From Nitrosopumilus sp. (lineage in GTDB: Archaea > Thermoproteota > Nitrososphaeria > Nitrososphaerales > Nitrosopumilaceae): DNA of 64,000 nt. The DNA lies in contig OZ252243.1 in NCBI GenBank assembly GCA_965249555.1, forward strand, positions 224,001 through 288,000, in the 5' to 3' direction. How positions within the stretch are numbered: the first letter of the stretch is position 1; each line of letters starts with the position of its first letter. Both the position numbers and the translations under genes were made by a program. This document shows positions 1-64,000 of the stretch, in pieces. The notes below the pieces were generated by a model. It searched no databases. It had not been told where the DNA came from and saw only the letters and a program-made list of their open reading frames with translations.

Positions 1-1
1 A

Positions 2-139
2 GCAACTCTTGTTCCATCAGAATTAGAATATGCAGAAGGATACAAAGATAGAATGAGTATTCTTGAAAGTAAGATGAAGCCAATGGAAGGATACACCACA
101 CGTGGTGAAAAGAAAGATAATTACGAAGATCCGGATTAA
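2..139 (+). CDS. 3' end of a CDS entering the window (…ATLVPSELEYAEGYKDRMSILESKMKPMEGYTTRGEKKDNYEDPD*), product unknown
   Basis: Open frame from base 2 to TAA at 137-139. Confidence 0.6.
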   Translation, partial: ATLVPSELEYAEGYKDRMSILESKMKPMEGYTTRGEKKDNYEDPD

Positions 140-202
140 CAGTTTAGTTTGTCATCAAAATTTTAGGAAATAGTTAAATCAAAAAAGACCTCATCAAAAT
201 AG

Positions 203-616
203 ATGATAAGTTATTTTCAACAAGTCTTTGATTACAAAACATACCTTGTTACAGCACTAGCACTAGTCACATTTTCAGATTTTGTGGTTGTTTTATTTGG
301 GCAGACCATACCCGGAGTCATTTTGACATTTTTCAAAATGGCTGGAGAGTATGTAATTTTAGGCTCTGTTTTTGTTTTTGCACTGTTTTGGCTTGTAAAA
401 GCAAGACCTCACAATCGCCCAAAACAATACTCAGTGGTCGTATTTGATGTGTTTGGAAAAAAGAGTCAAATTGACGGCATTAGAACTGAATTCAAAACAC
501 ATGATGTTGCTTGGAGTTTCATGAAACAATACAAAAAAGAATATCCACTATGCAACTTTGCACTAGTGACTGAGCAACCAGAATCAGACAAACCAACGAT
601 TTTCAGATACATCTAG
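203..616 (+). CDS. Hypothetical membrane protein
   Basis: 137 aa ORF with two hydrophobic N-terminal segments. Confidence 0.7.
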   Translation: MISYFQQVFDYKTYLVTALALVTFSDFVVVLFGQTIPGVILTFFKMAGEYVILGSVFVFALFWLVKARPHNRPKQYSVVVFDVFGKKSQIDGIRTEFKTHDVAWSFMKQYKKEYPLCNFALVTEQPESDKPTIFRYI

Positions 617-653
617 TTTCAAACTTTTATTCAGGATTACATAAAGAATTAGA

Positions 654-2420
654 ATGGAGTTCTCCATTTTAGCTGATTCTTTTAATAAAATGGAATCAAC
701 TAGGAAAAGATTAGAGTTAACACAGTTTCTAGTAGAATTATTTGAAAAAACACCTCATGATGTAATTTCTAAGATTGTGTATCTTTTACAGGGAAAACTA
801 CGACCAGACTTTGAAGGAATTGAATTAGGTGTTGCTGAAAAACTTGCATTAAGGGCAATCTCAAAGTCATCAGGAATCACAATTAAGAGAATAGAGGAGG
901 AATATAGAAAAGAAGGAGATCTAGGACATGCAGCATCAGTAATACTAGAACAAAAAACACAGACAACATTCCTTGTAGAAGATATCACAGTCGAGCGAGT
1001 ATATGAAACATTATTCAAAATTGCCAAGTTGGAAGGAACGCGCTCACAAGACATGAAAATAAAATATATTTCGAGTTTACTTAATGATGCAAACCCATTA
1101 GAGGCAAGTTTCATTTTGAAAATTTTGTTGGGATCATTGAGACTAGGAATTGCAGAGAACACAGTAATGGATGCATTGGCAATAGCATTTTCTGGAAATA
1201 AAGATAACAGAAAAATTTTGGAGCATGCATACAATGTGTCTAGTGATTTAGGGAAAGTTGCAGAAACCATAGCAACAAAAGGTCTCGAAGGAATTGAAAA
1301 ATTTGAGATCATTTTGTTTAATCCAATCAGACCTATGCTTGCTGACAGAGTCAAAAGTGAAGAAGAAGCAATTAAAAAAATGGGAGACAATTTTGCAGCT
1401 GAATACAAGCTAGATGGGGAAAGAGTTCAACTTCACATTGAGGGAGACAAAGTCGTATTATTTTCTAGGAGTTTAGAAAACATCACAAGTTATTATCCAG
1501 ACATTATAGAAAAAATTCCAAAAGCAATTCAAGCAGAGAATGTAATTTTGGAAGCAGAGGCAGTTGCAATCAAAGAAAGTACTGGAGCATTTTTACCGTT
1601 TCAAGAATTAATGCACAGAAGAAGAAAATACAAGATAGAAAAAGCAGTTACTCAGTATCCAATCACAGTAAATTTTTTTGATATCTTATACTGTAATGGA
1701 AAAAGCTGCTTAGAGTTAAACTACAAAGATAGAAGAGAGAAATTAGAAAGAATTGCAAAAGAAGATGAATTTGCAAAACATATTCCAATGGCAATAGTCA
1801 AAAATGACAATGAGGTTAAGGACTTTTTTGAAAACAGCATTAATGCAGGTAGTGAGGGATTGATGCTAAAGATGCTTGACAAGCCATACCAAGCAGGTTC
1901 GAGAGGAAGTAATTGGTTAAAGCTAAAACGAGAGTATCAAAATGAGTTAGGAGACAGTTTAGATCTTGTGGTAATAGGGGGATTTTTTGGAAAAGGAAGA
2001 AGGACAGGAAACTATGGGACACTACTACTTGCAACATATGATGAAGATACTGACACATTCACCAGCATTTGCAAAGTAGGGACCGGATTTTCAGATGAGA
2101 GTTTGGACCAGTTATATCAAATTTTGAATCCAAAAGTTACAATCAAGAAAAACCCACGCATAGATAGTGAAATGGAAGCAGATGTGTGGTTTGAACCAGA
2201 ACTAGTAATCGAAGTGGTGGCATCAGAGATTACACTCAGTCCGATTCACAAAGCAGCATTAGATAGAATAAAAAAAGATGCGGGTCTTGCTTTGAGATTT
2301 CCTAAATTTACAGGAAAGATTAGAGTTGAGAAGGCAGTTGAGGATGCATCCACAAATGAAGAAGTAATCACACTATACAAAGGACAAAAAAAGGTAGCAC
2401 ATGATAAAAATTTGATATAA
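654..2420 (+). CDS. lig: ATP-dependent DNA ligase
   Basis: Motif I EYKLDGERVQ, EGLMLK, WLKLK and LRFPKF; 588 aa archaeal length. Confidence 0.97.
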   Translation: MEFSILADSFNKMESTRKRLELTQFLVELFEKTPHDVISKIVYLLQGKLRPDFEGIELGVAEKLALRAISKSSGITIKRIEEEYRKEGDLGHAASVILEQKTQTTFLVEDITVERVYETLFKIAKLEGTRSQDMKIKYISSLLNDANPLEASFILKILLGSLRLGIAENTVMDALAIAFSGNKDNRKILEHAYNVSSDLGKVAETIATKGLEGIEKFEIILFNPIRPMLADRVKSEEEAIKKMGDNFAAEYKLDGERVQLHIEGDKVVLFSRSLENITSYYPDIIEKIPKAIQAENVILEAEAVAIKESTGAFLPFQELMHRRRKYKIEKAVTQYPITVNFFDILYCNGKSCLELNYKDRREKLERIAKEDEFAKHIPMAIVKNDNEVKDFFENSINAGSEGLMLKMLDKPYQAGSRGSNWLKLKREYQNELGDSLDLVVIGGFFGKGRRTGNYGTLLLATYDEDTDTFTSICKVGTGFSDESLDQLYQILNPKVTIKKNPRIDSEMEADVWFEPELVIEVVASEITLSPIHKAALDRIKKDAGLALRFPKFTGKIRVEKAVEDASTNEEVITLYKGQKKVAHDKNLI

Positions 2421-2486
2421 TCGTGCTCAAAAAACATCAAAAATCATAGAGGATTTAAATTACCTGAGGAATTTTTGGCTTCTGTT

Positions 2487-3140
2487 ATGTATAGTGGAGA
2501 ACTAGAAGTTCAAGCAAAAAGAAAGGCCATAGCAGTTTTACAAGACGAAATTAACCGAATTCTAAACGCCGCCAGGGAACTTGCAACACTACCTGAGCTT
2601 ATGATGAAAAAAGACAAGACAGGAATCAAAGGTGTACTAGAGCAAATTTCAACGATTGAAGAAGAAGTGGAGAATCTAAGAAGAAAGATTACGAGAGAAG
2701 TGGCAGATGTGGGAGGATTAATCATGAATAGGGAAAACCTTCTCAATACAGCATACACAATGGATGAAATTGCAGGTTACATTACAGGTATTGCATTCAA
2801 ACTCTCAAACGTCAAAGTAACCACACTAAAAAGTGCAAAACTTGACCAGGACATCACAAAGTTAATTGAACTAGTTGTAGACGAAGTTTACAAGCTAAAT
2901 GAAATCATTAGAAGTCTCAACACAAACACTGCTAATGCAATTGAATTAGCCCAAGAGACACAAACAATAGAGAGAGAGATTGATATCAAATATAGACAAG
3001 CCACAATCAAAATTCTATCCGAAGTAGCAAATACAAAAGAATTGTTGTTGATGAAAGATGTAATAGAAGGAATAGAAGAGATGGCAGATAAATGTCAACG
3101 AGTGTCAGATTCTTTCATATTACTAGCATTGAGCCTGTAA
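2487..3140 (+). CDS. DUF47/PhoU-like phosphate transport regulator
   Basis: Helical repeats EEEVENLRRKI and EREIDIKYR, plus IEEMADKC; ATG at 2487 preferred over TTG at 2475. Confidence 0.8.
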   Translation: MYSGELEVQAKRKAIAVLQDEINRILNAARELATLPELMMKKDKTGIKGVLEQISTIEEEVENLRRKITREVADVGGLIMNRENLLNTAYTMDEIAGYITGIAFKLSNVKVTTLKSAKLDQDITKLIELVVDEVYKLNEIIRSLNTNTANAIELAQETQTIEREIDIKYRQATIKILSEVANTKELLLMKDVIEGIEEMADKCQRVSDSFILLALSL

Positions 3141-3239
3141 AGAAAACACATAATTTTTCATTTTTACTTTATTTTTAATTCCTCAAAATTACTACACTCA
3201 ACTAGAGAATTCATATACACACAATGATGCCCAATAATT

Positions 3240-3776
3240 ATGAAAGGTGAGTTAATAGAGAATAGAATCATTGTTTGGAATATAGAGGATTCACGTAAAC
3301 TTTTCAGCCAAGGATATTATGGAAAACCAATAGGCATTCCAAAACCAAAAATTGAGGAAATAGATGTGCCATTAATTTTAGATCTTATCGAAGGATTGTA
3401 TCTTTTAGAAAATAAGAAAATTACAATTACCAAATCAAAACAAAAATTAAACATTGATCAAATGATTGAGATTTGTAAACAAGAATACCATGATTTTGAT
3501 AAAAAATATCTAGTTTACAAAAATTTCAGAGACAAAGGATACGTCATCAATCCCGGAATAAAATTTGGATGTGACTTTGCAGTATATGAAAAAGGGCCAG
3601 GAATTGATCATGCACCATATCTGATTCAAGTTTACAACAGAAATGAATCAATTTCATCAACAGGGATTGTTCTTGCAGGAAGGCTTGCATCAACAGTTAG
3701 AAAGCAATTCATCTTAGCAATTCCAAAAGGTAAAGACAAGGTGGATTTTCTTGCTTTAGACTGGTGGAGGGCTTAG
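3240..3776 (+). CDS. endA: tRNA-intron endonuclease catalytic subunit
   Basis: VYKNFRDKGY, GIKFGCDFAVY, HAPY and RK catalytic motifs. Confidence 0.92.
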   Translation: MKGELIENRIIVWNIEDSRKLFSQGYYGKPIGIPKPKIEEIDVPLILDLIEGLYLLENKKITITKSKQKLNIDQMIEICKQEYHDFDKKYLVYKNFRDKGYVINPGIKFGCDFAVYEKGPGIDHAPYLIQVYNRNESISSTGIVLAGRLASTVRKQFILAIPKGKDKVDFLALDWWRA

Positions 3777-4150
3777 ATTGCTTTAATGTGACCAGCTATT
3801 TTGTTATAAATTTCATAAAGTTCTTTGGTAATACCAAAGGCAATGTGATCATCCCATTTACTTCTAATTCTTACTGCACCATCAGTAGGCTCCACATAGA
3901 TAGTAGAATTTTTGATTGATTGCTTTGCAATCATTTCATTTAGTTCATTATCATCATTTAGTTTTGAAGCTAAACTGCCAGGACCATTCCATTCAACTTT
4001 AACAACAGTTTTTGAACCAAAATGCCCTTTAGTTGTTAGTTCTGTTTTTGCAAGATAGTCTCCATCTGCATTACCAGTGTCTTTTCTTACAATGAAATGT
4101 GCTTGAAATCTGTCTTGGGCACCCCAGGGGATTGGATTTGGATCTTGCAT
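3773..4150 (-). CDS. Hypothetical protein
   Basis: 125 aa ORF, co-oriented with the neighbouring ORF. Confidence 0.7.
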   Translation of the reverse strand: MQDPNPIPWGAQDRFQAHFIVRKDTGNADGDYLAKTELTTKGHFGSKTVVKVEWNGPGSLASKLNDDNELNEMIAKQSIKNSTIYVEPTDGAVRIRSKWDDHIAFGITKELYEIYNKIAGHIKAI

Positions 4151-4152
4151 TT

Positions 4153-4389
4153 CTATCCCTTTTGAATTATTTGAATTACATCGATGTTAGAGTTCTTAAC
4201 ATCAAGGCATCCTCGATTAGTTATCATTCTAGGTGTTTGAGCAAAATATCTACTATAGTAATCATCTTTTTCAACATCATCAGTTCCAATCTCTTTTGAC
4301 TCTGAATCCACTCCGATCTCCTTTAACATATCACTAAATTTTTCAGGCCATGTTTTGGAAACAAATGTATCTAATTCAGCATCATGCAT
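4153..4389 (-). CDS. Hypothetical protein
   Basis: 78 aa ORF ending 2 bp before the next gene. Confidence 0.65.
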   Translation of the reverse strand: MHDAELDTFVSKTWPEKFSDMLKEIGVDSESKEIGTDDVEKDDYYSRYFAQTPRMITNRGCLDVKNSNIDVIQIIQKG

Positions 4390-4594
4390 GAAAAATCAAG
4401 AGGCATACCCACAAATAAAGTTAGTCAGATTAGTTTTATCTACTTGAATTTATTCTAGTCACAGTTTCTATATGTTATTTTCAGATGACATTAAAGACAG
4501 TTAGATTTTTTGCAAAAGGCTTTTTTAGATGATATACATTTTCTTCAAGTTGTGTACTTTAATTTTAGGCAATAAAATAAATCCCGATTATCAA

Positions 4595-4893
4595 GTGAAT
4601 CGATCAACAGAACTCGACATTATGATGATGTTTGGTGCTGGTGCATCAAGTCCATCTGGAATTCCAACAATAGATGAAATGACATCAGAATTTTTAGAAG
4701 AATATCAAAAAAAAGAATGCCATCTATTTTGAGTGTATTAAAGAAGATTACTAAATTCCAATTTGAGAAAGTGGGTCTAGATACTATTATGGGTGTGGTC
4801 GTTCAATTTGAAGACAAAAAATATAGAGAACTTTTGGAGAATAAATTTTCCCAACCCCATAATACTCACAAATTTACTTGTAATTGTGAATAA
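4595..4893 (+). pseudogene. Truncated, frameshifted SIR2-family (NADase-like) protein
   Basis: MMFGAGASSPSGIPTIDEM is a SIR2 N-terminal motif. The frame shifts near the A8 run (4707-4714) and continues MPSILSVLKK…GLDTIMG to TAA at 4891. Confidence 0.65.
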
Positions 4894-4988
4894 TTAATTC
4901 ACAAGCCATTGAAACCAATAATAGGCATTATACTTTGAAATCACAGGTAATTTCTGATTTAATCAGACAGTCGCAAAAGTGTAAGCGA

Positions 4989-5252
4989 TTACACAGCATT
5001 AGCTGCCATTTCTTGTTCAGCTATTTTCATTGCACGTTCTGTAGCAATACTTGATGACAGTTTTTCTAAATACTTGGATTTTGAAGAATCTGGATTCAGC
5101 TTGAATAACATCGCTTTTCCAACATTTCTATTTTTAAAAATTACATTTTCTGCTGCCAGTTTGTTTACTTCTTTTAGAGTAGTTTTAAAACCTATTCCAG
5201 AATTTCTTGCAATGTCTGAAATTGAATAGTCATAACTTCTAAAAGTTATCAT
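4989..5252 (-). CDS. Winged-helix DNA-binding protein, probably 5'-truncated by the adjacent element
   Basis: YSISDIARNSGIGFKT helix-turn-helix and NVGKAMLFKLN wing; an inverted repeat begins 9 bp upstream of the ATG. Confidence 0.7.
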   Translation of the reverse strand: MITFRSYDYSISDIARNSGIGFKTTLKEVNKLAAENVIFKNRNVGKAMLFKLNPDSSKSKYLEKLSSSIATERAMKIAEQEMAANAV

Positions 5253-5261
5253 AAAATGATA

Positions 5262-5309
5262 ACTGTAACGTTGTCGTTACTTGAAATACGGATCTTCTAA
5301 GGATTGAAA
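5262..5309 (+). repeat. Left inverted repeat ACTGTAACGTTGTCGTTACTTGAAATACGGATCTTCTAAGGATTGAAA
   Basis: Reverse complement of 8593-8640 with one mismatch. Confidence 0.95.
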
Positions 5310-5374
5310 GGGGTAATTATTCGTGTTAACTGTTGAGGGATGAGCTTTTAGATTAGTTAGAATCTTGTAAAATT

Positions 5375-5449
5375 GGACTTGTTGCATAGTTTGGATAGTG
5401 CAGGTGGCTTCGAACCATCAGGTCAGGGGATCGAAGCCCCTCAAGTCCT
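5375..5449 (+). tRNA. tRNA-Arg(UCG), divergent copy inside the transposon
   Basis: Cloverleaf: acceptor GGACTTG/CAAGTCC, D stem GCAT/GTGC, anticodon stem GGTGG/CCATC with loop CTTCGAA, T stem AGGGG/CCCCT with loop ATCGAAG. Confidence 0.88.
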
Positions 5450-6364
5450 TTACCACCATTCACTATCATTATACATATTGTTTGGAACACCAACAAGTCT
5501 AACGTCAAATTTTAATGAAGGCTCAATTTTTGTCCTGGCGTTATGAATCCTAAATGACAATTCCCAACCTTGATCAAATATCATCTCTAGTTTGTTATTG
5601 TTAATTATCCGAGTCCTGATAATTTCAGTAGGAAATCTTAGTTTTTTAACATTGTAATTGGGTTTTATTCTGCCTGATTGTCTGTTCAATGTACCATAGA
5701 AATTATACCCCTGAATCTGCGTGTATTTGTCATACTTCATGATCTTGTAAAAGTCGTTTGTACCTACAAGATATTTGATAAGTTGCATTGGAATACGGGA
5801 ATTTTCCTGTGTAAATCTACAAATTTCTGTTTCAAATGCCTTTAGAACTGGCATGTAATAATCAATATGCTTGTTTTCTAGCTGATTCCATTCCATAAGA
5901 CTATCCAAACCTCTGAGTTTTCCAAAAATTTCTTTAGCACTATTCATGTATGTTTCAGAACATCTTATCCCAAACCATTGTTTGCCAAAGTCTATACTGT
6001 CTGATAGCCTTGAATGTTTTACTGCATTGTTTTTATTTTTGGCAGAAAAACCAATTTGCCATGAATCTGTATTTAATATTACAATATCTCTGACATCACC
6101 AGATATTTTCTTTTGATCTGATTGAATGGTAATTGTCATAGGATTAGTGTCTTTCAAGTGTGGCTCTAGGTTTATGATGTGGCTTATTGCAGCTTGTGAA
6201 GCTGATTTGTATTCCTGTTGCGATGCTTCATCAAATAGATTGAAGCATTTTTGTGCCGTATCATAAGATGAATCTTTTACAAACTTTGCATTCTGTACCT
6301 TCTCATACAATGAATGACCTAAAGCATATTCAAAGGCTTTGCCTGATTGAGTCTGACTAGGCAT
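5450..6364 (-). CDS. HaeIII-family type II restriction endonuclease
   Basis: GKAFEYA, GDVRDI, SAKNKNNAVKHSRLS, DFG..WFG..CS and SFRIHNA…EPSLKFD motifs. Confidence 0.85.
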   Translation of the reverse strand: MPSQTQSGKAFEYALGHSLYEKVQNAKFVKDSSYDTAQKCFNLFDEASQQEYKSASQAAISHIINLEPHLKDTNPMTITIQSDQKKISGDVRDIVILNTDSWQIGFSAKNKNNAVKHSRLSDSIDFGKQWFGIRCSETYMNSAKEIFGKLRGLDSLMEWNQLENKHIDYYMPVLKAFETEICRFTQENSRIPMQLIKYLVGTNDFYKIMKYDKYTQIQGYNFYGTLNRQSGRIKPNYNVKKLRFPTEIIRTRIINNNKLEMIFDQGWELSFRIHNARTKIEPSLKFDVRLVGVPNNMYNDSEWW

Positions 6365-7145
6365 TTTTCTTATCAGCCAAATCGTTACTCAGTATCAGGA
6401 CTTCCCTTGAATTTTTATTGTTTGACATTCCATATTTCCATTTAGGATAATAAAATTCAAAGGCATCATACATCTTGTCAATCTGACTACAGTCATTATA
6501 CGATAAAATCCAGTTGTCTCTATTCTTTAGAATTTTTGCCAATCCCTCATGGTCAAAGCCACAATGCAAATCTCCTTTATTTCCATAAAGTTTCTGATCA
6601 ATCAGGTATGGCGGATCAAGATATAACAGATTGTCTTTTGATTTAGGTATTGATTCCTTAAAATCAGCTTGTTCCACATGTAGGTTTTTTATCTGGAAGT
6701 TTTCAATTCTCTCTATTGATGAAATAGTAAATCGTGGATGGTTGGGAGACATACCACCTGACATTGTAGTACCAGAAAATGATGAGCGATTTAATACATA
6801 AAAAATAGCTGCTCGTTTATATTTTGACTGTGATCTGTGTTGGGATTTTTGAAGTTCATAAAATCTATCCTTGGATAATGGATAATATTCTTTGATGATT
6901 TTTGCAAGTTTGATTCTGTTATTCAAAAGACACTGCCAAAACTCTACAAGTGGTTTGAAATTATCATACCCATAGACAGTGATTCCGTTATTGACACATG
7001 CCAATTCAATAGATCCGCCTCCAAGAAAAGGTGAATAAATTACATCTGTTTCATGTGGAATAAAACTTGATATTTTAATTATCCCTCGTGATTTTCCTCC
7101 CGCATATCTTAGCGGTGAACGTGGCTCTTTTCTCAATACCAACAT
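6357..7145 (-). CDS. Dam-like (D12 class) amino DNA methyltransferase
   Basis: SPLRYAGGKSR, PFLGGGS, LYLDPPY and LSYND motifs; overlaps the REase by 8 bp. Confidence 0.92.
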   Translation of the reverse strand: MLVLRKEPRSPLRYAGGKSRGIIKISSFIPHETDVIYSPFLGGGSIELACVNNGITVYGYDNFKPLVEFWQCLLNNRIKLAKIIKEYYPLSKDRFYELQKSQHRSQSKYKRAAIFYVLNRSSFSGTTMSGGMSPNHPRFTISSIERIENFQIKNLHVEQADFKESIPKSKDNLLYLDPPYLIDQKLYGNKGDLHCGFDHEGLAKILKNRDNWILSYNDCSQIDKMYDAFEFYYPKWKYGMSNNKNSREVLILSNDLADKKNA

Positions 7146-7182
7146 TTTCTGTTACTTCCTTTTACATTTTCTAATCTTACAA

Positions 7183-7356
7183 TCATTCCTTCATTAATTC
7201 CAAAACAATTTTCCCTGTCTTGAGATCCAATGTCCACTTTAGTTTGTCATTAGTCGTAATCTCCAACAGATCTGCAATGTATTTAGGAATTGTACAGCGT
7301 ACAGTTTGATTCTTGTTTGCGATTACAACGTTTGAATATTTTACCAAATTCTTCAT
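7183..7356 (-). CDS. AbrB/SpoVT-like small regulator (57 aa, not in the ORF track)
   Basis: MKNLVKYSNVVIANKNQTVRCTIPKYIADLLEITTNDKLKWTLDLKTGKIVLELMKE*; TIPK.IA..L.I…D.L.W pattern. Confidence 0.75.
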   Translation of the reverse strand: MKNLVKYSNVVIANKNQTVRCTIPKYIADLLEITTNDKLKWTLDLKTGKIVLELMKE

Positions 7357-7436
7357 GCCTATCTTTATGACCTGTTATATTTATGCCTATATCAAAGGGC
7401 ATAACTCATATCGGCATATTAATGCCTATAAGCATG
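7354..7436. promoter_or_regulatory. Divergent promoter region with repeated ATGCCTAT boxes
   Basis: ATGCCTAT at about 7355, 7383 and 7422, plus inverted GGCATA boxes, between the AbrB-like gene and the transposase. Confidence 0.45.
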
Positions 7437-8559
7437 AATCAAATAACTCAAAGAGCCAAACTGATGATGGAAAACCAGACTGTGCAGTACAGTTTAGCCC
7501 TGACAAATTTAGCGTAAGATCACAGAGCATTCCTCAAGTTCATTATATCATATCAAAGACAGACAACGGATTGATCTGTGATTGTCCAGACCACATCAAG
7601 AGAAAATCAGACTGCAAGCACATCAAGATTGTACTGGAGCTAATCAAGAAAAATCAAGGTAACATTCAAGAGTTTAGAATGATGGACAGGTCAATATTCA
7701 ATCTTTGCAAGTTCTGTGATTATGGCAGACTAATCAAAAAAGGAATCAGAAAAAACAAGCAAGGGGATGTCCAGCAATACAGATGTAAAGATTGTAATAA
7801 AATATTTACTTTGAATCTTGGCTTTGAGAAAATGAAATCCAAAGACGTTCTAATCACCAGAGTCTTGCAGATGTACTTTGCAGGAATGTCAGTCAGAGAC
7901 ATTGCAGACTGTTTTGAACAAGAAGACATCAAGGTATCTCATATGACAATCTACAGATGGATTGAAAAATACTCCAAAATAACCAGTAATTATCTCAAGG
8001 GCGTAGTGCCAAGAGTATCTGAAATTTGGAGAACAGATGAAATCTTTATGAAAATCAAATGCGATATGAAACTACAGTATTCCATGCTTGACCATGAGAC
8101 CAGATTTATGATAACTCAATATGTGGCAAATACCAAAGGCACTGAAAATGTCAATCCAATGTTTAGAGAAGCTATGATGATTATAGATAAGATACCAACC
8201 ACACTAATTTCTGATGGAGCTGTAAACTTTCACGAAGCATGGGAAGAAAATTACAAGGCAAAGAATTTTCTTTGGAAAGATACCGAACACATCAGACATA
8301 TTCACATGAAAGGCGACAAGAACAACAACAGAATAGAAAGATTAAACGGTACAATCAGGGATAGAGAAGTTGCATACAGAGGGATAGAGAAGATGAACAG
8401 TCCATTATTTGATGGCTTTCAAACGTTCTATAATTTCTCAAAAAAGCACACAGTAGAATTGGCAAGAAGACTACAGCTGAGATGGCAGGTATTCTAGTAG
8501 ATGGAAATAACAAGTGGAAAACTATCATACAAAACGCCTCACTTAGTCAATACCAATAA
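7434..8559 (+). pseudogene. IS6-family-like DDE transposase (SWIM, Zn ribbon, HTH, DDE) with two frameshifts
   Basis: CDCPD..CKH, QYRCKDC, SVRDIA, WRTDE, ISDG and NNRIERLNG. The likely start MNQITQRAKLMME (7434) is out of frame at the A4 run near 7471. The C-terminus GKKTTAEMAGI…WKTIIQNA is out of frame after CACACA near 8447. Confidence 0.85.
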
Positions 8560-8592
8560 TCATCATTTTAGGAATTTTAGAACTTGTAAATT

Positions 8593-8640
8593 TTTCAATC
8601 CTTAGAAGATCCGTATTTCAGGTAACGACAACGTTACAGT
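8593..8640 (-). repeat. Right inverted repeat
   Basis: Pairs with 5262-5309; extends to GGTACTGT on the minus strand (8643), resembling IS6-type ends. Confidence 0.95.
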
Positions 8641-8690
8641 ACCCAGAGATCAATCCAATTAAATATCACAAAAGGTTTTACAGTTCATCT

Positions 8691-10460
8691 ATGCTGAAAT
8701 TTCAAGACAAAGTTGCTCTAATTACAGGTAGTGGTACTGGAATAGGTTTAGCCATTGCTACGAAATTTGTTGAAAATGGAGCAAGTGTAATTATCCTTGG
8801 AAGAAGAAAAAAAGTGCTAGAAGAGGCAGCAATAAAACTAGAAGATGCCATATCCAAAGTAAACAGTGGATCAAAAGTTACAATTTTTGCAGGAGTTGAT
8901 GTAGCTGATGAAGCTGCAATGAATAACATGTTTGATTCACTAAAAAATGACAACGTTACAATAGATTACATAATTAACAATGCAGGGGTTTCAGGTCCTG
9001 TTACATGTTTTGCAAATGCACCACTTGATGAATTCAAAAGTACTATTGCAATACACCTAACGGGAACATTTTGGGGCTCTGTACAAGCACTAAAAGTAAT
9101 GAAAGAAGGAGGAAAAATCATTACAATTTCAACATTCTTTACTGAAGAGAGACCATTAGAACAGAGACCTTACAGATTTAGAAGTCCATACACTGCATCA
9201 CAAGGTGCAAAGAACAGACTAGCTGAGGCAATGTCATGGGAATTAACAGACAAAGGAATTATATCCATTGCAACAAACCCAGGACCAGTACACTCTGATA
9301 GAATTTACAAGACAGTTTATCCAAAAGCTGCATCAGAATTTATGAGAGTTGGTGGATTTGAAGATCTAAGTCCAGTTGAAGTTGAAGAGGCAAGCAAAGA
9401 ATTGTTAGAATGTATACTGAAAGAGGGGGTAGATACAGAGGGAATTGCAAAAGTATCTGAAAAACTAGCAAACGGAAAGGATGTTGCCAAAGTGACTGGG
9501 ACATTTACAAAGTTATTAGAACAAATTCAAAGTCTTGCAGGAAAAATTCAAAATAACACATCACATATGATTGCAAATAAAGAATTTCTATCACAAGTAC
9601 AAGTTGCAGAATCAGTTCTCAACTTGTGTGATGATGAAATAGCAAAAATTCTAAATGGAAAAGTTGTTCCTGGAGACAGGGTATTTTATCCTGTAAGACC
9701 GCATATTGGAACCACAACACCGGGAGTTCACCAAGCGGATTTTAGCGGCAAAGTAGTTGTATTTACCATTGATGCAACTGATAAAGTAGATGCAGAAAGA
9801 GTAGTATTTTTGGCACAGCATATTGAGAAAAATGGGGGAAGAGCTGCATGTTTCATTTCAGAGTCTACACCAAAAGAACTTCAAGAGTATATCAGTAGCA
9901 AATGTCACACACATATTTTTGACATCAAGAATACTGAAGAGGTCGAAAAGTGGTTAAACACTGCTAAAACTAATCACGGCGAGATCCTAGCAGTAGTTCA
10001 TGTTACAGGAAAATTACCAGAAATATCAAAATTAACTGAATTATCCAGAACTGCATGGGAAGGACTTGTTGAAAAATTCATTTCAACTCCAGCAACTGTA
10101 TCTCAGAGGGCACTAGAACAATTTGTTCCAGGTGGAGGTAAAGACCCACGTCTTTACAAAGATGCAAAAGGTGCAATCATGATAATTGGTCCAGACCTTC
10201 CAATTGGAAGAAAAGTTACGGGAACGCAAAGAGCTCAGGTAGAAGTTTTCAGAGGGGCACTAAGACCATTCACAACTACAGTTAACCAAGAACTAAGTGA
10301 TGTTCTAAAATCAAAAATTAGAATGTTTACAGTATTTCCAGGTACAGTTACGGGTTTAGAGCCAAACAATCAAAGAATTGCAGATGCATTTAATTTCCTT
10401 GTATCAGATAGTGCAGCCTCATCAGCAGAAATTGTTTTCTGTGTTGATGAATCAAGATAA
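8691..10460 (+). CDS. Two-domain short-chain dehydrogenase/reductase
   Basis: TGSGTGIG, NNAG, YTASQ in place of YxxxK, PGPV, and a second degenerate Rossmann domain. Confidence 0.9.
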   Translation: MLKFQDKVALITGSGTGIGLAIATKFVENGASVIILGRRKKVLEEAAIKLEDAISKVNSGSKVTIFAGVDVADEAAMNNMFDSLKNDNVTIDYIINNAGVSGPVTCFANAPLDEFKSTIAIHLTGTFWGSVQALKVMKEGGKIITISTFFTEERPLEQRPYRFRSPYTASQGAKNRLAEAMSWELTDKGIISIATNPGPVHSDRIYKTVYPKAASEFMRVGGFEDLSPVEVEEASKELLECILKEGVDTEGIAKVSEKLANGKDVAKVTGTFTKLLEQIQSLAGKIQNNTSHMIANKEFLSQVQVAESVLNLCDDEIAKILNGKVVPGDRVFYPVRPHIGTTTPGVHQADFSGKVVVFTIDATDKVDAERVVFLAQHIEKNGGRAACFISESTPKELQEYISSKCHTHIFDIKNTEEVEKWLNTAKTNHGEILAVVHVTGKLPEISKLTELSRTAWEGLVEKFISTPATVSQRALEQFVPGGGKDPRLYKDAKGAIMIIGPDLPIGRKVTGTQRAQVEVFRGALRPFTTTVNQELSDVLKSKIRMFTVFPGTVTGLEPNNQRIADAFNFLVSDSAASSAEIVFCVDESR

Positions 10461-10708
10461 GAATAAAATCTAAAATTAAAATAGATTAATCCTCATATTC
10501 GTCATCATTTCTTCGTGATGGTCTTATAGGAATGTACAATATTGTCATAATCATAAATTATGGAATTTGTATTTAGCAGAGATGTAGAAAGTTTCATGTA
10601 TTAGATTAGTGTCTGATATTATTATGGAACATGACAATAGTATGCATACAATAAATACTATTTCCAATACTATGCTGAGTTTATTTTTTTTAACATCTCA
10701 GAAAACAA

Positions 10709-11242
10709 TCAAGAATATTTTAACGAATCCAATTTTGACAACAAAACTATTTCGTTCTCATCGTCATCCTTGTGGATTAGTAAAATACTCATCGTTCCAT
10801 CGGTAAAGTCACTTTTTCTATCGTATATGCTTTTTCTATCGTATATGCTTTTTCTATCGTATATGCTTTTTCTATCGTATATGCTTTTTCTATCGTATAT
10901 GCTTTTTCTATCGTATATGCTTTTTCTATCGTATATGCTTTTTCTATCGTATATGCTTTTTCTATCGTATATGCTTTTTCTATCGTATATGCTTTTTCTA
11001 TCGTATATGCTTTTTCTATCGTATATGCTTTTTCCGCCAACAAAAATCATTTGATAATCATTTGCTTTGCAGTATTCATTGAAATCATGAACTTTTTCTG
11101 GTTGGACATGGTATGGAAAAAAGACCATTGATTTTGAAGTTGAAGGAATTCTGAACAGGTGATCTACATTGAATCGCACTTTATTCTGAGACAAATCAAG
11201 AAATTCATTATTCAATCCAATTTTGTATGATATATCAATCAT
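10709..11242 (-). CDS. Hypothetical protein containing (KSIYDR)12
   Basis: Frame stays open across the repeat; ATG at 11242 avoids overlap with queE. Confidence 0.55.
   Translation of the reverse strand: MIDISYKIGLNNEFLDLSQNKVRFNVDHLFRIPSTSKSMVFFPYHVQPEKVHDFNEYCKANDYQMIFVGGKSIYDRKSIYDRKSIYDRKSIYDRKSIYDRKSIYDRKSIYDRKSIYDRKSIYDRKSIYDRKSIYDRKSIYDRKSDFTDGTMSILLIHKDDDENEIVLLSKLDSLKYS
10812..11034. repeat. Perfect 18-bp tandem repeat CTTTTTCTATCGTATATG x12 plus a partial copy
   Basis: Identical units with no spacers. Confidence 0.97.
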
Positions 11243-11314
11243 TGTAATTATCAAGCCATCTGATGTATTTAAAAGAAATTTTAATGTGGAGTTTAAGAAT
11301 ATATGTGATACAAT

Positions 11315-11995
11315 TTGAAAATTAGTGAAATCTTTGAATCCATTCAAGGTGAAGGAGTTAATGCAGGAAAAGAATCTATTTTTATCCGAACTGCTCTGTG
11401 TAATTTAAAATGTTCCTGGTGTGATACAAAATACACTTGGGATTGGAAAAATTTTGATTATGATACTGAAGTTCATGAACTGTCAATTGATGAAATATTA
11501 CAAAAATTAGAAAATTTTTCTGCAAAGAATATTGTAATTACTGGAGGCGAGCCATTAATGCAGCAAGAAGAATTGATCTCATTGATATTATCATTTCCAA
11601 AAAAATTCTTTATAGAAATTGAAACAAATGGAACAATTCTTCCCTTAGATAAATTAGTTTCATTAATTGATCAATGGAATGTATCGCCTAAAACTTCAAA
11701 CTCTAATAATCTGATTGAACAATGTGAGATTGCAAATTGTTATAATTTTTTTAAGAATAATTCAAAAACATTTTTTAAATTTGTCGTAGAAACTGAATCT
11801 GATATTTTCGAAATAACTGAACTTGTAAAAAAATACAACATTGATAAATCTAAAATTTTTCTTATGCCTCAAGCTATTACAAAAGATGATTTAATTTCAA
11901 AAGAATCTTTGATAAAACCTTTATGTGAGAAAAATGGTTTTAGATATTCACCAAGATTACATGTACTAAAATGGGGAAATGCTAGAGGGCGCTAG
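11315..11995 (+). CDS. queE: 7-carboxy-7-deazaguanine synthase (radical SAM)
   Basis: EIFESIQGEG, CNLKCSWCDT, ITGGEP, IETNG, VSPK and RLH motifs. Confidence 0.92.
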   Translation: MKISEIFESIQGEGVNAGKESIFIRTALCNLKCSWCDTKYTWDWKNFDYDTEVHELSIDEILQKLENFSAKNIVITGGEPLMQQEELISLILSFPKKFFIEIETNGTILPLDKLVSLIDQWNVSPKTSNSNNLIEQCEIANCYNFFKNNSKTFFKFVVETESDIFEITELVKKYNIDKSKIFLMPQAITKDDLISKESLIKPLCEKNGFRYSPRLHVLKWGNARGR

Positions 11996-12229
11996 TTACT
12001 TTGAAACCAAACAATACGCTGAATTTCCCTCAAAAAATCTTACACTAGATAGAGGTATTTTCCCTTCAAGATTCTCAAAAATCCATGCTGCTATGTTTTC
12101 AGATGTGGGAAAATCAAACATTTTATCCAGATCTTTGTGATCTAGTTGACTGATTACATTCCAGCATGTTTTTTTCATTTCATCAAAATCTAATATCATA
12201 TTGTCTTGGTAGGTAGGGCCTTTTTTCAA
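11996..12229 (-). pseudogene. queD: N-terminally truncated 6-carboxytetrahydropterin synthase
   Basis: MILDF…LDHK…PTSENIA…VRFFE present; the N-terminal His/Cys metal-binding (HGH) region is absent. Confidence 0.75.
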
Positions 12230-12239
12230 TGCAGTTTGG

Positions 12240-13154
12240 CTATTTTCTAGGATCCAAGCCTAACTGAAGCAATTTTCGAATACATTCATTACGAAATTTT
12301 TCTGCTTCGGCTCTTTCTTTTGTGATGCATTCTTCAGGATTTCCATAGGTCCAATCATTCATTAATGACAAATGACAAAAGAATCCCATAAAAAATGATG
12401 GTAGTTGTTGCCAAAATTCAGGAATTTTTGTAGTATCCATAAATATTGTGGTGTTGACTAAATCATAAAAAACATAATTGGAATTTATCAAATTTGTTTT
12501 TATTTTTATTTCTGGAGGGTTGATTTCATAAAATCCTGAAAATAAGAGTACTGCATCATTGTATTTTTTGTTTTTTATCAACTCATACACGTTTACTAAA
12601 ATTTTATCAGATGGTCTTTGATATCTATCGTATTTTGTTGTTCTATTGAGAAAATTTTCTATGATTGGATTTTTAACTTCCTTCCCTTCAAGTATATCTT
12701 CTATTTGCTCATTTTCATTAAATCCTTGAATTGATTCTTCTACCATTTCATCAATTAGTATTGATGCCATATCTGCATAATTTTTCCAATTTATGTTGCC
12801 TTTTGGAAGTATCAGTCTGTCATATGCAATAATCAAACAATCATTAGTGGGTGTTAAAATATTACTGATTTTAGTTTGGCTTCCCTCCTTCCCTCTATCT
12901 GATTCTTCGTTTTCATTCATGTATTCTTCCATGTCCTCATTAACATAATCCACAATATCATTTGCTTCTTTTTTTGTGAATTTGGTTCTCTCTCTTTTCC
13001 AAATTAGCATGTATTTTGAATCTGGTACGGAAAATTTGAATTCAACTGATTCCCAAGTTCTACTACTTTGTAAATCATCAGAAACATGAAAATCATATAC
13101 TTCTCCATCCTTGTTTGCAAAACCAAAAATGTATGATAAGGCAGGTTCTTTCAA
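12240..13154 (-). CDS. Hypothetical protein
   Basis: 304 aa ORF; no motif recognised. Confidence 0.7.
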   Translation of the reverse strand: MKEPALSYIFGFANKDGEVYDFHVSDDLQSSRTWESVEFKFSVPDSKYMLIWKRERTKFTKKEANDIVDYVNEDMEEYMNENEESDRGKEGSQTKISNILTPTNDCLIIAYDRLILPKGNINWKNYADMASILIDEMVEESIQGFNENEQIEDILEGKEVKNPIIENFLNRTTKYDRYQRPSDKILVNVYELIKNKKYNDAVLLFSGFYEINPPEIKIKTNLINSNYVFYDLVNTTIFMDTTKIPEFWQQLPSFFMGFFCHLSLMNDWTYGNPEECITKERAEAEKFRNECIRKLLQLGLDPRK

Positions 13155-13229
13155 TAATGATTAATAATTTATTCTAATATTTGAAACTATTCTTGTGTCT
13201 GCTAAATAGAATCACTAACAAACAAATAA

Positions 13230-13670
13230 CTAAGTTCTTTTATCTAAATCATTCATAAGATCAGATAATTTATGTATAATTCCAGTCAACTGCTGTAAGT
13301 ATTCTGAGTGCTCCGGTGATGGAATTGCAAAAATGTCTTTTCCTTTTGTCATGGAACCTTGAAAGCATTGGTTAAGTTGCCCAAATGATGTTTTTTCATG
13401 TTTAATTATTATTACTAGTGCTCCAAACTTTCCAGCACCTCCATATGGCTCCTCCCAAGCTTTGATGTCTGTATAGACTAATACTGGGCACGATTCAGAT
13501 AATCTAAATTCTATTATTGGCATTACATCATTTGATGTTATGATTATCCACCATTCTTCACTTCTAATGTATGAATGAATAATTCCAAAGATTTCTTCTT
13601 GTTTTACTTCTTTTGGATTTAGTTTATACATTATTCCTTCAACCCTCTTACTTTGGTATAAATTTGACAT
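13230..13670 (-). CDS. Hypothetical protein
   Basis: 146 aa ORF. Confidence 0.65.
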   Translation of the reverse strand: MSNLYQSKRVEGIMYKLNPKEVKQEEIFGIIHSYIRSEEWWIIITSNDVMPIIEFRLSESCPVLVYTDIKAWEEPYGGAGKFGALVIIIKHEKTSFGQLNQCFQGSMTKGKDIFAIPSPEHSEYLQQLTGIIHKLSDLMNDLDKRT

Positions 13671-13808
13671 AATTTGAGACTAACATCCACAGTATACCTG
13701 GGCTCCCCATAACAACAGTTTTAATCAAATGCATATTTACTGATGTTATATATACATAATTGTATATGTACATAAATACATATATACATAAATGTACATA
13801 TTATTATT

Positions 13809-14090
13809 ATGAGTGCAAGTACTGTTCTACGTAGACCTCACAGTCCAAATCTTGATACAATTGAGATGATTGAACAAACAATTGAGAAAAATCATGATTT
13901 TCGAACTGTAACTGAATTGTATCATGCATTGCCCCGTGGTGTACAACATGCTACTTTCAAGAGAGTTTTGGGTTATTTGGAAAAATCAAACAAAATATCG
14001 TATGACAACAATGGTGCAGTATTTTGGATCTTTGCTGGAGATAATCCTGGTTTGGCTTTTCTAGAAAAAAATTCTATCCAAAGAAAATAA
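13809..14090 (+). CDS. Small winged-helix-like protein
   Basis: PNLDTI.MIE..I, TELYHALPR and L.YLEKSNKI; preceded by an AT-rich stretch of TACATA repeats. Confidence 0.65.
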   Translation: MSASTVLRRPHSPNLDTIEMIEQTIEKNHDFRTVTELYHALPRGVQHATFKRVLGYLEKSNKISYDNNGAVFWIFAGDNPGLAFLEKNSIQRK

Positions 14091-14207
14091 TCAATCTAGT
14101 TATTTTAGTGAGTAAAATACCGGAGAGCCGACTTGGTCTCTCCAGTCCTTTAGCTCAGAGACCTAACGAACAACATACATTATAAAAGCACAAGAAAGAA
14201 TTCTAGG

Positions 14208-14981
14208 CTAAAATCCAAAGATGGTTGCACCATCAGATATAGAATCAAAAAACAGTTTCGCAGCAGCTATCAAGATTACAACAGATACTATAATTTTCAA
14301 ATATCTTTCTTTGATATCTAAAGATAATCTTGCGCCAACTAATCCACCAAGAAAAGAACCTATTGCTAAAAATCCTGCCTGCGTAAAATCAGGATGCCCC
14401 AATACACTATGAGCTATCACCCCAGATAATGATGCAAATAACAAAATCATTTGAGAAGTAGGAGCAGCTTTTTTCATTGCCATCCCCATTCCGACTACCA
14501 TTAGAGGCACAAAGATTATCCCACCACCTATTCCAAAAAATGAGGAAATTATTCCTGCAAAGAAACTAGCACCTATTGCAAAAACCATCATCTGTTTGGA
14601 TATTGTTTTTTCTCTAGTCTCAATTTTTTTTCTCAAAAATATGTAAGCTGCAGATGTAATCAATACAAAGCCAAATAATATTTTAAAAATATCAGGAGCT
14701 ACATCTGTAGAAATAACTGCACCAAGAATGGTTCCAGGAATTGCAAGTAATCCAAGTTTTAGACCTAATGAATATTCAATTCTTTTTTGTCTAGAATATG
14801 AAATAGTTGATGCAATGGCATTGCTTAATGCAGCAAAAAGACTGTTACTTGCAGCAGCTGTTGGAGAAAATCCCAGAAAGGTCAATACAGGGACCACTAT
14901 AATTCCACCACCAAGACCAATCATAGAACCCAATACTCCTGCAACAAATCCCAGAGGAATTAACCATAGATGATCAATCAT
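14208..14981 (-). CDS. TauE/SafE (TSUP) family permease
   Basis: Duplicated GLGGG and GIGGG..VP motifs; about 8 TM segments. Confidence 0.9.
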   Translation of the reverse strand: MIDHLWLIPLGFVAGVLGSMIGLGGGIIVVPVLTFLGFSPTAAASNSLFAALSNAIASTISYSRQKRIEYSLGLKLGLLAIPGTILGAVISTDVAPDIFKILFGFVLITSAAYIFLRKKIETREKTISKQMMVFAIGASFFAGIISSFFGIGGGIIFVPLMVVGMGMAMKKAAPTSQMILLFASLSGVIAHSVLGHPDFTQAGFLAIGSFLGGLVGARLSLDIKERYLKIIVSVVILIAAAKLFFDSISDGATIFGF

Positions 14982-15021
14982 TGTAATCGCCAGTCAAAGA
15001 ATTTTGTTGTATATAATTAGA

Positions 15022-15672
15022 CTACTTTAGAATGATTAATGTATGTAAGATGGAATTTTCCTTAGATGTAACTTCCAAAGTTATTACAGAAGGTCCTAAA
15101 TCGTCAACCTGAGATTTGACATTACGTTGACCAGAATCATTGTAAAAACTATGAACAGCATCCAACCATGCAGAAATAGATTCAAGGTCATCATCAGATT
15201 TCTCTTCCTCCCAGCAGTCACAAACAAGTGTTTCAATCATTACCTCAATGACTGCAAGAACATCATCTTGGTTTGATTCCAAAGTTGTAGTTTCAAGATT
15301 AGCTATAGCCAAGATGGGAGAATTTGTATTACCACCCATGTTGATATTTCCCAATGGGTTTCCTTCAGAATCTATCACATTAGTAGTAGTGCAATAATTA
15401 ATTTTTTTTGAAAGTTTATTTTCAAAGATCATGCAGTATTTGTTTATAGTGTGATCAGTAATCGCAACAGGAATAGACACTGTGATATTTTGTTCAGATA
15501 AAGTGGTTTGAATTGTTTCAATATCATAATAAGTAAAACCTTGATCGTAAATTGATTGGGATTCAGAAGGCTCTTCAGAAACAAAGATCAATGAAAATGA
15601 AATAACTGCCGCAACGCCAAGTATAATTGGAACCAAAAATAAGTTCTTATTCATAAAACATAATTTTAGCAT
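15022..15672 (-). CDS. Membrane-anchored hypothetical protein
   Basis: N-terminal TM helix and an acidic soluble domain. Confidence 0.7.
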   Translation of the reverse strand: MLKLCFMNKNLFLVPIILGVAAVISFSLIFVSEEPSESQSIYDQGFTYYDIETIQTTLSEQNITVSIPVAITDHTINKYCMIFENKLSKKINYCTTTNVIDSEGNPLGNINMGGNTNSPILAIANLETTTLESNQDDVLAVIEVMIETLVCDCWEEEKSDDDLESISAWLDAVHSFYNDSGQRNVKSQVDDLGPSVITLEVTSKENSILHTLIILK

Positions 15673-15694
15673 TACAAGATAAGTTTTTGCAATT

Positions 15695-16186
15695 CTAAAT
15701 TGAGATAATACTCAAAATGGAATCTTTTGTAATATTATTTTCTTCAATAAACCCCGAAGTAACCTCAAGAACATAAACTGATTCACCTTCAGGGATAATA
15801 CTTTGACAGGTTGTAATTTCTAATGCATTTTTACATGGAGGAACATTTTTTTCAATATGTACAACTTTTCCGTCTTGATCAAACCAAATCATATCAAGAG
15901 GAAATTGCATGTTAAGCATCCATAGAGAATGAAGCCCGGATTCTTGAAATACAAATATCATTCCCTGATCTAAAGGAAGTTGATCTTGAAACATCAATCC
16001 CCGAACGCGCCTGGGTTCAGTATCAGCAATCTGTACTTGAAGAGGAACATCATCAACTTTGATTGTACCCATAGGAAATTCAACTGATTCTAATTTGATT
16101 TCACTTGGAAGGGTAGCCAAACCAACAACCCCAACTATTACAGCTGCAATGAAAATAGGAAGTATTACCTGAGTCCTAGTTGTCAT
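15695..16186 (-). CDS. DUF192 family protein
   Basis: ADT…RGLMF, GMIF, WMLNM.FPLD and VLE…G motifs. Confidence 0.9.
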   Translation of the reverse strand: MTTRTQVILPIFIAAVIVGVVGLATLPSEIKLESVEFPMGTIKVDDVPLQVQIADTEPRRVRGLMFQDQLPLDQGMIFVFQESGLHSLWMLNMQFPLDMIWFDQDGKVVHIEKNVPPCKNALEITTCQSIIPEGESVYVLEVTSGFIEENNITKDSILSIISI

Positions 16187-16253
16187 AAGTTAATTTATCC
16201 AAAGTCCTTTTAAAATACGTACCTGAAAAAATTTTAGAAATCATATAATAATG

Positions 16254-16774
16254 TTAATTCGGTGGATTTTCTTTGTAAAATTTTACAGCCTCTGCTATTT
16301 GTCTAAATTCTAAGTCATCTTTGGTGAATGGCTTTAATTTTTTTCAATCAATATCTTCATAGCAAAACATCGCAATTAGGCTCAAATCTTCAAGATCTGG
16401 GTCTCTATTTGCCCTGAATTTTGTAACAATTAATACTTCCAAGCAAATTACATTAACAGTAGTGCCTTTTTTGTCTACTGAGATTGTTGCTCTTGTTTCA
16501 ATAATTGTCTCTAGCGGAATGTCATTTAATTCTCGTGAATCATGAACATCAATCTTATAGTTTCTAGGTGTGTATGTAACTTTTCCGTTTTTGACTATGA
16601 ATCTGTATTCTAAACTCAGAAATTCATCACGAGTTATTTGTTTGGCAACAACAAAATTCAGATCTTGTATTCTCTACTTTTTTTAGTATGTAAAAATACA
16701 GCTACTGCTCCAACAAAAGTTGCATCTCCCAAATCTTGTGTAATTAGAACCGCTTCTTCAATGTACGGATTCAA
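16254..16774 (-). pseudogene. AbiEii/MenT-like nucleotidyltransferase toxin, inactivated
   Basis: Manual translation: FVGAVAVFLH..SRE, frameshift, QDLNFVV…LEVLIVTKFRANRDPDLEDL…ID*KKLK; one frameshift and one internal TGA. Confidence 0.65.
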
Positions 16775-17438
16775 GTGACAAATCTTCCTGAACTTTTAGT
16801 AACATATCTATGGTAAATCTAGCTTTGATAGTAATTTTATCCCTATGTTTTAGTTGAATTGCAATTGCATCCATCATGCTTCTTCCTCCTTTTGCAACAC
16901 AATCTAGAAAAACTCTTTCTGTTAGATTTTCAAATGAACCTATCTTTGGAAGAATTATAATACTTCCTTTTGTTCCTTCTCTAAAATTATTTTCTTTTAA
17001 AAATTGAACTGTTTTTTCAACATCATCAACATACACATAAAGATCATGGGCAGATTGAAATTTTGTCATTTTATGTGCTGAATAATCTAATGTTATCATA
17101 GACTTTTTTGGTAAATTCTTCATCATAAAATCAATGTCAGATTGTCTATAGTACTTTCCAAATCTTCTTGCTTGCATAAATGCAGCAAATGATGGAATTA
17201 GTTTTTCTAGAATAATGAGTGGTTGTGCTATAACTTCTCTTTTAATAGTAAATTGTCCTCGATTATATTTTGCTAGTCCTATCTCTGTTAATTTTTTTAC
17301 TCTTCTACGAACGGTTCTTTCATGAACACATTTTGCAACCTCTTTTACTTTATAGATCGGTCTAGGTGGAAGCCCCTGAGCAAATTGTAACGCGTCTTTG
17401 TATCGTGTTAAAATTGATGCCATTTCTTGTTGTGTCAT
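16758..17438 (-). CDS. AbiEi-like antitoxin / wHTH regulator
   Basis: N-terminal HTH (VKEVAK..HERTVRRRVKKL) and C-terminal ERVFLDCV; overlaps the toxin remnant; ATG at 17438 preferred. Confidence 0.6.
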   Translation of the reverse strand: MTQQEMASILTRYKDALQFAQGLPPRPIYKVKEVAKCVHERTVRRRVKKLTEIGLAKYNRGQFTIKREVIAQPLIILEKLIPSFAAFMQARRFGKYYRQSDIDFMMKNLPKKSMITLDYSAHKMTKFQSAHDLYVYVDDVEKTVQFLKENNFREGTKGSIIILPKIGSFENLTERVFLDCVAKGGRSMMDAIAIQLKHRDKITIKARFTIDMLLKVQEDLSLESVH

Positions 17439-17512
17439 ATAGCATATACTGTATGCAATATACTTATAGTTTGGACAAATATATCCATTTGTATATATAT
17501 GACCTTCAATTA

Positions 17513-17707
17513 TTATGCCCATATTTTCTCAGAATGATATTTTGCAGTTAGTGTTTGATGAGTTTGTTTTCCATATTTTCTCTCCAATCTATCTTTCTCA
17601 AGATCTATCTCTTCGTCTTTTCTATTCATGTTTAAGATATCAACAATTCCATCATCAATTCGTTTTTTTGCCCATTGTCTTAGGGTAATATTCAGTACTG
17701 TCTGCAA
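17513..17707 (-). CDS. Small hypothetical protein
   Basis: 64 aa ORF. Confidence 0.35.
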   Translation of the reverse strand: MQTVLNITLRQWAKKRIDDGIVDILNMNRKDEEIDLEKDRLERKYGKQTHQTLTAKYHSEKIWA

Positions 17708-17812
17708 GTAATGCTACAGATTCTTTTGTAGGATTGTTAATAATTCTCTCATACCAATGACAGAAATAGCAAAGATGCATGGAGATATTAATTATGATTT
17801 ATAAGGAGAAAA

Positions 17813-18163
17813 ATGAGAATTGGAAATAAGGAGAAAGATATGAGTGTATTAGCTAATCAGGATATGTATAAGGAAGAAATAAAATTCGTCAAAAAATATG
17901 ATGAATTAGCAATGTGTACTCTAGATCAATTAAGTAAACAAAACCAACTAAAATTCAAAGAATTGCATAAAATTGTAGATACTTGTCTCGATGAAAAAAT
18001 AACGAAAAAAAGTTTCGAACAATGTGTTAGAGGAATGCTTTTGAAAGGATTGGTAATAGAAACATTTTCAAAAGATCAACAATTCAAAATCGAGTTATCT
18101 TCAATTGGTAAAGTAGTGCATAAAACAATTAAAAAAGACAGCAAACACTTAGCTACAATATAG
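17813..18163 (+). CDS. Winged-helix-like hypothetical protein
   Basis: LKFKELHK…LLKGLV…ELSSIGK pattern. Confidence 0.55.
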   Translation: MRIGNKEKDMSVLANQDMYKEEIKFVKKYDELAMCTLDQLSKQNQLKFKELHKIVDTCLDEKITKKSFEQCVRGMLLKGLVIETFSKDQQFKIELSSIGKVVHKTIKKDSKHLATI

Positions 18164-18165
18164 TC

Positions 18166-18780
18166 CTAAAACAAACCAAGGTTTTTGGCCCTTCTTTTTG
18201 TCCATGTGTGAATCATTTCAACTATTTCATTATAATTTGAATAAGAGTACTGCATCTTTATACCATCAACAAAAAGACCTGATGTGATGCAAGATGAAAG
18301 AATTTTTTTCTTGTTAGCATGTTTATCAATTAGAAAACCTAACTCTTCTTCAAGTCTTTTTTTACCAGATTTATTCAATCCAAATAAACCACAAATAAAT
18401 CCGATCTCAAATGTTAAACCAAGTAAATAGCCTTCTTTAGTAGATATCACAATACAAAGAAGTCTTTGCATTTTTAATAAATCTGTAAATTTATCAACAT
18501 GTGTGATTTGTTGTGCTTTCGCTTTTTCTTCTTCCATTACATATGTATTAATGCCCAATTTTTTTAGATCGTTTTTGATACGAATTCTTCTATTTAATTC
18601 AGTTTTTGGAAAACTAGGTTCAAGAATTAATACATTAATTTTTTAATTGCTTTTTTGACTTTCATCATTGTTTTTAGCATGTTTTTTCTTTGGTTTTGAT
18701 TTCTTAGGTTGTTTTGTTTTTCTAGCTGAAGATTTTCTTCTAGTATGTCTCTTTTTATATCTTGTAACTTGTCTAGATCT
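18166..18780 (-). pseudogene. NDT/TIR-like Rossmannoid protein with an in-frame stop
   Basis: The frame of the 130 aa ORF extends upstream (KINVLILEPSFPK…) to TAA at 18643-18645 and is open beyond it; GLTFEIGF motif. Confidence 0.4.
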
Positions 18781-18794
18781 GAAAGGATTGTATT

Positions 18795-21700
18795 ATGAGC
18801 ATCACATTAAATGAACAACAAGCAAAGGCTGTAAACCATAAGGACAGTGCTCTCTTAGTAATTGCAGGACCAGGTAGTGGGAAAACTAGAGTAATAGTAG
18901 AAAGAGTTGAGTTTCTTACAAAAAATGGAATTCCTTCAGAGAATATCCTCTGTCTTACTTTTACGCACAAAGCTACAGGTGAGATGAAAGATAGATTAGA
19001 AAAAAAAGGAATTGTGGATGCAACTGTTTCTACATATCATTCATTTTGTAGAGATCTATGTGCAGAAAATGCAGAAGTTACGGGTTTAGGAAAAGGAACG
19101 AAGATAATTCCAAAATCAAGTATGTTAGTATGGTGTATGAAAAATACTGATTCATTTAATTTTGATCCAAATGTTATAGATTTTTCAGCAGATCATATTT
19201 CAGTTTACACTGCGATGCATGAAGGGATTTCTAATTTTAAAGAAGAGATGGTAACACCTGATGATTTAGAAAAGTGGCTTGATGCAGAACAAAAGAGTTT
19301 AGATGAATTATCTGATGGAGAAAAAACAAATAGAACAAATCGTAGAAGACAAGAATATGTCTTAAAACATCGTGAATTCAATAAAGTATATAGAAGATAT
19401 GTAGAATATGAAAAAGAAAAAATGTTAGTTGATTATGATGACATGATAAACAAAGCAATCACTCTATTGAAAACAAATAAGACAGTTTTAGAGGATTGTC
19501 ATGAAAAATACAAATACATTCTAGTTGATGAATTTCAAGATAATAATTTTGCACAATATGAATTACTGAAACTTCTCTCAAAGGATGGAAATGTTACTAC
19601 TGTGGGAGATGATGATCAATTAATTTACAGTTTTCAAGGTGCAGATTCAAACAACTTTACAAGTTTTGAAGAACATTTCAAGCCTGTAGAAAAAGTTTTT
19701 CTTGAAGAAAATTATCGTAGTACAAAATGCATTGTTGATACTGCAAAACTACTTCTTCCAAAAAGTACTAGTAAGAAATTATACTCTAATTTAGAGCAAG
19801 GCGAGCCGGTTCATATAGTTAGACCAAATGATGATAAGGCAGAACTTGGGTTTGTTCTGAGAACTATACAAAATTTGGTTGGAACAAAATTCACTCATAG
19901 AGAGAGAGGTGAAACTACAATACAGTACAAAGATTTTGCAATTTTATCAAGAAAAAAAGAAACAGGTGACAAGTTTGCACAAATTCTAAAGTCATACAAT
20001 ATTCCATCAACATATGTTGGAAATTACAATATTTTTTCTAGTCCTTTCATTCATGAACTAATAGACTATCTCAAAGCTACTAGTTCTCCTAGTACAAACG
20101 GCCAAATTTTATACAAAATTATGGTGATGAGAGGAATTGAAGATATTAACATTCAACTAATTTTAAAAGAAGCATACAAAATTGCAAGAAACATTACTCC
20201 TGGGAAATCAGATTATGTTTATGAAAAAATGAAAGGATGTAATTCATTTGAGATAAAACAAAAACCTGAAGTCATGGAAATTATAGAATTAATTGAAAAA
20301 CTCCGAGAAGAAATGTCAAAGACTAGTTTGATAGAGTTTTTACGTAAAGTAACTTATGAAATGACAGGAATATTTCAGAGATGTCTAAAGATGGAGACAT
20401 TAGAAAGTAGACGAAGTGTTGCAATTCTTAATGCATTTTATGAATCTGCTGTGGAGTTTTCTGATCTAAATCCTGATGCAGACATTAAGGAATTTCTAGA
20501 GCACATTAGTTTTCTTAACAAATTTGAATTAGATTTTGAAGAGGCAACTACAGATGATGATAGTGTACAAATAATGACTATGCACAAAAGTAAAGGAAAA
20601 GAATTTCCAATTGTATTTATCCCAGAAATTGTTGATAGACGATTCCCACATGATTATAGAAATAGGAAATATTTTCCTCCAGATGGTTTGATTAAAGGTA
20701 TAGACAAGGAAAGGCATTCTAAAGAAAAACACATCCAGGAAGAAAAAAGACTACTTTATGTGGCTATGAGTCGTGCCCAGAATCGGCTTTATGTGCTTGC
20801 ACCTATGAGTTATGGAGATGTTGATAAGAAAGTTTCAATGTTTTTGACACAGATTGGATATGACAAAAATCCTGAAATTATGAAGTCTTATGATTACAGA
20901 GGAGAAGGAACACTTCAGGATACATCAACTGGATTCATAGAACGAATTACAAAAGAGAAACAAAAAGCTGCATCTATTGCAATAGATCAAATGTCAATTA
21001 CTACTGCAGCACATAAACTAATTGAGCTTGCACGAATAAAATATTTTGAAGAACATAAAAAAGATGATCCTGAATGTAAAAACTTTGATGCAATAAAAGT
21101 CTTTGATATTGATTTATCTCAAGTTTCACTAGAAGAAGATCTTGGTGGCAAAATTGTACCAATGTTTAATGAAAATAATCTTACACTATCTGCATCAAGT
21201 CTTAATACATACCTGACATGTCCATATCAATTCCAATTAAATAGAATGCGTGTTCCTGGGCCAAATAAGATCTATTTTGATTTGGGTAAATCAGTTCATG
21301 GAGCTATACAAAAAATATCTGAAGATAAGATTAAAGGTAAAGCACCAACTGTTAATGAAGCTGAAAAAATTCTTGATAACAAATGGATTTTTAGAACATT
21401 TGAAAGTGGTCAACAAGAATCTACTGTGAAAGATATTGCAAAGGAAATGATTGAGAAATATGTAGAGATGGAGAAAGAAAATAAGAATGAAATTGTTGGA
21501 GTAGAAAAAGAATTTACAATAAAAAGAAAAAATGTTACTATTAATGGCACAATAGATAGAATAGAGAAAAATGATGAAGGGGAATTTGAATTATTTGACT
21601 ATAAGACTGGAAAGACTATGATGAAACCTGTAGAATTGGTTTCAGATGTACAACTAAATCTTTATGCTGCAGCTATGAAGGAGATTTCCAAATATGGGAA

Positions 21701-21902
21701 ACTTCCTGTAAAGGCCACTTTGGTGTACCTTAGAAAAGAACCTGTTTCTACTGCTATTTCAGAGATGAATGTTAATTTGGTTATGAATATTGTAGATGAG
21801 TCCATAGATGATATTTTAGAAGGGAAATTTGAGGCTACTCCATCCAATAACGCCTGTAGAAACTGTCCGTACAAGAATATGTGTGAGTTTGCAGAATGGT
21901 GA
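18795..21902 (+). CDS. UvrD/REP helicase fused to a PD-(D/E)XK nuclease with four Cys (AddA/AdnAB-like)
   Basis: AGPGSGKT, DEFQD, TMHKSKGKEF and EEKRLLYVAMSRA; nuclease motifs CPYQF, GTIDRI, DYKTG, QLNLY and CRNCPYKNMC. Confidence 0.93.
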   Translation: MSITLNEQQAKAVNHKDSALLVIAGPGSGKTRVIVERVEFLTKNGIPSENILCLTFTHKATGEMKDRLEKKGIVDATVSTYHSFCRDLCAENAEVTGLGKGTKIIPKSSMLVWCMKNTDSFNFDPNVIDFSADHISVYTAMHEGISNFKEEMVTPDDLEKWLDAEQKSLDELSDGEKTNRTNRRRQEYVLKHREFNKVYRRYVEYEKEKMLVDYDDMINKAITLLKTNKTVLEDCHEKYKYILVDEFQDNNFAQYELLKLLSKDGNVTTVGDDDQLIYSFQGADSNNFTSFEEHFKPVEKVFLEENYRSTKCIVDTAKLLLPKSTSKKLYSNLEQGEPVHIVRPNDDKAELGFVLRTIQNLVGTKFTHRERGETTIQYKDFAILSRKKETGDKFAQILKSYNIPSTYVGNYNIFSSPFIHELIDYLKATSSPSTNGQILYKIMVMRGIEDINIQLILKEAYKIARNITPGKSDYVYEKMKGCNSFEIKQKPEVMEIIELIEKLREEMSKTSLIEFLRKVTYEMTGIFQRCLKMETLESRRSVAILNAFYESAVEFSDLNPDADIKEFLEHISFLNKFELDFEEATTDDDSVQIMTMHKSKGKEFPIVFIPEIVDRRFPHDYRNRKYFPPDGLIKGIDKERHSKEKHIQEEKRLLYVAMSRAQNRLYVLAPMSYGDVDKKVSMFLTQIGYDKNPEIMKSYDYRGEGTLQDTSTGFIERITKEKQKAASIAIDQMSITTAAHKLIELARIKYFEEHKKDDPECKNFDAIKVFDIDLSQVSLEEDLGGKIVPMFNENNLTLSASSLNTYLTCPYQFQLNRMRVPGPNKIYFDLGKSVHGAIQKISEDKIKGKAPTVNEAEKILDNKWIFRTFESGQQESTVKDIAKEMIEKYVEMEKENKNEIVGVEKEFTIKRKNVTINGTIDRIEKNDEGEFELFDYKTGKTMMKPVELVSDVQLNLYAAAMKEISKYGKLPVKATLVYLRKEPVSTAISEMNVNLVMNIVDESIDDILEGKFEATPSNNACRNCPYKNMCEFAEW

Positions 21903-22224
21903 GAGATTCATTTAGTTCTAACGTTGGAACAAAAAACTTGGCATTCTATAGTGAGGATAAGATGGAAAAGAAAACTGGAACAATGGGAATAACGATCGTA
22001 TGTATCAAGCACTTTAGATGTATTCTATCATTTCAGAAAACATGTTCAATCCCCTAGTTGTATGATGATTTTTTCATGACCACAATCTGACATGTTTTAT
22101 ATGATGATTTAGTTGATCTTAGATCTTTTTGTGTAATGGTATTGATTTGTGCGTAAAGGTTGATACATACTAACGATCAAACTTAATACTGTGAAATTCA
22201 AACTAAATACCTCTAGGTGTAATC

Positions 22225-23625
22225 ATGAGTACTGAAGAAATTAATGAAAATGAAATACATGAAGATTCAAATAGAAAAAAATATTTTGAAGAGCTTTGGG
22301 AGAAAACTTCAACTGTACAAGTTACAGTAGATAATGAAACAGGACCAAAATATTTTGAAGTATTCTATAAATCAAATACCGAAATGGATCGTTTACCTGT
22401 AAAAGAAATTCCTATCGATATAGATAAAAACACAGGTCTTTGGTATAATCCTTTCAATTCAAGAATTTTAGCTTACAAACTAAGAAAAGAATCTGAATTA
22501 GAAAAAAGTGGAGATGACAGAAAATTATCTGCACAAATTAAAGAAGATAGAGAGTACATACAACAAGTATTACTTGAAAGTGCATTTTATTCAGGTAAAG
22601 CGACAGAAGATCTTGAAAAAGAATTAGAAGAGACAGGACAAATAGATCCTGCAATTATCTCTGCAGACGGAATAATTTGGAATGCAAATCGTAGAGTTGC
22701 CATTAGACAAAAATTATTTAAACAAACAGGAGATCCAAAGTGGAATACAGTAGAAGCTGTCAGATTACCAAGTCTGTCATTCAAACAGCTAAAGCAACTT
22801 GAACATCGTCTTCAAATGGCTAAAGAATTTAGAGAAGAATATGGTTCTGTGAATTTACGATTAAGATGTAGGCAAGCGACCAATCCCCCTGAAAATTGGA
22901 CGATGGCAGAATTACGAAATTCATTTCATTACAAATACTCTAAAGCGGATATAAAGAAATTCATTGAAGAGATTGATTTAATCGACGAATTTTTAGAATT
23001 TGCAAAAGCACCTTCAGATTATCCATTAATTGAACAAAAAGCCAAAGGCAGGGGGGTTGAAATTTTTACTGCATTAAATGATCAGATAAAATGGGAAACA
23101 GAACACTATACAAAGGAGGAAGATGAAGCAAATAGAGAGAACATAAAATATATAGGTTTTTCAATAATTCACAATAAAAACACAACTTACAAAGATGTTA
23201 GAAATTTTAGAAATATTTTACGAAAAGAGGTTACAAGAAAAGCTTTCTTAGAAAATTCCGTGATTTATAAAAACCCTACAGAATACATTATCACAACAGA
23301 TGACTCTGCACCTCTTGCATTAAAACCTGAAACAACTCAAGAAGAATATAATAATTTAGAGAAAGAGATGGCAGTTTACGAATCTCTGGAAAATACACCT
23401 ACTGAAGTTACTACAGAAGTACTGAAAAAATTATTGAGCATTGTTATGGATCGAATTGATTCTAAAGATGAAGAATTTAAAAAGAGTGCATTAGGTGTTG
23501 TTGAACGTATAGACACATTGATTTCTAAATGTGACTTTACGGAACAAGAGGCTAATAATTTTACTGTTATAATAAAAAATCTTGCAACAAAATTTGGTTA
23601 TGAATTAAAATCAAAATCATTATGA
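22225..23625 (+). CDS. ParB/Srx-like N-terminal domain protein
   Basis: GQIDPAIISADGIIWNANRRVA resembles the ParB GQ..P..I…G….GNRR motif. Confidence 0.7.
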   Translation: MSTEEINENEIHEDSNRKKYFEELWEKTSTVQVTVDNETGPKYFEVFYKSNTEMDRLPVKEIPIDIDKNTGLWYNPFNSRILAYKLRKESELEKSGDDRKLSAQIKEDREYIQQVLLESAFYSGKATEDLEKELEETGQIDPAIISADGIIWNANRRVAIRQKLFKQTGDPKWNTVEAVRLPSLSFKQLKQLEHRLQMAKEFREEYGSVNLRLRCRQATNPPENWTMAELRNSFHYKYSKADIKKFIEEIDLIDEFLEFAKAPSDYPLIEQKAKGRGVEIFTALNDQIKWETEHYTKEEDEANRENIKYIGFSIIHNKNTTYKDVRNFRNILRKEVTRKAFLENSVIYKNPTEYIITTDDSAPLALKPETTQEEYNNLEKEMAVYESLENTPTEVTTEVLKKLLSIVMDRIDSKDEEFKKSALGVVERIDTLISKCDFTEQEANNFTVIIKNLATKFGYELKSKSL

Positions 23626-25577
23626 TAAATATTTCTAAAAAAGAAGAGAGCCTAGAAATATCATCAAACTCAAATAACATTTTAGCACCAATTATAAAAA
23701 ATTGGTTGGTCAAAAATGGATTTTTAATAAATTCAGAGAAAAAATGTGTATTTTTTTCAGGAAAGATCAATGAACAATTTTTAAATAAAATTTATAAATT
23801 TCTCAATACATATGAAAAAGAAATTATTTTAGATTCATATTGTAAATCAGCACTAGAAAAAATTGAAAATGAAAGAAAAGATTACGCATCTTTAGTACAA
23901 CAAGCATTAAAAATTAAAAAATCAGTAAAAGAGATTAATTCATTTAAAGTTCCCAGAATGAAGGAGGGGTTAGAACTTAAATGGTATCAAAGAATGCCTG
24001 TATTACACGCAGTAACTTTAGAAAACTCTGCTAATTTCTCAGTTCCCGGATCAGGAAAAACATGGATGGCCTATTCAACTTTTTTTATGTTGAAAGAAAA
24101 AAATATTGTAAATAAACTTCTAGTTATTGCACCATTAGCAGCGTTTAAGCCATGGGAAATTGAATATAAAGAAATTACTGGTAACCGAGGTCATATAGAG
24201 AGACTAACTGGAACTCCACAAGAGAGAGATTTGAAGTTTAGAATGGTTAGTGGATATGAAATTTTTCTTGTAAATTATGCAATTGCAGGAATTGAAAATT
24301 TTATGTTACAACGTCTTTTACAAAATGATGATTTTTTAGTTGTTATTGATGAGTCTCACCATGTTAAGAACATTAATACAGATAGAACACAAAAGGTATT
24401 AGAATTAAGTAAATTTGCAAAACGAAGAATGATTTTAACTGGAACAATGATGCCAAAAGAATTGTTCGATATTTGGTCACAGTTTCAGTTCTTGTATCGA
24501 GAACATAATAGAGAATTGTTAGGAACTGCACCTTCTTTTGAAACAAGATCAAAAGAATTGGGGGCTATCCGTAAATATTCTGAAATACTCTCACCCTATT
24601 TTACACGAGTTTCAAAAAACATGCTTGGATTGCCAGAACCAGTTTTTAATCCAACCAATAAGGGGGATCCACATATTGTAAAAATGGGAGAAATTCAAAG
24701 AAGGATTTACAATGCTATTCGGGGTAGAATTAGAGGTGAAGTTTCTGATTTTAAAAATGATTCTTTCGCCTTAAGAGATTATGTTAAAAAGGCTATTATC
24801 TATTTAATAGAAATTTCCACAGATCCTTCATTGATAACGCATAACACTCAATTTGATACAGCAGAGTTAGAAACACTTCACATGGATGCATTAGATATGT
24901 TGGAGAAATATCCTAGATTGAAAGATGAACCTCATAGTAAATATAAAAAAGCAGTGAGTTTAGCACAAGATACTCTCAAAAACGGTGGTAAAGTCATTAT
25001 CTGGACAAATTTTATTACTTCAGTAAAAAAACTCAAAAAATATTTTAATGACGAAGGATACAATTGTGTTCTTATCTATGGAGCAATTCCAAAAGATGGA
25101 GAAGAAAATGCTAATTTTAATAGAGAATTAGAAATAGAGAAATTCAAGACAAACCCTGATTACAATGTTTTAATTGCAATTCCTGCATCATTAGCAGAAT
25201 CTGTTTCGTTACACAAAGAGTGTCATCATGCGATATATGTTGATAGAACTTACAATGGTGGTCATTATATTCAAAGTTTAGAACGAATTCATCGTGTAGG
25301 ACTAGATGAAAATGTAGAAACGCGATACGACATTATAGAAAGTGAAGATTCTATTGATCAAGAGATCGAGTTTAGCTTAAGATTGAAAAAAAGAAACATG
25401 GATGAATTTTTCAATAGTTCTGATTTAATAATACAGGATTTAGATTTAGAAGAAAGTTCAGATGAGGAAGAAAATTCAAGTGCTTATTCAAATCCAGTGG
25501 GAAATAAAAATGAATTTGAAAATGATCTAAGATCTATTTTAGATTACATTAACAAAAAAACATCTAATGATGAATAA
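23622..25577 (+). CDS. SNF2-family helicase/ATPase
   Basis: GSGKT, DESHH, LTGT, KVIIW, ESVSL and QSLERIHRVG; ATGA overlap with the upstream gene. Confidence 0.9.
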   Translation: MINISKKEESLEISSNSNNILAPIIKNWLVKNGFLINSEKKCVFFSGKINEQFLNKIYKFLNTYEKEIILDSYCKSALEKIENERKDYASLVQQALKIKKSVKEINSFKVPRMKEGLELKWYQRMPVLHAVTLENSANFSVPGSGKTWMAYSTFFMLKEKNIVNKLLVIAPLAAFKPWEIEYKEITGNRGHIERLTGTPQERDLKFRMVSGYEIFLVNYAIAGIENFMLQRLLQNDDFLVVIDESHHVKNINTDRTQKVLELSKFAKRRMILTGTMMPKELFDIWSQFQFLYREHNRELLGTAPSFETRSKELGAIRKYSEILSPYFTRVSKNMLGLPEPVFNPTNKGDPHIVKMGEIQRRIYNAIRGRIRGEVSDFKNDSFALRDYVKKAIIYLIEISTDPSLITHNTQFDTAELETLHMDALDMLEKYPRLKDEPHSKYKKAVSLAQDTLKNGGKVIIWTNFITSVKKLKKYFNDEGYNCVLIYGAIPKDGEENANFNRELEIEKFKTNPDYNVLIAIPASLAESVSLHKECHHAIYVDRTYNGGHYIQSLERIHRVGLDENVETRYDIIESEDSIDQEIEFSLRLKKRNMDEFFNSSDLIIQDLDLEESSDEEENSSAYSNPVGNKNEFENDLRSILDYINKKTSNDE

Positions 25578-26563
25578 TGGTAAATATTTTTGAAATTAAC
25601 AGATTGATATCTTGTCTTTACATACTGAAGAAAGATAATAATTTGGCTAAAAGAGATTATGTATTACAAAGATATTCAGATGAGTTTTTTATTGAACAAA
25701 ATTCTTTATTAGAAGATGTACTTGAAATTTCATTAAAACTTGAATTTATTCAAACATCCGATGAGTTCTTAAAACTTACTTCCATAGGGGAAGATTACAT
25801 AAAATTATCAAAAAATACATCAAATCCTTCAAAAAAACAGTTAATCTTTCTCGAAGATTTACTTACCAAATCATCATTTTTTTATAACGAGTTTAAAAAC
25901 CATTTTTCAAATTTTCGTGTTGATTACTCTGAGGAAATTCCAACTTATCGAACGATTAGAAGAAAATCTAAGGAACAAACAAACTCATTTGAAATATTTA
26001 AAAATATGAATATTTTTGATAGTGATGAAGATGGTTTTTTTATTCCAATTGAAAAAAATCACCTTGTTTCATTTCTAAAAAATAAAGAACATCTGAAAAA
26101 AACAAATTTTGAAGATATCAATAAAAAGAAAACTGAAATTGGAGAAATAGGTGAAAAACTTACATTAGATTATGAGTCAGAGCGATTAAAAAATTCTGAA
26201 GAGCATGTTCAAAGAATTACACAGATTAGTAAATTTGATGATGCCGCAGGTTTTGATATTAATTCATTTGAAGATATTACATCAAACAAATGGGATAGAA
26301 TGATTGAAGTAAAAGCAACAACCGATTCATATCCTCATTTTTATCTTAGCATGAATGAAATAGAAATTTCATCGTATTTGGAATCACAATATTGGATTTA
26401 TTTGTGGACAGATGTACTAAAAGAAAAACCAAAATTAATAAAAATTCAAGATCCTTTTAAAGAAATATTTCTAGAAAGTAAAATTAAACCAGAACCAACT
26501 TCATATTTTATTAATAAACATTTGATTCAAAGTCTCAATCAAGTTAAATCTACTAAGGTGTGA
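25577..26563 (+). CDS. DUF3883 (NOV-C)-type nuclease-domain protein
   Basis: GEIGE…E..RL, DDAAGFDI.SF, IEVKAT and F.LS.NE motifs. Confidence 0.82.
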   Translation: MVNIFEINRLISCLYILKKDNNLAKRDYVLQRYSDEFFIEQNSLLEDVLEISLKLEFIQTSDEFLKLTSIGEDYIKLSKNTSNPSKKQLIFLEDLLTKSSFFYNEFKNHFSNFRVDYSEEIPTYRTIRRKSKEQTNSFEIFKNMNIFDSDEDGFFIPIEKNHLVSFLKNKEHLKKTNFEDINKKKTEIGEIGEKLTLDYESERLKNSEEHVQRITQISKFDDAAGFDINSFEDITSNKWDRMIEVKATTDSYPHFYLSMNEIEISSYLESQYWIYLWTDVLKEKPKLIKIQDPFKEIFLESKIKPEPTSYFINKHLIQSLNQVKSTKV

Positions 26564-26570
26564 TATATTT

Positions 26571-27464
26571 ATGAAATTTTCTGGTACTGGTACATCATCT
26601 TTCAAAAAATTTAAGGAATATTATAAGAGTATGAGAAAAAAAGAACAGAAAGAAATTGGAATTAAATCTAGAAATTTGGCAGAAGAACTTATCAAAGAAT
26701 ATTTTAATTCAACAAAACCAAAAGAAAGTGAAAAAATTAAGAAACGATTAGAAAGGAAAAGGGTCTTTTCTTCTTGGGAACAACAAGTATTTGAAAAATT
26801 AAAAGAGAATAGGATAGAATTTAATAAAAAATTTAGAAAATTTCCAATTAAAATCAATGATAATCTTACTATAAATTATGAACCCGATTCTCTTTTAGAA
26901 AAATATGAGTTCGATGGAAAAGAAATTATCATTGAAGCACATGAAGAATTGACAAATGATGATATAGTAAAATATTCTACATTTATGAAAAACTATTTTT
27001 CCGTTTTTCATTTGATAATGATTGTAAATGAACATGAATTAAGGAAATGGAATGGTTTTGATTCATCAAATAGATTATTTAATGACATTTGGACCATAAA
27101 CGATCTAAAAGATCTAATCAATTGGATAAAAAGACAGAATATAAAAGAAGAAGATTTTGTTACACAAACAAAATGTCCCCACTGTACAACAACTGCAGTT
27201 GGTTCTAAACAAATTAACAGTTTTTTTGGATTCAGAAAGAAAAAAAATGGAGAGTCATTTCCTCAAGCTTTATGTAGAGAATGTAGAAGACTTCAATTAA
27301 AATTAGGAACAGATGGTTTGAAAGATTTTCTTGAACAATCTAGAAGAGAATTAGTTATAGAAGTTCAACGATTTTGTACTGGATGTGATAATTATTTTGA
27401 AACAAAAATTCCCGATGAGGCATTTTGTGTTGAATGTAATAAAAAATATTGGAATAAGGTATGA
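26571..27464 (+). CDS. PD-(D/E)XK-like nuclease with two C-terminal Zn ribbons
   Basis: SSWE…YEPD…IIIEAH; CPHC/CREC and CTGC/CVEC. Confidence 0.65.
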   Translation: MKFSGTGTSSFKKFKEYYKSMRKKEQKEIGIKSRNLAEELIKEYFNSTKPKESEKIKKRLERKRVFSSWEQQVFEKLKENRIEFNKKFRKFPIKINDNLTINYEPDSLLEKYEFDGKEIIIEAHEELTNDDIVKYSTFMKNYFSVFHLIMIVNEHELRKWNGFDSSNRLFNDIWTINDLKDLINWIKRQNIKEEDFVTQTKCPHCTTTAVGSKQINSFFGFRKKKNGESFPQALCRECRRLQLKLGTDGLKDFLEQSRRELVIEVQRFCTGCDNYFETKIPDEAFCVECNKKYWNKV

Positions 27465-27528
27465 TAAATCAAATTAAGAACTAATCAATGTTTGAAGATG
27501 ATTATAATGAATTAATTACAAAATATTT

Positions 27529-28096
27529 ATGAATACCAAATCTCCATTACGCTATCCTGGAGGAAAATCAAGAGTAGTAAAAACACTCTACAATTACATC
27601 TCTACAATTACATCTCTACAATTACATCCCTTCAGGCACAAAATCACTATGTTCACTATTCTTTGGAGGTGGATCTCTTGAGATTTACTGTGCACAGATG
27701 GGAATAAGGGTTTACGGATATGACTACTTTGAACCTCTTGTAGATTTTTGGCAGTGGTTACTAAAAGATCCAGCAAAATTAGCTGATGATGTAGCAAAAT
27801 ACAAACCTGTAAATTTTAGTGAACCTGAATTTAAGAAATTAAAGAAGAAGCATCCAAAGACTAAGAGTTCTTTTAAGAAAGCGGTTGAATTTTATGTTTT
27901 GAATAGAACATCACACTCTGGTAATCCAACCGCAGTTGGAATGGCAAAAAAATACACTAGACGAGAAAATGGAACAGTGAATGTAGATAAAAATCTAAAA
28001 CCAATCATCAAGAAAAAAGTTAATCAAGTAAATAATGAGAAACATAAAAATAAATTTAAAACAAGAAAAGATGCTTATCACTTCGAAAAACAATAA
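27529..28096 (+). pseudogene. Dam-like methyltransferase, frameshifted and lacking DPPY
   Basis: MNTKSPLRYPGGKSR, then FFGGGSLE…YGYDYFEPLVDFWQ…FYVLNRTSHSG in another frame; paralogue of 6357-7145. Confidence 0.85.
27586..27627 (+). repeat. 14-bp tandem repeat CTCTACAATTACAT x3
   Basis: Three identical units; a single unit restores the MTase frame. Confidence 0.95.
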
Positions 28097-28106
28097 TGGT
28101 AAAAAC

Positions 28107-28325
28107 TTAAACTTTTTTGTATGTAGAGTCACCGATTCGGTTTATCTCACCTTTCTTTTTCATATAATAGATGATACTGCGAATTTGATGTTTACTCACA
28201 GTAATTCCCAAGTTACTATCGCTCTCTTTTTGTGTTATACTATACAATTCATCTAAAGTTCTTGTTTCTTGTGAGAGAAAAGCACTTTTAACTAAATCAG
28301 CAACTTTTCTATCTTTCATTTTCAC
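28107..28325 (-). CDS. Small winged-helix protein (paralogue 1)
   Basis: TLDELY…KHQIRS.IY…INRIG.STY. Confidence 0.7.
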   Translation of the reverse strand: MKMKDRKVADLVKSAFLSQETRTLDELYSITQKESDSNLGITVSKHQIRSIIYYMKKKGEINRIGDSTYKKV

Positions 28326-28353
28326 TCGTTAATTTTTTCAAATAATAGATATA

Positions 28354-28566
28354 TTATTCAACCTTTTGATAAGTTGCAGTAGCAGAACGTTTTACCTTGT
28401 TGAATTGTTGAAGATTATAAAGTGCACTTCTAACTCTGTGTTTTCTAACAGGAAGATCCCATGTGAACTCTGAATTCTCCCCTATAATTTTATACAGTTC
28501 ATTTAAAGTAAGTTCATCTTTTGTTGATAATGCATCTAAAATTACATTATTTAATTTTGAGACCAT
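28354..28566 (-). CDS. Small winged-helix protein (paralogue 2)
   Basis: TLNELY…KHRVRSALY…VKRSA.ATY. Confidence 0.7.
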   Translation of the reverse strand: MVSKLNNVILDALSTKDELTLNELYKIIGENSEFTWDLPVRKHRVRSALYNLQQFNKVKRSATATYQKVE

Positions 28567-28596
28567 GATAAAATTCAGTATTTCTACATATTAAAA

Positions 28597-28824
28597 TCAT
28601 TTTTGATTATACTTGTATTTGCCTCTGGATATTCTTTTGAGAGTTCCTCTGTTTGTTTGAAGGTAAATCTTTTGTCTAATATTGTGACCTACAAATTTTC
28701 TTAATTCCGTGTTTTTGTTATCAGGGCAAAATCGTGCTAAAAGTTGGAGATATGTAACTACGCCTTTCTTTTGGATGTAATCCATGACTTCTTTAGTGGA
28801 AATCTTGGGTTTTCTGAAAACCAT
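28597..28824 (-). CDS. Small winged-helix protein (paralogue 3, more divergent)
   Basis: TYLQL…HNIRQKIY…LKRISRGKY. Confidence 0.65.
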   Translation of the reverse strand: MVFRKPKISTKEVMDYIQKKGVVTYLQLLARFCPDNKNTELRKFVGHNIRQKIYLQTNRGTLKRISRGKYKYNQK

Positions 28825-28864
28825 GTAAAATGTTGGGTTTTAGTGGTTTTTAGGATTATGAAAA

Positions 28865-28939
28865 AGGGCTCGGAGGGCTTCGATCCCTCGACCTAGCGGT
28901 TCGAAGCCGCTCGCACTATCCAGACTGTGCAACGAGTCC
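28865..28939 (-). tRNA. tRNA-Arg(UCG)
   Basis: GGACTCG..GCAC/GTGC..AGCGG CTTCGAA CCGCT..GAGGG ATCGAAG CCCTC CGAGCCC; A3:C70 mismatch; followed by a T-run. Confidence 0.93.
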
Positions 28940-29091
28940 AAATTACAACAGGAATAACGAATCTAAAAATCTGTCTAGAATTATGAGAATTTTGTAATTT
29001 TCTTATTTTCATAAATAATAGTACGATCAAGATCAGAAGTGGCAACTAAAGAGTAAAAAAGAAGAATTTCACTAATGATCTTGCAGAACGA

Positions 29092-29433
29092 ATGATGGAA
29101 TGGCTTGAAAAAGAATATCTTGGTAGAAAAGAGAGAGAATCACATTTTGCTAGAAGCGAATTTTTTAATTCGATAGGGTTCCCTGCCATATATGATGAAA
29201 AGGCTAGAGCTCTTCGTGAAAAAACTATTTCAATAGTAGATCGTATAATGGAGGAAAAAGAAAAGATGCCCAAATTAATTGATGAATGTATTCAATGGGC
29301 TGAAGAAAATAATTTAAAAAAACTAACTAAAGCTCAAATGACAGTATTCCTTGATGAAAAAGATTGCTCACTGACTTGGACTAATGATGATATTCTTTAT
29401 ACAAAAGTTAATTTCAAACTAAAATCAAAATAG
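29092..29433 (+). CDS. Hypothetical protein
   Basis: 113 aa ORF. Confidence 0.6.
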   Translation: MMEWLEKEYLGRKERESHFARSEFFNSIGFPAIYDEKARALREKTISIVDRIMEEKEKMPKLIDECIQWAEENNLKKLTKAQMTVFLDEKDCSLTWTNDDILYTKVNFKLKSK

Positions 29434-29770
29434 TAATCCATTATATCTTAAAAAACATGTCAAATTTATTGGAACTTGGAATCTGAAATTTAATGTAAAA
29501 AAATATCCTCAGGAATTCCAGGTTTTAAAATATATCAGAACAATGTCTTCTCATGATTTGACTGCAACTGTAGAATCAATTTGTAAAAGATTTGGGCTTG
29601 ATGAAAAAATGGTTCAGGGATATGTTACATTTCTAATTAGTATGGTGGAAATATTAGAACAACAAGAAAATAATGAAAGAATTTTTGTTACAGACAGATG
29701 GTTTGAGACAAAGAACTGAGGATCATATACTTATCAAAAGCGAGATTGAAAGAATTGAATAGGTCCTTCC

Positions 29771-29863
29771 AATCTCATGAAGAATGGAGAGAATCCGTTC
29801 TTCATAATTGCGTTTTGATTACCCGATTTGGTAATCGCGATTTTTGGAATCACGCAACAGATT
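29771..29863. ncRNA. Candidate structured RNA or DNA element
   Basis: 12-bp hairpin at 29777-29805 and a three-way junction at 29808-29857, closed by AATCT/AGATT. Confidence 0.35.
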
Positions 29864-29893
29864 ACCAGTATGGGGATGTAAAAACTAAGTGGG

Positions 29894-30244
29894 CTATATT
29901 ATAGAATTCTTAAAGTCACGTATTGATGTAAAGGCATGTTTTGCCTCATGGCCAATATCATGAATAGTGGCGCTATTGTATTTTTTGTCAAGATATCTTC
30001 CAGCAACTATCAACGGAGCGCCTACTGCACAAGTAACACCAGTAGGTTCAGGAACCCATAACATCAAAAATCCAATTTTTTGAAGTTTTTTACCAGGTGC
30101 AGAAGCTTTCTGAAGAGCGCCCAACGAACTAGTATTAGGTCCTTCATTCATTTTAGCCATATCTGTGTACAAACTTGCTCTGCGTTTAGCTGATTCAGCA
30201 GATTTTCGCAATTTGTCAAGTCGTGCCTTTAAGGGATCAACCAT
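29894..30244 (-). CDS. Hypothetical protein
   Basis: 116 aa ORF with a hydrophobic hairpin (PEPTG). Confidence 0.7.
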   Translation of the reverse strand: MVDPLKARLDKLRKSAESAKRRASLYTDMAKMNEGPNTSSLGALQKASAPGKKLQKIGFLMLWVPEPTGVTCAVGAPLIVAGRYLDKKYNSATIHDIGHEAKHAFTSIRDFKNSII

Positions 30245-30378
30245 TCCAGCCTATGATTTAGAAGAAGTTAGTTAAGATTCAAAGATCAATTACGGTAACA
30301 TCCAAGTCAACAAAGAGTAACTAAAATCGACAGAAGATAATCCAATTATACTAGATTTGATTTAGATACAAAGATCAC

Positions 30379-30843
30379 ATGAAACCTAAAAATTCAAAAA
30401 GACTGGATTCAATAAAAGCTGCCCATCAATCAGAGAGAACCCAATCAAGTACAAGGATGGAGGACTATTTGGAAATAATATCAGAACTAGTTGAATTGAA
30501 AGGTTATGCAACTACACTAGACATTTCAAGATACATGGATGTAAGTGCACCCAGTGTTACTAAGATGCTCCAAAGACTAGACGAGAATGGGTTTTTAGAA
30601 TATGAAAAATATCATGGAATTAATCTTACAGACAAGGGAGTGCAAATAGCTGAGGGAATTAGACAGAAACATGGAATCTTGTTGGAATTTTTTGAAATCT
30701 TAGGGGTTGGATATGATACTGCGAATCAAGATACCGAAGGAATTGAACACCATCTTAATCCAAAAACAATAAAGCAGTTAAGAAAATTCATTACTTTTCT
30801 TAAAGCAAACCCAAAGGTAATTGAAAATTTTAAAAATCTTTGA
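30379..30843 (+). CDS. DtxR/MntR-family metal-dependent repressor
   Basis: EDYLE.I, VSAPSVTKML and EGIEHHL motifs. Confidence 0.93.
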   Translation: MKPKNSKRLDSIKAAHQSERTQSSTRMEDYLEIISELVELKGYATTLDISRYMDVSAPSVTKMLQRLDENGFLEYEKYHGINLTDKGVQIAEGIRQKHGILLEFFEILGVGYDTANQDTEGIEHHLNPKTIKQLRKFITFLKANPKVIENFKNL

Positions 30844-32650
30844 TAGATATTTGAATATCATTTTGTGATGATGCAGAATTCATAAGATTTCTTGCAGCAT
30901 CAGAACGTTTTGGAATTTTTATCTGCCCTTTTTTGCCAATTCTTACTGATGTGACATATTCATTATTAACAGAAATATCAGCATGCATTGAAGTGTATTC
31001 TCTATCAACAGTTAGAAGCAGTGCGGTTTTTAATTCTGAATAAGTAAACGGTAGATCATTTGTTATTCCAGATGAATGGTTAGAATCCTTTTGAACCACA
31101 TCAATGTGCACTTTGAGAAATTTTTCAATTTCACTAATATTTGAGCCTCCTCTTCCAATAATAGAGGCGATACACTGCTCATCCACCATTACTTTAACTC
31201 TATTGGCAGATAAAATTTCAACTTCTGCATGAGGGTCATATTTTTTGAAAGTTTCTCTTACCTTATCTTCAGCAAGCTTTTCAATTCCAACTTTTTGAAC
31301 TCTTTTTGAGATAGGCACAATGACATTTTCTTCTCCAAATGTGTAGATTTCATGCTCTAAAACATTATCTGCAAAATTACTGATTTCAATTACAGGTCTT
31401 GCCAGATCAGATTCAGTCATTCCAGAAGGCACTTTTACTTTTAATTCCAAGTCAAGGACTTTTTCAATTATTCCATCTTTTACAAAGACTACAGTATCTA
31501 AGACACTTGGAATTATACCAAGCTCAATCTTTCCAATAAAACGTTGAATTGCATCTATGGGGGAATTTCCATGAACCACTCCAACCATTCCCACACCAGT
31601 TAACCGCAAATCAGCAAAGGTTCTAAAATCTTCTTGTCGTCTTATTTCATCAAAAATAGTATAATCAGGACGTACAAGTAACAAAATATCAGCACTGTTA
31701 TCAAAACTTCCATCCAATTTACTGTACTGAGTAACTCCAGGATCAACTTGCAAATCACGTGGTGATTCAAATGTTTTGACAATTTTTCCTTTATTATGAT
31801 AAAAATTTGCCAATCCTGATGCAAGAGTGCTCTTTCCAGAACCTGGAGCGCCAGAAATCACAATTCCCTCTGCCCTATCAGAGAAACGCTCCATTAACTC
31901 ATCAGAAATGCCATAATCTTCAAGAGATAATTTTACGATTGGATGAACAATTGTTATTTCAAAAGATTCAGAAAAAGGAGGATGAGTAATTGCTATACGA
32001 TAATCACCGTGTTGAATTACGGATGCACCAGTCTTTGAGATCTCAATGTTGCTTGAATCAGATGCACGTGCAGCATCCAGAATTTGCGACGAAATAAACT
32101 CCAGATAATCTTTAGAAAGTATATCATCATTAAGCGTAGTTAATGAAAAATTACCAGGCTTTCCTCTTTTTGCTAAAGGATGTTGATTTTCTTTTAGATG
32201 AACACTCATTGTCTCAGCATCAAAAAATTTTAAAAATTCTAATGTTTCATTTTTAATAATAAATTTAAGAAATACTGTTTCAACATCTTCAGCTTGTGCA
32301 ACTAGATGTTGAACATTATCTGATGTGTAAAGAACAGCATTATTTTGTTTAGCCATATCAGTGATGAGAGCATCAATTCTACCACTGTTTGCAAGTCTAA
32401 TATCATCAGCAGAAGGATGAGATCCCTTCAAAACTATATTCAAACCATAACCTCCAGATAATTCTTTAAGTTTTTGAATTTTTTCTAATCCTGCAAAACC
32501 TTGTTTCTTTTTACCAGATGCTTGAGATTGTAATTCATCAAAAACTGCTTGAGGAATTATAATTTCAGAATTTCTAATTGAACCTGCTTCTATCTGTGCA
32601 ATTAGTTGGCCATTAATTATAACACTAGTATCAGCAACAATTTTTGACAA
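30830..32650 (-). CDS. PINA-type ATPase (PIN, P-loop and KH domains)
   Basis: VADTS, GAPGSGKST, ESPRDL, DEIR and IIGRGG motifs. Confidence 0.92.
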   Translation of the reverse strand: MSKIVADTSVIINGQLIAQIEAGSIRNSEIIIPQAVFDELQSQASGKKKQGFAGLEKIQKLKELSGGYGLNIVLKGSHPSADDIRLANSGRIDALITDMAKQNNAVLYTSDNVQHLVAQAEDVETVFLKFIIKNETLEFLKFFDAETMSVHLKENQHPLAKRGKPGNFSLTTLNDDILSKDYLEFISSQILDAARASDSSNIEISKTGASVIQHGDYRIAITHPPFSESFEITIVHPIVKLSLEDYGISDELMERFSDRAEGIVISGAPGSGKSTLASGLANFYHNKGKIVKTFESPRDLQVDPGVTQYSKLDGSFDNSADILLLVRPDYTIFDEIRRQEDFRTFADLRLTGVGMVGVVHGNSPIDAIQRFIGKIELGIIPSVLDTVVFVKDGIIEKVLDLELKVKVPSGMTESDLARPVIEISNFADNVLEHEIYTFGEENVIVPISKRVQKVGIEKLAEDKVRETFKKYDPHAEVEILSANRVKVMVDEQCIASIIGRGGSNISEIEKFLKVHIDVVQKDSNHSSGITNDLPFTYSELKTALLLTVDREYTSMHADISVNNEYVTSVRIGKKGQIKIPKRSDAARNLMNSASSQNDIQISIKDF

Positions 32651-32687
32651 GTTTTCTATCTATTTTGTTATAAATTTATTCCCTAAA

Positions 32688-32867
32688 TTACTTTGCTAAA
32701 ATTTCAGTTATTGCTTTTAAGACACCATTAAAATCAAATGGTTTTGAAATATAAGATGAGGCACCACATTCCAAACACTGATTGGTAACTTTTTGATCAT
32801 CACTTGCAGTAATGAGAATAATTTTTGCTTTAGGATCAATTTGCATTACTTCTTTGACAACAGTCAG
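32688..32867 (-). pseudogene. C-terminal half of a CheY-like response regulator
   Basis: LTVVKEVMQIDPKAKIILITASDD…GASSYISKPF…*; the N-terminal half is missing. Confidence 0.75.
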
Positions 32868-33210
32868 TCATGGAAATACAATGCGATATTCAACCCACCA
32901 AGCTGATGTCAGAACAATTAATGAAGTGAGTGCTTTTGTTCTTCCAAATAATCAACATCCAGAATTATTTGATCCTAGACAACAAGGAGCATTAAGAGAT
33001 GAGGACTTGGCAGAACAGGATATAGAATGTGAAACACTACGTGAAAATTTTAGTGTTTATAAAATGGATAATAGTGATGTTGTTAGTTTGAAAACCGTTG
33101 TAGGTGAGATTTCTAAATTTAAAATATACACTCGTACTGGAGAACCTATTTACAATGTTCATCCAACACCCGTTTTAAAAATTAAGAAACAAGAACAACA
33201 AAAAAGATAA
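32812..33210 (+). CDS. Hypothetical protein or fragment (start uncertain)
   Basis: ORF whose 5' end overlaps the receiver remnant. Confidence 0.35.
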   Translation: MRIIFALGSICITSLTTVSHGNTMRYSTHQADVRTINEVSAFVLPNNQHPELFDPRQQGALRDEDLAEQDIECETLRENFSVYKMDNSDVVSLKTVVGEISKFKIYTRTGEPIYNVHPTPVLKIKKQEQQKR

Positions 33211-33947
33211 GCACAAACATACATTTCAATTCTCTTAATTATTATTACTTCATTAGTAACCACAAGTTATAATCATAATTCTTGAGAGGTTTATGTCATT
33301 CCTGTTGGTCAAGCAACGTACCTTTGATACTAGATAGCTTCCCTATCTGCAATGCCTGCAAGTGCAAGAAATTCTTACACTTGGATAATTAGCTTTATGT
33401 ACATACATTAATTCCAAATGATAATGAAATTAATGATGAAAATAACCACAATGACTTCACTGGCCATTCTGATGTTAATACCAATGTCAGCTATGGCACA
33501 AACACCAGGACAAGAAGATCTTATCCAAGAACTGTAAATGAATGGTTACCAGAAAATCTAATTTTTGTAATACTTTAGATGTAAGTGGCGAAATATCCAT
33601 TGCCAATCTTTATTCATACAATAACATCTATTGATAAACTAATGTATAACAGCCAAGTTATTATTTTTTGCAATGACTTTTATAAAAATCCAAATCTTTT
33701 TTATTTTCTTCTATTTCTTTAGCAGTAAGTCTTCTAGAGTCATATTCTAAAAATGCGTTAACTGCCTTTCCCTTAAGTTTTAATGTTTCTTCCATCATTT
33801 TTTATCACCTATATTTGCCCATTGTCAAACTCATTTTGGTATAATATAAAACAATAGCGATTAACATTTCTCACATGTAATACATATTTTTGAATTTCCA
33901 TTAAGATTAGACGACTCACCTACTTTCTTCCCACATTTGGTGCAATG

Positions 33948-34287
33948 TATGATCAAGATAGAATAATGCAAGTAATGACAAATCTAATCAAAAACAGTTT
34001 AGTTGCAGTTCAGCCAAATACAGGTAAAATTGAAATTGTAATGGAGAATCTTCCTACTGAGATAAAAATAAACATAAAAGACAAGAGTGGGAGTTTCTGC
34101 AGAAAAACAAAAAGAGTTATTTAAAAAATTCTACCAAGTTGACGCCACACTTACCAGAGAAAGAGGTGGAAGTGAATTAGGTCTTGCAATATGTAAAGGA
34201 ATTATTGAAAACCACAGAGGAGAAATATCCATGAGGAATGTGATAAATCAGAGAGCCAGTCTCATTTACACTTCCAAAAGCATCTGA
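33948..34287 (+). pseudogene. Histidine kinase HATPase_c remnant
   Basis: DQDRIMQVMTNLIKNS (N box), IKD then frameshift then GVS (G1), LFKKFYQ, GGSELGLAICK (G2). Confidence 0.8.
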
Positions 34288-34377
34288 GCATCCCATAAAT
34301 TCTGCTTAAAGAAAACATACTTTCAGAACTAAAATTACTCACTCTCTTGAAAAAATGTACATTTAGCCAAAGAAAGC

Positions 34378-34518
34378 ATGATACAAGAAAGCAGTAAAAA
34401 TAGCGAATTTTACAAAAATTGTGCAGAGTATTTTGAATTTCTACGTAAAAAAGGCACAACAGACTATGATTTTGAAGATGAATACTACTTTACAATGCCT
34501 GCAATTTCAAATCAGTGA
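34378..34518 (+). CDS. Small hypothetical protein (46 aa, not in the ORF track)
   Basis: MIQESSKNSEFYKNCAEYFEFLRKKGTTDYDFEDEYYFTMPAISNQ*. Confidence 0.5.
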   Translation: MIQESSKNSEFYKNCAEYFEFLRKKGTTDYDFEDEYYFTMPAISNQ

Positions 34519-34558
34519 AATACAGAAGATTTAGGAATCCCCCTAAATGTCATAAATC

Positions 34559-35980
34559 ATGGATTCATGCCTACAAGATCTGGCCGATAAAGCAATTAGA
34601 TATGCAACAGATTCTGGGGCTCAATATTGTGACGCCAGGGCAGAACAGCAAGAAAGAAAATCAGCACTAATTGAGAATGGAGAGACAGAGCATGTTAGAA
34701 CCAACAAGGATGTTGGAATAGGAATTAGATTAGTAAGAGAAGGAGTTTGGAGTTTTTGTTCAATTACAAATCCAAATTCTGTTGAACAAATCAAAGAGAG
34801 GGTGGATGATGCTCTCAAAAATTCGTCACATTATGCAAAAAATAAAAAAAATAAAATTAATCTATATCCAAATTCTGTCAATAAAACTAGGATAAATTTT
34901 CCAGTATTAAAAAAACCAGAATTAGAAGAATTAATGAAGATTGGATTTGAATGCAATAAAATTATTTTAGATACACCAAGAATTATCAAATCAATTGTTA
35001 ATTCATGGTATACGACTAATTCAAAATATTTTGTAAACAGTGAAGGCTCAGAAATTATACAAAATTTTACAGATGTAGTAGTAGATATGGTAGCTACTGC
35101 TCATGAATCAGGACTCACACAATCAATAAACATAACAGAAGGAGGCAGAGGAGGAATGGAGCAAATCAGTAATAAAAATAAGATTCAACAGAGTGCACAA
35201 GAGATTGCACTAAAAGCATCACAGTTAATTGATGCAAAACCTGCAAAAGAAGAAAAAACAACAGTTGTAATGAATCCAGATTTTGTATCATTACTTACAC
35301 ATGAGATATTAGGTCATCCATCAGAAGCAGACAGGGTTTTAGGAAAAGAGATGGCGTGGGCCGGCGGTGCATGGTGGAAAGGAAAGATTGGGGAAAAAAT
35401 TGGATCAGAGAAACTAAATGTGTTTGATGATCCCACCATCAAAGAAAGTTTAGGATGGTATTATTTTGATGATGAAGGAGTAAAAACTAAGAAAACCACA
35501 CTTGTTGAAAATGGAATTTTAAAAAATCATATGCAAAATAGAGAAACTGCAAAAATTTTTGATACACCATCCACTGGAAATATGAGGGCAACAAACTACA
35601 GATTCATGCCTTTGATTCGTATGGCATGCACCTGTATTGGAAATGGGGATTGGAATGTTAATGAGATGATAAAAGAAGTCAAAAATGGCTACCTAATATC
35701 AAATATGAAGATTCCCTCAATTGACATGAAACGATACAATTGGAGTATTTCATGCCAATACGCACAAAAAATTGAGAACGGTGAGATTACAGATTTACTA
35801 AGAGACGTAATTGTGATGGGGACAGCCCCAGAATTTTTTGAATCAATTGACGCTTGTGGAAATGATTTCACCATAAGACCAATAACTAATTGCGGAAAAG
35901 GGGATCCTATGCAATCAATGATAATGGGTAATGGTGGACCATCAGTACGAGGAATTGCAACAGTAAAGAGTGTAAATTAG
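34559..35980 (+). CDS. tldD: TldD/PmbA family metalloprotease
   Basis: HEILGHPSEAD, FDDEG, RM and CGKG.P.Q motifs. Confidence 0.93.
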   Translation: MDSCLQDLADKAIRYATDSGAQYCDARAEQQERKSALIENGETEHVRTNKDVGIGIRLVREGVWSFCSITNPNSVEQIKERVDDALKNSSHYAKNKKNKINLYPNSVNKTRINFPVLKKPELEELMKIGFECNKIILDTPRIIKSIVNSWYTTNSKYFVNSEGSEIIQNFTDVVVDMVATAHESGLTQSINITEGGRGGMEQISNKNKIQQSAQEIALKASQLIDAKPAKEEKTTVVMNPDFVSLLTHEILGHPSEADRVLGKEMAWAGGAWWKGKIGEKIGSEKLNVFDDPTIKESLGWYYFDDEGVKTKKTTLVENGILKNHMQNRETAKIFDTPSTGNMRATNYRFMPLIRMACTCIGNGDWNVNEMIKEVKNGYLISNMKIPSIDMKRYNWSISCQYAQKIENGEITDLLRDVIVMGTAPEFFESIDACGNDFTIRPITNCGKGDPMQSMIMGNGGPSVRGIATVKSVN

Positions 35981-35983
35981 AAA

Positions 35984-36577
35984 ATGAATCAAGAATTAGA
36001 GACAATTAAACAAAATGTCATAAAATGCACAAAGTGTGATCTTTGTAAAACAAGAACCAACGCAGTGCCAGGTAAAGGAAATTTTCAATCAGATGTGATC
36101 TTTGTTGGTGAGGCACCAGGAAGAAACGAGGATAAAAATGGGGAACCATTTATCGGAGTTGCGGGAAAAAAACTATCCATTGCACTTGACGAAGCAGGAA
36201 TTTCAAGAGAGGATGTCTACATCACAAACATTGTAAAGTGCAGACCGCCAAACAATAGAGTTCCAAATACAAATGAACGAGACACATGTAAAGAATATCT
36301 AAAACAAGAGATATCCATAATCAAACCAAAAATTATTTGCATTTTAGGAAATACTGCATTTAATTCAATTTTAGGAGGATCTGAGATTATAAAATTCAGG
36401 GGCAAAGTAGTACGAAAAGACAATTTATTATATTTTCTAACGATTCATCCAGCTGCTACAATATACAATCAAAAATTAATTGATGTATTAAAAAATGATA
36501 TCATAAGACTGTTTGAACTGATTAAAGAATTGAAAAATAACAAAGGGGTCACAATAGATATTGAATATACTTCCTAG
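35984..36577 (+). CDS. udg: Family 4 uracil-DNA glycosylase
   Basis: CTKCDL, GEAPG..E…G.PF.G, KCRPP.NR and HPAA motifs. Confidence 0.95.
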   Translation: MNQELETIKQNVIKCTKCDLCKTRTNAVPGKGNFQSDVIFVGEAPGRNEDKNGEPFIGVAGKKLSIALDEAGISREDVYITNIVKCRPPNNRVPNTNERDTCKEYLKQEISIIKPKIICILGNTAFNSILGGSEIIKFRGKVVRKDNLLYFLTIHPAATIYNQKLIDVLKNDIIRLFELIKELKNNKGVTIDIEYTS

Positions 36578-37112
36578 AGAATTTTATTTGAAAAATACAG
36601 TTACTGTTGCAAAAAATCTTCTAGGGAAAAGAATTGTCAGAAAAATTGGCAGACAGGAGATATCAGGGATAATTATAGAAACTGAAGCATACAGACACAA
36701 GGATGATCCTGCAAGTCATGCATTTAGAAAAATTACTGAAAGAAACAAAGTAATGTTTGGAGATGTCGGAATGGCTTATGTTTATTTCACCTATGGAATG
36801 CATTATTGTTTTAATGTAGTAGCAAAAAATCCAAAAATTGCGGCAGGCGCAGTTCTTATTCGTGCAATTCAACCCGAAAAAGGAATCAAGATAATGCAAG
36901 AGAACAGAGGAGATGTAAATGTGAAAAGTCTCACAAATGGACCTGCAAAATTAACTCAAGCCTTGGAAATAACAAAGGAACATTATGGTGTAGATTTAAC
37001 AAAGCATCCAAAATTATTCATTACAGATGGAATAAAACCAGTAAAGATTTTGGCATCACCAAGAATAGGGATTAAAGAAGCAACTGACAAGTTATGGAAT
37101 TTTAAAATTTAA
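36561..37112 (+). CDS. 3-methyladenine DNA glycosylase (MPG/AAG family)
   Basis: IIETEAY, YVYFTYGMH, AVLIRA, GPAKL and RIGI motifs. Confidence 0.93.
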   Translation: MNILPREFYLKNTVTVAKNLLGKRIVRKIGRQEISGIIIETEAYRHKDDPASHAFRKITERNKVMFGDVGMAYVYFTYGMHYCFNVVAKNPKIAAGAVLIRAIQPEKGIKIMQENRGDVNVKSLTNGPAKLTQALEITKEHYGVDLTKHPKLFITDGIKPVKILASPRIGIKEATDKLWNFKI

Positions 37113-37303
37113 TCTTCTTCTGGATTGTTTTCGTCTAGAGTCCATGGAGCCAATTTCCCCACAACTCGTACCCAATCCAACCCCAAAAGCAAAACTACAA
37201 TTGCAGTCATTATTGCTCCAGAAATAATAATTCCAATGTAAACAGGTGTTGCATCATCAATGGTTGCCACAAAAGGTTGCTGCAACAGATGCTGCTGCGC
37301 CAT
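37109..37303 (-). CDS. Small membrane protein
   Basis: 64 aa with one TM helix. Confidence 0.55.
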   Translation of the reverse strand: MAQQHLLQQPFVATIDDATPVYIGIIISGAIMTAIVVLLLGLDWVRVVGKLAPWTLDENNPEED

Positions 37304-37662
37304 ATTTCTTAACTAGTCTCTCAAATGGACGCATTCTCTTTCGGGTTTTTTCACTAATTTCTCCCACGAGAGCTAACAAAAAATATAGTTTGTTTTGCCG
37401 CAGTGGCAGTAATTGCAGACAGTATTGCTAAAACATGCAGATCATACGAGTCACCAACAGACATTGCAGCAAGCAACAAAAATCCAGATAAAGGAAAAGG
37501 GCACAAGTGAGCCAATGAAATTGACTAAAGCCAAACTGGGATAACCTACTTTTGGAGCAAACGGAGATAGGTCAGCAAAATCCACAGATCAAACTATTTT
37601 CAGGCATTATTTATTGAAAACAAATATTTTCAAGGCTTTAAACAAATGAAAATGAAGCAATA

Positions 37663-38175
37663 GTGGTAATGAGTTATGAAATAATTATGGAATATTATCA
37701 ACAGATACAGGATATTCTAGCTAATAATGCATTTCAAGATTATGGAATAATTGGATTATTTCTCAATTCATTGTTGTCAGCTACTGCAATACCATTGCCG
37801 ACTGAAATTTTGACATCTGCTTTACTGATAGGTGGAGAAAATGTGTTCTTTGTTGGTTTTGTGTTAGGTTTAGGATCTATAATTGGTGGCGTACTGAATT
37901 ATTTTATTGGATTTGGCGGAAACAAACTAGTCAATAAATTCAGGAAAAAGAAAAACAATAATGATGTCAAACATGAAAAGAAAGGCAACAAATTACTTGA
38001 TAAATTTGGTTGGGGGGCAGTGTTTTTTTCATCATGGATTCCAGTGATTGGAGATTTTATTTTAATTTCTGCTGGTGCAAAAAAAATGAAATTTGCCAAG
38101 TTCATTGCATTTATGGTCACAGGTAAAATGGTAAAGACGATTGCTGTGGTATCAGGATTTGCGTTAGTCTTTTGA
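37663..38175 (+). CDS. DedA/YqaA (VTT domain) membrane protein
   Basis: PLPTE, GSIIGG..NY.IG and IPVIGD motifs. Confidence 0.85.
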   Translation: MVMSYEIIMEYYQQIQDILANNAFQDYGIIGLFLNSLLSATAIPLPTEILTSALLIGGENVFFVGFVLGLGSIIGGVLNYFIGFGGNKLVNKFRKKKNNNDVKHEKKGNKLLDKFGWGAVFFSSWIPVIGDFILISAGAKKMKFAKFIAFMVTGKMVKTIAVVSGFALVF

Positions 38176-38288
38176 GATGTATTTCAATTGATGTACGATT
38201 AACGTCAATGTTAAACAGGATTTATGAAAAAAGTTCACGCTAACATTGAAACAATCATTAAAATATCATATTTTTACAACCAAATCAA

Positions 38289-38663
38289 ATGACTAATAAC
38301 GACTATGAAAAAATTTGTGGCAACATAGCAGCCATAAGTCCATTTATCAGATTTGTAGGCGTGGTTGGCGAGAGTGGAGAGTTAATGGCATATAGAAGAA
38401 GAAAAGACCTAGAACCGCTTTTGGATGCTAAAAATACAAAGTATCAATTTTCACATATTGCAATAAAGACTGATCTAGAAGGATTTTTTGATAAGAATTT
38501 AGGAGAAATTGAATTTGTTTGGGAAGAAAGGACAAAAGTACAGATCATTTCTTTTGCAATTAAAAAAGTTAGAGTATGGATATCAATTGATAAAAAAGTT
38601 TTAAGAACTGAAATGTTAAGAATCATAGATGCATGTTTACCAATTGTAAAAATACATTCTTAA
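38289..38663 (+). CDS. Roadblock/profilin-like hypothetical protein
   Basis: IRFVGV…GE.. and LGEIEF…R.K patterns typical of a thaumarchaeal family. Confidence 0.6.
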   Translation: MTNNDYEKICGNIAAISPFIRFVGVVGESGELMAYRRRKDLEPLLDAKNTKYQFSHIAIKTDLEGFFDKNLGEIEFVWEERTKVQIISFAIKKVRVWISIDKKVLRTEMLRIIDACLPIVKIHS

Positions 38664-38703
38664 GCATCAAACAAGTTATTGTGGTCAGTAATTCAATTTA
38701 GAA

Positions 38704-39642
38704 TTATTTTTTGTCCTCATAAAGCCAACATCTAACATAACCAGTTTTGGTTTTGAATTTTGGAGGAACCTGTTTACATTTGTCAACTACCAAAGGACAC
38801 CTGTCTATAAATCGACATTCTGTTGGCGCTTCAAGTAAGCTTGGAGGAATTCCTTTGATGTATTTTGGAGTACCTCCTTTTAGTGTAGGGATTGATTCTA
38901 AGAGTCCTTGAGTGTAAGGGTGTTTTGGATTTTTGTAAATTTCTTGTGAAGAACCAAATTCCACCATTTGTCCACCATACATTATTCCAATTTTATCTGA
39001 AATTTCAGATAATACTGCCAAGTCATGCGTGATTAGCATAAAAGACATACCACCTTTTTTGAGGTTTTTTAATAAATTCACAATCTGCGCTTGAATTAGT
39101 ACATCAAGTGCAGTAGTTGGTTCATCAGCAATTACAAATTTTGGCTTGAGAAGAAGGGCCATTGCAATAACTACCCTTTGTTTCATTCCGCCACTTAGCT
39201 CATGAGGATATTTTTTCAAAACAGATTCATCAAGACTGACTGAATGGATTGCATCTGAAATTACTTGTTTAATATCACCATCAAAGTTATGTTGTTTTAG
39301 AATTTCAAGGAATTGTTCTTTTATAGTATAAACAGGATCTAGCGAATTCATCGCACCTTGAAAAACCATCGAAATTTTTTTCCATCGATATTCTTCATCA
39401 AAATCAGATTCCTTCATCTCTAAAATGGATTTACCATCAAAAAAAATCTCACCTTCAGTCTTTCCACCAGAAAGCATTCGAATAAGAGATAATCCCAATG
39501 TACTTTTCCCACACGCACTCTCACCTGCAATTCCTATTGATTGTCCATCTTCTAATTCAAAATCTACATCATCAACTGCATAAACTGGATCTTTGGATGT
39601 TGTGTATCTTGCAGATAGTCCTTTAACAGATAGGAAGGTCAT
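38704..39642 (-). CDS. Oligopeptide/dipeptide ABC transporter ATP-binding subunit
   Basis: GESACGKS, LSGGMKQR, DEPTTALD, HPYT and CRF..RC motifs. Confidence 0.93.
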   Translation of the reverse strand: MTFLSVKGLSARYTTSKDPVYAVDDVDFELEDGQSIGIAGESACGKSTLGLSLIRMLSGGKTEGEIFFDGKSILEMKESDFDEEYRWKKISMVFQGAMNSLDPVYTIKEQFLEILKQHNFDGDIKQVISDAIHSVSLDESVLKKYPHELSGGMKQRVVIAMALLLKPKFVIADEPTTALDVLIQAQIVNLLKNLKKGGMSFMLITHDLAVLSEISDKIGIMYGGQMVEFGSSQEIYKNPKHPYTQGLLESIPTLKGGTPKYIKGIPPSLLEAPTECRFIDRCPLVVDKCKQVPPKFKTKTGYVRCWLYEDKK

Positions 39643-39724
39643 GTATATTTTAGATCCAAACTAGAATTTCTGTTTTGCACTAAGGGATATAAACGACTTT
39701 ATCAGAATGAAAAAGTCGATTCAA

Positions 39725-40230
39725 ATGAAACTTCCAATTTGCGGTTTTGATGCTAAAAATGCTATTTTATGTACTTCGTGTGAAGAAAAAGTGGATTCAG
39801 GTGAACTTGCACAAACAGATGTTGATGCATCAATTATTCTTGCAAAAATGGGAAAAACAGACAAGTGGAGAGTTTTACATTATATTCTTGTAAAGAGTTT
39901 AAGGGAAATTTTGTTTTGTCATTAGCAAAAAATGACATTGTGGGAATCAGGCAAAGCCGGACCATATACAGGCAGATTCAAGATCAATTCAAAGGTAAGA
40001 TTTGGCTAGAAGCAGATGAGACAGACAGAAGATTCATCGAAGATTTGTTCTCTCCAACCAAAATTCTGTCATTTAACTCAGTTTGGGCGCCTGGAAATAC
40101 TCAAAAGACCAAAGCTGCAATATCAGGCAAGTGGGCTCCAAGATTTCCCATAGATGCAGAAAAGGTTGTACAAATTGTAAAAAATGCCCGAAACCTTGAC
40201 ATTGAGATAGAATTTGAGGATAAAAGGTAA
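39725..40230 (+). pseudogene. NusA-like KH protein split by a frameshift near 39862
   Basis: MKLPICGFDAK…LC..C in one frame and ESFTLY…IEIEFE in another. Confidence 0.6.
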
Positions 40231-40235
40231 AGAAT

Positions 40236-41522
40236 ATGGTTTTTGTTAAAACTCACGACATTTCAGAACTAACTACAGAGTTGATTGGAAAACAAGTAGT
40301 GTTAGGAGGATGGATTGAAGATCTTCGAAAATTAGGAAAGATGACATTTATCACACTACGTGATGTGTCAGGAATTTCTCAAATTATTGTCAAGGGGGAA
40401 TTAAATGACACACTAGATGAAATTAATCGTCAAAGTGTAGTACGAGTAAAGGGAATAGTGCAAGAAACTAAAGCTCGAGATTTTTCCTTTGAGGTGAAAG
40501 CAGAAGAGATTGAAGTTTTATCTAAAGCCATCCATCCGTTACCAGTTGATCCAATTGGGAGATTAGAGAGTAATATCGACACAAGACTGAATCATCGTGC
40601 ACTAGACATGAGAAACCAAAAGACAGCTTCAATTTTTAAATTACGTCATCACGTATTGCAATCATTACGTAAAACATTATCAGAAAGAAAATTCTTGGAA
40701 ATTACAACTCCCAAAATTATCGGCAGTGCAAGTGAAGGTGGTGCAGACTTGTTTTCACTAGACTATTTTGGAAAGACAGCATACCTTGCACAAAGTCCTC
40801 AACTATACAAAGAACAGATGACGATTGGTTTGGAGCGAGTCTTTGAGATTTCAAACTTTTATCGTGCTGAGAATTCCCATACAGGACGCCACTTGACAGA
40901 ATTTACCAGCATCGACATTGAAGCTGCATTTATGGACTATGATGACGTAATGGATGTTTTAGAATATTTAGTACTAGAAGTTTACAAATTTGTATCAGAG
41001 AAATGTAAGAAGGAGCAGGAAGTGATTGGTCATGCCATTAAAGTTCCTTCATCACCATTTGAGAGAATCACCTACAAAGATTGTATTGAGGAATTGAAAA
41101 AAGAGGGAGAGAAAGTAGAATTTGGAGATGACTTGCTTGATTCACATCTCAGAATTATAGGAAAGAATCATCCAGGATTTTACTTTTTGATTGACTGGCC
41201 AATGAAACTAAAACCATTTTACATACGAGAAAAAGATGATGATGTAACATTGTCTCGTTCATTTGATTTGCAATACGGATTTCTTGAATTATCCTCTGGC
41301 GGAACAAGACTTCACAATCCAGAGATACTAAAAGCAAGACTAGCAGAGCAAGGCTTGGATCCTGCACAATTTATAGACCATCTAAAAACATTTGATTGGG
41401 GAATGCCACCACACTCTGGTTGGGGAATGGGATTAGACAGATTAATGACTACACTGATTGGAGTTGATAATGTACGTGAAGTTGTATTGTATCCTAGAGA
41501 TCCCGATAGGTTGAGTCCATGA
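40236..41522 (+). CDS. aspS: Aspartate-tRNA ligase (archaeal type)
   Basis: EGGA, YLAQSPQLYK, RAENS.T.RH..EF and GMPPH.GWG.G.DR motifs. Confidence 0.97.
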   Translation: MVFVKTHDISELTTELIGKQVVLGGWIEDLRKLGKMTFITLRDVSGISQIIVKGELNDTLDEINRQSVVRVKGIVQETKARDFSFEVKAEEIEVLSKAIHPLPVDPIGRLESNIDTRLNHRALDMRNQKTASIFKLRHHVLQSLRKTLSERKFLEITTPKIIGSASEGGADLFSLDYFGKTAYLAQSPQLYKEQMTIGLERVFEISNFYRAENSHTGRHLTEFTSIDIEAAFMDYDDVMDVLEYLVLEVYKFVSEKCKKEQEVIGHAIKVPSSPFERITYKDCIEELKKEGEKVEFGDDLLDSHLRIIGKNHPGFYFLIDWPMKLKPFYIREKDDDVTLSRSFDLQYGFLELSSGGTRLHNPEILKARLAEQGLDPAQFIDHLKTFDWGMPPHSGWGMGLDRLMTTLIGVDNVREVVLYPRDPDRLSP

Positions 41523-41764
41523 TAGAAGCTAGTGATGCAAAAAAAGTAGTCGAGGTGATTGGAAATAATCTGATTGGGGTATCTCATGATTCAAATAATT
41601 ATCAGAAACTACCAGACTCTTTTTGGGGATACTTTGCAAGAGGGCATGACACAAAAGGAAAATTCGGAGTCATAGTGACTTATTCTGAGGACGGAAAAGA
41701 CGTCGATGAACTAATCAAGATGTATGAAGATTGGGCAAAGAAAAATAAAACAAAATCAGAATAG
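41519..41764 (+). CDS. Hypothetical protein
   Basis: 81 aa; ATGA overlap with aspS. Confidence 0.7.
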   Translation: MIEASDAKKVVEVIGNNLIGVSHDSNNYQKLPDSFWGYFARGHDTKGKFGVIVTYSEDGKDVDELIKMYEDWAKKNKTKSE

Positions 41765-41765
41765 T

Positions 41766-41897
41766 CTATCTGGTATCTTTCAGTAATTTGCGATAATCTT
41801 CACATTCTTCACAAATTGGTTTTCCTTTGTATTTCGGATTGCCATCTTTAATTTTAAGTGTACCTGGGACAATCTTGCAAATACAGCATACTACCAT
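41766..41897 (-). CDS. Zn-finger microprotein (43 aa)
   Basis: MVVCCICKIVPGTLKIKDGNPKYKGKPICEECEDYRKLLKDTR*. Confidence 0.6.
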   Translation of the reverse strand: MVVCCICKIVPGTLKIKDGNPKYKGKPICEECEDYRKLLKDTR

Positions 41898-42011
41898 GAA
41901 TGAAGATAAAAAATGGTATTAATAAAAATTCCCAAATTTGGTAAGAAAAATATTTCCCATTTTTGAGAAATTCCATATATGATTAAATTAGAAATTCACA
42001 ACATATTACTA

Positions 42012-42122
42012 ATGCCTATTTGGATTTGTACAAATTGTGACATGACGATGACTTTGGCTGAAAACATTACAAATGCATCATGTCCAAATTGTGGTAAGAA
42101 AATGACTCAGATATCAGAGTGA
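42012..42122 (+). CDS. CPxCG Zn-ribbon microprotein (36 aa)
   Basis: MPIWICTNCDMTMTLAENITNASCPNCGKKMTQISE*. Confidence 0.6.
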   Translation: MPIWICTNCDMTMTLAENITNASCPNCGKKMTQISE

Positions 42123-42208
42123 ATTATTTTATCCGATTATCTCAAATATTGAAAAATTTGAAGTTTTTTGCCAGTTTGTGAAAAAATAATAATCTTTTTC
42201 AATTTACA

Positions 42209-42424
42209 TTGAGGGAATTTAGTGCAAATATGGGTTTCACTTATTCAGTAAAGCCAAAAAATCCTAATTTTTCACAAAAAGAGTTTTTCAAAATTGCACA
42301 AATAAAACCCAGCGAGGCACACTGGTATATCATAGAAGAATACGGCAGAGCTGCAGTGAGTTATTTTGAATTCTTTATGCCTGAGCATACGTTACTGTAT
42401 AGATGGTCAGATGAGAATCCATAG
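42209..42424 (+). CDS. Hypothetical protein
   Basis: 71 aa ORF. Confidence 0.4.
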   Translation: MREFSANMGFTYSVKPKNPNFSQKEFFKIAQIKPSEAHWYIIEEYGRAAVSYFEFFMPEHTLLYRWSDENP

Positions 42425-42484
42425 ATTCCAGAAGATTATCGATAATCAATTAATTTTAATTCTTGTGAAATTTCAGCATCTATT

Positions 42485-43144
42485 GTGAAGCAGATTATAA
42501 TTATTTCAATTATTGCTGTGATTGTAGCTGTTACTGCAGGATTAGCAATTTCACAAGAAACAGTTGATGCCAGACCTTGGACAGGTCTTGATTGTAATGA
42601 GATGCTTGACTTTAGTGCATCAGAAGAGCACACTGCAATGGATATCGATATGCACATAGAATTTCATACACATTTCATAGAGAACTGCTCTGATATGAAA
42701 ATGGATATGAAAATGGATATGACAACGCCGGAGACAAAAATGGACATGTCAAATACAGAGATAAAATTAAGCTCAGGAAAATGCTCAGGTATTGCCAGAT
42801 GTGTGGAAGGTTCGGTAACCAAAATTGTTGATGGAGATACAATTCATGTTGATGGTGAATCAGTTAGATTTGCATTATCTTCTGCCCCTGAACTAAAAGG
42901 ATTTGGAGGAGTAGATTCTAAGAATTTTATAGATACCATATGTCCTGTTGGCTCGGAGGTCATAGTTGATGAAGACGACAGCCAGACTGAAGGGAGTTAT
43001 GGTAGAATTATCGGAGTGGTTTATTGTAATGGCTTGAATCTAAATCAAGAATTACTTGATGCAGATTTGGGATATTTGGAAAATCAATTTTGTGATTCTA
43101 GTGAGTTTGCAGAAGAGTCTTGGGCCATTAAACACGGATGCTAG
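42485..43144 (+). CDS. Secreted thermonuclease (SNase)-family protein with a Met/His-rich linker
   Basis: Signal peptide; VDGDT, VRF….APE, YGR and LNQEL motifs. Confidence 0.85.
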   Translation: MKQIIIISIIAVIVAVTAGLAISQETVDARPWTGLDCNEMLDFSASEEHTAMDIDMHIEFHTHFIENCSDMKMDMKMDMTTPETKMDMSNTEIKLSSGKCSGIARCVEGSVTKIVDGDTIHVDGESVRFALSSAPELKGFGGVDSKNFIDTICPVGSEVIVDEDDSQTEGSYGRIIGVVYCNGLNLNQELLDADLGYLENQFCDSSEFAEESWAIKHGC

Positions 43145-43168
43145 AGGCAGAGTCATTTTTTATTATAA

Positions 43169-43402
43169 TTATTCCTGGTTTGATTCTGTTTTCTTGTTAT
43201 CTTTTTCATTAAAGATTAGATCAGAATCGCCTTCTCTTTGTTTCATTTTATCATAATCTTCTTTTTGTTTAATCATAGTTTTTTTGTATTCATCAAAAAA
43301 TCCTTTCTCTTCAAGATTATCTATTCCATGTTGATTGTAATGGTTATTTAGCAGTCGTAGATTTTCAAATGTTTTACCACAATGAGTGCATTGATGATTC
43401 AT
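43169..43402 (-). CDS. C2H2 Zn-finger protein
   Basis: CTHCGKTF…L..H…H motif. Confidence 0.75.
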   Translation of the reverse strand: MNHQCTHCGKTFENLRLLNNHYNQHGIDNLEEKGFFDEYKKTMIKQKEDYDKMKQREGDSDLIFNEKDNKKTESNQE

Positions 43403-43731
43403 TATTTGTATTCTCCAAGGTTATTCTTTATTTTTGCTAAAAAATCCATAAAAAACTCGCCTGCATACTCTACATAATCATCTATTTGGATAGTCTCCAT
43501 GTCTGTTAGATAATTATCATATATGGTTTCTCGTTCATGTTTTAACGGAGTTGGACAAAAACACATCTCAGACCATTGAATTACGTTTGGTTCAGTGATT
43601 TTAGCACGTTTCATGGAGCTAATTATTTCCTCACCATCAGGTTTTTGATTTTTAATTGTCCCATCAGTTAGTTTTTGATAAAATTCTCCCATCTTGTTTT
43701 CAATGAATTTGGCTTTTACTGAATAAAACAT
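43402..43731 (-). CDS. Hypothetical protein
   Basis: 109 aa; PDG.EI and E.CFC.TPL.HER. Confidence 0.7.
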   Translation of the reverse strand: MFYSVKAKFIENKMGEFYQKLTDGTIKNQKPDGEEIISSMKRAKITEPNVIQWSEMCFCPTPLKHERETIYDNYLTDMETIQIDDYVEYAGEFFMDFLAKIKNNLGEYK

Positions 43732-43817
43732 TAATAATTTTTTTTTTGCAGGTTAATATCATTTTATTTTCTGAACATCATGTAGTGATTTTTAAGAAAT
43801 GATGCGGTATAGAATGT

Positions 43818-43997
43818 ATGGTACTAGCACTAGTAGGAATTGTAACAGGAATTCTAATAGTAATTGCACTAATCATCAAATTATCTAAAACTCACCCCCA
43901 TGAGATAGCAGGAATTATTATGCATTGTAAAAAGTGTGGGCAAGAAATAAGAGTACCAAAGTGCCCAAAATGCGAATCTCAGAGATTTGGCGTATAA
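43818..43997 (+). CDS. Membrane-anchored Zn-ribbon microprotein (59 aa)
   Basis: TM helix followed by CKKCG…CPKC. Confidence 0.6.
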   Translation: MVLALVGIVTGILIVIALIIKLSKTHPHEIAGIIMHCKKCGQEIRVPKCPKCESQRFGV

Positions 43998-44203
43998 CAT
44001 CTGATTTCAAATTAAGAAAAAATATTAGCAATAATTGGATTATTCTTGATGACTATTGGATTGTTTTTGTTTTACTAATTCCAAAATAACGATTACACAA
44101 ACTTTTCTTCCTATAACTAGACAGAAAGTGTCCAATAGGGTGTCTAATGAGAAAATTTTCTAATTTAGGTAGGCTCTAAAAGATCACTTAGGCACGACAT
44201 CTG

Positions 44204-44397
44204 AGCTGAATCTGAGCTATACAGTCGTGACGTTTGAGCTATACTTTAGCTTGTGAGGAAGTGTCAACTTGAGACAACTTTGTTTTTGAGCTTTTTTATG
44301 ACTAGCTTTTTGTATCTTTTTTGTTACAAATCGTGTCTATGTTCGTGAGCTTTTTGCAGTTGGAGCTAGTTGTAACAAAATAATGTTCTAAAAAGCT
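44204..44397. other. Non-coding cluster of nine AGCT sites with an 11-bp inverted repeat
   Basis: AGCT x9 in 194 bp; TTTTGTTACAA at 44319-44329 and TTGTAACAAAA at 44370-44380. Confidence 0.8.
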
Positions 44398-44470
44398 CAG
44401 TAAATGTTCAGAATTGATTTTGTTTTTTAGATTATTTTCTAAAATACTAGATTATTTGAAGAGAAATTAA

Positions 44471-45118
44471 TTGATAACACCATATCTAATTGAAATTAGA
44501 ATAAGAGGAGACATTAAAGATGTCTGCAAGAAATTAATTTTTGATATCTATCGTAAATTCCGTGTTCGTGGAGTAGTAAAAAAAAGACCAGTGCCACACT
44601 TTACATTGTTTGGTCCCTTTGGTTGTCGTTCTATCAAAAGTGTGATTGATGTCATCAAAGATACTGGTTCAGACTATTCAAAGTTAGAATATCAGGTTAA
44701 GGGTTTTGACTATTTTGAATTAAAGAAAAAGTTTCTCTTTATCACTACATCAACTAAGAAAAATGTCATTTATCTGAAAATCAATCCAAGTGAAGAACTA
44801 AAGGATTTCCGGCATACATTAGCCAAAAAGCTGTTAAAAATCACAAACACAGTAAACGTAGATCATGACTCTAAAGAGGAGTTCAAATTTCATGCAACTC
44901 TTGCCATGAGAGATATTGATAGGAAATTTGATGACATTTGGGAATATCTCAAAAAATATGATATCATCAAGTATGGTACTTCATATCGGATTACTTTGTT
45001 GAAAATGGGAAAAATTGTTTGTGAGTATGACTTGTATGAAAAGAGAGTTTTGCGAAGAAACCAGGTATTAAGAAGAGGTGGACGAAGAGCACTGGAAAGA
45101 AAAAGAGATGGCAATTAG
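44471..45118 (+). CDS. 2H phosphoesterase (2'-5' RNA ligase family)
   Basis: Two HxT motifs, PHFTL and FHATL. Confidence 0.85.
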   Translation: MITPYLIEIRIRGDIKDVCKKLIFDIYRKFRVRGVVKKRPVPHFTLFGPFGCRSIKSVIDVIKDTGSDYSKLEYQVKGFDYFELKKKFLFITTSTKKNVIYLKINPSEELKDFRHTLAKKLLKITNTVNVDHDSKEEFKFHATLAMRDIDRKFDDIWEYLKKYDIIKYGTSYRITLLKMGKIVCEYDLYEKRVLRRNQVLRRGGRRALERKRDGN

Positions 45119-45236
45119 AAAAAATTGAAACATTAGAGTTTAAAGGAATAGGAAACAAAGAAAGATGCATTGAATTAAAGCAGAAACTAAAAAATAATGA
45201 AAATCTTGTAGATAGTTTGATTGTTTTTTTCACAGA

Positions 45237-45557
45237 CTATTCCTTGAATTCTAGCTTCTTTTTGGACTCTACTTTTTTTATCATATACCAACGAAAGCCT
45301 ACAAAAAGAGAAACACTTAGAATAATTCCTGCATAAAGCAAGTATTGGCTTGAATGATCAGCAAATAGACATTGCTGAATTTGATTGTATAGTTCATAGT
45401 ATTCTAAAAGAATAGGATCATTGAAACTGTTCATATTTTCTTCGTTAAGAAAATAGATTCGCTCTTGGATTTGTTTTTGTAATAATTCAAGATTTTTAGT
45501 ATCTTTACTGCTACAATCATACACTAGTTGAAGGAGGATTTTTCCTAGATTAATCAA
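45237..45557 (-). CDS. Hypothetical protein with a C-terminal TM helix
   Basis: 106 aa ORF. Confidence 0.5.
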   Translation of the reverse strand: MINLGKILLQLVYDCSSKDTKNLELLQKQIQERIYFLNEENMNSFNDPILLEYYELYNQIQQCLFADHSSQYLLYAGIILSVSLFVGFRWYMIKKVESKKKLEFKE

Positions 45558-45820
45558 GCCATCTGAGCAGGAGCTTGTCCATCATATCCTTGTTTTTTGT
45601 GAACAGAGTCAATTACTGACCTTGTAAATTTATCAAACTTTTCATCTTTCATAGAATCAATTACTTCATCTACGGTTTTCTCCATATCGATTTCTTTGCA
45701 TCGACGGTCAGCTTCTGAACAGTAGAATTCTATGTAACTTTGAATGTAATTGTATTCTGGTCCTTCAATTCCTATTTCTAATCTTCTTCTGCTTAGTTTT
45801 TCTCTCCAAGTTTCACTCAT
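45554..45820 (-). CDS. Hypothetical protein
   Basis: 88 aa ORF. Confidence 0.55.
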   Translation of the reverse strand: MSETWREKLSRRRLEIGIEGPEYNYIQSYIEFYCSEADRRCKEIDMEKTVDEVIDSMKDEKFDKFTRSVIDSVHKKQGYDGQAPAQMA

Positions 45821-45879
45821 TATATCACTATAGATTACGTCTTTATTGAATTTAAAGAAGAACTTAAGTTGACAACTAT

Positions 45880-46086
45880 TTGAGAACAGTTATGGAAGGT
45901 GCAGAAATAGCCAAACGAGACCATCAGAGAAATAAATCTGAAATTGTAAAATTAGTCAAAGAAATGTTTTCTTTAGAGAAATGGGGTGATGAAGAATATA
46001 AGAAAAAACTGCAAGAATTAGTTACAAAGGACGAGGATTTAGTTAAAGAAGTTATTAGAAAAATAAAGCTAGAAAAAGGCTTGTAA
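45880..46086 (+). CDS. Hypothetical protein
   Basis: 68 aa charged ORF. Confidence 0.5.
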   Translation: MRTVMEGAEIAKRDHQRNKSEIVKLVKEMFSLEKWGDEEYKKKLQELVTKDEDLVKEVIRKIKLEKGL

Positions 46087-46107
46087 TCCCAGATGTGATT
46101 AATTGGT

Positions 46108-47121
46108 TTAAAGATTATCAGTAATTGCTTTAGTAAACTCTACAGTACTCATTGTACCGCCAATATCCTTAGTTTTAGAGCCTGATTTTACCAAATCAAA
46201 GATGGTAGATTCTAATTTTGCACCAACCTTAATGCATTTTGAGTCATTATGTTTGGTACCAAGCCAATCAAACATCATTTTTATAGATAACAAAAACGAC
46301 GATGGGTTTGCAATGTTTTTCCCTGCAATATCAAATGCTGCACCATGTACTGGCTCAAAAAGTGCAAAGTTATCTCCAATGTTAGCAGCTGGTGCCATCC
46401 CTAAACCACCTACTACTTGTGATGATTCATCAGATAAGATATCTCCAAACAAGTTTGTAGTTACAATAACATCAAATTGTTCTGGCTGACGGATTAAATT
46501 CATTGCACATGCATCAACATACATTTGCTCAAATGTGATATCAGGATAATCTTTTGATACATCAGTACAAGCTTGGGCAAACAAACCATCAGTAACTCGC
46601 ATTACATTTGATTTGTGAACACAAGTTACTTTTCTCATAGAGTCACGTTGCATTGCAGTCTCAAATGCATACTTTGCAATTCTTTTAGAAGCTGCCTCTG
46701 AAATTACCCTTAATGCAACTGCAGAATCCCCCACACGAAACTCTTGGCCTCGATAAAGATCCTCTGTATTTTCTCGAACTATCACCATATCAATATCATC
46801 ACGCAATGCTGGCATGTGTGGATACGATTTTGCAGGTCGAATGTTCGCATAAAGATCAAGCATTCTCCTTAACACCACAACAACATCAGCTGCTGATTCT
46901 CCAACAGGAGCTTTCAAGCATGCATCAGAGTCCTTTATGATATTAACTGTCTCATCAGGAAGGGGATTTCCAGTAATTTCAAGTGCTTTATCACCGGCTA
47001 ACAATTTAGTTATTTCAAATTTCAAATCATATTTCTCATTTATTTTATTAAGTACAGAAACCGCAGAATCTGATATTTCAGGGCCAATCCCATCACCAGT
47101 AATTAATGATATTTTATACAT
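46108..47121 (-). CDS. leuB: 3-isopropylmalate dehydrogenase (IDH/IPMDH family)
   Basis: GDGIGPE, RENTE, HKSNV, NLFGDILSD and FEPVHG motifs; leu/ilv context. Confidence 0.88.
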   Translation of the reverse strand: MYKISLITGDGIGPEISDSAVSVLNKINEKYDLKFEITKLLAGDKALEITGNPLPDETVNIIKDSDACLKAPVGESAADVVVVLRRMLDLYANIRPAKSYPHMPALRDDIDMVIVRENTEDLYRGQEFRVGDSAVALRVISEAASKRIAKYAFETAMQRDSMRKVTCVHKSNVMRVTDGLFAQACTDVSKDYPDITFEQMYVDACAMNLIRQPEQFDVIVTTNLFGDILSDESSQVVGGLGMAPAANIGDNFALFEPVHGAAFDIAGKNIANPSSFLLSIKMMFDWLGTKHNDSKCIKVGAKLESTIFDLVKSGSKTKDIGGTMSTVEFTKAITDNL

Positions 47122-47456
47122 GGTGTCTCATCACAATAAGAGAATATAATGTCACCTTCATTTTCAATCAAGGGAGTGGGTGAAAAGAGTGTTCTGCCAA
47201 TCAGATACTGTCTACAAATAACGTGAGCGATTAGTAAAGTCAGCACTTCTTTGTGCTGTAATTTGTAGCCAAATTTGTTCAAATAGTTTTTGAGATATAC
47301 TATACTTGATGACTGAAGCAAGACAGGCAACCAGACAGATTTTACATCCTACTTTAACCTATGTTGCAGTTGCCTCTTTTTTTGTTGTAGTTTCAGCAGT
47401 CCTAATTCGTTGAGTTTTTCAGATTCTAAACTCTGCAAATTATCTTTATTTTTTTA

Positions 47457-48971
47457 CTAGCTTACCTGTTTTTCTTTTAACATCTTTTTGAGCATAATTC
47501 TATTTATTCCATCAATGACTGCTTGAACACTTGTAGTTACAATATCCTCACCAACTGATTTTGCAGAAACTTTATTTCCTTGTGCATCCTCTACACTAAT
47601 GGTTACTTCACATAATGCATTAGCACCACCAGAAATTGATGCCAATGCATAGTCTTTAATTCTAATTTCCGAAATTTTTCCAGTAATCTTTTGAATTGCA
47701 TTAAGTGATGCATCAACAGGACCAACACCGTGATCAGTTCCTGAATACTCTTTTCCATCAATAGTTAATTTTACAAATGCATAAGGCATTGTTCCAATTC
47801 CAGTGGATACTGAGAATCCAGTTAACTGTACAATTCGTTTAGTTCCTTCATCACCTAAAACATCACTTGCAATGGATAACAACTCTACATCTGAAATTTG
47901 CTTTCCTTGATCACCTAACACCTTAACTTTGTCTAGGATTTGTTGTGATTGTTCTTCATTTGGTTTTACTCCAAATTCTGCAAGCATTGCATTCATTCCA
48001 TGAATTCCTGCATGTTTTCCAACACGAAGTAGTCTCTTTCGTCCTACTAATTCCGGACTGATTGGCTCGTATGTTAATGGATTATTCAACACTCCATGAG
48101 TGTGAATTCCGGATTCATGTCCAAATGCATTATCTCCAACTATAGCCTTGTTTGGCTGTACTTTGATGCCTGCAATCTTCGAGACATATCGTGATGTATC
48201 ATAGATTAATTTAGATTTGATGTTTGTTTCATATTTTTGCTCAAATGGCAAACATTGCAATGCCATGGAGAACTCTTCTAATGATGCATTTCCTGCACGC
48301 TCTCCAATTCCATTAATGGTAACATGTGCACATGCAGCTCCTGCATGAATTCCAGATAATGCGTTTGCAACTGCTAATCCAAAGTCATTATGACAATGAA
48401 CACTGACTGGAAGTTTTGTTACATCAACTGTATCACGAGTTAATTCTGCCATATACTCAGGGGTACAATATCCCACAGTATCAGGAATGTTAACCCTATC
48501 AGCTCCGGCTTTTGCTACTTCGCCAAATACTTTTTTTAAGAATTCTCTATCAGTTCTAGTTGCATCCTCAGCTGAGAACTCAACTTGGAGGCCACGAGAT
48601 TTTCCATATTCTACTGCTTCAATTGCTTTTTCAAGTGCTTGATCACGAGTCATCTTGAGTTTATGTTCCAAATGAATGTCGGATGTTGCAATGAATGTGT
48701 GAATATAGTTTAGTCCTGCATCAACTGCAGAATCAATATCTTTTTTGATAGTTCTAGTTAGTCCTGCAATCTCACATGATAATCCTTCGCTAGTAATCAT
48801 CTTAACTCCTTTGAATTCACCTTCTGAAATTACAGGAAATCCTGCCTCTATTGCATCAACTCCAAGTTCGTCAAGTTTTTTTGCAATAGATAATTTTTGA
48901 TCAGGTGATAATGAAACACCAAGTGTTTGTTCTCCATCTCTTAATGTTGTATCAAATATTCTAACTTTCAT
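47457..48971 (-). CDS. leuA: 2-isopropylmalate (or citramalate) synthase
   Basis: DTTLRDGEQ, HCHND, GERAGN, HESGIH and the GPVDA regulatory domain. Confidence 0.88.
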   Translation of the reverse strand: MKVRIFDTTLRDGEQTLGVSLSPDQKLSIAKKLDELGVDAIEAGFPVISEGEFKGVKMITSEGLSCEIAGLTRTIKKDIDSAVDAGLNYIHTFIATSDIHLEHKLKMTRDQALEKAIEAVEYGKSRGLQVEFSAEDATRTDREFLKKVFGEVAKAGADRVNIPDTVGYCTPEYMAELTRDTVDVTKLPVSVHCHNDFGLAVANALSGIHAGAACAHVTINGIGERAGNASLEEFSMALQCLPFEQKYETNIKSKLIYDTSRYVSKIAGIKVQPNKAIVGDNAFGHESGIHTHGVLNNPLTYEPISPELVGRKRLLRVGKHAGIHGMNAMLAEFGVKPNEEQSQQILDKVKVLGDQGKQISDVELLSIASDVLGDEGTKRIVQLTGFSVSTGIGTMPYAFVKLTIDGKEYSGTDHGVGPVDASLNAIQKITGKISEIRIKDYALASISGGANALCEVTISVEDAQGNKVSAKSVGEDIVTTSVQAVIDGINRIMLKKMLKEKQVS

Positions 48972-49450
48972 GATCCACTCCTTTGCAATGCCGCAACTCC
49001 AGTTCTGGCTATATCAATAATGCCAAATGGTTTTATCAATTCCTCAAATGCTTGGATTTGATGAGGAGTTGCAGTCAATTCTACCATAAGTGACTCTTTT
49101 TTCACATCATGTACTTTTCCACCGTATGCATTAACTATCTTGTTAATCTCCATGCTATCATTAGCATTGCTAAGCTTTATCATAAAAAGACATAGTTCGC
49201 GGTATACTGTTTTGTGCTCATCTAATTGCCTGACTTCTACTGTATCAATCATTTTTTCGAGTTGTTTTACAATCTGTGCAACTCGCTTTTCATCACTATT
49301 AGTAGTAATAGTAATCCTGGAATAATCTGGATTCTCAGTTACCCCTACTGAAATACTATCAATGTTAAAGTTCCTAGATCTGAAAAGATGAGTTATCTTA
49401 AACAAGATTCCAGTTTTGTTTTCAACTAAAAGAGAAATAATCGCCCACAT
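48968..49450 (-). CDS. ilvN: Acetolactate synthase small subunit
   Basis: ACT domain EN..G.L..I..LF..R.FNIDS; ARTG motif. Confidence 0.93.
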   Translation of the reverse strand: MWAIISLLVENKTGILFKITHLFRSRNFNIDSISVGVTENPDYSRITITTNSDEKRVAQIVKQLEKMIDTVEVRQLDEHKTVYRELCLFMIKLSNANDSMEINKIVNAYGGKVHDVKKESLMVELTATPHQIQAFEELIKPFGIIDIARTGVAALQRSGS

Positions 49451-49459
49451 AATTAATCA

Positions 49460-51172
49460 CTATGATGGTAATATCATATCCTCAAGCGAAGTTCCAGGAG
49501 CTACAAATGGTAATACATCTTCTTCAGGGTCAATTGGAATATCAATTACAGTTGCAACATCACTTGATAATGCAGCTTTGATTGCTTTGTCAAGCTCATC
49601 CATTGACTGCGCTCTAATTCCTTGAGCTCCATATGATTCAGCTAGTTTAACATAATCAGGAATATGACCTTGGTCTACTCCAATCATTCTTCTTTTATAG
49701 AATGTTCTTTGCCATTGTGCCACCATCCCTAATGTGTAGTTATTTAAGATAAACACGATTACTGGAATGTCTTCTTGAATAGCAGTTGCAAGGGAGTTTT
49801 CAGTCATTGCAAAGCTTCCATCCCCTGCAATATCCACTACAGGGACATCAGGACGTGCTACTTTGGCACCAATTGATGCTGGAAATCCCCAACCCATAGT
49901 GCCAAGTCCAGTCGAACTAAAGAAAGTGCCAGGTTGAATTACATCATAAAATAATGATGCCCACATTTGGTGTTGTCCTACTTCAGTAGTTACGATAGCT
50001 TCTGGAGGTAATAATTCACGGAGTTTACGTAAAATTTTTGCAGCGCCCATTTCACCTGGATGAATTTTCAAGTTTTCTTTCCAGTATGCTTTTGTCTCTT
50101 TGACATGTTTAATCCAAGTAGACTCTTCAGTTTTTTTGATGACTCTCTGTAAAAGTAATTTTATCATTATTCGAAGTGATGCTTTGACATCTCCAACTAC
50201 TGCAACCTGAGCTGTTTGATTTTTACCAATCTCTGCAGGATCTACATCCATGTGAATGATTTTAAGCCTCTTTTCAAATGCTTCAAAGGTTCCAACTGAT
50301 CTATCAGAGAATCTAGTGCCTATTGCCAACACACAATCAGCTTCTGTCATCATTTTGTTTGCCTCTGCATGTCCATGCATTCCAATTGGCCCTAATGATA
50401 AAGGATGGTTTTCAGGAAATGCGCCCTTTCCTTTGAAAGTAGTAACTACTGGAAGCATAAGCGTTTCAGCAATAGATTGTAATTCAGCAAATGCAGACGA
50501 GATAATAGTTCCGCCACCAGCTAAGATGATTGGTTTTTCTGAATTAAGTAACATATCAATTGCTTTTTCACATGCTGCAATATCAGGATCAGCCCAAGGA
50601 TGATAACCCTGAATTTTAAATTCATCAGGAAATTCCATCTCTGCTGTTCCTGTTTGAACATCTTTTGGAATATCAATAAGTACAGGTCCGGGTCTGCCAG
50701 TCTCTGCAATGTAGAATCCTTTTCTTACAGCTTCTGGAACTTCACCAGGTGTTCTTGGCTGAAATGCATATTTTACAACAGGATTTGACATTCCAATAAT
50801 ATCACTTTCTTGAAATGCATCTCGGCCAATCATATTTACTGGTACTTGGCCAGTTACTGCAATCATTGGTGCAGAATCAGCTTGAGCTGTTGCAATTCCA
50901 GTTAGTATGTTAGTGGCACCAGGTCCTGATGTTGCAAAACAAACACCTGGTTTTCGGCTTACTCTACCAAACCCATCAGCCATATGAGATGCTGACTGTT
51001 CATGTCTTGCCAAAATATGTCTAATATCACATCTAGCAAATTCATCATACATTGGAAGATTGGCACCTCCCGGTAAGCCAAACACTTGTTTGACGCCTTC
51101 TTTTTCCATAGCCGTCATCAAGGCCTTTGCACCTGTCATAGTTTCCATTTTATTTATCAAATCAATCGCCAT
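49460..51172 (-). CDS. ilvB: Acetolactate synthase large subunit (true start may be ATG at 51148)
   Basis: FGLPGG, RHEQ, SGPGATN, GQHQMW and the GDGS…NN TPP motif. Confidence 0.96.
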   Translation of the reverse strand: MAIDLINKMETMTGAKALMTAMEKEGVKQVFGLPGGANLPMYDEFARCDIRHILARHEQSASHMADGFGRVSRKPGVCFATSGPGATNILTGIATAQADSAPMIAVTGQVPVNMIGRDAFQESDIIGMSNPVVKYAFQPRTPGEVPEAVRKGFYIAETGRPGPVLIDIPKDVQTGTAEMEFPDEFKIQGYHPWADPDIAACEKAIDMLLNSEKPIILAGGGTIISSAFAELQSIAETLMLPVVTTFKGKGAFPENHPLSLGPIGMHGHAEANKMMTEADCVLAIGTRFSDRSVGTFEAFEKRLKIIHMDVDPAEIGKNQTAQVAVVGDVKASLRIMIKLLLQRVIKKTEESTWIKHVKETKAYWKENLKIHPGEMGAAKILRKLRELLPPEAIVTTEVGQHQMWASLFYDVIQPGTFFSSTGLGTMGWGFPASIGAKVARPDVPVVDIAGDGSFAMTENSLATAIQEDIPVIVFILNNYTLGMVAQWQRTFYKRRMIGVDQGHIPDYVKLAESYGAQGIRAQSMDELDKAIKAALSSDVATVIDIPIDPEEDVLPFVAPGTSLEDMILPS

Positions 51173-51204
51173 AATTTTAATGAAGTTAAAATTTTAAGCA
51201 CACT

Positions 51205-51264
51205 TTACAGTAGAACAACAACTTGCAAATTCTTGCTAACTGATCCGATTATTTCTGTGCTCAT
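51205..51264 (-). promoter_or_regulatory. Candidate ilv leader peptide MSTEIIGSVSKNLQVVVLL*
   Basis: 9 of 19 codons are Ile/Val/Leu and it ends GTT GTT GTT CTA CTG TAA; TTTATTAA box about 30 nt upstream. Confidence 0.55.
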
Positions 51265-51383
51265 TGAAATCAAAAACAAAACCAATTGATAATTAATAAA
51301 GATTCCCAGAAAAATAATCGTTATTTTGCCTAAATTGTACAGAAGACTTAAACTGATTATTTTCATATTTCAAACTGACTGTT

Positions 51384-51788
51384 TTGATAGATAGTGAAGA
51401 AATCATAAAAATTATCGAGACATTATTTCAAGCTGGAGTAACAAAAGATCTAGCTAAACTAAAAGAGATACATCTTGATGATTCTAGATTTTCAAGCTTT
51501 AGTGATTTGCCACCATATGATCTTAAAGACTATCAAACTACAATAGAATTAGAAGAGTTACGATTCATTAGCATTTCAGATTATAGTTATGAAATCAAAA
51601 ATCCCAAAATCAGTATTTTTGGGAATACTGCAATTGTGGCATTAGAGTTAATTCAGCAAGGAATGCTAGTAGATAACAAAGCATTCACAGGAGAGCACAT
51701 GAAAATTAAGGGACGTGCAACATTTGTTTTAGTTAAAGAACCAACATGGAAAATTGCACACATTCATCTCTCAAAGATTGAAGGGTAG
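51384..51788 (+). CDS. NTF2-like (SnoaL/DUF4440) protein
   Basis: GNTAIV, RATFVL and WKIAHIHLS motifs. Confidence 0.85.
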   Translation: MIDSEEIIKIIETLFQAGVTKDLAKLKEIHLDDSRFSSFSDLPPYDLKDYQTTIELEELRFISISDYSYEIKNPKISIFGNTAIVALELIQQGMLVDNKAFTGEHMKIKGRATFVLVKEPTWKIAHIHLSKIEG

Positions 51789-51789
51789 A

Positions 51790-52797
51790 CTATTTCTTTG
51801 ATGTATTAGGTTTGTTTTGATCAGGTTTGTTTTGATCAGGTTTGTTTTGATCAGGTTTGTTTTGATCAGGTTTGTTTTGATCAGGTTTGTTTTGATCAGG
51901 TTTGTTTTGATCAGGTTTGTTTTGATCAGGTTTGTTTTGAGGTTTGTTTTGAGGTTTGTTTTGATCAGGTTTGTTTTGATCAGGTTTGTTTTGATTGTTT
52001 TTCTTTTTTGGATCTTCACTGACTATTTTGTTGTACAAGTTGTATGCTTGGTCAACATTTGCATTTCCATGAACTATAGATCGTACTGCTTTAATCATTG
52101 CAACAGGATGTTCTGATTGCCAGATGTTTCGTCCCATGTCAACACCAACTGCACCACCTTTGATTGAGTTGTATGTTAATTGTAATGCATCACGTTCTGG
52201 AATTTTCTTTCCTCCTGCAACAATAATTGGAACAGGACATGATTGAACAACTTTCTCAAAATTTTCACAATAGTATGTTTTGACAATATGTGCTCCTTGC
52301 TCAGCTGCAATTCTGCATGCCAATGAAAGATATCTTGAATCTTTACCTAGGTCTTTTCCAACTGCAGTAACAGCCAATACAGGAATTCCATATTTTTCTG
52401 CTTTACTGACTAATTTCCCAAGATTTACAATAGTTTGATGCTCATATTTAGAGCCAACAAAGATAGACATTGCAAGTGCGCTAGCGTTAAGTCTAATTGC
52501 GTCTTGAATCGAAACTGTAATTTCTTCTTGAGATAAATCCTCACCAATAATACTTGAGCCGCCAGAAACTCTCAACACCATTGGAGTGTCAGTGGTTGCA
52601 GGAACACATGTTCTCTGAACACCCCTTGTAACCATTAAAGAGTCACAATATTTCAAAAGAGGCGCAATTACCTTTTTTGGATTCTCTAATTTTTCAGTTG
52701 GACCAAGAAAGTATCCATGATCAACTGCTAACATTAATGCGCGATTATTATGTGGTTTAATGATTTGTGATATTCTATTTTTTAATCCCCAGTCCAT
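51790..52797 (-). CDS. lsrF: LsrF/DhnA-family class I aldolase/thiolase with a (DQNKP)n tail
   Basis: MDWG.KNR, AVDHGYF.GP, VKTYY, AGGKK and DMGRNIWQ motifs. Confidence 0.85.
   Translation of the reverse strand: MDWGLKNRISQIIKPHNNRALMLAVDHGYFLGPTEKLENPKKVIAPLLKYCDSLMVTRGVQRTCVPATTDTPMVLRVSGGSSIIGEDLSQEEITVSIQDAIRLNASALAMSIFVGSKYEHQTIVNLGKLVSKAEKYGIPVLAVTAVGKDLGKDSRYLSLACRIAAEQGAHIVKTYYCENFEKVVQSCPVPIIVAGGKKIPERDALQLTYNSIKGGAVGVDMGRNIWQSEHPVAMIKAVRSIVHGNANVDQAYNLYNKIVSEDPKKKNNQNKPDQNKPDQNKPQNKPQNKPDQNKPDQNKPDQNKPDQNKPDQNKPDQNKPDQNKPDQNKPNTSKK
51808..51996. repeat. 15/12-bp tandem repeat AGGTTTGTTTTG(ATC), 13 units
   Basis: Eight 15-bp, two 12-bp and three 15-bp units, all in frame. Confidence 0.95.
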
Positions 52798-52843
52798 TTC
52801 TCTTCGATTTTGAAAGAATCGAAATACCTTTCTTAAGCCTTTC

Positions 52844-53872
52844 TTATTTTGTAATGATTATTTTCATGGCATTATCGCCACTACGTGCATGATCAAATGC
52901 TTTTTGAGAATCAATGATTGGGTATGTATGTGTGATTAGTTGTTTAACATCGACTTTAGAAGATTCAATGAGATCAAGTGCATCAGCAGTATCTTTGTCA
53001 GATGCAGCATAACTAGCAACAAGAGTAATCTCTTTGGAATAGATTTCACTCATATCCAAATCTAATTTTACACCTTTTGAAGGAACACCAAACATCATAA
53101 CTACACCGCCTTTACGTACCATATCAATTGCATCCTCAAGTGCATCAAGACTACTAGTTGCAACAATTGCCACATCTACTCCTCTATTCTCAGTATGATC
53201 CAAAATCCTTTGTTTTCTGTCCTCATCTAGTGAATTAATTGATTCAGTAATATTGAATTTTTTGGCAAAATCCAATCTAAAATCATTAACATCAAGACAG
53301 AATATTTTTGAGAGTTTCTTTGTCTGAGCTAACATCACATGCATCATTCCTGTAGGACCTACACCAAAAATTGCTGTAGAATCACCTTCGTAATAACGAA
53401 ATTTAGTCCATGCCCTTATACAACATGCTAGGGGTTCAATCATTGCTGCTTCCTCAAAACTTAGAGAGTCAGAAATTTTTAAAACACCACCATGTGAAAC
53501 ATTCCAGGCAGGTACAACATATTCTTCAGACAAACCACAAGGAGAAAGATTAGTTTCAGAATATTTTTGGCACATTGTTTCATTACCATGAATACACAAA
53601 TGACAATTATAGCAAGGAACATGATGATGAGTAAATACTCTGTCACCTTTTTTGAAATTTGTTACATCAGAGCCAATATCTAAAACTACACCTGCGGGTT
53701 CATGTCCTAAACGCATAGAGGGTTGTCCATATTGTCCAAAAACTTTTTCCACATCAGAGCCACAAATTCCACAAGCATGCATCTGTACTAAAATATCACC
53801 AGACTCTAACGTTGGTTTTTCTATATCATCAACAGAGATTACGGATGGTTCTTTTACAGATGCTGTTTTCAT
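52844..53872 (-). CDS. Zinc-dependent alcohol/polyol dehydrogenase
   Basis: CGSD, GHE, C..C..C…….C, EPLAC and GVGPTG motifs. Confidence 0.93.
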   Translation of the reverse strand: MKTASVKEPSVISVDDIEKPTLESGDILVQMHACGICGSDVEKVFGQYGQPSMRLGHEPAGVVLDIGSDVTNFKKGDRVFTHHHVPCYNCHLCIHGNETMCQKYSETNLSPCGLSEEYVVPAWNVSHGGVLKISDSLSFEEAAMIEPLACCIRAWTKFRYYEGDSTAIFGVGPTGMMHVMLAQTKKLSKIFCLDVNDFRLDFAKKFNITESINSLDEDRKQRILDHTENRGVDVAIVATSSLDALEDAIDMVRKGGVVMMFGVPSKGVKLDLDMSEIYSKEITLVASYAASDKDTADALDLIESSKVDVKQLITHTYPIIDSQKAFDHARSGDNAMKIIITK

Positions 53873-53913
53873 GGTAAGATATTGAAATATTGATTATAAG
53901 TAGATTAAAAAAA

Positions 53914-54207
53914 TCACACGCCAAGAATCTTCTTGAGCATTACTCTGTAATTAACTTCAGTTTTTTCACTTCCAATTGAAGGTAATGAAAAGACAAGAGT
54001 GTCTTTTTCAGCTCGAAGTGCTGTTAATTCATCATTAATTGATGCTGTAATATCATCACTGACGAGAACCAATCCAACATCAGAATCATCTGTCAATCTT
54101 TTAATTTCATCCAATGCCTTTTCTGGTGATTCAGAGATGATACCTGGAACTCCAGCCAATTGAAAACTAGTTACAAATGATTTGCTGCCAACAGTGAAGA
54201 TTTTCAT
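53914..54207 (-). CDS. atpF: A/V-type ATP synthase subunit F
   Basis: VG….VTSFQLAGV, and C-terminal KKILGV. Confidence 0.88.
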   Translation of the reverse strand: MKIFTVGSKSFVTSFQLAGVPGIISESPEKALDEIKRLTDDSDVGLVLVSDDITASINDELTALRAEKDTLVFSLPSIGSEKTEVNYRVMLKKILGV

Positions 54208-54296
54208 AGTTAAAATTTTTGTCCATTCTAATTTAACCCTTTTTGGGAGGAATTGCTTTAAGAAAGATTGATTTAGCTTGAAAAATCAATGAATTC

Positions 54297-54602
54297 ATGG
54301 TAGAAATTGACACTCAAAAAGAAATCTATCTATTCCTTCATGGAAGAATGGATCTGAAAGAAAAAGCAATGAAAGCACTCACTGCAAAAGGATTTGCAGA
54401 TGACAAAGTCATTATGGCCTTGCCAAGTAAAGTTGGAAATGTAGGAGACTATATGGCAATGTTATGGATGCCACCAAATCCAGATCATATTAAGATTCAG
54501 CAAATCACAAAAGTTGAAGAAGTAGAACCAGAAGGAATGATTGGTCTTTGGAAAGGTGTTTCAAAAGACGATATAGACACTACACCATTAGAGCAAGGTT
54601 AA
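54297..54602 (+). CDS. Hypothetical protein
   Basis: 101 aa ORF. Confidence 0.7.
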   Translation: MVEIDTQKEIYLFLHGRMDLKEKAMKALTAKGFADDKVIMALPSKVGNVGDYMAMLWMPPNPDHIKIQQITKVEEVEPEGMIGLWKGVSKDDIDTTPLEQG

Positions 54603-54859
54603 CTAAAACCAGCACCAAAATCATTACCTTTTTCTAATATATCTCCAGTATCGGAATTTTTTAATTTTCTATAAAGAAGTGTTTCATAAACGAGCTTCAT
54701 TGCATTTTCATCATCAAGGTTGCAATCTTCTTTAATTTGGTTTTTGTATTTTTCTAATTTTGTAATGTCTTGTTCATCAAGTGAGACATCATCATGAATC
54801 ATTAGATTTGCAATTTTCTCAATTTCAGAATTCTGTTGGGCTTCATCCACAAGTTTCAA
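54599..54859 (-). CDS. Hypothetical protein
   Basis: 86 aa ORF ending FGAGFS. Confidence 0.7.
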   Translation of the reverse strand: MKLVDEAQQNSEIEKIANLMIHDDVSLDEQDITKLEKYKNQIKEDCNLDDENAMKLVYETLLYRKLKNSDTGDILEKGNDFGAGFS

Positions 54860-54894
54860 TAAAATTTCTAGTTATTAACACATTCGAAGAACAT

Positions 54895-55197
54895 CTACAA
54901 ATCAGAAAGCAGTCCTGAAAGAAAATCAGCATATTCTTCATCAGAGAAAATAATTTTTTCAATTTTATTTTCTCGTTGAGCAAGCTCAGCAGATTCCAAA
55001 TGGTAACAGGTAGTCTTTCCATTTAATTGACCAAAATAAAATCCAGGGCAAGCACAATAACTACCATCAGGATCAATCCAGTGCTCCTCACCTTTCCCTA
55101 CAACTGTCCAAATTTTTCTTTGACTAGGCTCAAAAATGTGCAGTTTTACACGTCTTTCAGAAACTAATGTTTCAACTCGGTCAAAGTCTTTGTTCAC
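54895..55197 (-). CDS. SWIM Zn-finger protein
   Basis: YCAC..F…..CYHL motif. Confidence 0.8.
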   Translation of the reverse strand: MNKDFDRVETLVSERRVKLHIFEPSQRKIWTVVGKGEEHWIDPDGSYCACPGFYFGQLNGKTTCYHLESAELAQRENKIEKIIFSDEEYADFLSGLLSDL

Positions 55198-55228
55198 AAG
55201 GATTTAATCACATATCTGTAGTATAACT

Positions 55229-55981
55229 TTGATGCTACAAACTAGAATAATACCATCAAAACCTGCATTAATTCTAGAAGGTAAAAAAAAGAGCCTCATA
55301 GTTACTGACATTCACATAGGATTTGAAAATAGTCTAGCATCAAATGAGATTTTCATAGGCAAAAACTCTACAATAAATGAAACAATTCAAGAACTATCAG
55401 AAATCATAGATACGGAAAATCCGGATTCAATAATCTTGCTAGGAGATATCAAATCAAGCATTAAAAGTATTTCAAGAAATGAATGGGATGAAGTTCCAAT
55501 GTTTTTTAAAAAAATTAGAGAAAAATGTGATGTGACACTAGTTCCCGGAAACCATGATGCAAATATTCAGAAATTAGTTCCAGACAATATTTCTATGATT
55601 AGTTCAACAGGGATTGTAGAAGAAAATATTTTACTTACACATGGCCACACAATGCCATCAGAAAACTTTTCTCATGTTGATAAAATTATCATGGGCCACA
55701 TACATCCAGTATTTTTTCAAGAAGATTCTGTGATAAATGGACAAAGAGTGTGGTTGTCAATTAGGACAGAAAAAGAAAATATTTTCCCAAATAAATCAGG
55801 AGAACTAGAAATAATCGTAATTCCGTCATTTAACAAGTATTTTTATGCAACACATAGAAAAAAATACAAAAAATCAATTTCACCAATCATTGATAAAATT
55901 AAAACAGTATCCAGTGCAAGAATAGTTACACTTGATGGGACAATTATTGGAGATGAATCAATAATTGATCAAGTGATCTAA
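55229..55981 (+). CDS. Metallophosphoesterase
   Basis: DIHIG, LGD, GNHD, THGH and GHIHP motifs. Confidence 0.92.
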   Translation: MMLQTRIIPSKPALILEGKKKSLIVTDIHIGFENSLASNEIFIGKNSTINETIQELSEIIDTENPDSIILLGDIKSSIKSISRNEWDEVPMFFKKIREKCDVTLVPGNHDANIQKLVPDNISMISSTGIVEENILLTHGHTMPSENFSHVDKIIMGHIHPVFFQEDSVINGQRVWLSIRTEKENIFPNKSGELEIIVIPSFNKYFYATHRKKYKKSISPIIDKIKTVSSARIVTLDGTIIGDESIIDQVI

Positions 55982-56341
55982 TCAATCAAATTTTGTTACA
56001 AAAGTTCCTTTATGAGCACAATTAGGGCATCGTTGTGATTTTGCCCAGGTTTCTACAGTTTCAGAATATGCAATTCGTATTTTATAGGAATAACCATAAT
56101 TTTGACATGAAATGTTTGCGGAATAACTATTCTTATTCCAACTCTCGCACCAGGAACTGAAGTACTTGCAGAAACACCAGGACCTACAGTACCTACAGAA
56201 ACACCAAAAACTAAGGACTTGCTCCACTCTCCATTTGTTTGGAGTCCTAAGAAGGGGTGTTTGAGGGGACTTGTCCCCTCAATTAATGGAACTTGGCTTT
56301 TGATAGTATGCCTTAAGAATGGATATAATTTAGATATTTTA

Positions 56342-58006
56342 TTGAAATATCTGTTAATTGCACTTTTGATTATTGGTTCTGTTACAGTTACAACGGTATA
56401 TGCAGAAAGTGATAAGATACCAGCATGGGTTAAAGCAGTCGCTGGGTGGTGGGCAGAAGATAAAATTACTGATGAAGAATTTATCGAGGCTTTAGAATTT
56501 TTGATTGAATCTAATGTAATAAGCCCAGATAGTTTTAGTATTTTAAAATTAGATGAGCCTATTGCAGAACCAGTTGCAGAACCAGTTGCAGAACCAGTTG
56601 CAGAACCAGTTGCAGAACCAGTTGCAGAACCAGTTGCAGAACCAGTTGCAGAACCAGTTGCAGAACCAGAAATAATTGTTACAACAGATAAACCTAGTTA
56701 TGTTAGAGGAGAAATAATCCTAATTACAGGAGAAGTAAGTCAACTTATAGAAGAATATGTTATTCTTATCCAAGTGATATCATCAAATGGTGATTATGCT
56801 GCCATTAGTCAACATACAGTTGGTGAAGATAAAAAATTCAGCACTAGAGCATATACAGAAGGAGCATTGATGAAAGATTATGGAACATACATAGTTCGTG
56901 TTAATTATGGAGATGATATTTTAACAACAACAACATTTGAATTAAACAAACACCAAAAAACTGAAATTCGTTATGATGAGAGTGGAACTATAGGAGTGGC
57001 ATATGATGAGTTTGGAAATAAAATTCTCTATTATGGAAATGGAAACCCAAAATATGATTATGATGAGAATGAAATTAGAATAGAATATTATGAAAATGGA
57101 AATCCAAAATATGGTTATGGTGATAATGGAAGTTTCACAGAATATTATGAATATTATGAAAATGGAAATGTACTTTCTGAATATGATGAGAATGGAAATA
57201 CAATTACATATTATGAAAATGGAAATGTACTTTCTGAATTTGATGAGAATGGAAATCTAATTTCATATTATGAGAATGGAAATATAAGAAAAAAGATTGA
57301 TGAGTTTGGAAGAGTGTTTAGTTATTATGAAAATGGAAATCCAGAACGAGGAATTGATGAGAATGGAAATAAAATTACATATTATGAGAATGGAAATGTA
57401 GATACTGAATATGATGAGAATGGAAAAAGAGTTAGATATTATGAGAATGGAAATATAGAATCTGAATATGGTAAGAATGGAAATGCAATTACATATTATA
57501 AAAATGGGAATATAGAAGCTGAATATCATGCGAATGGATATGAAAAATTTTTGTATGATAAGAATGGAAATCTACGATTTGAATATTATGAGAATAGAAT
57601 TACAAAATTCGAATTTTATCCAAATGGATATGTAATGCATGAGTATGATGAGAATGGAAATCTAATTTCATATTATGAGAATCCAGAACCAGGAATAATT
57701 GTTACAACAGATAAACCTAGTTATGTTAGAGGAGAAATAATCCTAATTACAGGAGAAGTAAGTCAACTTATAGAAGAAGCACATGCTCTAACTTTCGTAT
57801 TGGTAACACCAAATGAAAATGTTGTTTCCATTGATCAGCTCACAGTTGGTGAAGATAAAAAATTCAGCACTAGTGTATATGTAGGTGTATTGATGGAAGA
57901 TTATGGAACATACATAGTTACTGTTACTTATGGTGTTGGAACAGATGATGCTTATTGGTTTTCAACAACAACGACATTTGAAATTAAACAAACACCAAAA
58001 AACTGA
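56342..58006 (+). CDS. Secreted modular repeat protein A (thaumarchaeal IPxWV domain, AEPV linker, Ig-like, YENGN/MORN-like repeats, Ig-like)
   Basis: TTG start at 56342 by homology with the paralogue at 61587; duplicated TTDKPSYVRGEIILITGEV domain. Confidence 0.85.
   Translation: MKYLLIALLIIGSVTVTTVYAESDKIPAWVKAVAGWWAEDKITDEEFIEALEFLIESNVISPDSFSILKLDEPIAEPVAEPVAEPVAEPVAEPVAEPVAEPVAEPVAEPEIIVTTDKPSYVRGEIILITGEVSQLIEEYVILIQVISSNGDYAAISQHTVGEDKKFSTRAYTEGALMKDYGTYIVRVNYGDDILTTTTFELNKHQKTEIRYDESGTIGVAYDEFGNKILYYGNGNPKYDYDENEIRIEYYENGNPKYGYGDNGSFTEYYEYYENGNVLSEYDENGNTITYYENGNVLSEFDENGNLISYYENGNIRKKIDEFGRVFSYYENGNPERGIDENGNKITYYENGNVDTEYDENGKRVRYYENGNIESEYGKNGNAITYYKNGNIEAEYHANGYEKFLYDKNGNLRFEYYENRITKFEFYPNGYVMHEYDENGNLISYYENPEPGIIVTTDKPSYVRGEIILITGEVSQLIEEAHALTFVLVTPNENVVSIDQLTVGEDKKFSTSVYVGVLMEDYGTYIVTVTYGVGTDDAYWFSTTTTFEIKQTPKN
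56564..56668 (+). repeat. 12-bp tandem repeat GCAGAACCAGTT x8.75 (AEPV)
   Basis: Perfect in-frame units. Confidence 0.95.
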
Positions 58007-58051
58007 AATTAGTTATGATGAGAATGGAACTAAAAGAAATTAATTTAAAAT

Positions 58052-58103
58052 TATAATTTTAGAAAAAAGGTAGGGTGTTTTGATTGAGATTGTTATGATT
58101 GTA
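58052..58103 (+). repeat. Intergenic hairpin repeat copy A, left half (right half at about 59431-59450)
   Basis: Aligns with copies at 61283 and 63179; split by the IS110 element. Confidence 0.85.
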
Positions 58104-58114
58104 TCCATGTGAAT

Positions 58115-58307
58115 TGTTTTTATACATTTCCTACTTTTTCGTATCCCAAGGCATAGCTTTCGCTAGAGAAGGTTTTCAATCAAAAGATGACGGACATGTA
58201 TCCATACGAGGCTTTAACCTCAATGCTATCTTCATCCCTTTATTAGGACCTATCCGCAGTTAAAAAACGAGGCTTGTCCCTCAACAATCATAACGCGACT
58301 TGCAGTC
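58115..58307 (-). ncRNA. Putative bridge/seek RNA
   Basis: Two loops, each with an internal UGAGG-N6-CCUCG hairpin; segments match the target flanks and one donor end. Confidence 0.75.
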
Positions 58308-59423
58308 CTAACTGTAATTCTGTACAAATTCTCTCCTCTCTTTTAGCATCCAGTAAATCACTCGCAGGATCTTTGATGATGCGGCAATTGCGGCCTTTGA
58401 TGAGCCTCTCTTCTTTTTAATGCGATTGTAAAATTTTGTAATGTCACTGTTCTTGGCATGTATTGTATGGGTATGGACGCATTGGATAAGGACCCATCGT
58501 AGTGTCACGCTTCCTCTTTTGGTTATACAGCCATGGTGTATCGTGTCTGCAGAGTTTCTGACTGATGGCACGACTCCTGCATATGCACATAACTTGTGAG
58601 AGTCATTGAATCTGTCAATATCTGCAATTTCTGATGCAATAACTAGTGATGCGTAATCACCAATTCCTGGCATTGATTTTATTATCATGGCATCAGGACT
58701 GGTCTTTACAGCAGCATACACTCTTGAATTAATCTCTGCAATTTGCAGATTAAGATAGTCTATCTGTCGTACAAATCCATCTATGCGATAGTCACCTAGG
58801 GAGGTGAGTCTTCTGTTGTATGTTACAGTGAACGTGACTCTTGGTATCTTGATTCCCTCCTGTAACAAAATTCCATGAACAGAATTTTTGAGAGAAGTTC
58901 TCCACTGAATGAGTTTTTTTCTGTATCTTACCAGTTGACGATGTTTTACTATCTTTTTGTTTGGAATATGGCATGTTGCAATGTATCCTCCACGCAAAAG
59001 ATCTGCCAGTATCTTGGAATCAATCTTGTCTGTCTTCTTTTTTGATGCAGCTATTGCCTTTGTAAGATACGGGTTTGAAAGTGTAACATTTTTGTATCCT
59101 AATTCATCTGTAAGAAATCTATACGTGCCATACCAGACTGATGATGACTCCATGACAATGTTTGCATGAATCGGTATGTCTGTAAAATGTTTCCTGATTG
59201 ATTCATGAGTGTTCTCAACTTTTATGTTTTGTAATATCTTTCCGTCATCATCCATTGTTGCCACTTGAAGAAATTTCTTGTGTAAGTCAATGCCAACATA
59301 CATGCCCTTGTCTTTTTTTGCCCTAATCTGTTTCTTTGGACTTTTCTTGGAATATGATGGATTACGAATCTTGGAATTAGATTCATTTCCTATGCTATCT
59401 GAATTCCTTCTTTTTGTATTCAC
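58308..59423 (-). CDS. IS110 DEDD recombinase, apparently intact (alternative start ATG at 59303)
   Basis: GIDLHK, VMES, KTDKID, PGIG and YAGVVPSVRNSA motifs. Confidence 0.95.
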   Translation of the reverse strand: MNTKRRNSDSIGNESNSKIRNPSYSKKSPKKQIRAKKDKGMYVGIDLHKKFLQVATMDDDGKILQNIKVENTHESIRKHFTDIPIHANIVMESSSVWYGTYRFLTDELGYKNVTLSNPYLTKAIAASKKKTDKIDSKILADLLRGGYIATCHIPNKKIVKHRQLVRYRKKLIQWRTSLKNSVHGILLQEGIKIPRVTFTVTYNRRLTSLGDYRIDGFVRQIDYLNLQIAEINSRVYAAVKTSPDAMIIKSMPGIGDYASLVIASEIADIDRFNDSHKLCAYAGVVPSVRNSADTIHHGCITKRGSVTLRWVLIQCVHTHTIHAKNSDITKFYNRIKKKRGSSKAAIAASSKILRVIYWMLKERREFVQNYS

Positions 59424-59646
59424 ATATAGTTAAAAATCATCAATGCCTAGATTCAATTTGTAACATAATTATAGTATGATTTTGAATAGAATTTATTGAG
59501 TTTTCCAGAAGAATCTAAAAAAGAAAAAAACAAAGAGCCTGTAGACAGATTGATAGTTTGTATCTTATCACCAACTATTTTTGGATTTATCTATTCAGAA
59601 AAATTTAACAAAAATCTAAAATTTCTAATGCTATTATCAATTCCTT

Positions 59647-61067
59647 GTATGTATCAACCTTCACGCACAAATCAACACTATTACACAAAAAGATCTAAGA
59701 TCAACTAAATCATCATACAAAACATGTCAGGTTGTGGTCATGAGAAAATCATCATACAGCTGCAAGCAGAGATAAAACAACTAAAACTAATCATAGAAAA
59801 TCTCATAGAATCAAACAAGGAACTGCAAAAAAAGCTGTCATATTATGAGAATGCGCACTCTCCGCCATCAAAGAATTCCCTTGAATGGAGAAAGCAAAAA
59901 AGACAACACAGACAGCCAGGCAAATCAAGACGTGGTGGAATAGCAGGACACGTTGGCAAGACACAGAAATTCAGACCAACTAGCACCAAACACCACAGAT
60001 CAGATGCATGTCCCAAATGCGGTAGTGAAAATATTCATCAAACCAAAACCTGCAAAAGGATAATGGTTGAGATTCCTCCACCAACACCCTACGGTATAAC
60101 TGAGCATGTTTTGAATCAATACATCTGCATGGACTGTTCTGATAATTTTCAAACCACGGGAAACCTTCCACTACATGGATGTTTTGATGGTTCAGTGATA
60201 CGTGAGGTCGTCTCACTGTTCTCAAAGAGATTGACATACGATGCTATCAGAACCACACTCTATGAAAGATATGGATTAGAAATCAGCAATACAACCGTAC
60301 AATCCATTCTTCGCAACGGTAGTGTGATGTTAGAGTCATTTTACAATACAATCCACAGCGAAATCGTGACTGAAAATATTCTCGGAATCGATGAGACAGG
60401 ATTTTCAATTGATGGAAATACTGGATGGATGTGGGTTGCAAGAAGCAAGACTAGTGCACAGTATGCCTTGGAGTACAGCAGAGGTGCCAATGTTCTAAAA
60501 AAGTACTGGAAGAAATTCAAAGGAACCCTAGTGTCTGACGGATATGCTCCGTACAGGACAGTATTTTGTGATAACACAAAGCAGAGATGCACCGCACACC
60601 TGCAGCGCGATGCCAAATATCTGGCAATAAAATCACAGGACAAAAAGGCCAGGATTCTATATGAGAAACTCTCAGGGATGCTAGGTCATGCCAGGGTTTG
60701 GAGTGTAGGTAATCGTCATACAAAACGGCGGGAAACGTACAGGAATGATTTACTAAAACAGCTGGACCGTATCATTGCACGATATTTGAAAGGTGATACG
60801 GAGATGGTTCAGTTTGGCAAGAAGCTAAAGACTGCAAGGAACAGCATGTTTACGTTTGTCATGGATGGCGATGTCCCGTCAACTAACAATGATGCAGAGA
60901 ATTCCATTCGAAAGTGCGTGATGCAGAGGAATGTTCGCGGGCAGATGAAGAGTGATCAGGGCATGAGGATGATCTCAGTCTTTCTCACATGCTTTGAGAC
61001 ATGGAGAATAAGGGAATTGAACATGTTTTCTGAGATGGCAAAATACATCTAAGTGCTTGATTCATAC
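59647..61067 (+). mobile_element. Single-ORF IS66-family element, 1421 bp
   Basis: Ends GTATGTATCAA and TTGATTCATAC; 8-bp TSD AATTCCTT at 59639-59646 and 61068-61075. Confidence 0.93.
59724..61052 (+). CDS. IS66 transposase
   Basis: Coiled coil, CPKCG, DETG…WMW, SDGY..Y, QRC.AH..R and TNN.AE motifs. Confidence 0.95.
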   Translation: MSGCGHEKIIIQLQAEIKQLKLIIENLIESNKELQKKLSYYENAHSPPSKNSLEWRKQKRQHRQPGKSRRGGIAGHVGKTQKFRPTSTKHHRSDACPKCGSENIHQTKTCKRIMVEIPPPTPYGITEHVLNQYICMDCSDNFQTTGNLPLHGCFDGSVIREVVSLFSKRLTYDAIRTTLYERYGLEISNTTVQSILRNGSVMLESFYNTIHSEIVTENILGIDETGFSIDGNTGWMWVARSKTSAQYALEYSRGANVLKKYWKKFKGTLVSDGYAPYRTVFCDNTKQRCTAHLQRDAKYLAIKSQDKKARILYEKLSGMLGHARVWSVGNRHTKRRETYRNDLLKQLDRIIARYLKGDTEMVQFGKKLKTARNSMFTFVMDGDVPSTNNDAENSIRKCVMQRNVRGQMKSDQGMRMISVFLTCFETWRIRELNMFSEMAKYI

Positions 61068-61282
61068 AATTCCTTTTGTTTTTATGTTCTTACTAGTACT
61101 TACATACACTATTGGTGATTTTGAAATACAGGAACCAAGCAAAATATTAGGATTTGACAATAGGATTGTTATTGCATTACTGTTTGTTTTTCCAATTATA
61201 TTCATGTATCGTTGGGCTTCTCAATACAATCTAAAGAATTTTGGATTTAAATCAAAGAGAGAATGGAAGAAAAATAGAGAAC

Positions 61283-61353
61283 TATAATTTTAGAAAAAAG
61301 GTAGGGTTATTTGATAGAGATTGTTATGATCATAAAAATAATCTATGAGTAAA
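61283..61353 (+). repeat. Intergenic hairpin repeat copy B
   Basis: TATAATTTTAGAAAAAAGGTAGGGTTATTTGATAGAGATTGTTATGATCATAAAAATAATCTATG; central palindrome TTATGATCATAA. Confidence 0.85.
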
Positions 61354-61586
61354 TTGATTTAGAATTGTAATTTTGGAATTGTAATTTTAGAAAAGAAGAG
61401 GACCTATTGCAGTAACACCAGGAACCAACACCAGGACTTTAGTTATAATTCTCTAATTGTGTTTTTTTAGTCTTTGATGGATTTTTCGCAGACCCAAATT
61501 TCTAAGGAAATTTGGCAGTTAGTGAGAAATTGAATCTTGTCTTTTGATAGTATACCTTAAGAGTGGTAAATTATTGAAATATTTTA

Positions 61587-63167
61587 TTGAAATATCTGTT
61601 AATTGCTCTTTTGATTATTTGTTCTGTAACAGTTACAACGGTATATGCAGAAAGTGATAAGATACCAGCATGGGTTAAAGGGGTCGCTGGGTGGTGGGCA
61701 GAAGATAAAATTACTGATGAAGAATTTATCGAGGCTTTGGAATTTCTGATTGAAACTAATGTGATAAACCCAGATAGTTTTAGTATTTTAAAATTAAATG
61801 AACCAGTTGCAGAACCAGTTGCAGAACCAGTTGCAGAACCAGTTGCAGAACCAGTTGCAGAACCAGTTGCAGAACCAGTTGCAGAACCAGTTGCAGAACC
61901 AGTTGCAGAACCAGTTGCAGAACCAGTTGCAGAACCAGTTGCAGAACCAGTTGCAGAACCTATTGCAGGAACAAACAATCAATCAATAAGAGAATATAAT
62001 GAGAATGGAAATATTGTTTGTAGTTATTATTATGATTATGGAAAGAAATTTGAAATTGAATCTAATGTGAATTTTTCTAAAGAATATGATGAGTATGGAG
62101 ATGTAAAATATGAAGGTGATAGTAATATTACTGATAAAATACTTTCTGGTTATAATGATGAAATCAAAAAATTTGAATATGTTATTTGTACTATGTATGA
62201 GAAGAATGGAGATCCTGCAATAAGATATTATTCTAACGGAGATCCATTCTTAGAACCTTGGGAAGGTAGAACTGAATTTTATGATAATGGTAATATACAA
62301 TATGAGTTATTTACAGCTAGTGGTTATTTTTCTAAAGAATATCATGAGAATGGAAATGTAGAATTTGATTATACTTCACGAGGATATCCAATCAATGAAT
62401 ATCATGAGAATGGAAATGTAAAAACTGAATATTATAGGAATGGAAATATAGAATTTGAATATGATGAGAATGGATATGCAATATTTTCATATTTTAGTAA
62501 TGGAAATGTGTGGCAAGAATTTGATGAGAATGGAAATGTAAGAACTTACTATGAGAATGGAAATGTAGAACGTGAATTTTATGAGAATGGAAATGTAAAA
62601 ACTGAACATTATGAGAATGGAAATGTAGAATTTGAATATGATGAGAATGGAGATGCATATACTTATGTTCATTATTCTTTGAATGGATCTATTATTTCTG
62701 AAATTGATGAGAATGGAAATAGAATTTATTATCATGCAAATGGAAATGTGAGGGAAGAATTTGATGAGAATAGAGATCTACGGCTTTACTATTATGAGAA
62801 TGGAAATCCTGAATCTACTTATGATGAGAATGGAAATAATAGAATTAAATATTATTCAAATGGAAATGTAAAAACTGAACATGATGAGTATGGAGGAACA
62901 AGAGTTGATTATTATGAGAATGGAGATGTAGAATATGTTTTTTATGGTAATGGATATTACATTCATTACTATTCAGGGGGATATGTAGAAATGCAGAATT
63001 TAAATGGGCATAATCTAAACCTAGGAATTGATGAAAATGGAAATCCAATTTATCATGAGAATGGAAATCTAAAATTTGAATTTGATGAGAATAGAAATAT
63101 AACTTTTTATGATGAAAATGGAAATATAGAGTTAGAATTTGATGAGACTGGAAATAAAATAAATTAA
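61587..63167 (+). CDS. Secreted modular repeat protein B (IPxWV domain, AEPV linker, YENGN/MORN-like repeats)
   Basis: N-terminal ~70 aa nearly identical to protein A; many ENGN repeats. Confidence 0.88.
   Translation: MKYLLIALLIICSVTVTTVYAESDKIPAWVKGVAGWWAEDKITDEEFIEALEFLIETNVINPDSFSILKLNEPVAEPVAEPVAEPVAEPVAEPVAEPVAEPVAEPVAEPVAEPVAEPVAEPVAEPIAGTNNQSIREYNENGNIVCSYYYDYGKKFEIESNVNFSKEYDEYGDVKYEGDSNITDKILSGYNDEIKKFEYVICTMYEKNGDPAIRYYSNGDPFLEPWEGRTEFYDNGNIQYELFTASGYFSKEYHENGNVEFDYTSRGYPINEYHENGNVKTEYYRNGNIEFEYDENGYAIFSYFSNGNVWQEFDENGNVRTYYENGNVEREFYENGNVKTEHYENGNVEFEYDENGDAYTYVHYSLNGSIISEIDENGNRIYYHANGNVREEFDENRDLRLYYYENGNPESTYDENGNNRIKYYSNGNVKTEHDEYGGTRVDYYENGDVEYVFYGNGYYIHYYSGGYVEMQNLNGHNLNLGIDENGNPIYHENGNLKFEFDENRNITFYDENGNIELEFDETGNKIN
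61800..61967 (+). repeat. 12-bp tandem repeat GAACCAGTTGCA x13 plus one variant unit
   Basis: Perfect in-frame units. Confidence 0.95.
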
Positions 63168-63178
63168 TTTAGAATTGA

Positions 63179-63246
63179 AATTTTAGAAAAAAGGTATGGT
63201 TATTTGATAGAGATTGTTATGATTGTAAAAATCATCTATGACTAAA
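63179..63246 (+). repeat. Intergenic hairpin repeat copy C (empty IS110 target)
   Basis: Contains GTTATGATTGTAAAAATCATC, identical to the reconstructed empty site of copy A. Confidence 0.85.
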
Positions 63247-63418
63247 ATTACAATTAGATCTAAAATTATTTTGTAGAATTTGAATTGTCTATTTGAAATT
63301 CATCTAAGTAATCATCAATATGATTAATGCACTTGTGGTTAGATAGTGCATAATCAGAATATAGAATCAATCCACATCTTACGCATTTTTGGGCGTCTTC
63401 AAAATGAATCATTAAGTC

Positions 63419-63970
63419 TTACCAATTACTCCAATTTCGAAAATCTAGATTTGGAAATTTCCTTCCAAGAATTATCCCATAATCGAAAAATTGTTTTTGC
63501 ATTGCTTTGAGATTAACTATTTCAGCTTGTTTTTTTTCTCTAAATTGTTTTGCTTGTTGTCCTAATTCATCTATCTCATGTTGGAGATTTTTAATCTTGC
63601 ATACTCTTTCTTCAAATACTTCATTAACTATTCTAGGCAAATTTTCTTTGAGATAATTTGAATCATAACCTGTAGATGATTCTTTTTTTTCAGTTGAATC
63701 ATTTGGTCGATTAAGCCATGCTCTTAAGTAATTTTCTGACTTTTTAGTTGGTTTGTTTGGTTGATTCCACCATTTTTCTAGTGGGGTTCTAGTATCATTT
63801 GGATCATCCTCAGTAAGTGTTGCAGCAGTTTTAAGAATTTCAGGCATATTATTTGCTGCATATTTGATAACTTTGCTCATTGTAGTGTCATTTTCTTTAC
63901 AATTTTTCTCAAATTGGTTTTTTTCATCATTACTGACATTAGCTGAAATTGTAGGCATAATATTTGGCAT
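63419..63970 (-). CDS. Hypothetical protein with an RHH-like N-terminus and a coiled coil
   Basis: TISANVS..EK..F…C…..TMS.VIK pattern. Confidence 0.55.
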   Translation of the reverse strand: MPNIMPTISANVSNDEKNQFEKNCKENDTTMSKVIKYAANNMPEILKTAATLTEDDPNDTRTPLEKWWNQPNKPTKKSENYLRAWLNRPNDSTEKKESSTGYDSNYLKENLPRIVNEVFEERVCKIKNLQHEIDELGQQAKQFREKKQAEIVNLKAMQKQFFDYGIILGRKFPNLDFRNWSNW

Positions 63971-64000
63971 AATGCTTGTGTTTATGTTTTCTAGAATTAT

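Follow-up and report, generated by a model that had tools for sequence, protein, structure and literature searches.

An IS6-like cargo element of Nitrosopumilus that encloses a restriction-modification pair and a complete tRNA-Arg gene

Transposons of the IS6/IS26 group share a DDE transposase, GG tips with a CTGT motif and 8-bp target-site duplications (TSDs), and their pseudo-compound forms carry cargo between two IS copies. A single IS6-type transposase with a passenger inside one pair of inverted repeats (IRs) has been described for ISDsp3 of Dehalococcoides, an IS6-family transporter IS (tIS) with an 8-bp TSD and a long IR (28/36). One source calls it the sole passenger-bearing IS6 member (PMC7986276), another a phylogenetic 'solo' (PMC6807381), and a 2021 review likewise speaks of one such member. 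By its description, ISDsp3 is 1456 bp long with a single hypothetical passenger; its transposase has 319 aa and lacks an intact Zn finger. For archaea, a 2019 survey states that passenger-carrying transposons were undetected; the thaumarchaeal IS6 entries in its supplementary file 4 mostly have ISDsp3 as their best match (47-63%), and several are 1137 bp long, as is the N. viennensis homologue P0111 (PMC6563490). Restriction-modification (R-M) genes within terminal IRs and an 8-bp duplication were reported by Furuta et al. 2010 (PMC2853133); the cases given there are sporadic, bacterial and without an intact transposase, and by that paper's account no archaeal case passed its selection. In Thaumarchaeota, R-M genes lie beside tRNA genes in integrated elements that use a tyrosine integrase to target the tRNA, a portion of which then recurs as a direct repeat (Krupovic et al. 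2019, PMC6563490). Lastly, in the CbeI/M.CbeI system of Caldicellulosiruptor bescii, a HaeIII-like nuclease stands beside a DPPY methyltransferase (MTase) of the DmtB-type alpha class, annotated as D12/Dam and making m4C.

The locus described here lies in a 64-kb stretch of Nitrosopumilus sp. DNA, the whole of which we refer to as the window (Table 1). An earlier note on this DNA had reported a unit in which 48-bp IRs enclose tRNA-Arg, a restriction endonuclease (REase), an MTase, an AbrB-like gene and one IS6-like transposase, and we find this unit to be real. Its arms pair at 47 of 48 positions (5262-5309 vs 8593-8640), with the ends shifted slightly from those first given, the right end reaching 8643 and the left most likely starting at 5258. 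On an IR profile whose building sites all score at least 14 bits, the right end reaches 24.4 bits and the left end 8 bits (at 5259). The right end carries the family tip, GG..CTGT, which is strongly conserved in the profile (G1 52/53, G2 48/53, C5 51/53, T6 53/53, G7 52/53); the left tip is altered, and the inner caaa motif of IS6 IRs is replaced. Between the ends, the profile found no additional IR-like site. Upon blastn comparison, 5263-5329 matched the left end of the TSD-flanked L006 (and L005) at 84% over 67 nt, so that homology extends 20 bp past the IR. As had been noted, a TSD is absent: none longer than 3 bp was found for the end positions tried, nor are the 8 bp adjoining 5258 the same as those adjoining 8643. 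The left IR does truncate a wHTH gene, since a 139-aa homologue aligns (95%) only from residue 53 on; residues 1-52 are absent from the whole window.

Table 1. Features of the element and of the comparison loci in the window
Feature	Position	Strand	Remarks
Flanking wHTH gene, 5' third missing	4989..5257	-	Cut at codon 52 by left end
Left terminal IR	5258..5309	+	Pairs 47/48 with right end (5262-5309); altered tip, probably through one inserted base
Internal left-end sequence	5310..5329	+	Homologous to left end of TSD-flanked L006 (and L005)
tRNA upstream region, putative promoter	5343..5374	+	Homologous to native tRNA-Arg upstream regions; presumed promoter function
Passenger tRNA-Arg(UCG), intact cloverleaf	5375..5449	+	Rfam 51.6 bits; 60/75 identical to native gene
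HaeIII-family type II REase, 304 aa, intact ORF	5450..6364	-	Pfam RE_HaeIII E 1.4e-90; PADLOC REase_II; homologue alignment
Alpha-class amino-methyltransferase, M.CbeI-like, 262 aa	6357..7145	-	Overlaps REase start; predicted GGCC N4-cytosine
AbrB/MazE-like small regulator, 57 aa	7183..7356	-	Family core gene; first in putative AbrB-M-R operon
Putative divergent promoter region	7357..7433	.	Short inverted operator-like repeats; shared with L032/L067; presumed function
IS6-like DDE transposase pseudogene	7434..8559	+	SWIM-like and Zn-ribbon N-terminus, HTH, DDE; two frameshifts
Right terminal IR, tip intact	8593..8643	-	IR comparison and IR profile
Broken M.CbeI-like MTase, comparison	27538..27961	+	Converges on native tRNA 3' end
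Native housekeeping tRNA-Arg(UCG), comparison	28865..28939	-	Identical to gene of another Nitrosopumilus genome (L006)

The single-transposase layout proposed earlier, as opposed to a composite, was borne out: tblastn detected one transposase locus in the window, and two IS copies around the cargo are not seen, with just 65 bp between left IR and tRNA. The enzyme is matched by Pfam DDE_Tnp_IS240 (41.8 bits; cut-off 27), and it shares D184, D243, E284 and R291, invariant in 27 transposase sequences, giving a DDE triad with an HTH and a K/R after the E. NCBIfam IS6 (NF033587) is its best model at scores below the cut-off of 125, both for the window copy (84.7) and for all six intact relatives (91-117). 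Plasmid matches were all IS6 where annotated, and the family transposases, of about 370 aa, are 23-28% identical to bacterial IS6 proteins. Comparison with intact homologues confirmed the two frameshifts noted before: near 7471 an A run lacks one base, and near 8445 there are two extra ones. Because these are accompanied by five departures from near-invariant columns (0-4 in 24 of 26 homologues), real decay appears likelier than sequencing error alone. The small regulator gave a weak Pfam MazE match (E 0.044) and an Atlas value of 0.93 to MazE/AbrB clusters; it is 79-82% identical to small ORFs adjoining the transposase in L032 and L067, to which 7178-7443 is 77-80% identical at the DNA level. 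A sigma-70 scan gave 15 sites against 15.3 expected, which is uninformative in an archaeon.

If the unit belongs to a cargo-transposon family, as the earlier note supposed, related IRs should surround different cargo, and this is what we observed. One genome scan with the transposase as query yielded 80 related loci, the host genome not being among the matches, and 51 of these hold an IR pair around one IS6-like transposase and passengers, the same tIS arrangement as in the window. The delimited elements measure 2.2-11.4 kb, with none below 2158 bp. A perfect 8-bp TSD flanks 34 of the 51; L044, which has an IR pair but no transposase inside it, is not counted. Whole-element copies occur at two sites of one genome in four cases, identical at 100% for L005/L006, L035/L036 and L047/L049 and at 99.96% for L073/L075. 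The shared layout runs from the left IR through exchangeable cargo to a small AbrB-like gene, divergent from the transposase, and the right IR; 40 of 51 have a small divergent ORF ahead of the transposase, and cargo usually follows the AbrB-like gene, beginning with the methyltransferase. Most often this cargo is R-M genes (19/51, 11 of the 19 with a perfect TSD), which are of at least seven kinds. MunI and MT-A70 genes sit on two backbones, with cargo 81% and transposase DNA 66% identical. Many elements contain additional left-type IR sites, which suggests that they grow by accretion of ends. The family is widespread in Nitrososphaerota and apparently undescribed. Unlike ISDsp3, known here by description, it reaches several kilobases, encodes the longer transposase together with an AbrB-like core and carries R-M, defence or tRNA cargo; unlike the IS26 pseudo-compounds, it holds its cargo within one IR pair and its transposases fall below the NCBIfam cut-off; and unlike the IR-flanked bacterial R-M genes, it is autonomous and exchanges cassettes.

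The R-M pair of the window is CbeI/M.CbeI-like and, judging from homology, would probably cut GGCC and protect it by m4C. A HaeIII-family nuclease adjoins an alpha-class DPPY MTase (Pfam MethyltransfD12, E 1.1e-25) whose closest solved relative, by 26 orders of magnitude, is M.CbeI (7M6B, E 2.1e-32; DpnM/Dam 1.5e-6 to 1e-4); no solved structure matches the nuclease at E 0.001. The same pairing was seen on three Nostoc plasmids. The window system differs from that of C. bescii in being archaeal and transposon-borne, with a specificity that is predicted. C5 methylases adjoin all three plasmid matches of the nuclease, from which came the idea of a non-cognate pairing between a HaeIII nuclease and an adenine methylase; it was dropped once the MTase turned out to be M.CbeI-like. 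The MTase of L053, beside a HinP1I-type nuclease, is nearer DpnM than M.CbeI, and the m4C reading is therefore not extended to it. GGCC is under-represented in the window (0.66), and we discarded this as proof of R-M activity since five groups of related loci show depletion too (0.70-0.86) and the genome does not stand out.

The pair also bears on an earlier proposal, that it was captured within a chromosomal, tRNA-anchored defence locus. The same HaeIII and D12-type genes, with an AbrB-like gene, form the cargo of L026 too, without any tRNA. The L026 MTase is 63% identical to ours, and a 100/100 split separates its transposase from that of the window. Since the same pair recurs without the tRNA on this distant backbone, and given the frequency of R-M cargo in the family, we regard it as ordinary family cargo, and the proposal is not supported in that form.

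The window contains a native tRNA-Arg(UCG) gene 23 kb from the passenger, overlooked in the earlier note. That note's suggestion that the tRNA and its promoter came from another lineage agrees with our comparison, in which both are foreign to the housekeeping copy. Passenger and native tRNA differ at 15 positions, all transitions, yet 21 of 21 stem pairs are intact, five of them compensated; none of 200000 random sets of 15 transitions kept all pairs with five compensations. With its UCG anticodon, complete cloverleaf, and A20 and C35, which we take to be arginine identity elements, the passenger has the structure of a functional tRNA-Arg. The 32 bp upstream share 18 and 17 ungapped identities with the upstream regions of two native tRNA-Arg genes, against 4-16 for 22 other tRNA upstreams. 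An ARAGORN call on the minus strand (5392-5465) mirrors the true gene, is absent from the Rfam result and was set aside; a viral origin was likewise abandoned, with no match among phage records. In all probability the passenger tRNA is a bystander that selection has maintained.

It is very unlikely that the tRNA is instead a selected working part of the element, whether as a portable att site, for extra decoding, as an anticodon-nuclease decoy or by antisense damping of the converging, abutting nuclease gene: its compensated, fully paired fold and upstream region were kept despite the native copy, and tRNA-like genes occur in three of the 51 relatives (in L009 directly between divergent promoter and transposase start), but those three are different species, aberrant, odd or decayed, tRNA density inside elements is not above that of flanks (3 in 138 kb vs 21 in 501 kb, Nitrosopumilaceae loci), so that enrichment was rejected, CGA/CGG make up 4 of 47 Arg codons in the cargo vs 27 of 205 in host genes, which disposes of a codon-supply role, nothing is integrated at the passenger tRNA, and the compensation may predate capture. 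Long-arm tRNAs with Ile anticodons were seen in or beside other members.

We consider it probable that the element is a decayed copy of an IS6-like 'transporter' family that shuttles R-M genes, with the tRNA as a bystander, and that its left end cut the wHTH gene before the TSD was lost. In such a family the transposase would act on both IRs and move the whole unit with an 8-bp duplication, as TSDs and identical copies show for relatives, presumably by the replicative copy-in chemistry of IS6. Given that cargo lies downstream of the AbrB-like gene with the methyltransferase first, it is probably expressed from the element's own divergent promoter, and a CbeI/M.CbeI-type pair would both defend the host and make the element more stable. 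The window copy looks like a mosaic, with IRs and transposase of one clade and an AbrB-promoter segment and R-M pair most like those of another. Its R-M-carrying ancestor most likely sat just downstream of a tRNA-Arg gene in a Nitrosopumilus-type donor, where deletion of the inner left end would have let an upstream left end close the unit around tRNA and promoter. In favour of this, family members are situated at distances of 37, 39 and 87 bp from tRNA genes, and the end of another IS6-like element is 8 bp away from such a gene, though this closeness may reflect no more than intergenic insertion. The tRNA would then have diverged with its fold under selection. After insertion into the wHTH gene, an adjacent deletion or inversion would have removed the duplication, intramolecular IS6 transposition being described as removing flanking repeats (PMC7986276), and decay of transposase and left tip would have left the R-M pair, still intact, stranded with a surplus tRNA. 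We found neither a second copy nor an empty site of this unit, and because none of the 80 loci, to which the host genome does not belong, holds the same tRNA-R-M junction, the route of tRNA capture can only be inferred.

That the tRNA and R-M pair were captured together from one tRNA-anchored chromosomal donor locus, with L026 losing its tRNA later, is unlikely, and some of our observations speak for it. The TAA of the REase (5450-5452) directly follows tRNA base 5449, confirming the abutment first noted, with a junction of zero bases. The broken MTase converging on the native tRNA-Arg is 43-47% identical to the cargo MTase and lies in a defence-rich stretch, and tRNA-Arg(TCG) is recorded as an integration target in one thaumarchaeon (PMC6563490). 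The window nuclease keeps a conserved C-terminal Trp region in homologue alignments, whereas L026-type nucleases stop short of it. Both this shorter end and the remnant 3' of the native tRNA count against our preferred explanation, being compatible with an earlier linkage of tRNA and R-M genes that disappeared in L026. However, R-M pairs are routine cargo, and among the other 18 R-M carriers a tRNA-like gene occurs only in L025 and L052; the cargo MTase is nearer to that of L026 than to the remnant; and the native tRNA-Arg of the L006 genome has ordinary-looking neighbours with no match to the pair. The element's ORFs include no integrase, and a search of the window for att-type repeats of the two tRNAs found none, the longest tRNA k-mers elsewhere in it being 11-12 nt and not from the 3' end. 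This sets the locus apart from the tRNA-targeting elements of Krupovic et al., as does a complete, diverged tRNA within transposon ends.

Still less probable is that the unit never moved whole, its left IR being the rest of a second element copy in the wHTH gene, deleted up to a pre-existing foreign block of tRNA, R-M pair and transposase. The missing TSD, altered left tip and lost wHTH 5' part are consistent with this, and IS-mediated deletions and nested ends are common in related loci. Against it, the ends remain nearly identical in a layout shared with TSD-flanked relatives, no second left end lies between tRNA and transposase, and 17 of 51 relatives, the two identical copies L047/L049 among them, likewise have no perfect TSD. 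Moreover, the tRNA is not this genome's own and therefore had to arrive on something.

For the family as a whole, it seems doubtful that the elements form an integron-like defence system in which a fixed AbrB/transposase core expresses freely exchanged R-M cassettes and selection favours tRNA passengers for seeding new att sites or tuning translation. Cargo, for the most part R-M genes, is found in dozens of IS6-like elements of Nitrososphaerota, with fresh target duplications. Of tRNA cargo we have one well-preserved example, which could be incidental; as a complete, structurally conserved foreign tRNA, it warns that defence genes beside a tRNA should not automatically be taken for integrase islands. 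The family itself offers a tangible means by which restriction systems and methylomes turn over in these archaea, as well as an archaeal transposon that can be put to the test and has space for cargo.

The element in the window is a decayed copy of a passenger-carrying transposon. Its 48-bp inverted repeats (IRs) are genuine, with 47/48 positions complementary, and the cargo that an earlier note had listed between them was borne out: tRNA-Arg(UCG), a HaeIII-family nuclease, a methyltransferase, a 57-residue AbrB/MazE-like gene and one IS6-like transposase. As also claimed, the nuclease stop codon immediately follows the last tRNA base; the D12-type methyltransferase gene overlaps the nuclease gene. 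The right end reaches position 8643 with the family tip, while the left tip is altered relative to the family, and the left end does interrupt a wHTH gene, at codon 52. The missing wHTH portion was absent from the 64-kb window. The broken SIR2-like gene beside the truncated wHTH suggests that this region was variable even before the insertion. We searched the element ends for a target duplication (TSD) and, in agreement with the earlier reading, found none. The transposase shares 91% identity with an intact 374-residue homologue; comparison with homologues upheld its two suspected frameshifts, and their alignment revealed five substitutions at near-invariant columns.

A transposase alignment, run once against genome contigs, yielded 132 relatives, of which the best 80 were retained; the 2.23-Mb contig of the host, apparently a Nitrosopumilus, was absent from the matches. 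Among these we delimited 52 IR pairs, 44 by self-comparison and end search and 8 by hand from an IR-profile scan, a few of the latter having dissimilar ends; 28 loci (short contigs, fragments, single ends) were left undelimited. Exclusion of the L044 pair, which encloses no transposase and is possibly a non-autonomous derivative, left 51 elements with varied cargo, as expected of the cargo-transposon family proposed earlier. Since these elements span 2158-11443 bp and the transposase only ~1.1 kb, all 51 bear passengers; a small divergent ORF lies upstream of the transposase in 40/51. A perfect 8-bp TSD was found for 34/51, and four element pairs, each occupying two sites of one genome, are 99.96-100% identical end to end. 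Such full-length copies at differing sites show that the single transposase moves the cargo along. The family architecture and, in relatives of the window copy, whole-unit movement with an 8-bp duplication are thereby established. Additional left-type IR sites of other subfamilies are nested 45-220 bp within the outer left end at L005, L006, L007, L025, L030, L040, L043, L047 and L053.

Pfam scans of 206/312 called ORFs (omitting transposases, duplicates, ORFs of the window itself and very short ones) identified restriction-modification (R-M) genes in 19/51 elements, including 16/31 from Nitrosopumilaceae (L049 scored via identity to L047). They comprise N6/N4 methylases with HNH, EndoVII or Mrr nucleases, MmeI, MunI with MT-A70, HsdM/S, EcoRI-type, HinP1I and HaeIII. 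By a crude motif count, amino-methylase ORFs number 8 in 118 kb within elements versus 3 in 437 kb outside. Non-R-M cargo (L016, L018, L040, L073/L075) includes a Panacea antitoxin with a partner ORF, a CAP12-type TIR protein and, in 10-kb TSD-flanked elements, large Ig/HYR surface proteins.

All three plasmid matches to the window nuclease adjoin C5 methylases, which at first gave the impression of a mismatched pairing with the D12-type partner; likeness of the latter to M.CbeI ruled against this. Its closest solved structure is 7M6B (E 2e-32; DpnM and Dam, 1e-6 to 1e-4), which is M.CbeI (PMC8616854). M.CbeI was annotated as a D12 adenine methylase, yet is reported to produce m4C in GGCC and lies beside a HaeIII isoschizomer (PMC3425538). 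A HaeIII-like nuclease and a D12-annotated methyltransferase are also paired on three Nostoc plasmids. From this likeness, precedent and pairing, the predicted specificity is likely GGCC/m4C. The same R-M pair, without the tRNA, is the cargo of L026, where it terminates 62 bp from the left IR. The L026 and window transposases fall on opposite sides of a 100/100 split (tree of 49 rows, broken short ones omitted). The AbrB-promoter segment of the element is 77-80% identical to L032/L067, of L026's clade, whereas the IRs and transposase show 82-84% identity to L004/L005. This implies that the window copy is a mosaic and that cargo modules cross backbones; cassettes are common to different clades.

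The window's second tRNA-Arg(UCG) is identical to a gene in another Nitrosopumilus genome (L006), and we therefore regard it as the housekeeping copy. The passenger differs from it at 15/75 positions, every one a transition, and retains 21/21 stem pairs, including 5 double changes, an outcome seen in 0/200000 randomised sets of 15 transitions. Its 32-nt upstream shares 18 and 17 identities with two native upstreams versus 4-16 for 22 other tRNA upstreams, a modest margin. The passenger either came from another lineage, as a structurally conserved homologue, or is a copy that has long been mobile. tRNA-like genes also occur within 3/51 relatives (L009, L025 and L052). The first two were independently confirmed by Rfam; that of L052 was found only by a custom model trained on them, below the Rfam threshold. 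The L009 gene lies between the element promoter and the transposase start, and a stable double hairpin (z -3.4) precedes that of L025. The long-arm tRNAs of L009 and L010 may act as missense tRNAs, or else derive from Leu/Ser genes by decay. Across Nitrosopumilaceae loci we found no tRNA enrichment inside elements (3 in 138 kb versus 21 in 501 kb of flanks).

Coordinates of features in the window and in genome loci with related transposases (L handles)
Feature	Coordinates	Strand	Remarks
SIR2-like gene	window 4529-4893		broken; adjoins truncated wHTH; PADLOC matches weak
IR arms	window 5262-5309, 8593-8640
Passenger tRNA-Arg(UCG)	window 5375-5449		between IR arms; acceptor pair 3 paired, unlike native
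Tandem array	window 10770-11054		perfect, 18-bp, within ORF
Defence-rich stretch	window 16758-28824		3' of native tRNA-Arg; UvrD-nuclease fusion, SNF2 helicase, PD-T4-1-like protein, three small ORFs, broken M.CbeI-like methylase with 15-bp tandem repeat at break; no integrase seen
Native tRNA-Arg(UCG)	window 28865-28939	-	A-C mismatch at acceptor pair 3; T loop begins with A
Native tRNA-Arg(UCG), other genome	L006:5301-5375		same mismatch and T loop
15-bp array	window 51805-52000		in tail of aldolase
Surface proteins	window 56219-63167		duplicated, repeat-rich; two other transposase genes between (58308-59423, 59724-61052)
L009 tRNA	9818-9906	+	long variable arm, G discriminator, Ile-type GAU anticodon; element without TSD
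L010 tRNA	13331-13415	+	long variable arm, G discriminator, Ile-type UAU anticodon; 8 bp from IS6-like end
L025 tRNA	6082-6265	-	8-nt anticodon loop; inside nested IRs; two methylase-HNH copies; TSD
L044 IR pair	4094-6775		four ORFs; adjoins IS6-like gene
L052 tRNA	11053-11137	-	decayed, Leu-like; overlaps transposase 3' end; TSD-flanked MunI element
L053 R-M genes	8030-9674		HinP1I-type nuclease, D12-type methylase nearer DpnM than M.CbeI

The tRNA was probably captured as a bystander following insertion of the element beside a tRNA gene; other family members are found 37, 39 and 87 bp away from tRNAs, a nearness that may reflect no more than insertion between genes. Transposition would be copy-in, and an intramolecular event next to the element, of a kind that PMC7986276 describes for IS6, would have removed the TSD here. 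The cargo is probably expressed from the AbrB promoter, methylase first. Instead of a bystander, the tRNA could belong to an older tRNA-R-M linkage, a possibility raised by the broken M.CbeI-like gene (43-47% identical) that converges on the native tRNA-Arg and by the L026 nuclease, which stops short of the conserved terminal Trp. The tRNA passenger is real and possibly an incidental extra.

An IS6 review names a single passenger-carrying member, ISDsp3 (PMC7986276), which appears as a 1456-bp outlier in PMC6807381. The window family is likewise a transporter IS (tIS), with an IS6-like transposase and passengers inside IRs. A thaumarchaeal mobilome survey (PMC6563490) enters these transposases by gene coordinates as ISDsp3-like IS6, handles IS as 1-2 genes and describes passenger-carrying transposons as undetected in archaea. 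R-M genes within inverted repeats are recorded as sporadic bacterial cases (PMC2853133). Our search of mostly open-access papers returned no account of either this family or an IS that carries a tRNA. Taken together, the family is an IS6 tIS variant for which we found no earlier description, and the interest lies mostly in the family itself and less in the tRNA.

Follow-up and report, generated by a model that had tools for sequence, protein, structure and literature searches.

The window (the whole stretch of 64,000 nucleotides that was analysed) carries on its minus strand a short open reading frame (ORF) of 19 codons, which runs from an ATG at 51264..51262 to a TAA at 51207..51205 and has MSTEIIGSVSKNLQVVVLL* as its reading-frame translation. 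Ile, Val and Leu account for 9 of the 19 residues of MSTEIIGSVSKNLQVVVLL. The stop codon is followed after 32 nt (51204..51173) by the annotated ATG of ilvB at 51172, which opens a 570-aa ORF for the large subunit of acetolactate synthase (TIGR00118, 707 bits; cut-off 538). The next gene is ilvN, encoding the small subunit of acetolactate synthase (TIGR00119, 166 bits; NCBIfam), and ilvN is followed by leuA, encoding 2-isopropylmalate synthase (NF002085, 630 bits; NCBIfam). The 5′ leader ORF of ilvB-ilvN-leuA hence contains a codon cluster, Val3-Leu2, for the operon's end products. In the original prediction, an upstream ORF of 19 codons with nine Ile/Val/Leu residues, ending in three GTT and two Leu codons, was placed 32 nt before the annotated start of an ilvB-ilvN-leuA operon; the coordinates, the translation and the family matches agree with each of these points. 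The principal features are as follows.

51205..51264, minus strand: leader ORF, 19 codons and TAA, MSTEIIGSVSKNLQVVVLL*; counterparts at 113 of the 150 loci compared (five or more of the last eight residues Leu, Ile or Val)
51208..51222, minus strand: putative regulatory tail GTT GTT GTT CTA CTG (Val-Val-Val-Leu-Leu), the last five leader codons
47457..51172, minus strand: genes proposed to be controlled, ilvB (49460..51172), ilvN (48968..49450) and leuA (47457..48971), identified with NCBIfam

The source genome (G000) consists of one contig of 2.23 Mb with 34% G+C. It carries archaeal amoA, which identifies the host as an ammonia-oxidising archaeon. An Iso_dh (leuB-like) gene lies beyond leuA, with a gap of 335 nt between the two, and a SnoaL-like gene is divergently transcribed from 51384. 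An in-frame ATG at 51366 would lengthen the leader ORF to 53 codons; because this extension crosses the TATA box described below and is closed by stop codons in many relatives, 51264 is taken as the conserved start. In an exact-match look-up of peptides of at least 20 aa, none of five leader peptides was present in a collection of 15 billion proteins, and no related protein cluster was found, which indicates that the leader ORF is unannotated.

A single leader ORF of this kind is by itself within chance and counts only through its location. Among ATG-started ORFs of 12–26 codons throughout G000, 234 of 24,603 have Leu, Ile or Val at six or more of the last eight residues. At the resulting density of 5.2e-5 per nt per strand, a stretch of 64 kb is expected to contain about 6.7 such ORFs, and one given 60-nt target 0.003. 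As the lone occurrence is not beyond chance, the case rests on conservation across relatives. Within G000, 12 of 1835 intergenic small ORFs have a tail of this type (nine distinct stops), and a TATA box at the right distance was seen, by eye, only before ilvB. Leader ORFs matched to the products of other pathways (His, Trp, Phe, Thr, Cys, Met, Arg, Pro, Tyr, Lys) were sought in the same genome by a crude search, and none was convincing.

Conservation was assessed in the upstream regions of ilvB, which was located in 118 of 121 genomes from the same family (a tally that includes three unpublished genomes giving no upstream region) and also in other families of the class and of the phylum. Of the 150 upstream regions compared, the family supplied 130, spread over 26 genera, and other families of the class supplied 20. 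A leader ORF was defined before counting as an ATG-started ORF of 9–30 codons that ends 20–80 nt before the conserved N-terminus of ilvB, and was scored by the number of Leu, Ile and Val among its last eight residues, with cut-offs of at least six and at least five. Such ORFs were found at 92 of the 150 loci with the stricter cut-off and at 113 with the looser one, counts that overstate the statistical weight because the loci of relatives share descent; the family contributed 85 and 105 of its 130 loci, respectively. The reverse strand of the same stretches gave 0 and 9, and fifty mononucleotide shuffles gave a mean of 0.52 (maximum 2) and 3.38 (maximum 7).

The leader ORF is present in 21 of the 26 sampled genera of the family; it was not found in g2 (0 of 5 loci), g5 (0 of 4), g8 (0 of 1), g13 (0 of 4) and g19 (0 of 2). 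Other families of the class that carry it are f7 (4 of 4 loci), f8 (3 of 3) and f4 (1 of 2), and versions started by TTG were recognised by eye in f12 (L084) and f4 (L086). No such ORF was seen in f2 (0 of 3 loci), f3 (0 of 3) or f9 (0 of 4). In one genome each of f8, f7, f4, f12 and f30 (completeness 85–99%), amoA was not detected by a search that finds the amoA of G000. Among forty upstream regions of ilvB from 21 other families of the phylum, no clear ATG-started leader was recognised. In several of these other families ilvB is placed directly after another gene, and in family f30 a frame ending in ...VVILK*, without an ATG, is followed by a strong hairpin. The original prediction had proposed that a comparison of ilvB upstream regions would reveal a conserved ORF with terminal Val, Leu or Ile codons and synonymous variation, and had named a lack of conservation as evidence to the contrary; such an ORF recurs at 113 of 150 loci and in 21 of 26 genera of the family.

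The conserved part of the leader is its tail. The Leu/Ile/Val tail persists even between lineages with leaders that are dissimilar in nucleotide sequence, and in GC-rich relatives the leaders end in ...FLLAVLL*, ...ALIVLLIVV* and ...LLLLVLLN*, so that the Leu/Val tail is retained there with other codons. The peptides range from 9 to 26 residues in length, and their N-terminal two thirds vary freely. When 70 distinct tails from the family were aligned at the stop codon, the mean column entropy was 1.35, 0.98 and 1.58 bits at codon positions 1, 2 and 3, respectively, i.e., second positions are the most conserved, and the second position is a nearly invariant T in codons −7, −5, −3, −2 and −1. 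Leu is the final residue in 63 of the 70 tails, and 67 of them have Val, Leu or Ile at position −5. CTG and CTA make up 40.6% and 26.6% of the Leu codons in the tails, compared with 7.3% and 17.4% in the long ORFs of G000; a tRNA-Leu(CAG) gene was found in the tRNA scan. Judged from these alignments, the leader is conserved as a reading frame, beyond nucleotides alone, and the only conserved residues of the frame in the sequences compared are the products of the operon, directly before the stop.

A candidate promoter for the leader ORF lies directly upstream of it.

51293..51307, minus strand: candidate distal promoter, TATA-like TTTATTAA at 51300..51293 with a conserved purine-rich stretch immediately upstream

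The purine-rich stretch above TTTATTAA is possibly BRE-like, and a GAGAATCTTTATTAAT-like block is kept across genera. The end of TTTATTAA is 28 nt from the leader ATG, in keeping with the earlier description of a TATA-like box about 30 nt before the ATG that would fit a leaderless transcript. This spacing is conserved: a TATA-like hexamer occurs at −38..−26 from the leader ATG in 103 of the 113 leader-bearing loci, and at −36..−38 in 73 of them; at the remaining 10 loci a nested ATG had mostly been picked by the script. Throughout G000, TATA hexamers peak at −30..−26 from ATGs, with TTTAAA occurring 39 times in this bin versus at most 18 times in any other bin, which is the pattern of leaderless or short-leader mRNAs. 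From the TATA spacing, the 5′ untranslated region of the leader transcript is predicted to be about 6–7 nt here and 0–2 nt in some variants.

Public RNA data are sparse and consist of assembled contigs; the RNA runs share only 5–12% of words. In run X6, a cDNA metatranscriptome, one contig of 724 nt from a relative that is about 92% identical corresponds to 50533..51246 with another 10 letters added; ilvB, the spacer and the leader ORF up to its ninth nucleotide, 8 nt short of the ATG, all lie on this one contig, and the run has no cover from 51269 to 51800. As this contig extends from inside ilvB to the ninth nucleotide of the ORF, at least some transcripts would start upstream of the leader ORF. 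With one contig from one study, from a relative and from a library that may contain DNA, this amounts to a weak hint of transcripts that begin at the leader and continue into ilvB. In run X7, a 3108-nt contig covers the entire region and is uninformative on the transcript start, and the RNA nature of runs X1 and X2 is doubtful.

Two helices are supported by covariation in the leader RNA.

51256..51263, minus strand: helix P1, 5′ arm, UG of the AUG and codons 2–3 (TGAGCACA), pairing with 51195..51202
51195..51202, minus strand: helix P1, 3′ arm, nt +3..+10 past the stop (TGTGCTTA), from covariation and duplex energies
51224..51237, minus strand: helix P2, a hairpin inside the ORF that pairs 51237..51233 with 51228..51224; 4 bp, GCAA/TTGC, here
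51187..51194, minus strand: AAAATTTT tract immediately past helix P1, longest T run four

In an alignment (A2) of 29 leaders from the genera g1, g4 and g17, P1 (columns 10–17 with 71–78) is paired in 83% of cells, with changes on both sides in six of eight pairs, and P2 (columns 36–40 with 45–49) is paired in 79% of cells, with changes on both sides in four of five pairs. Jointly, 81.5% of cells are paired, versus 32–47% with slid partners, and 10 of 13 pairs show double changes; none of 500 shuffles reached the covariation score. The energy of the P1 duplex is −5.35 kcal/mol with its own partners, versus −3.72 ± 0.24 with permuted partners, and none of 500 permutations was as good. Natural compensatory pairs in P1 include GAGCAC/GTGCTC, GAGTAC/GTACTC, GTGTGT/ACACAC and GGGCGC/GCGCCC. 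One arm of the conserved helices lies within about 10 nt of the leader stop, and in genus g1 the tail itself is outside both helices. A hairpin of AAAATTTTAA with TTAAAATT, which is part of the minimum free energy fold of this genome, was dropped because its pairing is lost in close relatives having ..AAAATTTAC..

No classical terminator is evident in the window itself. A terminator and promoter scan of 50900..51600 found no terminator-like site (the sigma-70 promoter matches from the same scan are at chance level and irrelevant in an archaeon), the leader of this genome folds no better than shuffles (z −0.44), and the run of at least five T of an archaeal intrinsic terminator does not occur here, the AAAATTTT tract having four; the tract may be a weak termination or pause site. 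Runs of five or six T are present in relatives of other genera. From 30 type-A leaders aligned with MAFFT, RNAalifold recovered a single invariant 5-bp stem, the stop-codon hairpin being misaligned; hairpins were therefore counted per sequence. Windows around the leader stop have a mean z of −1.14, with 29% below −2, compared with −0.47 and 6% for controls from the ilvB coding region; in genus g1 the fold is unremarkable (mean z −0.17). Under a strict definition, 29 of 107 distinct windows have a hairpin at the stop with a T-rich run behind it; shuffles give 5.2 ± 2.0, and none of the 113 controls from the ilvB coding region qualifies. This combination is concentrated in certain genera (g20, 8 of 8; g6, 5 of 5; g15, 4 of 5; g1, 1 of 24). 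In these other genera, the 5′ arm of the hairpin consists of the last codon and the stop codon, and the T-rich run follows; in f12 (locus L084), GCGGCC...GGCCGC, six T, GAGGTGA and ATG occur in that order. A mutually exclusive antiterminator pairing was sought, and no alternative to the covarying helices was identified. The earlier remark that no classical terminator–antiterminator pair is evident thus holds for this window, and a stop hairpin with a T-rich run is present in other genera.

Known RNA families do not account for the leader: Rfam gave no match among 4227 families at E values up to 1, including the amino-acid leader families (Leu_leader). A covariance model of the g1-type leader has a single match in G000, at the leader itself (E = 3.4e-11). 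Over 31 genomes of the genus the model gave at most one match per genome, in 15 of them, and the four matches that were placed are directly upstream of ilvB; misses are expected, because the first pass scored only 139 candidates per genome.

The interval between the leader and the ilvB gene contains a second conserved element, and ilvB has two candidate starts.

51169..51187, minus strand: second conserved element, (A)AC..ATTAAAATTATGG, between leader and ilvB (..ACTTCATTAAAATTATGG), from cross-genus comparison
51146..51172, minus strand: two candidate ilvB starts, the annotated ATG at 51172 and an ATG at 51148 (residue 9)

In most genera that carry the element, its core is at a fixed −32..−36 from the equivalent of the in-frame ATG 51148. 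The element is also present in the genera that lack the leader ORF (g2, g19, g13, g5, g8), some of which are GC-rich, and is absent from the upstream regions of g6, g9, g11, g12, g20, g25 and g26. In these seven genera, the stop, a hairpin, a T-rich run, GGTGA and the ATG follow in order, all within 29–60 nt; because this gap to ilvB has no TATA-like element, the leader ORF must be on the ilvB mRNA in these genera. The second ATG must be the start of ilvB in g4 and g17, where the two ATGs are separated by a stop or a frameshift. On the simplest reading, the second element would serve as a proximal TATA box and give an ilvB mRNA that is nearly leaderless; alternatively, it would be the start context of the annotated ATG, which would begin an 8-codon N-terminal extension or a mini-ORF. 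Part of the ilvB transcription in this genome may thus start downstream of the leader ORF; a transcription start placed there was what the original prediction had named, besides a lack of conservation, as evidence to the contrary.

Conservation of the coding frame, constant promoter spacing, covarying helices and linkage to ilvB alone are observed for the leader ORF. From these, the ORF is probably a translated, cis-acting gene for a Val/Leu-sensing leader peptide that controls ilvB-ilvN-leuA; we infer its translation, the stalling, the direction of the response and control at the level of transcription. The branched-chain-amino-acid leader peptide originally predicted upstream of ilvB-ilvN-leuA, with its putative regulatory role, is supported by the comparison of relatives to the extent that sequences allow. 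In the proposed mechanism, transcription would begin from the distal TATA box about 6–7 nt before the AUG, yielding a nearly leaderless message, and a ribosome would load onto the nascent leader RNA. When charged tRNA-Val or tRNA-Leu is scarce, the ribosome would stall on the Val/Leu codons that abut the stop and would cover the RNA just 3′ of them, keeping an ‘off’ helix open and leading to more read-through. This helix would be P1 in this genus, where AUG-proximal codons pair with nt +3..+10 past the stop, and in other genera the hairpin that holds the last codon and the stop and precedes the T-rich run. When Val and Leu are ample, the ribosome would be released at the stop, the helix would close, and transcription, or use of the transcript, would be cut short before ilvB, with termination via an intrinsic U-tract or an FttA/aCPSF1-type route. 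P1 would in addition bury the AUG and thereby allow only one ribosome per transcript onto the leader. On geometric grounds, the 3′ arm of P1 would be physically covered only while the ribosome stalls within the final two or three codons. It counts against the mechanism that a ribosome in close coupling, even without stalling, might also take the polymerase past the site. Further points against it at this locus are the run of only four T, the lack of a local hairpin in g1, the failure to identify an antiterminator and the proximal promoter-like element.

This last point leads to an alternative in which the leader is translated, and a short distal unit that ends before 51169..51187 would only modulate (occlude or feed) a separate proximal promoter of ilvB; read-through from the distal promoter would act by interference or addition on a leaderless ilvB mRNA. 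The fixed position of the element ..TTAAAATTATGG at −32..−36 from the second ATG, which matches the genome-wide TATA position, favours it, as does the fact that the element is the sole promoter candidate in the genera without a leader ORF, including GC-rich ones. However, the seven genera without the element have the ORF 29–60 nt before ilvB, several element-bearing genera have an SD-like GGTGA before the second ATG that is sensible only on a leadered mRNA, and the X6 RNA contig crosses the element. We regard this arrangement as unlikely; it is partly a variant of the leader-peptide reading, not its opposite. The short distance of 29–60 nt from stop to start is also what would be expected if the translated ORF acted on the translation of ilvB, either constitutively, by termination–reinitiation or as a landing pad, with a hydrophobic tail of some other cause and no sensing of Val or Leu, or through sensing that frees the ilvB ribosome-binding site in the manner of mycobacterial Cys leaders or ermC. 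The near-leaderless message likewise resembles the mycobacterial leaderless short-ORF attenuators, which act on translation according to passages of a preprint (bioRxiv 10.1101/834739). A tail made of exactly the products of the operon, across unrelated nucleotide sequences, is unexpected for a mere spacer, and a simulated stall at codon −3 left the predicted accessibility of the ilvB start region unchanged in four groups of loci (0.49 to 0.49 in 30 loci, 0.49 to 0.52 in 35, 0.46 to 0.38 in 3 and 0.55 to 0.56 in 15), so that sequestration of the Shine–Dalgarno sequence, with the stall freeing the ribosome-binding site, found no support in the folding. Action on ilvB translation, in either form, is accordingly improbable.

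Covariation of P1 and P2 could also mean that the conserved entity is a nucleic acid, i.e., a structured RNA or DNA operators (e.g., for an Lrp-type regulator), with the open frame incidental, and some tails do contain palindromes such as CTAG...CTAG and GTCGAC. This reading is very unlikely, given that ATG, frame and stop are kept at 113 of 150 loci versus 9 on the other strand, that the conserved positions recur every three bases, with T in second place, and that the g1 tail lies outside both helices and Rfam has no match. Finally, the hydrophobic C-terminus might belong to a small peptide that acts in trans, e.g., at the membrane or on the enzyme, with the adjacency to ilvB reflecting only co-expression; some bacterial leader peptides do act in trans, as with peTrpL (PMC7298713). 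Free variation of the N-terminal two thirds, a length ranging from 9 to 26 residues, eight hydrophobic residues being too few to span a membrane, the lack of a related protein cluster and the occurrence of the ORF at ilvB only among the covariance-model matches make such a role highly unlikely.

Leader-peptide attenuation is a textbook bacterial mechanism and needs ribosomes close behind RNA polymerase. In the enterobacterial leaders ivbL (ilvBN), ilvL (ilvGMEDA) and leuL, mutually exclusive 1:2, 2:3 and 3:4 hairpins are combined with a bacterial intrinsic terminator. The leader proposed here would be like them in that codons for the pathway products lie in the leader ORF and the position of the ribosome decides read-through, and is unlike them in having no match to an Rfam leader family. 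In E. coli tnaC, the stall depends on the peptide and free tryptophan, not on a hungry codon, and the termination factor is Rho. There, the ribosome at the end of the leader ORF masks stop-adjacent RNA from the termination factor, which would be analogous if FttA/aCPSF1 terminates here; by contrast, the factor proposed here is FttA and the proposed stall is at a hungry codon.

The closest described system is IlvL, the leader of Corynebacterium glutamicum's ilvBNC operon. According to passages of the report on it (PMC11857589), IlvL is an Ile/Val/Leu-rich peptide of 15 aa, MTIIRLVVVTARRLP, encoded upstream of ilvB-ilvN; transcription begins one nucleotide before the start codon, and hence there is no ribosome-binding site; and the leader of 292 nt forms terminator, antiterminator and anti-antiterminator hairpins, with a short transcript demonstrated. 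As far as these passages go, the two systems share a short Ile/Val/Leu-rich ORF before ilvB and a first hairpin that covers the initiation site, as P1 would here. The present system differs in its leader of 90–120 nt, in codons that abut the stop, in the lack of an antiterminator among the structures found and in the archaeal RNA polymerase. Mycobacterial polycysteine short ORFs are leaderless first cistrons at which stalling on cognate codons exerts control by freeing the Shine–Dalgarno sequence, as outlined in parts of the same preprint (bioRxiv 10.1101/834739). The leader ORF described here resembles them as a short first cistron before a biosynthetic operon, and would be nearly leaderless, as predicted from TATA spacing; unlike the translational control set out in those parts, the folding test here gave no such effect. 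For archaeal termination, which uses oligo-U tracts and FttA/aCPSF1 in the passages seen of two sources (PMC13681488; PMC13675443), the leader hairpins and T-rich runs of g20, g6 and g15 resemble hairpin-enhanced archaeal terminators, whereas the tract of this genome has only four T.

Those passages of PMC13681488 and PMC13675443 do not mention leader peptides or attenuation in archaea, and the terms ‘attenuation’ and ‘leader peptide’ are absent from PMC13675443, a 2026 review of termination across domains. A search of the full-text literature outside subscription journals found no described leader-peptide attenuator in any archaeon. That upstream ORFs act in archaea too is stated in general terms in the introduction to uORF4u (PMC10219788). 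Against this background, there is perhaps an even chance that Archaea sense amino acids through ribosome-read leader peptides, that this trait is an ancient and widely distributed one in Nitrososphaeria, and that it works with archaeal RNA polymerase by a compact device in which the sensing codons abut the stop and the stalled ribosome blocks a helix or termination site. The kind of control would be a known one, new to this domain and compact in layout, with a mechanism that is in part inferred.

Direct evidence that archaea couple transcription to translation is scarce, as a passage of PMC13681488 puts it; if true, the proposed mechanism would provide direct evidence for functional coupling that is physiologically used, and sensing would extend from ammonia oxidisers to relatives in which amoA was not detected. 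The genomes of the group would then carry an unannotated functional mini-gene, which would give a handle on the tuning of amino-acid synthesis in ammonia oxidisers. The conserved Val/Leu leader ORF of these highly abundant ocean archaea is a short, testable element, whose parts are the start codon, the five putative regulatory codons and the two helices with their natural compensatory variants.

The leader open reading frame (ORF) upstream of ilvB can be read in a longer form from an in-frame ATG.

51205..51366, minus strand: 53-codon version of the leader ORF, read from ATG 51366.

This extension crosses the TATA box and is closed by stop codons in many relatives, and ATG 51366 is therefore probably not the real start of the leader ORF.

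Within the Nitrosopumilaceae, the leader differs in type between species and has been lost in some. A second leader type (..SSILLLEVLY*, ..TLLLLVLLN*) precedes ilvB at loci L013, L019, and L110 of the window's own genus (g1), at L021 of genus g4, and at L031 of genus g14. Its TATA box is located at -29..-31, making it truly leaderless, and an A/T-rich palindromic hairpin is present 3′ of its stop codon. This type is present in single species of three genera, where it sits alongside the common type, a pattern suggesting that leaders have been exchanged or have turned over in parallel. In two further g1 species (L003 and L097), the leader ORF and distal promoter have been lost, and the proximal TTTTAAATTATGG element is retained despite this loss.

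The start region of ilvB itself contains a further short frame, which lies between two candidate start codons.

51146..51172, minus strand: 8-codon stretch from the annotated ilvB ATG to the second ATG, in frame in the window's genome.

This stretch is interrupted in genus g4 (L005, L010, L012, L016, L018, L021) by a TAA that abuts the next ATG (..TAAATG..), and in genus g17 (L006-L009, L015) by a frameshift ahead of the second ilvB ATG, resulting in a 7-codon mini-ORF (MEKNLVN*, MEKDLIE*). Comparable ORFs of 6 to 7 codons that stop shortly upstream of ilvB are present in genera g3, g14, g15, and g23. The 7-codon mini-ORF may represent a second uORF, or else may be a by-product of a promoter plus a Shine-Dalgarno (SD) sequence.

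Other arrangements are found upstream of ilvB outside the family. Other classes of the phylum (L171, L177, L180, L183, L184, and L185; families f37, f45, f44, and f29) carry a conserved mini-ORF, M-x-G-G-(Y)-T-L-Q-V*, ~50-85 nt ahead of ilvB. This mini-ORF overlaps a GGG..ACCCTCC hairpin, differs from the Leu/Val leader, and may represent a separate type of leader for ilvB. In family f30 (L157, L158), a frame ending in ...VVILK* is followed directly by a 10-bp GC-rich hairpin (GCGCCTTAAG...CTTAAGGCGC), a GGTGA-type SD, and then ilvB. Since no ATG start for this frame is present at the two loci, it is possibly a non-ATG leader ORF. In family f2 (L071-L073), a TATA box is followed by a longer ORF that opens the leader; ..SHPYMLY.. 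is common to these loci, none has a Leu/Val tail in this ORF, and one genome carries a Met-rich stretch (..CMMRMMMVCM..) in it.

Genome-wide in the window's own genome, 8-mers enriched ahead of ATGs are dominated by a repeated block containing ATTACACAAAAAGATCTAAGATCAACT. Away from the leader region, this block occupies -48..-25 upstream of some 25-30 long ORFs; it may reflect a promoter present in several copies, a gene family, or a mobile element. Near-identical small ORFs (..MTGIMWDNNGDENYKW) are also present on the same contig, outside the window.

About 2136813, minus strand: first copy.
About 2146872, minus strand: second copy.
About 2148486, minus strand: third copy.

Because all three copies are near-identical and each lies 77 nt upstream of an ORF of 126-147 aa, the small ORF and its downstream neighbor are a repeated small-gene pair.

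Follow-up and report, generated by a model that had tools for sequence, protein, structure and literature searches.

A probable intact, RNA-guided IS110-family insertion sequence from an ammonia-oxidising archaeon

The window analysed here, a 64,000-nucleotide stretch of a Nitrosopumilus sp. genome (contig OZ252243.1, positions 224,001 to 288,000), very probably carries an intact IS110-family insertion sequence that is RNA-guided and has an IS1111-type layout, in an ammonia-oxidising archaeon (Table 1). The encoded recombinase belongs to the IS110 family and retains its catalytic motifs, the putative guide RNA downstream of it has a fold preserved by compensatory changes, and the guides covary with the DNA that flanks the copies. 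The archaeal origin named in the first-pass annotation was confirmed by the small-subunit rRNA, which scored 1455.8 bits with the archaeal model and 1095.2 bits with the bacterial model, and by the presence of an archaeal AmoA.

Table 1. Features of the element and its surroundings, in positions of the window. Functions of RNA features and of the promoter-like stretch are predicted.
Feature	Position	Strand	Details
Whole IS110-family element	58102-59432	-	1331 bp including TA at both ends; in element orientation LE is at 59432 and RE, the RNA side, at 58102
Core dinucleotide TA, RE junction	58102-58103	.	twin at 59431-59432; single TA in empty sites
Sub-terminal inverted repeat, 8 bp	RE arm 58107-58114; LE arm 59418-59425		RE arm ATGTGAAT on + strand; LE arm ATTCACAT; direct sequence reading
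Purine-rich stretch and TATA-like box	58116-58131	-	GGAAAUG-TATAAAAA; outward from RE; proposed circle-junction promoter, function inferred
Donor-binding loop	58181-58238	-	5' strand GGAUGAAG; donor T guide AUAGC within 58223-58229; then hairpin and donor B guide
Donor B guide	58199-58206	-	UAUGGAUA; then CAUGUCCG and UCAUCUUUU
Donor-loop hairpin	58207-58222	-	UGAGG-UUAAAG-CCUCG; from sequence
Target-binding loop and two closing stems	58242-58312	-	RNAalifold consensus and pair counts; P1, 58305-58312 paired with 58242-58249; P2, CGCG (58294-58297) with UGCG (58255-58258)
Target guide B	58261-58267	-	UUUUUUA; identical to left-hand target and core TA
Target-loop hairpin (helix 3)	58268-58283	-	UGAGG-GACAAG-CCUCG; stem kept across families with GC-to-AU changes
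Target guide T	58284-58294	-	GUUAUGAUUGU; complementary to top strand, right-hand target and one core base
Recombinase gene, 371 aa	58308-59423	-	start GTG within LE inverted repeat; Pfam PF01548, PF02371; NF033542
IS66-like element	59647-61067	+	transposase 59724-61052; 8-bp target duplication AATTCCTT
Degenerate copy of host-repeat target	61323-61340	+	3 mismatches, two adjoining the core
Unoccupied perfect target of the guides	63216-63233	+	GTTATGATTG-TA-AAAATC; 0 mismatches; within a host repeat of ~80 bp

The recombinase reading frame matched PF01548 (1.3e-23) and PF02371 (6.2e-20) in Pfam. Its residues 42-364 also scored 218.8 bits, for a cut-off of 140, with the NCBIfam model NF033542, 'IS110 family RNA-guided transposase'. 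Similarity to the IS621 protein was weak (E 1.9e-11). Residues D46, E92, D132, D135 and S291 lie in blocks conserved in the alignment with IS621 chain 8wt6 and are matched to the IS621 residues that we take to be catalytic. The DEDD and Ser motifs are intact, as the first-pass annotation had read them. The Ser motif is GVVPSVRNSA, with SA at the position occupied by SG or TG in the IS1111 motif GL-P----S/T-G. The conserved core of 331 aa begins at Met41 (59303) and the frame opens 40 codons upstream of it. Noncoding DNA amounts to 206 nt downstream of the gene (58102-58307) and to 9 nt before the GTG, or 129 nt if translation starts at Met41. The protein was found in 34 of 201 genomes by protein search. 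When the recombinase was compared with plasmids by tblastn, every match was annotated only as 'IS110 family' and the best matches were haloarchaeal, with 33-35% identity.

The boundaries of the element coincide with the exact stop of homology to the eight other full-length copies in its own genome, and both junctions are spanned by contigs of public runs (four DNA runs, compared over 57600-59900). The one joint listed for these contigs, from 59430 to 59652, belongs to a sister copy in an IS66-like end. The element ends read TA-TCCATGTGAAT... and ...ATTCACATATAGT-TA. Of 16 loci examined, 11 have the LE arm motif of the sub-terminal inverted repeat and 14 have the motif of the RE end. The first-pass annotation correctly reported these repeats, but its spacing of 7 and 3 nt from the ends mixes two ways of counting; with the TA included the arms are set back by 5 and 7 nt, and without it by 3 and 5 nt. 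Removal of the element together with one TA leaves a sequence that is intact at three other sites in the genome, with no duplication past the core. A search of the window with this rebuilt empty site, GTTATGATTG-TA-AAAATC, returned the exact unoccupied match and the degenerate copy listed in Table 1, both as earlier described. The number of matches with three or fewer mismatches expected by chance in the window is 0.42, and two or more occurred in 6 of 100 shuffles. The exact site is also present at two further unoccupied places in the genome, which makes three perfect free sites.

A putative guide RNA of ~130 nt with two loops is encoded just 3' of the recombinase stop codon. Its fold was taken from the alignment (RNAalifold), since the single-sequence minimum free energy fold was uninformative (z-score -0.83, with guide bases paired with each other). 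In the consensus fold 96.2% of cells were paired, compared with 33-47% when partners were slid, compensatory changes on both sides were present in 15 of 25 base pairs, and the covariation score was reached by none of 500 shuffles. Helices 1 and 2 were 96.6% and 100% paired, with both-side changes in nine of their 12 pairs. The two-loop RNA beside an IS110/IS1111-type recombinase that the first-pass annotation had described is thus borne out by the compensatory changes in the fold and by the covariation of guides with flanks. A search of positions 57000-64000 against Rfam, with E up to 1, placed no family on the guide RNA; a Plasmodium snoRNA match elsewhere in that interval (E 0.58) was taken as chance.

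The target guides of the element correspond closely to its own insertion site. The T guide matches the flank at 58092-58102 at 11 of 11 positions, core base included. That match had been noted before as one to the left flank; since the gene runs along the minus strand, this flank is the right-hand target in element orientation. The B guide, of which UUUUUA had been recognised earlier, matches its flank at six of seven positions. In the donor loop, AUGGAUA of the B guide matches the RE end TATCCAT at seven of seven positions, whereas the donor T guide has just 4-5 nt and pairs in part, with AUAG matching and nothing more; its C is mismatched at the element's own end. Both donor guides agree with the first-pass description, and both change with the ends they are predicted to read: AUGGAUA vs. 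AUAGAUA follows CATGGATA vs. CATAGATA across families, and AUAG vs. AUGG follows CTAT vs. CCAT in LE. The closing stem of the donor loop is ambiguous. The earlier proposal of GAUGA/UCAUC is possible, and its extended form, GAUGA(AG)/(CU)UCAUC, has one compensatory case, but the covariation among 17 relatives favours GGAUG/UGUCC.

The own genome contains nine full-length copies of the element and ~30 partial ones. Searched by pattern, it yielded 22 target loops. Among 20 copies the pairwise difference per site was 0.316 in the guides, 0.057 in the scaffold and 0.064 in the rest of the end; variable columns numbered 14 of 18, 23 of 117 and 20 of 80, respectively. Variability at the guide positions is 5.5-fold that of the scaffold. 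The guides were identical to their own flanks at 127 of 200 positions, compared with a mean of 111.4 (sd 4.6) for shuffled flanks, which reached the observed identity in 17 of 20,000 trials. At least eight of ten positions matched the copy's own guide in nine of the 20 copies. Counting against the guide reading, only one to five of ten positions matched in eight copies, and the B guide was a good match in only three of the ten copies that have both ends. These mismatched copies could be explained by guide RNAs that act in trans, by later rearrangement or by decay. At least ten guide variants occur in this genome, all in copies with the same ends, and for this reason action of the guide RNAs in trans is conceivable; any copy could then be directed to any of several targets, which would account for the copies unlike their own guide.

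Covariation between guides and flanks was found not only among the 20 copies of the own genome but also among copies in three related genomes and across ten sub-families. The RNA model matched 20 of 151 sampled genomes, all from the same archaeal family. In one genome of the same genus (G177), ten copies matched their guides at 8-10 of ten positions, with the B guide UCUAAUA equal to the LE flank TCTAA-TA. The RNA-bearing ends of these ten copies are 99-100% identical, and we therefore attribute recent activity to this element family. In another genome, three guide variants stand beside three matching flank variants. For the ten sub-families, which were compared in a permutation test with one hand-chosen representative each (for G019A this was L059 and not L058, whose flank is one base short), T guides matched their own flanks at 67 positions vs. 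47.3 +/- 4.2 in permutations, two of 50,000 of which reached the observed value. The B guides matched at 37 of 50 positions vs. 14.3 +/- 4.1, a value that none of 50,000 permutations reached. From one sub-family to another, the core seems to move by 0-3 nt with respect to the hairpin. Such a shift is unexpected in a fixed ribonucleoprotein, and chance matches become more frequent when several registers are allowed. A covariance model run with filters off on four distant loci (two haloarchaeal, one in Ensifer and one on a Shigella plasmid) gave no match, a result uninformative on the presence of guide RNA at those loci.

The guides of the element specify GTTATGATTG-TA-AAAAA, a host repeat, and this copy is retargeted with respect to its sisters, most of whose guides specify GTATG-TA-TCAA(C/G), the sequence at both ends of an IS66-like element. 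The first-pass annotation saw the system as directed against a host repeat, which is true of this copy but not of most sister copies, which aim at the IS66-like terminal repeat. The IS66-like element in the window, identified by its transposase (Pfam DDE_Tnp_IS66, 3.5e-41), begins with the 12 bases GTATG-TA-TCAAC, an unoccupied target for most sister guides. One sister copy is inserted in exactly this motif, a single one of such IS66-like ends carries a simple insertion, and perfect targets left empty number three for the element described here and dozens for the sister copies. Seven copies adjoin 29 nt of an IS66-like end. Readings of these seven as a longer element or as a deletion product did not fit fully, and no 8-bp duplication was found that would mark them as a composite mobilised by IS66.

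The least credible alternative, to which we give next to no weight, is that the 11-position match arose by chance when both strands of a 200-nt tail were scanned. The genome is A/T-rich, and the first-pass annotation searched freely and computed nothing. However, the same positions are hypervariable among the 20 copies, the second guide matches at six of seven positions, and permutation rejected chance both within the genome and across families. It is very improbable, too, that the protein picks the target or that flank-like stretches are copied at insertion, the tail being a 3' UTR or a regulatory RNA. The copies unlike their own guide, the variable register of the match and the fact that the guide RNA is known from sequence alone would agree with this explanation. 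On the other hand, the two places in the scaffold where matches fall are the same in elements whose proteins are only 40-59% identical and whose targets are unrelated, and the surrounding helices covary. One guide is sense and the other antisense to the flank, which is not expected from copying, and in bacterial relatives the RNA is reported to be essential and reprogrammable (PMC11187229; PMC11208160).

The alternative that deserves more attention, although we consider it unlikely, is that the element is a well-preserved relic, RNA-guided by build but no longer mobile in this genome, whose guide mirrors an old entry site. The copies have diverged by 5-9%, the reading frame is kept in three of the nine full-length copies and broken in the other six, ~30 copies are fragmentary, the three perfect free targets of this copy are unused, and a simple insertion is present in only one of the IS66-like ends. 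No RE-TA-LE junction, as in a circle or tandem copy, was found in the own genome or in the relatives' loci collected, and contigs of the four DNA runs over 57600-59900 contained no joint that skips the element and none that joins its ends, although rare circles are invisible to contigs. Against a relic stand the intact 371-aa frame with all catalytic residues, a match of guide and flank that has not drifted, two further intact copies, and the recent activity in the related genome with ten nearly identical ends. We favour an intact RNA-guided insertion sequence.

Such an intact element presumably works as do ISEc11 and IS621, by analogy with which its RNA would be made and bound, a circle formed and the same reaction carried out. 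The DEDD/Ser recombinase would work with the ~130-nt RNA, in which two internal loops are each split by a small hairpin. The 5' strand of the target loop (T guide) would pair with the top strand to the right of the insertion point and the 3' strand (B guide) with the bottom strand on the left side, both guides reaching the TA core. With the same layout, the donor loop would read both element ends joined in the circle, and recombination at the TA core would insert the circle with no duplication past the core. The guides are putatively programmable, as judged from natural covariation only.

We also propose, tentatively and with somewhat less than even confidence, that the element has an archaeal wiring new to the family, with a promoter formed only in the circle or in tandem copies, a leaderless mRNA and, possibly, guides that act in trans. 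In 13 of 14 loci, some of them with 58-63% GC, a stretch of 7-9 nt made up of A and T alone stops 13-16 nt short of the RE end. A GTG in frame with the recombinase was present in all 11 relatives with the LE motif, 31-63 codons ahead of the conserved Met. The joining of RE to LE, in a circle or tandem copy, would create the predicted junction CACATATAGT-TA-TCCATGTG and bring the box to ~20-23 nt upstream of the GTG start, which lies 7 nt inside LE as part of the inverted repeat. The outward BRE/TATA-like box and the GTG that is always in frame suggest that expression of the recombinase gene is confined to the excised circle. A leaderless mRNA from the circle would hold the guide RNA in its 3' part, from which the RNA would then be cut out, and an integrated copy would be silent unless transcribed from outside. 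If true, the TATA box and leaderless start would be a circle-dependent switch rebuilt from archaeal transcription parts. Our literature search found no paper on an archaeal TATA-type junction promoter.

To our knowledge, all RNA-guided recombinases of the IS110/IS1111 type characterised so far are bacterial. Their mechanism (seekRNA or bridge RNA) was described in bacteria in 2024, and the element is a well-supported addition to these systems, not a new class. Our literature search returned no paper about IS110 elements of ammonia-oxidising archaea, and the 2024 ISfinder bridge-RNA lists may include archaeal entries. Archaeal homologues are mainly protein matches, with 662 archaeal IS110 recombinases in the account given in 10.1101/2024.06.21.599552. 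One scaffold with ten or more guides and readable targets amounts to a natural experiment, which helps to define the programmable positions of the RNA. The elements occur in about one third of the sampled genera of the ammonia-oxidiser family and mostly attack another transposon's ends. A known IS1111-type element likewise prefers another transposon's terminal repeat, as do most sister guides here. In the present case the victim is archaeal and IS66-like, and the guides have diversified into ten or more variants, of which the one in the present copy targets a host repeat.

By layout, that is by the putative downstream RNA, the 8-bp sub-terminal repeat and the order of the predicted guides, the element is of IS1111 type. 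The repeat length falls within the 7-17 bp given for the IS1111 subgroup. The IS1111-family elements with a 3' seekRNA described by Siddiquee et al. (2024; PMC11187229) include ISEc11, ISKpn4, ISPa11 and ISPst6. As that account presents them, they share with our element a DEDD/Ser recombinase, sub-terminal inverted repeats, a longer noncoding region downstream of the gene and natural reprogramming, and their seekRNAs likewise carry the top-strand guide 5' of the bottom-strand guide, the two matches overlapping at the insertion point (PMC11187229). Unlike them, the element described here has an archaeal host and is known from sequence alone. Its open frame of 371 aa, with an N-terminal extension that varies from 31 to 63 codons, exceeds the 330-350 aa given for IS1111, and its Ser motif, G..P....SA, departs from their SG or TG (PMC11187229). 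Co-transcription of the mRNA and a long RNA from a promoter made by end joining has been proposed for the IS1111 elements, with a bacterial -35/-10 pair (PMC11187229), whereas the junction promoter proposed here would be BRE/TATA-like with a start 7 nt inside the end.

The bridge RNA of IS621, in the description of Durrant et al. (2024; PMC11208160), also has a target and a donor loop, each with one guide per DNA strand, and IS621 likewise has a dinucleotide core common to donor and target. The circle junction of IS621 reconstitutes a promoter (PMC11208160). In contrast to the present element, the IS621 RNA is encoded in the left end, ahead of the gene, the two guides of each loop stand in the opposite order, and the core is CT instead of TA (PMC11208160).

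The 58102-59432 element (the window copy), its neighbors and its guides are listed in the table. The recombinase scored 218.8 bits against the NCBI model 'IS110 family RNA-guided transposase' (cut-off, 140), and in alignment to the solved IS621 protein the acidic residues D46, E92, D132 and D135 and also S291 were in place, as the first-pass annotation had described for the DEDD and Ser motifs. The element is bounded by TA-TCCATGTGAAT and ATTCACATATAGT-TA; a few bases inside each end lies one arm of an inverted repeat of 8 bp. The archaeal assignment of the host was upheld by the SSU rRNA score (1455.8 bits with the archaeal model vs. 1095.2 with the bacterial one) and by the presence of an archaeal AmoA.

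Features of the element and its surroundings
Feature	Position	Strand	Remarks
IS110-family element (window copy)	58102-59432	-	one complete mobile element
Recombinase gene	58308-59423	-	only long frame of the element; both Pfam domains of IS110-family recombinases matched
T guide	58284-58294	-	complementary to right-hand target
B guide	58261-58267	-	identical to left-hand target at 6/7 (core included)
Small GAAA-loop hairpin, CUAGCGAAAGCUAUG	58152-58166	-	conserved, in most relatives; between guide RNA and TATA-like box
IS66-like element	59647-61067		imperfect terminal repeats; 8-bp duplication AATTCCTT; neighbor of window copy
IS66-like transposase	59724-61052
Paralogous gene	56219-58006		secreted-looking protein that has (PVAE)n and numerous YYENGN-type repeats; the ~80-bp repeat holding the window copy's target comes after the gene
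Paralogous gene	61587-63167		as preceding

The tail 3' of the stop codon reads, in RNA sense, a stem, GUUAUGAUUGU, the hairpin UGAGG-GACAAG-CCUCG, UUUUUUA, a stem and a second loop, in which a hairpin of the same kind precedes UAUGGAUA. The three matches claimed from the sequence alone were recovered: GUUAUGAUUGU is identical to the flank at 58092-58102 (11/11), UUUUUUA matches the opposite strand of the other flank plus core at 6/7, and part of UAUGGAUA matches one of the element's own ends at 7/7. The rebuilt empty site sits in an ~80-bp repeat 3' of paralogous repeat-protein genes. It occurs exactly at 63216, the proposed perfect unused target, with three mismatches at 61323, the copy already described as mismatched, and exactly at two other unoccupied genomic sites.

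The guide-flank covariation test proposed in the first-pass annotation can be run within this one genome (2.23 Mb), which contains 41 places matching the element, nine of them full-length (91-100% identity), of which only three are intact. Among the 21 copies carrying at least 248 nt of the RNA-side end, the aligned tail was nearly constant except exactly at the two stretches previously read as guides. Pairwise difference per site, calculated for 20 copies after exclusion of one with a 63-nt deletion, was 0.316 for the guides, against 0.057 for the scaffold and 0.064 elsewhere in the end. The 10-nt guide was identical to the copy's own flank at 127 of 200 positions, a value reached by 17 of 20,000 flank shuffles. 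The fit was 8-10/10 in nine copies, 6-7/10 in three and 1-5/10 in eight. The second guide fitted well in three of the ten copies having both ends (7/7, 6/7, and 5/7) and at 2-4/7 in the other seven. The guide-flank signal in this genome is therefore genuine, although not every copy shows it; guide RNAs working in trans, subsequent rearrangement or decay may account for the poor fits.

Of 201 genomes sampled from this archaeal family, 34 (in 10 of 27 genera) encode protein homologues, and the tail layout was unchanged down to about 40% protein identity. Ten copies in a genome of the same genus (G177) matched their flanks at 8-10/10, with the second guide UCUAAUA corresponding to the flank TCTAA-TA; in another related genome (G044), three matching flank variants stood beside three guide variants. 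Covariation was tested by permutation with one hand-chosen representative for each of ten sub-families and three registers permitted for T. Own-flank fit exceeded permuted fit for both guides, the observed sum being reached in 2 of 50,000 permutations for T and 0 of 50,000 for B. Depending on sub-family (loci L041-L095), 0, 1, 2 or 3 nt separate the hairpin from the T-guide base that pairs next to the core, although the guide stretch is equally long; the register of the T guide relative to its hairpin seems to shift by up to 3 nt. The donor guides, which would read the element's own two ends joined as a circle, covary with these ends: AUGGAUA occurs with CATGGATA and AUAGAUA with CATAGATA, and at the other end AUAG occurs with CTAT and AUGG with CCAT. 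Several sub-families in different genera have flanks containing GGTCTAAT, which may be the terminus of some other widespread element.

A consensus fold from a 17-sequence alignment has five helices, with 96.2% of cells paired vs. 33-47% when partners were slid and changes on both sides in 15 of 25 base pairs. Two candidates compete for the stem closing the donor loop. When searched with a covariance model built from this consensus, 20 of 151 genomes (9 of 27 genera) contained the RNA.

Most guides of the sister copies, the other IS110 copies in the genome, read ..GUAUGU and GUUGAUA, jointly specifying GTATG-TA-TCAAC, the opening 12 bases of the IS66-like element. This motif is exactly occupied by one sister copy; others occupy the similar IS66-like right end. 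Of the 41 genomic occurrences of CCTTC[AG]CGCACAAATCA, a 17-nt motif of the left end, about 30 run on into the element interior. In this genome the IS110 family mainly targets IS66-like ends. Each guide of the window copy departs from most sister guides at three positions, and the pair is directed to a host repeat instead, as originally proposed; that proposal does not describe most sister copies.

Seven IS110 copies (e.g., C1:2210573, 1247656, 2071101) have the gene-side end TA-GCTATATG, the others TA-ACTATATG. All seven directly adjoin the first 29 nt of an IS66-like left end, beyond which the DNA is unique, and no 8-bp duplication linking their two flanks was found. In the three that are full-length, the other flank agrees with the guide, and an IS110-less version of the junction is apparent at two places (AAATCAA-TA-CATAC...). 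One-ended or copy-to-copy recombination, or deletion, could have produced the seven junctions. In mini-derivatives of the IS66-like element (roughly 35-55 bp; minus-strand offsets 1723807 and 160451), its first 29 nt meet the final 5-24 nt of the right end at a TA. Six IS110 fragments break off at a shared position, about 512 nt in from the RNA-side end, and five of them (C1:1584120, 2219668, 2075544, 57115, 1839073) run into one unrelated repeat (TCCCATACGAAATCG...); either another element inserts into a single site of the recombinase gene or a composite unit has been copied.

In 13 of 14 loci with the end located, even at 58-63% GC, a stretch of 7-9 nt made up of A and T alone (TATAAAAA in the window copy) stops 13-16 nt short of the RNA-side end; in several families a purine-rich GAAA-like stretch lies 5' of it. 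Within the opposite, gene-side inverted repeat, a GTG is in the recombinase frame in all 11 loci in which the motif was found (16 examined), 31-63 codons 5' of the conserved Met. Joining of the ends would place the A/T box about 20-23 nt upstream of this GTG. Archaeal TATA boxes lie at roughly this distance from their start sites. The box and GTG brought together in this way would be the archaeal equivalent of the circle-junction promoter. Haloferax is documented to have leaderless mRNAs that initiate at GUG (PMC4983044). No circle or empty-site joint was detected in contigs of four DNA runs over 57600-59900, and no RE-TA-LE junction (RNA-side end to gene-side end) in this genome or the relatives' loci searched.

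The window element belongs to an already known RNA-guided kind, and the two-loop IS110/IS1111-like layout recognized in the first-pass annotation agrees with published systems. As in the IS1111-type seekRNAs described in PMC11187229, the RNA lies 3' of the gene, the inverted repeats are sub-terminal, and within the RNA the bottom-strand match comes 3' of the top-strand one. The arrangement in two loops follows the logic of bridge RNAs (PMC11208160), and the presence of the IS110 family in archaea was already stated by the authors of these papers.
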